From: a bacterium
Lineage (GTDB): Bacteria; Zhuqueibacterota; Zhuqueibacteria; Oceanimicrobiales; Oceanimicrobiaceae
Reading direction: 5' to 3'
Assembly (NCBI GenBank): GCA_046757025.1
Contig: JBHHXN010000107.1
Location: 1-18,277, forward strand
Length of the DNA stretch: 18,277 nt
In this document: one piece after another, positions 1 to 18,277 of the stretch
Position numbering within the stretch: position 1 is the first letter of the stretch
Layout of the letters: the number at the start of each line of letters is the position of its first letter
Program-made: the position numbers and the translations under genes
Notes under the pieces: generated by a model
The model's input: only the letters and a program-made list of their open reading frames with translations
The model's database searches: none
What the model was told of the DNA's origin: nothing

Positions 1-54
1 ACATTCATTTCATATTGTCAGCAAGCTCAAATATCTTCTGCGAAACTTGAGTTA

Positions 55-819
55 TTAATAGACTTCTATTTTTATGCCGGTTTTCTTCTCGGTCTTTTCA
101 GCAATTTCTTCAAGACGCAGCCTTGACACTTTTTGTAATTTACGACTGGCCGTCCTTCTGTCGAGGCTGTAAATTTGTACCCAAAGGGGTTTTATTTCCG
201 CGATTTTCTCCATCCAGCTCCCCACCTGCCAATCCGTGGAATTGCTGAATTTGCCCTCCACAAACATGCTTTGAATGACTTTGTTTTTTAGCTGACGGAG
301 TCCATCTATTATTTTCATGAAACTGACGGGCGGCTTGCCAAGATTCAAGCGATTGAAGGCATTTTCGTTTCCCACATCCAGCTTCATGATCGGCAAATCA
401 AGGTGTTCCAGCGCTTTTTTTGTTTCATGTTGGAAACAGGTGGTGCTGTTGGATAAAACCGCTATTTTTACCTCCGGACGAACTTTCTGTTTGAGTTTTT
501 GGGCGGTTTCAACAAAGCGGGGAAAATCCGGATTTAACGTGGGTTCGCCGTTTCCACAAAAAGTGAGGTAATCAAAATTATTTTGCTGTTCCATGACATG
601 GGTGATGGCCTTTATCACCTGAGAGGATTTCGGCAAATATTCCCGATATTCTCGGCCGTCGTGGCAATGAATTTCGGTCCAGCCATACTGACAATAAATG
701 CAATTCATCGAGCACATTTTCAGGTTGACGGGCATGATGTTGATACCCAGAGAACGCCCTAAACGGCGCGAATGTACCGGACCATATATTATCTTTTTTT
801 GTAATTCCAAAACGCGCAT
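55..819 (-). CDS. Radical SAM protein, COG0731 / TYW1-like Fe-S oxidoreductase family; function unknown
   Basis: CxxxCxxC motif (CSMNCIYC), N-terminal YGPVHSRRLGRSLGIN family signature, and GNGEPTL (GGE-type motif); 254 aa. Confidence 0.88.
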   Translation of the reverse strand: MRVLELQKKIIYGPVHSRRLGRSLGINIMPVNLKMCSMNCIYCQYGWTEIHCHDGREYREYLPKSSQVIKAITHVMEQQNNFDYLTFCGNGEPTLNPDFPRFVETAQKLKQKVRPEVKIAVLSNSTTCFQHETKKALEHLDLPIMKLDVGNENAFNRLNLGKPPVSFMKIIDGLRQLKNKVIQSMFVEGKFSNSTDWQVGSWMEKIAEIKPLWVQIYSLDRRTASRKLQKVSRLRLEEIAEKTEKKTGIKIEVY

Positions 820-846
820 AAATTTTGTGTTGCCTGCTTAAATAAA

Positions 847-942
847 GGGCACAGAGAGTCTAATCATAAAATCACCAAACTACCTAATTCCTCGATGATG
901 AACGTTTCTGGACATGTTCATACCCATCCTCTCTCTGTGCCC
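847..942. repeat. 12-bp perfect inverted repeat enclosing 72 nt, upstream of the radical SAM gene; possible structured leader or sRNA
   Basis: gggcacagagag (847-858) / ctctctgtgccc (931-942); inner atgaac/gttcat stem; on the minus strand the 3' arm is followed by tttattt. Confidence 0.6.
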
Positions 943-1049
943 AAATTCATAGAAGCGTTTGTTTTTCAATTCTCCTGACGGTTAGCCATAAACTTTTTAT
1001 TTACGTGATCGCAATATCACAACCGCTGTTTCATTGATAGTTCGTCATT

Positions 1050-1130
1050 TGGTGATGGACCGAAATCTTCAGTCTTCGCCCAAAGATTCCACTCGGGGTG
1101 AAGAAAAAAGGCTTTTTCGGTCAATTGCCA
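1050..1130. mobile_element. Degenerate MITE-like palindromic element A
   Basis: Termini tggtgatggaccgaaa (1050-1065) and revcomp of 1115-1130 (tggcaattgaccgaaa) match 13/16; inner stem tcttcgccc/gggtgaaga. Confidence 0.5.
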
Positions 1131-1132
1131 GT

Positions 1133-1289
1133 TAGTGCCTGACCGAAAACTCGAGAAATGATCGATTTAAAACCTCTTCGCGAAGGCGTCCTTTCGACAA
1201 AGCTCAGGGCAGGCCAACCGAGCCAAACAGGAATTCACCCTCGGCCAGGAGGCCTTCGGGAAGAGGTGGTCGTTTTCGGTCAATTACTA
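1133..1289. mobile_element. MITE-like palindromic element B carrying an inserted REP unit
   Basis: Termini tagtgcctgaccgaaaac / tagtaattgaccgaaaac (15/18); inner 21-bp stem 1172-1192 / 1247-1267 with 2 mismatches; REP-like cctttcgacaaagctcagggcagg at 1190-1213. Confidence 0.65.
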
Positions 1290-1505
1290 GTTAAAGAATT
1301 TTAAGGTCGCATTTTGCATTTTTTCCGCTCGTTCTCGGGCGCAATCTAAAATACTCTGATCCGCAAAACTCGAAAGCGGATCAAAATCTCCCTTCACTCT
1401 CAGCCAACATTTCGTGGAAGCTTCCTCGCCTTTTGGACAATCAATATTTAACAAAGGGCAGGTGCCTTCTACAAATTCTTGTTTTTCGACCTCATCGTCA
1501 GCCAT
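1287..1505 (-). CDS. Small hypothetical protein with four Cys (CPx5CP...C...C)
   Basis: 72-aa ORF with gagg RBS, starting 35 nt after the oxidoreductase gene on the same strand. Confidence 0.7.
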   Translation of the reverse strand: MADDEVEKQEFVEGTCPLLNIDCPKGEEASTKCWLRVKGDFDPLSSFADQSILDCARERAEKMQNATLKFFN

Positions 1506-1540
1506 GGCATACGCCTCTTTTTATGAATTTAGAATTGATT

Positions 1541-3019
1541 TCAGAGTGTTGCTTCTGCCAAATTTTGCACTTTGTCAGCGTATTTTTTTTGAATAAATTC
1601 CATACCTGACTTGAGAGCCATTTCATTGAGCTCGGTAAATTCTTTGCGCTTCACCACGGTTTTGGCTGCTGCTAAAACGCTGTCAAATGTCAGCAGACCC
1701 GTGTAGGCCAGATAAGCTCCCAACATCACCATGTTGGCTACCCGGGTTTCATTTAGCTGGTCGGCTAATTCCGTGGCCGGTACGTAAATTGCCTGCACAT
1801 CTTTGCGCTGTACTTTGCGTTTGATGAGCGAAGCATTGCTGAAAATGAGTCCGTCCGCTCGCACCTCTTCTTCAAATTTGTCCAGAGACGGCAGATTCAT
1901 GGCAATCAACACATCGGATTCGGCTACCAAAGGCGAGCCGATGCGTTTATCCGAAATGATGATATGACAATTGGCCGTCCCCCCGCGCATTTCGGGTCCG
2001 TAGGAAGGCAGCCAGGTGGAGTAATAATCTGAAATCATGGCGCTTTGTGCCAAAAGCTGCCCGAACAGCAAAATGCCCTGTCCGCCAAAACCGGCAATTT
2101 TGATGCGCGGATTTTTGAAATTATTTGCCACAACAGGTTTATCGTAAACTTTTGAATCGGTTGCGTTTTTCTCCCCCAGAATTTCCAAAATCTTTTCCGG
2201 CGTGGGCTCCCGTTTTTGCCTGGAATCGCGGACATCGGTCAGCAGAGTGCCTTTTATATTTTTGAAGACATCCAGCTTAAAATAATCGGTCAAGACGTCC
2301 TCTACCCATTTTTTGGCATCGGTGGGGGTCATCTTCCAGCCAGTGGGACAGGTGGTCAAAATTTCGATAAAAGAAAATCCCCGGCCCTCCACCTGATTTT
2401 GCAATCCCTTACGAATGGCCTTGCGTGCTTTCATCACGTGTTTAGCATCGGTGATGGCCACGCGTTCGATGTACACGGGCGCTTCCAGAGTGGCCAAAAG
2501 CTCGCTGACACGCATGGGGTAACCTTCGTTTTCAACAGTACGACCCATAGGGGTCGTGGTGGTTTTCTGACCGATCAAGGTTGTGGGGGCCATCTGGGAA
2601 CCCGTCATGCCATAGATGGCGTTGTTTACGAAGATCACCGTGATGTTTTCACCTCGATTTGCCGCCTGTAAAATATTATTCCCGCCAATGGCCGCTAAAT
2701 CCCCGTCCCCCTGATAACTGATGACGATGGAATCGGGGAGTGCTCGTTTAATGCCGGTGGCCACAGCCGGCGCCCGGCCGTGCGGCACCTGCACATTGCC
2801 GCAGTTGAAATAATAATATCCAAAAACCGAACAGCCCACGGGACTCACGAAAATAGTTCGTTTGCGGATATCAAAATCGTCCATGGCTTCGGCGAGCAAT
2901 TTATGTACGACTCCGTGTCCGCAGCCGGGACAATAATGCGTGGTCAGGGGTTCGGAGCCCGGTTTGCGAAAAAAGAGATCGTAAAAAGAGTCGGGTTTCT
3001 GTAAGATTTCTTTGGCCAT
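1541..3019 (-). CDS. vorA: 2-oxoacid:ferredoxin oxidoreductase, fused beta (TPP-binding) and gamma subunits (VorA-type)
   Basis: YCPGCGHG, SPVGCS and QGDGD...N TPP motif in the N-terminal part; IAGFGGQG, PSYGPEMRGGTANC and ANMVMLGA gamma-domain motifs in the C-terminal part. Confidence 0.9.
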   Translation of the reverse strand: MAKEILQKPDSFYDLFFRKPGSEPLTTHYCPGCGHGVVHKLLAEAMDDFDIRKRTIFVSPVGCSVFGYYYFNCGNVQVPHGRAPAVATGIKRALPDSIVISYQGDGDLAAIGGNNILQAANRGENITVIFVNNAIYGMTGSQMAPTTLIGQKTTTTPMGRTVENEGYPMRVSELLATLEAPVYIERVAITDAKHVMKARKAIRKGLQNQVEGRGFSFIEILTTCPTGWKMTPTDAKKWVEDVLTDYFKLDVFKNIKGTLLTDVRDSRQKREPTPEKILEILGEKNATDSKVYDKPVVANNFKNPRIKIAGFGGQGILLFGQLLAQSAMISDYYSTWLPSYGPEMRGGTANCHIIISDKRIGSPLVAESDVLIAMNLPSLDKFEEEVRADGLIFSNASLIKRKVQRKDVQAIYVPATELADQLNETRVANMVMLGAYLAYTGLLTFDSVLAAAKTVVKRKEFTELNEMALKSGMEFIQKKYADKVQNLAEATL

Positions 3020-3119
3020 AAACTTTCTCTCAATTAAAGGGTTCTTTTCCGAATTTATTCTTCTGTGTTGTTCGTTTTATATGGATTGTGACTCAATTTC
3101 AAAATTTCATTGCGACCGT

Positions 3120-4187
3120 TTAGTTTGTAGTTTTTTTCAGTTCTTGCATCACGGCCATAAGCTGTTCGTAAAGTTCTTTGGTAGTGGGTACACCGCCGCC
3201 CATGCGCCCATAAAATTTCGTGGGGCGTTTGCCTTCCAGAGCCAATCGGACGTCGTCCACCATTTGGCCATTGCTGAGTTCCGAAACAAAGAACATCTTT
3301 GCGCTTTCGGCCAGCTCCCGAATGCGTTTGGTCGGAAACGGCAGCAAGGTGATGGGTCTGAGCAAACCCACCAGCACTCCGTCGGCCCGGGCATCTTCCA
3401 CCACCGATTGCAGCATACGCGAGATGATGCCATATCCTATTACGATGATTTCGGCGTCTTCGGTGTATAACTCTTCGAAACGCACTTCCCTTTCCGCAAT
3501 GACAGCGTATTTTTTTTGCAACATTTCATTATGCGCTTCCAGCTCAACCGGATCCATGTAAATGGATGTGATGAGATTTTCGGCGCCGCGGTCGGTGGCG
3601 TCCACCGCCCAGGGTTTATCGGGGAATTCGGTTACCGGTTCTGGCAGCTCCACCGGCTCCATCATCTGACCCACAAATCCATCCGCCAGGATGGCGGTGG
3701 GCGTGCGGTATTTATCAGCGAGATCGAAGGCCAGCATCGTCAAATCACACATTTCCTGTGCACAATTGGGCGCCAGCACGATGAGTTTGTAATTGCCGTG
3801 CCCTCCGCCTTTGACGATTTGATTATAGTCGCTTTGTTCCGGGGCGATGTTTCCCAAACCCGGTCCACCGCGCATAACATCCACCAGCACCAGCGGCAGC
3901 TCAGCGCCGGCGGCGTAGGACAAGCCCTCCTGTTTCAAGCTGATGCCAGGACTCGAAGAGGCTGTCATCACACGTTTGCCCGCGGAGGCGGCCCCGTATA
4001 CCATGTTGATGGCGGCCACTTCGCTCTCAGCCTGCAAAAATGTTCGATTGACCTGCGGAAAATACAGAGCGGCTGATTCGGCAATTTCACTGGCCGGGGT
4101 GATCGGATACCCGTAAAAAGCCCGGCAGCCGGCTAGAATCGCACCTTTAATAACGGCTTCGTTTCCTTTGACCAAAATTCGTGACAT
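3120..4187 (-). CDS. vorB: 2-oxoacid (2-ketoisovalerate-type):ferredoxin oxidoreductase alpha-type subunit VorB
   Basis: [43 protein letters not shown] and GGGHG motifs; aggag RBS. Confidence 0.92.
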
Positions 4188-4208
4188 ACTTTCACTCCTA
4201 CCTGATAT

Positions 4209-4469
4209 TTAATGGGATTTCTCACGTTTATAAACTCGAATGGCTCCGGGCTCCGGACAAATATAAAAACAAATGCCACAAGCGGTACACTTTTCACCGA
4301 TATAGATGGCGGGATGATATCCCATCTTGTTTAAGCTTTCCGATTCCTTCAACACTTGCGGTGGGCAGGCTTCGATGCAAAGCAAACAGCCTTTGCAAAG
4401 GTCCGAGGTAATCTCCACCCGGCCTCGTTCGTCGATTTTCGTTTTCTTGCTCATTATGCTTTGTTCCAT
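4209..4469 (-). CDS. vorC: 2x[4Fe-4S] ferredoxin, delta subunit of the oxidoreductase (VorC-type); start at 4469 or 4454 rather than 4565
   Basis: CKGCLLCIEACP and CTACGICFYICP motifs; directly upstream of vorB; ggag precedes the ATG at 4469. Confidence 0.85.
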   Translation of the reverse strand: MEQSIMSKKTKIDERGRVEITSDLCKGCLLCIEACPPQVLKESESLNKMGYHPAIYIGEKCTACGICFYICPEPGAIRVYKREKSH

Positions 4470-4781
4470 ATAAAATTCTGCTCCGATAGTAAAACTGGTT
4501 AAATGTGGCAGCACCACAGCTCTATTTCGTTGGTTTAAATTCGCAAAAGTTTTCAGTTTGATCATGATTCTGTTTCCCGGTTAAAAAAGCCGGCTTTGAG
4601 TTTTTTCGACGGGTTAAACAGAACTCTATTCCACAACAATTAACTCAACCACTGAAAACTCCCTGGTCGCATATCAGATTCTTTTCTAAATGCTCGCAAA
4701 AACGGCTGATAAAATTTTATTAAAATGCGGCTTTTGGTAATTTGATAGAATTTTTGTATTTACCTAATTATTTTGCAAATC

Positions 4782-5180
4782 CTAATTGCCGACTTGGACA
4801 TCCTGACTACTTTCAAAAGCTCTATCGACGTAGTTCAAAATTTCTTCACGCTTGACCGGTTTATTTAGAAATGCAAAAGCGCCGGCCTTTTGCACTTGCA
4901 AAATGATTTCTTTTTCATCTTCCACCGTGACGATGATCACCTTGGTTGCCGGCGAGCACGATTTAATTTCTTCCAGCAACTTCAAGCCGGATTTCCCCGG
5001 CATATACACATCCAGCAAAATCAACGGATAGAATTTATGTATAAACAGCTCTTCCGCCTGAAAGGCGTCCGAAGCAGCCCACACGTGATAACCGGCTTTT
5101 TGTAATATTTTGGTTAATGAACGCCGAAATTCGACATCGTCGTCAACGATGAGTATGTCCGGATATTCAGGAATGGCCAA
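4782..5180 (-). CDS. Single-domain response regulator (receiver only)
   Basis: IVDDD, LLDVYMPG (phospho-acceptor Asp), conserved Thr and NKP; no output domain; TTG start with ggaga RBS. Confidence 0.9.
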   Translation of the reverse strand: MAIPEYPDILIVDDDVEFRRSLTKILQKAGYHVWAASDAFQAEELFIHKFYPLILLDVYMPGKSGLKLLEEIKSCSPATKVIIVTVEDEKEIILQVQKAGAFAFLNKPVKREEILNYVDRAFESSQDVQVGN

Positions 5181-5233
5181 TAGAATTCTCCACCAGATAA
5201 AAACACACGACCACTAAAATTAAATGAAATCTA

Positions 5234-5249
5234 TGAAAAAACTATGCCA
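5234..5249 (-). promoter_or_regulatory. Candidate sigma54 -24/-12 promoter for the receiver gene
   Basis: Minus strand TGGCAT-AGTTT-TTTCA versus consensus TGGCAC-N5-TTGCW; the -12 box is TTTC instead of TTGC. Confidence 0.55.
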
Positions 5250-5359
5250 TTCTTTTGAAAGAAAGAAAATAGCCGTTAGCATCTTCACAAACGGCAATTT
5301 ATCAATGGGTTATATTCTCATATTTTCGGAGGGGAAACGCTTCAAAAAGCGTCGGGCTA

Positions 5360-5409
5360 TTCTTATAATTGATAAAACGTGTTCTATTCATTCTCATTTT
5401 TGAGAATGA
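5360..5409. promoter_or_regulatory. Candidate tandem upstream activating sequences (enhancer) for the sigma54 activator
   Basis: Perfect tcattctca-N4-tgagaatga (5388-5409) and degenerate ttctta-N4-tgataa (5360-5375); centres 31 bp apart. Confidence 0.55.
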
Positions 5410-5410
5410 T

Positions 5411-6766
5411 TTAATCATCCAACTGGATGCCTAATTCCGTTATTTTTCGATACAAAGAAGACAAGCTCAAGCCCAGTATTTTTGCGGCTTTGCTTTTGTC
5501 AAAATCCGCCAATTGCAGCGCCCGCATGATAGCGTCCTGTTCAAATTTTCGAACCGAGGCCTTGAGATCGTCGTTATTTTGTGATAGTTGGCTCTTTGAA
5601 TAAATGTGCGGGAAGTGTTCGATTCTTAAAATATTATCATCACACAAAATCATAGCGCGTTCAATGGCATTTTCCAGCTCCCGCACGTTGCCCTTCCATT
5701 CATACTCATTGAACGACGCCAGTACCTTGTTATCCACACCTTTAATTTGCTTGCCTAATTGAACATTATACAGATTTAAGAAGTAATCAATAAGCTCGGG
5801 GATATCTTCTTTGCGCTCTTTCAGGGGCGGGATGTTGATTCCGATGACGTTCAGTCGATAATAAAGGTCTTCGCGAAAATTCCCCTGTTCCACTTCGGTG
5901 GCCAGGTTTCTATTGGTTGCCGCGATGATTCTCACATCCACTATTTCCGGATTGGTACTGCCGACGGGTAAAATTTCTTTTTGTTCGATGGCACGCAACA
6001 GCTTGACCTGCAGCGTAAAGGGGACGCTGGAGATTTCATCTAAAAAAATCGTACCGCCTTCGGCCACTTTGAACAGGCCGCTTTTGTCGCGCATGGCGCC
6101 GGTAAATGCGCCTCTCATGTGCCCAAAAAGCTCACTTTCGATGAGGTTTTCCGGAATGGCTGCACAATTGATGGGCACAAATCTCTTTTTCGCTCGCAGG
6201 CTCTTGTGGTGAATGGAGCGAGCAATCAACTCCTTGCCGGTGCCGCTGGCGCCGGTGATCAAAACCGTGGCTACCAGGGGTGCGACTCTATCGACCATTG
6301 CCATGACGTCCTTCAATGCCCGACTGCTGCCAATGATGTCGTTCACAACCGGTTCTTTCCCCAACTGGGCTTTCAAAAATTTGTTTTCCTGCGCCAGATT
6401 TTGCCGTTCGATGGCGCGTTCAACCGTGCTCAGAATCACCGCTTTTTTGAACGGTTTGGTAATAAAATCGTAGGCGCCTTCTTTCATGGCTTCCACGGCT
6501 GTTTCGATGGTGCCGTAACCTGTCAACAGCACCACCTCGATTTTCGAATGGTGTCTTTTGATATTTTTGAGTAACTCGAGGCCATCTCCGTTCGGCATCT
6601 TCAAATCGGACAACACGATATCAAAATTATTTTCCGCAAGTCGTTCGATGGCCTCGTTGCCCGAACCGGCCGTTTCAGTGGTATAACCGGCGTTCTTCAG
6701 AGCCTTTTCCAAAGACTGGCGAACGCTGATCTCATCGTCCACAATTAAAATGTGTTTTGATTCCAA
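5411..6766 (-). CDS. Sigma54-dependent response regulator (NtrC/AtoC/ZraR family; REC-AAA+-HTH)
   Basis: Receiver (LSDLKMP), Walker A GASGTGKE, ESELFGH and GAFTGA, Walker B IFLDEI, FREDLYYRL, WKGNVRELEN, and a C-terminal Fis-type HTH. Confidence 0.95.
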   Translation of the reverse strand: MESKHILIVDDEISVRQSLEKALKNAGYTTETAGSGNEAIERLAENNFDIVLSDLKMPNGDGLELLKNIKRHHSKIEVVLLTGYGTIETAVEAMKEGAYDFITKPFKKAVILSTVERAIERQNLAQENKFLKAQLGKEPVVNDIIGSSRALKDVMAMVDRVAPLVATVLITGASGTGKELIARSIHHKSLRAKKRFVPINCAAIPENLIESELFGHMRGAFTGAMRDKSGLFKVAEGGTIFLDEISSVPFTLQVKLLRAIEQKEILPVGSTNPEIVDVRIIAATNRNLATEVEQGNFREDLYYRLNVIGINIPPLKERKEDIPELIDYFLNLYNVQLGKQIKGVDNKVLASFNEYEWKGNVRELENAIERAMILCDDNILRIEHFPHIYSKSQLSQNNDDLKASVRKFEQDAIMRALQLADFDKSKAAKILGLSLSSLYRKITELGIQLDD

Positions 6767-6767
6767 G

Positions 6768-9032
6768 TTAAATACCCTGATTTTTGTTGTTCAAAGGCAG
6801 TTCAATTGAAAAAGTCGTACCTTTACCCAATTCGGATTTGCAGGTGATCTGTCCGCCGTGCTCGTTGATTACCTGCTGTGTGATGGCTAATCCGAGTCCG
6901 GTACCAAAGTCCTTCGTAGTAAAAAACGGATCGTATATTTTATCGATCATATCCGGTGGAATGCCCATACCGCTGTCCTGAATATCGATAACCGCTCGCT
7001 GATCCATTTTATGCACACGGATATGTAATTTACCCCCTTTGGGCATGGCATCAATGGCGTTGCGAACAATATTTAAAATGACCCGGCGAATTTGTACTCG
7101 GTCAAATCGAATATCCAACTCGCCATGTTGAAATTTAAAATCAAAGGTGATCTGCTTTTGATTGAACTCAGGCTGTAAAATATCGATCATGCTTTTGATA
7201 TCCTCTTCCAGGTTGCCTCTCACCGGTCGGGATTCCGGCAACCGAGAAAATTGCAAATATTCCTCGGTTAAAGCCGTCACTCTTTCCACTTCTGAGATGA
7301 TGGATTCCAACAAAACCTGGCCTTCACGGGTATTGACGGATTCATAACTGTTCAGCTCGTCCTCGAGCAGCTCGGCATTCAAACTGATGGACGAGAGCGG
7401 GTTGCGGATTTCATGCGCTACCTTGGCCGCCATCTGCCCGATGATGGCCAGGCGCTCCGTTTGCAATATTTTCTTCTGAAGCTGCACCTGTTCGGTCATA
7501 TCGCGCAAAATTCCGTTGAACATTTTGCGCTCGCCGATGTACACTTCACTCACAGCCAGATATAGTGGAAACACCGTGCCGTCTTTGCGCTGACCCACAA
7601 TTTCCCGCCCGATACCGATGATCTTTTTTTCGCCGCTCTGCAGATATTTTGAAAGATAATTTTGATGTTCGTTTCGGTACGGTTCCGGCATGAGCAAATG
7701 AATGTTTTTGCCGATCACTTCTTCGGCTTTATATTGGAATAACCTTTCCGCTGCGGAGTTAAAAGACTGAATGTTGCCTTCCTCATCGATGGTGATGATG
7801 CCGTCCACCGCGGTTTCCACGATGGCGCGAATGCGGGCTTCGCTTTCCTGCAAGGCTTCCTGAGCCAGTTTGCGCTCGGTTAAATCGAGCATGGTACCCA
7901 CCAATTTAACCACTTTTCCTCGCTCATCGCACACGGGCTCTCCAATGCTTTGAACAAATCGAATATCGCCATTGGGCCGAACGATGCTGTGCTCTACGTT
8001 GAATGGGACGGCTTTTTTAATGGCGTTGTTCACTTCGTGTTTCACCCGCTGCCGGTCATCGTCGTGAATGTGCCGCATAAACTCTTCCAGGGAAGGCTCG
8101 CCTTTTGTCGGATCGAGACCCATGATTTTAAAGGTTTCTTCCGACCAGTGGATATCTTCAGCGGATTGAGTGGGAATGTTCATTTCGTAGCTGCCGAGGT
8201 GTACCAGCTCCTGAGCTTTTTTGAGATTGGCTTCGCTGCGCACCAGGGCGTCTTCCATGCGCTTGCGTTCGGTGTCGTCCTGTCCGGAGCTGATGGTGCC
8301 GATGACCTTGCCCGAGGCATCCTGCAGAATGGAATTGTGCCAGGTTATGATGCGCTCCTCGCCGTTTTTGGTCAACAGCGGATTTTCAAATCGATAAGGC
8401 CAATTTCTTTGTTTGATGGAGTGAAAAGTCTCCTGGACTTTCGCCTTCCAACGCTCGGGTATAAACAGGTCGAACCAGTTTTTCCCCAGCACTTCTTGTT
8501 TGGTGTAACCTGTAACTTCTTCACATTTTTTGTTGAAAATGATGATTACACCCTGGGTATTGAGTCCCACAAAAAGATTGTTGGCGGTTTCAATGAGGGA
8601 CTCTGAAAACTCCTTTTCTTGTCGGAGCTGGTTTTCGATTTTTTTCTTTTCGGTGATTTCCGACTGAATGCCCATATAGCCGATTTTTTCACCGTTTAAA
8701 TAAACCGGTGTGATGGTAAGAAAATTGGGAATTTCGTTGCCGTCCTTACGCTGGTTGATTATTTCACCTTTCCACACGCCGTTGGTGGTAATGGCTTGCC
8801 ACATCTCTTGATACAATTCGTCTGAGGACTGAGCGGAGCGCAGAATGTTGGTGTTTTTACCGATGGCCTCTTTGCGGGTCCAGCCGAACATGTGGGTGAA
8901 CGCGTGATTGATCTCGACGATATTTCCTTGGAGATCGGTGATCAAAATGGCGTCGGTGGAATGTAAAAAAGCGTTGTAGATCAGCTCAAATCGGTGTTCA
9001 AGACGGGAAAGGTTTTTCTTTTTTAACGGCAT
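6768..9032 (-). CDS. Soluble sensor histidine kinase with four PAS/PAC domains
   Basis: Four PAS-PAC repeats, H-box AHEIRNPL, N-box NAIDAM, DSGMGI, PFFTTK, GTGLGL; no transmembrane segment; stop 1 nt before the regulator start. Confidence 0.95.
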   Translation of the reverse strand: MPLKKKNLSRLEHRFELIYNAFLHSTDAILITDLQGNIVEINHAFTHMFGWTRKEAIGKNTNILRSAQSSDELYQEMWQAITTNGVWKGEIINQRKDGNEIPNFLTITPVYLNGEKIGYMGIQSEITEKKKIENQLRQEKEFSESLIETANNLFVGLNTQGVIIIFNKKCEEVTGYTKQEVLGKNWFDLFIPERWKAKVQETFHSIKQRNWPYRFENPLLTKNGEERIITWHNSILQDASGKVIGTISSGQDDTERKRMEDALVRSEANLKKAQELVHLGSYEMNIPTQSAEDIHWSEETFKIMGLDPTKGEPSLEEFMRHIHDDDRQRVKHEVNNAIKKAVPFNVEHSIVRPNGDIRFVQSIGEPVCDERGKVVKLVGTMLDLTERKLAQEALQESEARIRAIVETAVDGIITIDEEGNIQSFNSAAERLFQYKAEEVIGKNIHLLMPEPYRNEHQNYLSKYLQSGEKKIIGIGREIVGQRKDGTVFPLYLAVSEVYIGERKMFNGILRDMTEQVQLQKKILQTERLAIIGQMAAKVAHEIRNPLSSISLNAELLEDELNSYESVNTREGQVLLESIISEVERVTALTEEYLQFSRLPESRPVRGNLEEDIKSMIDILQPEFNQKQITFDFKFQHGELDIRFDRVQIRRVILNIVRNAIDAMPKGGKLHIRVHKMDQRAVIDIQDSGMGIPPDMIDKIYDPFFTTKDFGTGLGLAITQQVINEHGGQITCKSELGKGTTFSIELPLNNKNQGI

Positions 9033-9070
9033 ATTTTTTTAATGATTCAAAATTTGGTAAAATCGACCAC

Positions 9071-10420
9071 TCATGAGCCCGTATTTGCCTTCGTTGCTAA
9101 TTCCTCAGCGGCCTCGTTTTCTTCCTGCGCCATGCCATTTTCTTTCTTTACATTTGGCGGAAGAGTAAAATCCACCAGGTAGTGAAACTGACGTCGAAAT
9201 TCATCTAATGAAATGCCGGCGGTGGCTGCGAATTTCGCCAGCTCGTGCGGATCATCGAAATCGTCCGGCGACAGCCGGATCATGTAACGCCGGGCAATAT
9301 GAAAACTTTCCGATTTGACATTCACCATGCGCACCCGGGTTCGGCCGGTCTTTTTATCGAGGATGTCTTTAAAATACAGCGGCACGAACCGCCCCTCCTG
9401 AATGGACACCATTGCCGCATTCCCTCCCTGCAGAATGAACTTAGCCGCACAGAAGCCCAAATCACGGGTATATTCCATGTCAAAGGGAATGGGATCGGCG
9501 CAGCGCAGCTCGTAACCGATATTCTTTGCCACGATGGTGGTTTTGATTCCGAATTCGGCCAAGCGTTTTTGCACCAGCGCTTTTAAAATTTCACCGAAAT
9601 TGATCTCGGCGATGCGGATATTGTCATGAGCGTCACGCTCCACAGAGCCCAGCGATTTAATTTCATCGGGAGAGAGTTTTTCCACCAACCCTTCGGCTAA
9701 AACCGCTACCCCGTCGGCGCGGCCGTAGCTCAGGCGTTTGATGGCAGCGCCCACTAAAATGTCCACTAACCTTTTTAAGGTTAATGGATTTTCATCGTGA
9801 AACTCTTCCGGAATAATGGTTAATGTGGCGCCAGCCGCTTTGCCGATACCCAGAGCCAGGTGTCCGGCCTTTCGACCCATGGTGACGACATAGTACCAGC
9901 GCGAAGTGGTGTGACCATCCACCATGAGATTTTTGATGATCTCCACGCCAAAGTGGCGGGCGGTCTGAAAGCCAAAAGTGCTGATGCCATGGGGTAAATC
10001 GAGGTCATTATCGATGGTTTTGGGCACGTGCACCACTTTAATGCGGCCGTCGGCCATCTCTTCCAATTTGAGCGCCGAATAGGCGGTGTCATCGCCGCCG
10101 ATGGTGATGAGCTTGTCGATGTTCAAACGCAGCAAAGACGTGACCGTAACTTCCAGATGCTTTTTGTTTTTGGTGGGATTAGCGCGCGAAATGCCGATGT
10201 AGGAGCCGCCGCGAAAATGGATGCGGCTCACATCTTTGATGGTCATTTTTTTGGTGTGCGCAATATCTCCGCGCATGAGCCATTTGAAACCGTCCAGAAT
10301 GCCCACCACTTCGGTCCCGGTGATGATGCTGCGAATGGTGGCCGCCCCGATAACGCTGTTGATGCCCGGCGCCGGACCGCCGCCAACTAAAATCCCCAAT
10401 TTTTTCGGCTGCATGGTCAT
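9071..10420 (-). CDS. pfp: Pyrophosphate-dependent phosphofructokinase (diphosphate--fructose-6-phosphate 1-phosphotransferase)
   Basis: GGGPAPGIN, GGDD (Asp marks PPi use), PKTIDND, MGR and GYELRC motifs. Confidence 0.92.
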   Translation of the reverse strand: MTMQPKKLGILVGGGPAPGINSVIGAATIRSIITGTEVVGILDGFKWLMRGDIAHTKKMTIKDVSRIHFRGGSYIGISRANPTKNKKHLEVTVTSLLRLNIDKLITIGGDDTAYSALKLEEMADGRIKVVHVPKTIDNDLDLPHGISTFGFQTARHFGVEIIKNLMVDGHTTSRWYYVVTMGRKAGHLALGIGKAAGATLTIIPEEFHDENPLTLKRLVDILVGAAIKRLSYGRADGVAVLAEGLVEKLSPDEIKSLGSVERDAHDNIRIAEINFGEILKALVQKRLAEFGIKTTIVAKNIGYELRCADPIPFDMEYTRDLGFCAAKFILQGGNAAMVSIQEGRFVPLYFKDILDKKTGRTRVRMVNVKSESFHIARRYMIRLSPDDFDDPHELAKFAATAGISLDEFRRQFHYLVDFTLPPNVKKENGMAQEENEAAEELATKANTGS

Positions 10421-10540
10421 ACGAAATCCTTCTTTATTCCCACATTCCTAACAGGTACCGCTTTCATAAATTAAAATAAAAATTAACCAAATGCCGGATT
10501 TGAGTGGTAATTAAAAATATGGTTATATATTCACTAAAAA

Positions 10541-10582
10541 AGTTCAAATTTTCTTGAACTATTAAATTATATTTTGTATAAT
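10541..10582 (+). promoter_or_regulatory. Candidate sigma70 promoter of pckA with a palindrome overlapping the -35 box
   Basis: TTGAAC (10554-10559)-N17-TATAAT (10577-10582); agttcaa-N6-ttgaact inverted repeat at 10541-10560. A second candidate is TTGACT-N16-TAAATT at 10619-10646. Confidence 0.5.
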
Positions 10583-10774
10583 TTACTGAAATTATTTTTA
10601 CAAAGCAAGCAGATTAACTTGACTCTTTAGCTGAATTATCTAAATTTGAATTCACAAATTAAATAAAGCGGCACGTACATCCGATAAGCTTTTGAACCGG
10701 GAAGCAAAACGAATTCGAGACAGCTTTTCATCGCGATCAATTCACTAAATATAAATTTAAAGAGAGAGAGTATT

Positions 10775-12361
10775 ATGGATACCAAAGAGGCTCAACTTAC
10801 GTCAGTTGGTTTAACAAATCTGAAAAAGTTGAATTGGAATCTTTCGCCCGCAGTCTTGGTGGAACACGCCTTGAAACGCGGCGAAGGAGTCATGGCGCAA
10901 AACGGTGCGCTCATTGTTCGGACTGGCAGTCGAACCGGGCGATCGCCGGCGGACCGTTTTATCGTGGATGAGCCTGGCAGTCGAGATACTATTGCTTGGG
11001 GTAAAGTCAATATGCCTATGTCTGAAGAAACGTTTGATGTTCTCTTTAAAAAAGTCACGGCCTACTTGCAAAATAAAGAGCTGTTTATCCAGGACATGTT
11101 TGTGGGTCAAAATCCCAATTACCGTATGCCGCTGAGGGTGGTTTCGGAATTTGCCTGGGGCGCTTTGTTTGCCAGAACGCTTTTTGTTCGGCCGCAAAGC
11201 GACGAAGAGCTGGCCAGCCACCAGCCTGAATTCACCGTGCTGCACGCCCCTCTGCTCACAGCCAATCCGGAGCTGGACAACACCAACAGCGAAGTCTTCG
11301 TGGTCATCCATTTAGCGAAAAAGCTGGTTCTGGTCGGTGGGACTCATTACGGCGGCGAAATCAAAAAATCGATTTTTTCGGTGATGAACTACCGATTGCC
11401 GGGCAAAGGCGTCTTTCCCATGCACTGCTCGGCCAATGTCGGCTCGGACCAGGATTGTGCCTTGTTTTTTGGCCTCTCCGGCACCGGCAAAACCAGCCTG
11501 TCTGCCGATCCCGACCGCAAGCTCATCGGCGACGACGAGCACGGCTGGGGCGACGACGGCGTATTCAATTTTGAAGGCGGATGTTACGCCAAATGCATCA
11601 AACTGACTCTGGAAAAAGAGCCACAGATTTACAATGCCATTCGATTCGGCTCCATCGCAGAAAACGTCATTTATGACGAAAATACCCGAGTCATCGATTA
11701 CGACGCCGCGGATATCACCGAAAACACCCGCGCCACCTATCCCATCGAACACATCGATAACGCGCTGATTCTCGGACTCGGAAATCATCCACAAAACATC
11801 ATGTTTTTAACCGCGGACGCTTTTGGGGTGCTGCCGCCAATTTCGAAACTCACACCGGAGATGGCCATGTACCATTTTCTTTCCGGCTACACTTCAAAAT
11901 TAGCCGGCACCGAGGCCGGCATCACCGAACCGCAGAGCGCGTTCAGCGAATGTTTTGGCTCGCCGTTTCTACCGCTGCCTGCCACCCGCTATGCTGAAAT
12001 GCTCGGCGAAAAAATGCGCAATCACAATGCCAATGTCTGGCTTGTAAACACCGGCTGGACTGGCGGCCCGTATGGCGTGGGTAAACGCATGGATATCATC
12101 TACACCCGGGCCATGGTCAAAGCCGCCCTGTCTGGCGCTTTGCGGGAAGTGGAATTCACACCGCACGAAATTTTTAAAGTGCTGGTGCCAACCAGTTGTC
12201 CCAATGTGCCTACAGAAGTGCTGAATCCGCGCAACACCTGGAGCGATAAAGACGAATACGAACGCAAAGCTAAAGAATTGGCAAAACGGTTTCAAGAAAA
12301 CTTCAAAAAATTTACCGATGCCTCCGAAGCAGTGAAAGCCGCGGGCCCGGTGGCGGATTAA
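10775..12361 (+). CDS. pckA: Phosphoenolpyruvate carboxykinase (ATP)
   Basis: [50 protein letters not shown] and DAFGVLPP motifs. Confidence 0.97.
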
Positions 12362-12416
12362 TGTCTTATTTATGATGTCATCTTTTTGAGGGGGCTGTCC
12401 AAAAAGTCATTTTTCT

Positions 12417-12440
12417 TCACCCTGAGCGAAGTCGAAGGGT
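12417..12440. repeat. REP-like unit tcaccctgagcgaagtcgaagggt; degenerate inverted partner at 12706-12739
   Basis: tcaccctgag pairs with ctcagcgtga (12730-12739); same family as the unit at 1190-1209 (16/20 identical on the opposite strand). Confidence 0.65.
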
Positions 12441-12441
12441 G

Positions 12442-12662
12442 TACGGCTATCCAGTTTGCTCAGAAACGGGGTTATTACTGAATTCAGTATTTAAAAGAAT
12501 GCTATAGTCAGTCATTCCCGCGAAAGCGGGAATCCATTTAGAAACAAAGATTTGAGGCGGTCGAAACCTCTGGATGCCCGCCTTCGCGGGCATGACGATT
12601 AAGGTTTATATCAATCGAAAAGAGCTTTTATAAGTTCAAGCTGAGTTAACTGGATAGCCGTA
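12442..12662. mobile_element. Inner 221-bp MITE with 15-bp perfect TIRs and a 9-bp target-site duplication
   Basis: tacggctatccagtt (12442-12456) / aactggatagccgta (12648-12662), flanked by cgaagggtg at 12433-12441 and 12663-12671. Confidence 0.8.
12511..12596. repeat. Inverted REP doublet (REPIN-like) of the dRS3-like ATTCCC-N8-GGGAAT type
   Basis: gtcattcccgcgaaagcgggaatcca (12511-12536) and tggatgcccgccttcgcgggcatgac (12571-12596); 23/26 complementary. Confidence 0.8.
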
Positions 12663-12850
12663 CGAAGGGTGTCGAAGGGTGTTGTAAGTTGATTAAAAAC
12701 AAACATGCTTTCCCGAATTTACTTCGGGACTCAGCGTGAGGGTGTATTCTTTTCGCGACTTTTTGGGCAGCCCCCTTTTTATTTAAAAAATCATCCATCG
12801 CAGCCGGATGAATAAAACTTTTTGACATTTTTGCGTTGCATTTTATCCGT

Positions 12851-12879
12851 TTGACTCTTAGTTTCGGAACAGATACAAT
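12851..12879 (+). promoter_or_regulatory. Candidate sigma70 promoter of the glycine oxidase gene
   Basis: TTGACT-N17-TACAAT ending 22 nt before the ATG at 12902. Confidence 0.55.
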
Positions 12880-12901
12880 TTTGTCAGGATACAGAAAAAA
12901 C

Positions 12902-14020
12902 ATGAAACCTACCAGTGACGTCATCATCATCGGCGCCGGCCTCATCGGCTGTGCCATCGCCCACCGGCTGGCCAGCAGCGGACTGCAGGTAACCGTGGTT
13001 GAAAAGGGCCAGCCCGGCGAAGAAGCTTCCAGAGCCGCGGCCGGCATGCTGGCACCGCAAGCCGAAGACGCCCACGGTCTGCAAAACGATATGAACGAAT
13101 TTTGCTTCGCCAGTCATGCCCTCTACCCGGAGTTTGTGGAACAAATTGCAGAAGAATCCGGCCTGCACGTTGGCTACCAGACCAGCGGCAGTATTTACGC
13201 CGCCAGCGATTACACCGAAGCGAAAATGTTAGCCGGGTTGTTCGAGCGCCAAATCAGAGCCCATAAAAAAGCTGAAGAGCTCACTCCAACGCAATTGAAA
13301 ACAGTGGAGCCGGCTCTGGCCGATTCTGCTGAGACCGCGGTGTTTTTGCCGGATGATCATTTTGTCAACAATCGCCAGCTCTTGACGGCGCTGGTGACCG
13401 CCGCTAGCCGAAAAAAGGTTAAATTCCTCTCCAACACGCCGGTGCTGGCGCTGGAGATACAAAAAGATAAAGTGGACGGTGTGCATATACCCGGCGGAAT
13501 CCTCCGGGGGCATAAGATAATCATCGCCGCCGGTTCCTGGTCGGGCTTGATCGATTGCCGGGAACGAATCGTTCTGCCGGTGCGGCCCATTCGCGGTCAA
13601 ATCGTTTGCCTGCAAGTCAAACCCCAGCCGCTGCGACATCTCATCCATTCTTCCGGCTGCTATCTCGTTCCCTGGCCCGACGGACGCATCCTGGTCGGAA
13701 GCACCGTGGAAAACGTCGGCTACAACAAACAGGTCAGTGCCGAGGGTGTGCAGCAGCTTCTGCATTCGGCTTTAAAAATCATCCCGGCTCTGGCTTCCGC
13801 AACCGTTGCCGATATGTGGGCCGGCCTGCGCCCAGACACGCCCGACAATCTGCCCATCCTGGGCGAGACTGCTCTGGACAATCTTCTCGTGGCCAGCGGT
13901 CATTTTCGCAACGGCATTCTGTTGGCTCCGCTGACCGCGAAATTGATCGCGGAGCTAATCGTTTCTGGCAAAACATCTCTTTCATTGCAACCGTTTCGCG
14001 CTGACCGCTTTGATGATTAG
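12902..14020 (+). CDS. thiO: Glycine oxidase ThiO-like FAD-dependent oxidoreductase (DAO family); start is the ATG at 12902
   Basis: DVIIIGAGLIG FAD motif, ASRAAAGML, PVRPIRGQ, YLVP, WAGLRP and GHFRNGILLAP. Confidence 0.85.
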   Translation: MKPTSDVIIIGAGLIGCAIAHRLASSGLQVTVVEKGQPGEEASRAAAGMLAPQAEDAHGLQNDMNEFCFASHALYPEFVEQIAEESGLHVGYQTSGSIYAASDYTEAKMLAGLFERQIRAHKKAEELTPTQLKTVEPALADSAETAVFLPDDHFVNNRQLLTALVTAASRKKVKFLSNTPVLALEIQKDKVDGVHIPGGILRGHKIIIAAGSWSGLIDCRERIVLPVRPIRGQIVCLQVKPQPLRHLIHSSGCYLVPWPDGRILVGSTVENVGYNKQVSAEGVQQLLHSALKIIPALASATVADMWAGLRPDTPDNLPILGETALDNLLVASGHFRNGILLAPLTAKLIAELIVSGKTSLSLQPFRADRFDD

Positions 14021-14112
14021 ATGGGATCGAGAAAATGGTATTTTCGGGCCATTGAAAAAAGGGGGGTTTGAGTACTGCAAATACGAAAGTGGCACGCGCG
14101 CAAACGGCCGGT

Positions 14113-14388
14113 TTATTTTGGCTCAGAACCTTTCTCGTTGGAGTTGGACGAATAGGTCTGTTTCTTGTGCTGGCGGTACACGTAAGTTGAAATCACCGCT
14201 ACAATTCCGAATGGCAAAAGCGACAAAAACACCGCGCTGAGATAGTAAGTGTGCAAGACTTTTTTGGAAGCCGCTGAAAAACACACCGGACAGCTCCAAC
14301 CGGCTGCCGGTAAAAAGAAAAGTAAGCAGGCAAAAAGGCCTGCCATTAAAAATGGTTTTAGTCCTTTCATGGCAATGAACTCGCTCAT
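14113..14388 (-). CDS. Small membrane protein with signal-like N-terminus, CPVC motif and C-terminal TM helix; last gene of the oxidase operon
   Basis: Starts 4 nt after the subunit III stop; two hydrophobic segments flank WSCPVCF. Confidence 0.75.
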   Translation of the reverse strand: MSEFIAMKGLKPFLMAGLFACLLFFLPAAGWSCPVCFSAASKKVLHTYYLSAVFLSLLPFGIVAVISTYVYRQHKKQTYSSNSNEKGSEPK

Positions 14389-14392
14389 AAAA

Positions 14393-15031
14393 TCAATTTA
14401 AATAAACCAACAAATAAAGCACCGGCCAAATTCCCACCACAAAATACCAGTACATGCTACATAGCGTAACGCCGGTGTACGCTGAAGCCGTGTATTTTCG
14501 CTTCATGGAATTTCGGAAAACAAACAACAAACAGACTACTGCGCCCAGCACATGTAAACCATGACACCCGATAAGAGCATAAAAAGTCCCTCCGTACACG
14601 CTGGAGGAAAACGTCAATCCGTACCGCACCAGGCTGAACCATTCCGTGCCCTGAAAAACCAGAAACACACTCCCTAAAATAGCCGTCATGCCCAGCCACC
14701 GCACCAGGGATTTTGTGTTTCCCGTTTTAATGCTTTTCGTGGCTCTGAACATAGTAAGACCGCTGATGAGCAGAAGCAGCGTGTTGAGCCCGGTCACGGC
14801 CACTGGTAAAAGCGGTTGCTGCGGCGGCGGCCAGGCTTCGCTGGAAGCCCGCAGAATCATAAAAGTGCTGATGAGCCCGCCAAAGAACATGACCTCTGTG
14901 CTCAAAAAGAGCAGCATTCCCAGAATCGCTTTGTTGAATGGAGCCGCAGGGGCCGGCGGTGAGCCGCCGCCGGCAGGGTTGTTGCCTGCCGCGCCGTTTT
15001 TTATAACAGAGGATTTAGCTATCGTACTCAT
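14393..15031 (-). CDS. ctaE: Heme-copper oxidase subunit III (short form, second copy)
   Basis: GMLLFLSTEVMFF, LNTLLLLISG, FLVFQGTEW, GCHGLHV and YWYFV..IW motifs. Confidence 0.88.
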   Translation of the reverse strand: MSTIAKSSVIKNGAAGNNPAGGGSPPAPAAPFNKAILGMLLFLSTEVMFFGGLISTFMILRASSEAWPPPQQPLLPVAVTGLNTLLLLISGLTMFRATKSIKTGNTKSLVRWLGMTAILGSVFLVFQGTEWFSLVRYGLTFSSSVYGGTFYALIGCHGLHVLGAVVCLLFVFRNSMKRKYTASAYTGVTLCSMYWYFVVGIWPVLYLLVYLN

Positions 15032-15048
15032 CCATCATCCTTTTTACC

Positions 15049-15474
15049 TTATTCAATCGTACCCACAGTCTTTTTGATATTTTTGGCAATGCGGGTACCA
15101 ACGGTGAGCGCGATCAAATTCGTTGGTAATTGATACAACCAGATGCCAGTTATGTTCCCTGCCGAAGTCAAGTAGCCTTGCGTCATAAAATGCAAAGGGA
15201 TAAAAATTATCGGAATCCAGACAAAAGCTAATAAATACACTGAGACGATTTCTTGATTTGTTTCCAAATTTACCCGGCCGACGGGCAACTGAAAAGCCAG
15301 GACACACCAGAGCACATAGCCTGCAATATTCAAAATGGCGGCTACCGGGGCCTGGAAAGCGATCTGGTTTGCTGGTTTGATCACATAATAAAATCCATAC
15401 CCAACTAAAATAGAAAAGATGTTTAACACGGCCATAAAAAAGCCATACAAAATCATTCGGATACTGTTTTTCAT
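15049..15474 (-). CDS. Hypothetical integral membrane protein (about four TM helices)
   Basis: 141-aa hydrophobic ORF filling the gap between subunit IV and subunit III on the same strand. Confidence 0.7.
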   Translation of the reverse strand: MKNSIRMILYGFFMAVLNIFSILVGYGFYYVIKPANQIAFQAPVAAILNIAGYVLWCVLAFQLPVGRVNLETNQEIVSVYLLAFVWIPIIFIPLHFMTQGYLTSAGNITGIWLYQLPTNLIALTVGTRIAKNIKKTVGTIE

Positions 15475-15548
15475 TGCTTCACTTCGACGTTTTTAAATTT
15501 TGACCAAATTTCAAACAACGCCGCTTTACCGCTTGCAGGAATAGATGA

Positions 15549-15830
15549 TTAACGATTGTGCGCAATGTCCGGAATCAGACTCAAGGTCATGATGACAAAA
15601 AGCAGCACCGGAATGATCGCGATGTATCGCACCAGTTTCTCTTCAAATTTTAAATGCATAAAATAAAATGCAACTAACGCGGCTTTCACAGCGGCTACAA
15701 TAAATATAAACGCAACGGTGAGGGCCTGCGAAAACGGCAAATATACGGCTGCAACACTTACAAATAAAAGCAACACTAACCAAGCCCATACGGCGATGTA
15801 ATTGGGATGGGCATGTTTGGCTTCGCTCAT
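15549..15830 (-). CDS. ctaF: Cytochrome c oxidase subunit IV (prokaryotic COX4/CtaF-type)
   Basis: Three TM helices, AAVKAALVAFYFMHLKFE signature, aaggag RBS. Confidence 0.88.
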   Translation of the reverse strand: MSEAKHAHPNYIAVWAWLVLLLFVSVAAVYLPFSQALTVAFIFIVAAVKAALVAFYFMHLKFEEKLVRYIAIIPVLLFVIMTLSLIPDIAHNR

Positions 15831-15894
15831 AAAATTCTCCTTTTATTCTTTATCATACAAAAAAGGGATGCTCCTCAAATAATTGCACGTTTTA

Positions 15895-16488
15895 TCAATA
15901 CGACAGATAAAGCAACGGGAACAAAAATATCCAGATGATGTCCACAAAGTGCCAGTAGAGTCCGGCGTACTCAACCCGCTGCTGGGTTTTTGGCCAGAGC
16001 GTACCACGCACGGCCATGACATACAGCGCCAGGTTAAAAATAATTCCTGCCAGAACATGCAGTCCGTGCAGGCCGGTCATGGCATAGTAAAATGACCAGA
16101 AAATGCCGGTCACCGGGGTAAAGCCATTTGAGATTTCAATGGAATATTCAATTCCCTTTACGACTAAAAAAGCAACTCCCAAAAGAACGGTGACCAACAG
16201 CAAATTTTGGGCTTTTTTTCTTTGTTCTTTGTCGATGGCTTCAAACGCTTTCACGATGGTCAGGCTGCTGGTCAACAGCACTACCGTATTGAAAGTACCG
16301 ATAGGGGCGCTGACATGATGCGCCATTTCCGACCAGGCCCCCGCGGCGGCCATTCGGAATAAAACATAGGTTGCAATGAAACCTCCGAAAACCATAATTT
16401 CAGAAGCCAAAAACCACCAGATTCCCATTTTACCCGGAACCGTGGGGGATTTGGGATAATCTTCCGCTGCAGAAATGCTGCTCATCAT
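15895..16488 (-). CDS. ctaE: Heme-copper oxidase subunit III (short form, first copy)
   Basis: GIWWFLASEIMVF, NTVVLLTSS, TGLHGLHV and GLYWHFVDIIW motifs; aaggag RBS. Confidence 0.92.
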   Translation of the reverse strand: MMSSISAAEDYPKSPTVPGKMGIWWFLASEIMVFGGFIATYVLFRMAAAGAWSEMAHHVSAPIGTFNTVVLLTSSLTIVKAFEAIDKEQRKKAQNLLLVTVLLGVAFLVVKGIEYSIEISNGFTPVTGIFWSFYYAMTGLHGLHVLAGIIFNLALYVMAVRGTLWPKTQQRVEYAGLYWHFVDIIWIFLFPLLYLSY

Positions 16489-16522
16489 TTTATCTCCTTA
16501 CAATTTTTCCATTTTGTTAATT

Positions 16523-18256
16523 TCAAGCGGCCGCGACCGGCTCTTTTTCTTGATCCTGCGGCTGCCAATCCGCTTTGTTTTCGGGCAAGCTGTAGTCGTA
16601 CGGACCGTGATAAACGGTGGGTACGGTGGCAAAGTTTCCGTGCGGCGGCGGTGAGGGCGCCGACCATTCCAGAGTGTTCGCCTGCCAGGGATTGTTCTCG
16701 GCTTTCCTGCCTTTGAACATACTCCAGAAGAAATTGATGACAAATGGAATTTGCCCGACCAAAAGCAATATGGCACAAATCGTAATAAATTCATTGATCC
16801 CTTGTAAGGGCTTGAGAAAATCATATTGCAGAGGGTTATAAATTCTGCGCACATGACCGGCCATTCCCAGTACAAACATCGGGATGAACACCAGATTAAA
16901 AAACACCAGAGTCCACCAGAAATGAATTTTACCCAGAACTTCGTTCATCATGCGTCCGAACATTTTGGGGAACCAGAAATAAAGCCCGGCAAATCCGCCT
17001 AAAAGAGCGGCCGGAAACAACGTGTAGTGAAAATGCGCGATGACAAAATAAGTGTCGTGAATATAGATGTCCACCGGTGCCGAGCCGTTAAAAATGCCGG
17101 TCACGCCGCCAATGATAAAGGTGGTGATGGTTCCCAGCGCAAAGAGCATGGGCGTGGGGAAACGCAGCGATCCTCCCCAAAGCGTGGCCATAAACGCAAA
17201 TATAATGATGGCAAACGGCACCGAGATCAAAATCGTGGTGATGCTGAAAGGCATGACCAGGCGCGGGTCGATGCCGCTCACAAACATGTGATGCGCCCAG
17301 ACGATAAAACTCAACACGCCGGCGACGATGGTTGAATAGATGATGGTGCGGTAGCCAAAAATGGGCTTGCGTGCAAAAGTGGGAAAAATTTCCAGCAATG
17401 CCCCGAGACCGGGCAGCAGAATCACATAAACTTCAGGATGACCAAAAAACCAGAACAGATGCTGCCACAACAGCGGATCGCCGCCGCGGTCCGCGATGAA
17501 AAAGCCGGTGCCCACGGTTCGATCCAGCAGTAGTAAAATGGCGCCGGCAATGAGGGGGCCGACCGACAGCATGAAAAGCACCGCCGCGGTGATCTGCATC
17601 CACACCATAAGCGGCAGCCGAAACATGGTGAGTCCGGGTGCGCGCATGGTGATGGTGGTGGTGAGAAAATTGATACCGCCCATCAAAAAGGACGTAAATT
17701 CCAGGGCCAGCGCCAGAATCCACAGATTGATGCCCCAGTTGACGCCGGTATGAATGGCGTCGGCAGAAAGTGGGGCATAACCTGTCCAGCCCGCGGCAGC
17801 CGCGCCTCCCGGCACCAGGAACGAGGCCATCAAAATCAGAGACGACAGGAACAACGTCCAGAAGGACATCATGTTTAAGCGCGGGAAAGCCATGTCCTGC
17901 GCGCCCACCATCAGGGGCAGCAGAAAATTGCCAAAGGCGCCCAGCAGAAACGGCATGGCCACAAAAAACACCATGATGGTGCCGTGCATGGTCACCAGCG
18001 CGTTGTAAAATTCCGGCGGAATAATGCCGCCAAATGCCGTGGGTTCCGGAATCCAGCCCGCGCCCGGCACCGCGGTTTCAGGCCAGGCAAGCTGCCAGCG
18101 CATCATGTAAGCCAACAATCCGCCGACGATGGCCATAAACAGGCTCAAAAACAAATACTGCTTTCCGATCACTTTGTGATCTACCGAGAAAATGTATTTG
18201 CGCCAAAATCCCAGAGGTTCTGTATGTTCAACTTCCGTGGTTACTTGTTCGGTCAT
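16523..18256 (-). CDS. ctaD: Heme-copper oxidase subunit I, A1-type motif with atypical proton channels; start is probably the ATG at 18256
   Basis: DHKVIG, HGTIMVFF, DMAFPRLN, GWTGYAPL, WFFGHPEVY, VWAHHMF, HDTYFVIAHFHY and RR motifs; ggagg 5 nt before the ATG at 18256. Confidence 0.95.
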   Translation of the reverse strand: MTEQVTTEVEHTEPLGFWRKYIFSVDHKVIGKQYLFLSLFMAIVGGLLAYMMRWQLAWPETAVPGAGWIPEPTAFGGIIPPEFYNALVTMHGTIMVFFVAMPFLLGAFGNFLLPLMVGAQDMAFPRLNMMSFWTLFLSSLILMASFLVPGGAAAAGWTGYAPLSADAIHTGVNWGINLWILALALEFTSFLMGGINFLTTTITMRAPGLTMFRLPLMVWMQITAAVLFMLSVGPLIAGAILLLLDRTVGTGFFIADRGGDPLLWQHLFWFFGHPEVYVILLPGLGALLEIFPTFARKPIFGYRTIIYSTIVAGVLSFIVWAHHMFVSGIDPRLVMPFSITTILISVPFAIIIFAFMATLWGGSLRFPTPMLFALGTITTFIIGGVTGIFNGSAPVDIYIHDTYFVIAHFHYTLFPAALLGGFAGLYFWFPKMFGRMMNEVLGKIHFWWTLVFFNLVFIPMFVLGMAGHVRRIYNPLQYDFLKPLQGINEFITICAILLLVGQIPFVINFFWSMFKGRKAENNPWQANTLEWSAPSPPPHGNFATVPTVYHGPYDYSLPENKADWQPQDQEKEPVAAA

Positions 18257-18277
18257 TTCATCCTCCAATTATAGTAT

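What the first reader, a model, noticed from the sequence alone, without database searches (positions are those of the whole stretch)
16523..18256. A-family heme-copper oxidase that appears to lack the K proton channel
Seen: helix VIII reads FSITTILISVPFAIIIFAFMATLWGG. It aligns without gaps to the canonical FxxATMxIAVPTGIKVFSWIATMWGG, so the conserved Lys (Paracoccus K354; codon 17204-17206) is Ile and Thr351 (17213-17215) is Phe. Ser291 is Leu (17393-17395). All six His ligands, the cross-linked Tyr, Glu278, the HD Mg site and the RR pair are intact and the ORF is unbroken, which argues against decay. Known: Lys mutants of canonical A-type oxidases lose nearly all O2 turnover. Inference: a subfamily with rerouted proton delivery or different chemistry, such as peroxide or NO reduction or altered pumping. 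I cannot tell whether this clade has already been described.
Basis: partly seen in the sequence, partly recalled or inferred. Interest (0 to 1): 0.8.

Follow-up and report, generated by a model that had tools for sequence, protein, structure and literature searches.

The report
Lysine-free oxidase with substitute proton site
This intact cytochrome c oxidase gene lacks the proton-channel lysine thought essential in its family; it belongs to a widespread lineage that carries an invariant new aspartate in its likely partner subunit and likely still reduces oxygen, so it is a natural test of how these enzymes deliver protons.

Summary
Observation confirmed: Paracoccus K354/T351/S291/S357 are Ile/Phe/Leu/Ala, and all metal ligands, Tyr280 and Glu278 are intact. 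The gene is under purifying selection and heads a coxA-C-D-C operon; its CuA subunit II lies on contig C170. It belongs to a well-supported clade (0 of 329 sequences have the Lys) nested among Lys-bearing A1 oxidases, so the loss is derived.

In 10 of 46 Longimicrobiales genomes and one Binatia genome a clade member is the only Tyr-bearing terminal oxidase found, which points to O2 reduction rather than NO or peroxide chemistry.

K-less family-A oxidases are already in print (Acidithiobacillus, Elusimicrobia, Ferrigenium), and this scan reported the same kind on other DNA. I found no biochemistry on this clade. Verdict: new variant of a known kind; proton route untested.

The parts
16523..18256 (-). 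coxA, heme-copper oxidase subunit I (577 aa), A1-type HPEVY. Its likely subunit II (231 aa, CuA motif intact) is outside the window at G000:C170:194-889 (-)
   Evidence: PF00115 471 bits; TIGR02891 617 bits, under the 670.75 cut-off; fold match; CoxB TIGR02866 156 bits over cut-off, 71-77% identical to CoxB of six clade operons
17204..17206 (-). Ile351 in place of K-channel Lys (Pd K354)
   Evidence: Lys in 0 of 329 clade sequences
17213..17215 (-). Phe348 in place of Pd T351
   Evidence: F 73%, I 20% in clade
17393..17395 (-). Leu288 in place of Pd S291
   Evidence: L 48%, A 34% in clade
17195..17197 (-). Ala354 in place of Pd S357
   Evidence: offset
17222..17224 (-). Ser345, new hydroxyl at Ec/Rs A356, a K-cavity corner residue near the catalytic Tyr
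   Evidence: S in 329 of 329 clade, under 1% of 148 Lys-bearing; A356 listed as K-channel lining
17237..17239 (-). Thr340, clade-conserved hydroxyl on helix VIII, predicted to face subunit II helix 2
   Evidence: T 99% in clade, 16% in Lys-bearing; facing is inferred
17699..17701 (-). Glu186, second D-channel carboxylate at Ec/Rs S197
   Evidence: E in 120/120, 120/120, 98% of 328; S197 listed as D-channel lining
17687..17689 (-). Phe190 in place of D-channel Ser/Thr (Ec T201, Rs S201, Pd S193)
   Evidence: F 96% in clade; S or T 94% in Lys-bearing
17894..17896 (-). Asp121, D-channel entry (Ec D135), intact
17426..17440 (-). His273-Pro-Glu275-Val-Tyr277: CuB ligand, D-channel Glu and cross-link Tyr
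   Evidence: 100% in clade
15895..16488 (-). coxC1, short subunit III
   Evidence: PF00510 94.6 bits
15549..15830 (-). coxD, subunit IV
   Evidence: PF03626, TIGR02229 over cut-off
15049..15474 (-). 141-aa hydrophobic ORF inserted between coxD and coxC2; not seen at this place in relatives L101-L106
   Evidence: no Pfam or NCBIfam match; atlas only unnamed clusters
14393..15031 (-). coxC2, second short subunit III (the a-III type doublet)
   Evidence: PF00510 92.1 bits
14113..14388 (-). 91-aa CxxC-plus-helix small protein closing the operon, also in Lys-bearing paralogous operons

Best explanation
The gene encodes subunit I of a CuA-type cytochrome c oxidase that has lost the lysine K channel and likely still reduces O2 to water, with a new subunit II aspartate (Asp78) and Ser345 predicted to take over the lysine's job of holding and handing a proton to the catalytic tyrosine. 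Shown: intact metal ligands, Tyr277 and D-channel core; four K-channel positions hydrophobic; invariant Ser345, Thr340, Glu186 and subunit II Asp78; full operon; ctaA and ctaB in the genome. Inferred: electrons pass cytochrome c to CuA to heme a to heme a3-CuB; oxidative-phase and pumped protons use the D channel, remodelled by Glu186 and Phe190; reductive-phase protons reach Tyr277 through Asp78(II), Thr340/Thr341 and Ser345. Open: whether Asp78 is refilled from the cytoplasm (Glu289, Ser308/Thr309, Ser316, Thr379) or from the periplasm (Asp82). In this genome it is an accessory oxidase beside a canonical A2 enzyme linked to alternative complex III.
For: O2 chemistry: Tyr and three CuB His kept in 329/329, the feature Murali 2024 ties to O2 reduction. 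Sole-oxidase genomes: 10 of 46 Longimicrobiales genomes carry a clade member; 7 have no other PF00115 hit, 3 only a Tyr-less enzyme; none has cytochrome bd; 7 are near single-contig. Binatia G217 has one HCO, of the window's own SVPFA type, and no bd. Precedent: Acidithiobacillus COX with L291/I354/A357 serves O2 reduction. Compensation: mid-helix acid in subunit II helix 2 in 76 of 76 aligned Lys-less bacterial pairs and 0 of 59 Lys-bearing; Asp78 invariant in 47 sequences and equal to Rs G116, 15 residues past E101 on the same helical stripe (stripe is my inference); an independent Lys loss (L064, nested in a starred Lys-bearing clade) also has a Glu there. S/T at 345 in 52 of 54 Lys-less and 0 of 34 Lys-bearing tree rows.
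Against: No activity data and no coordinates: contacts of Asp78 rest on alignment and recalled structures. Two haloarchaeal Lys-less oxidases have no such acid. Independent-pair tests do not reach significance: Ser345 5-6 of 6 pairs, median p 0.06, 3-4 of 4 in the mixture tree; subunit II acid 2 of 3. The 10 sole-oxidase genomes are close kin (79-98% identity) and belong to a subclade with an extra helix VIII Glu350 that the window protein lacks; that they respire O2 is not shown. In the window's phylum all 12 carriers among 113 genomes have another A-family oxidase. K362M blocks oxidase turnover in R. sphaeroides. CoxB and CoxA are on different contigs here.
Confidence: 0.6

Rival explanations
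1. It is an O2 reductase that takes all protons through the remodelled D channel; Glu186 acts as a second proton store near Glu275, and Ser345 and Asp78(II) are only structural.
For: D-channel D121, N110, N128, N196 and E275 are 100% conserved and Glu186 98%; Degli Esposti proposed that K-less enzymes keep the D channel; haloarchaeal K-less enzymes lack the subunit II acid.
Against: Other Lys-less lineages lack Glu186 yet have Ser345, so Glu186 is not the general solution; reviews assign reductive-phase protons to the K path ending at the Tyr; an invariant membrane Asp is costly to keep for packing alone.
Confidence: 0.22
2. It works mainly as a cytochrome c peroxidase (H2O2 to water), cycling through the D-channel-only half of the cycle.
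For: K362M keeps peroxidase activity while losing oxidase activity (PMC7601700 passages); accessory in all 12 carriers of this phylum.
Against: Only Tyr-bearing terminal oxidase in 11 genomes; full four-subunit respiratory operon; compensating residues would not be needed.
Confidence: 0.08
3. It is a nitric oxide reductase.
For: A-family enzymes have weak NO reductase activity; the likely coxB contig also carries Rrf2 regulators and a molybdopterin enzyme.
Against: Tyr kept, no FeB Glu motif; known NOR families lack the Tyr; nirK 0 of 5 over cut-off, nirS only a weak propeller hit, nosZ 1 of 5; three genomes carry a separate Tyr-less NOR-like enzyme beside it.
Confidence: 0.05
4. It is a slow O2 scavenger or sensor whose low turnover, as in a K mutant, is enough for its role.
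For: All four K-channel positions are hydrophobic; accessory in this genome.
Against: Sole terminal oxidase found in other genomes; several invariant new polar residues; strong purifying selection.
Confidence: 0.05

Closest known systems
A1-type aa3 cytochrome c oxidase (P. denitrificans 1AR1, R. sphaeroides 1M56, M. smegmatis 6ADQ)
   Same: Fold (TM about 0.86), six His ligands, HPEVY, D-channel Asp, Asn and Glu, CuA subunit II, subunits III and IV
   Different: K354, T351, S291, S357 and subunit II E78 replaced; D-channel S193 is Phe; new Glu186, Ser345, Thr412 and subunit II Asp78
K-channel-less COX of Acidithiobacillus and relatives (bioRxiv 2020.03.01.968255; PMC8239418 Suppl. Table 3)
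   Same: Leu at 291, Ile at 354, Ala at 357, non-acidic subunit II position 78, D channel kept
   Different: They keep T351 and have two extra N-terminal helices; the two representatives I took for that type by residue pattern (P0146, P0161; identity not confirmed) fall outside this clade
A1 'KC channel' and 'Oligoflexia' subclades of PMC8239418 (Elusimicrobia, bacterium HR19, Methylacidiphilum, Bacteriovorax)
   Same: A1, no Lys, Glu at 292 and Ser on helix VII; HR19 has F351/T354/S357, like deep clade member L162
   Different: Rows matching the Elusimicrobia, Methylacidiphilum and Bacteriovorax patterns form other branches without Glu186; a shared single Lys loss is not rejected (p-AU 0.44); HR19 could not be fetched
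A1 subtype a-III / 'Gemmatimonadetes' oxidases with a COX3 doublet (PMC6431628, PMC8239418)
   Same: Operon plan; nearest Lys-bearing paralogues are 55-61% identical and often in the same genomes
   Different: They keep K, S/T351, S291 and subunit II Glu-x-x-Trp-Thr, and several have ctaA-ctaB in the operon

Membership tests
Heme-copper O2 reductase | Six His ligands and active-site Tyr on helix VI | tested here: met
   H91, H273, H322, H323, H408, H410, Y277
Heme-copper O2 reductase | Reduces O2 to water; His-Tyr cross-link; Cu in the B site | not testable with these tools
   Only indirect genome evidence
Type A1 (Sousa 2011, PMC3084760 Table 2) | D channel Asp124, Asn199, Asn113, Asn131, Tyr35, Ser134, Glu278 | tested here: met
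   D121, N196, N110, N128, Y34, S131, E275 mapped through E. coli CyoB; E. coli to Paracoccus numbering outside 266-381 is recalled
Type A1 (Sousa 2011, PMC3084760 Table 2) | D channel Ser193 | tested here: not met
   F190
Type A1 (Sousa 2011, PMC3084760 Table 2) | K channel Lys354, Thr351, Ser291 (plus Tyr280) | tested here: not met
   I351, F348, L288; only the Tyr is kept. It is A1-derived by tree, not a canonical A1 by fingerprint
Family A by descent | Nested among A1 sequences in a subunit I tree | tested here: met
   Clade SH-aLRT 100 inside a 99-supported A1 group, trait columns removed; 100/100 in the careful tree
Type B | No D channel; Thr, Ser, Tyr at the K positions | tested here: not met
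   D channel present; I, F, L at those positions; ba3 hits only E 1e-9 to 1e-11
Type C (cbb3) | Active-site Tyr on helix VII; cytochrome c subunits | tested here: not met
   Tyr on helix VI, S316 at the helix VII site, CuA partner; the database label 'cbb3-type' on homologues is an automatic name
NOR (cNOR, qNOR, eNOR and kin) | No active-site Tyr; H-x-aromatic-x-E motif in cNOR/qNOR | tested here: not met
   HPEVY
A1 subtype a-III operon | Doublet of COX3 genes | tested here: met
   Two PF00510 genes in the window; definition
A1 'KC channel' subclade (PMC8239418) | Groups with the listed Elusimicrobia, HR19 and Methylacidiphilum proteins | tested here: inconclusive
   Listed accessions not found among hits; residue pattern YLIFA-EGISS is close to those rows

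The most novel reading that the evidence does not exclude
An inverted K channel: the cytoplasmic half is sealed by Leu288, Phe348, Ile351, Ala354 and subunit II Gln63/Ile67, and the reductive-phase chemical protons enter from the periplasm through subunit II Asp82 and Asp78, Thr340/Thr341 and Ser345 to Tyr277. This would be an A-family O2 reductase that gives up part of its charge translocation to run on high-potential donors or against a high proton-motive force.
Probability: 0.2. Interest if true: 0.85.

Novelty: new variant of a known kind. Interest (0 to 1): 0.52.

Why it matters
Why A-type oxidases need a second proton channel is a long-standing question answered so far only with crippled mutants. 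This lineage is a natural working counter-example, spread over KSB1, NC10, Binatia, Acidobacteriota, Gemmatimonadota, Myxococcota, Bdellovibrionota and Verrucomicrobiota names, with one non-MAG record (Puniceicoccaceae bacterium K14, L016). It offers three specific residues to test (subunit II Asp78, Ser345, Glu186), and an H+/e- ratio that may differ from the textbook value used for A-family oxidases in genome-based energy budgets. The interest is capped because Lys-less family-A oxidases are already published and common (33 of 104 representative hits).

Tried and rejected
Pseudogene or frameshift: rejected. Shifted compensating Lys in helix VIII: none in the printed helix VIII segments. Ancestral K-less state: not supported, the clade is nested among Lys-bearing A1 (rooted on A2 rows). 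Heme b-only enzyme: ctaA and ctaB found in 5 of 5 genomes tested, including two whose only HCO hit is a clade member; heme type remains unknown. Link to porin-multiheme (iron-oxidation-like) modules: upstream in 2 of 30 SVPF loci against 7 of 61 Lys-bearing loci, no enrichment. B-type or C-type substitute channel: residues absent (membership table). Placing the clade in the published table through HR19, NC10 OGB912 or Kryptonium accessions: not found. Plasmid searches for a named close homologue: best 50.5%; two searches gave only distant hits and two haloarchaeal K-less operons. AOX search uninformative, no control rang. Expression: no RNA holder listed. Complex prediction for subunits I and II was not available, so Asp78 contacts are untested. 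The careful mixture-model tree did not finish; the quick one is reported. An early note took D26 for the D-channel Asp; corrected to D121. Rows left out: 30 of 88 rows dropped for the mixture tree; one SVPF and one Lys-bearing subunit II with a gap at the Glu column; loci whose subunit I was under about 400 aa or lacked the search motifs; 46 of 150 representatives lacking the motifs.

Full report
Observation. The window is contig C107 of genome G000. The ORF at 16523-18256 (-) is unbroken, 577 aa, and is a PF00115 protein closest to A-family oxidases by sequence and by predicted fold. Residues 263-378 span the same length as Paracoccus 1ar1_A 266-381, and alignment to E. coli CyoB gives the same register. 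Ile351, Phe348, Leu288 and Ala354 therefore stand at K354, T351, S291 and S357. Against eight relatives dN is 0.10-0.18 and dS 1.5 or more.

Operon and genome. Downstream lie coxC1, coxD, an inserted 141-aa ORF, coxC2 and a small CxxC protein. The genome has two CuA subunit II genes by motif. One belongs to a canonical A2 oxidase (YSHPAVY, Lys present) in an alternative complex III cluster on C72. The other, C170:194-889 (-), is 71-77% identical to the CoxB genes that sit directly before coxA in six related operons and ends 193 bases from a contig start made of a roughly 240-bp repeat with 37 hits in the genome, 18 near contig ends. I infer that it is the partner and that the repeat broke the assembly. 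Its helix 2 has Gln63 at Rs E101. No cytochrome bd was found in this 94.8% complete genome; ctaA and ctaB are on C273.

Clade. All 120 best homologues lack the Lys, as do 120 more found from a deeper member. Defined by three helix IV/V positions unrelated to the K channel, the clade holds 329 of 515 aligned sequences and none has the Lys. The set is biased: up to 80 loci were collected with a helix VIII pattern, and near-copies are included. With helix VIII and four trait columns removed, the clade has SH-aLRT 100 and lies inside a 99-supported A1 group (88 rows), sister to Lys-bearing paralogues at 93 under a mixture model (58 rows, quick tree) and 100/100 in a careful tree of 45 rows. The trees need 5 to 7 changes of the Lys. 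One shared loss with the neighbouring Lys-less branch is not rejected (p-AU 0.44). Lys-less family-A sequences are common: 33 of 104 usable representatives.

What replaces the channel. Against 148 Lys-bearing sequences the clade has Ser345 (100% vs under 1%), Thr340 (99 vs 16), Glu186 (98, absent from the top four residues of the other group), Phe190 (96 vs 1), Thr412 (94 vs 4), Ser316 (97 vs 27) and Glu289 (95 vs 39). A simulation paper lists A356 and G327 as K-channel corners and S197 and S201 as D-channel corners (PMC10341450 passages); these are our 345, 316, 186 and 190. In subunit II, Asp78 is present in 58 of 58 aligned SVPF partners and 12 of 12 partners of the Glu350 subclade. An acid 4-17 residues past the entry Glu is found in 76 of 76 Lys-less bacterial pairs and 0 of 59 Lys-bearing ones, at +7, +10 to +12 or +15/16 in different branches. 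Against generality: two haloarchaeal Lys-less operons lack it; independent pairs are 2 of 3 for the acid and 5-6 of 6 for Ser345 (median p 0.06), neither significant; the entry Glu survives in 37%. That positions 63, 67, 70, 74 and 78 form the stripe facing helix VIII and the heme a3 tail is inferred from helical spacing and recalled structures; no coordinates were available to me.

Which reaction. The cross-link Tyr is kept in every member, and Murali et al. tie O2 chemistry to it (PMC11214002 passages). In the window's phylum 12 of 113 genomes carry a match of 76% identity or more (three assigned by identity only) and all 12 have another A-family oxidase; 66 had no match at E 1e-100. Elsewhere the clade stands alone. 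In an even draw of 46 Longimicrobiales genomes, 10 carry a member; seven have no other PF00115 hit, three have one more that lacks the Tyr (eNOR-like, label recalled); none has bd; seven are near single-contig. These are close kin and have the extra Glu350. For the window's own subtype, 8 of 51 Binatia genomes have a match of 65% or more; G217 has it as the only HCO with no bd, G186 has one further unclassified HCO-like gene, and the other six have further A-family oxidases. Five carrier genomes showed no nirK over cut-off, no convincing nirS, and nosZ in one. The peroxidase rival has a real basis, since K362M keeps peroxidase activity (PMC7601700 passages), but fits sole-oxidase genomes poorly.

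Mechanism, committed. A CuA/aa3-type O2 reductase (about 0.82 in total). Most likely (0.6) the Lys's role as a mid-membrane proton store next to the Tyr has moved to subunit II Asp78, linked by Thr340/Thr341 and Ser345, with the D channel re-lined by Glu186 and Phe190. Second (0.22), all protons go through the D channel. Whether Asp78 is fed from the cytoplasm along helices VI, VII and IX (the 'KC-like' residues Glu289, Ser308, Ser316) or from the periplasm via Asp82 (Asp in 56 of 59 SVPF partners, absent in the Glu350 subclade) is open; the latter is the novel case.

What is known. Degli Esposti et al. describe K354 to Ile and E78 loss in Acidithiobacillus COX (bioRxiv 2020.03.01.968255, passages and section 7; its supplements were not seen and may list more K-less proteins) and tabulate K-less A1 and A2 subclades (PMC8239418 passages, supplement files 3 and 5 whole, file 2 parts 2-3). 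A 2026 preprint notes a K-less COX of unclear function in Ferrigenium (passages). The COX3-doublet operon is subtype a-III (PMC6431628 passages). Family definitions are from PMC3084760 (passages); cycle roles from PMC8361435 (passages). Nine paper searches found no study of this clade and no mention of the subunit II Asp, Ser345 or Glu186; the library misses most subscription journals, and I did not see Degli Esposti 2020 (BBA) or Ducluzeau 2008. This scan has reported the same kind on other genomes (e1-9560723, e1-9556895, e1-9713988, e1-6848194, e1-7197025); those are unchecked notes, not support.

Verdict. Real, conserved and derived; a new variant of a known kind with testable compensating residues and indirect evidence for ordinary O2 reduction. 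Interest 0.52.

Noticed in passing
window 14113-14388 (-): Small protein with an N-terminal hydrophobic stretch, a CxxC motif and one more helix closes both Lys-less and Lys-bearing a-III type cox operons (14 of 37 and 27 of 62 loci by a loose motif); no Pfam family, only unnamed atlas clusters. Possibly a copper or thiol assembly factor.
   Followed up: partly
window 15049-15474 (-): 141-aa hydrophobic ORF, about 41% GC, inserted between coxD and coxC2 and not seen there in L101-L106; no family.
   Followed up: partly
L262:1-63 (G000:C170 start): End of a roughly 240-bp, 98-99% identical repeat with 37 hits in the genome, 18 near contig ends; it sits right after coxB. Element type not determined.
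   Followed up: partly
L262:2484-11115: Divergent from coxB: two Rrf2 regulators, an Fe-S flavoprotein, Rieske protein, cytochrome b, an 8-heme cytochrome and a molybdopterin oxidoreductase cut by the contig end.
   Followed up: no
L102:10105-13811 and L106:13765-18345: 14-heme cytochrome, beta-barrel protein and 6-7-heme cytochrome directly upstream of coxB on the same strand in two relatives; the own genome has 26 ORFs with five or more heme motifs, 11 of them on C12.
   Followed up: partly
L106:8721-8975 (-): 84-aa remnant of a Lys-type subunit II (keeps the entry Glu motif) lying downstream of the Lys-less operon.
   Followed up: no
clade alignment, position 401 (window 17054-17056): The Mg-site Asp is Gly in about 15% of clade members, though intact in the window.
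   Followed up: no
L002-L005, L275-L283: Subclade with Glu at position 350 and mostly Glu at 379 (62 of 72), and a Trp/Pro-His motif in subunit II helix 2; a cytochrome c gene lies upstream in 12 of 12 loci.
   Followed up: partly
L129:2579-4012 (-) (G000:C30): 477-aa membrane protein with a weak PF00115 match (21 bits) that lacks the oxidase motifs; perhaps NnrS-like (label recalled).
   Followed up: no
G146, G147, G168, G138, G161, G155, G167, G180, G145, G156, G179: In Longimicrobiales a partial cytochrome bd subunit I match (67-87 bits, mostly the N-terminal 245 positions, in 600-830 aa frames) lies about 6-8 kb from an A1 coxA in eleven genomes.
   Followed up: no
P0155, P0163, P0197, P0217, P0243: Further A-family representatives with Gln or His at the Lys position, some also with Asp or Leu at the D-channel Glu.
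   Followed up: no
window 55-14020: Rest of the window is ordinary: radical SAM protein, 2-oxoacid:ferredoxin oxidoreductase subunits, two-component genes, phosphofructokinase, PEP carboxykinase, FAD-dependent oxidase.
   Followed up: no
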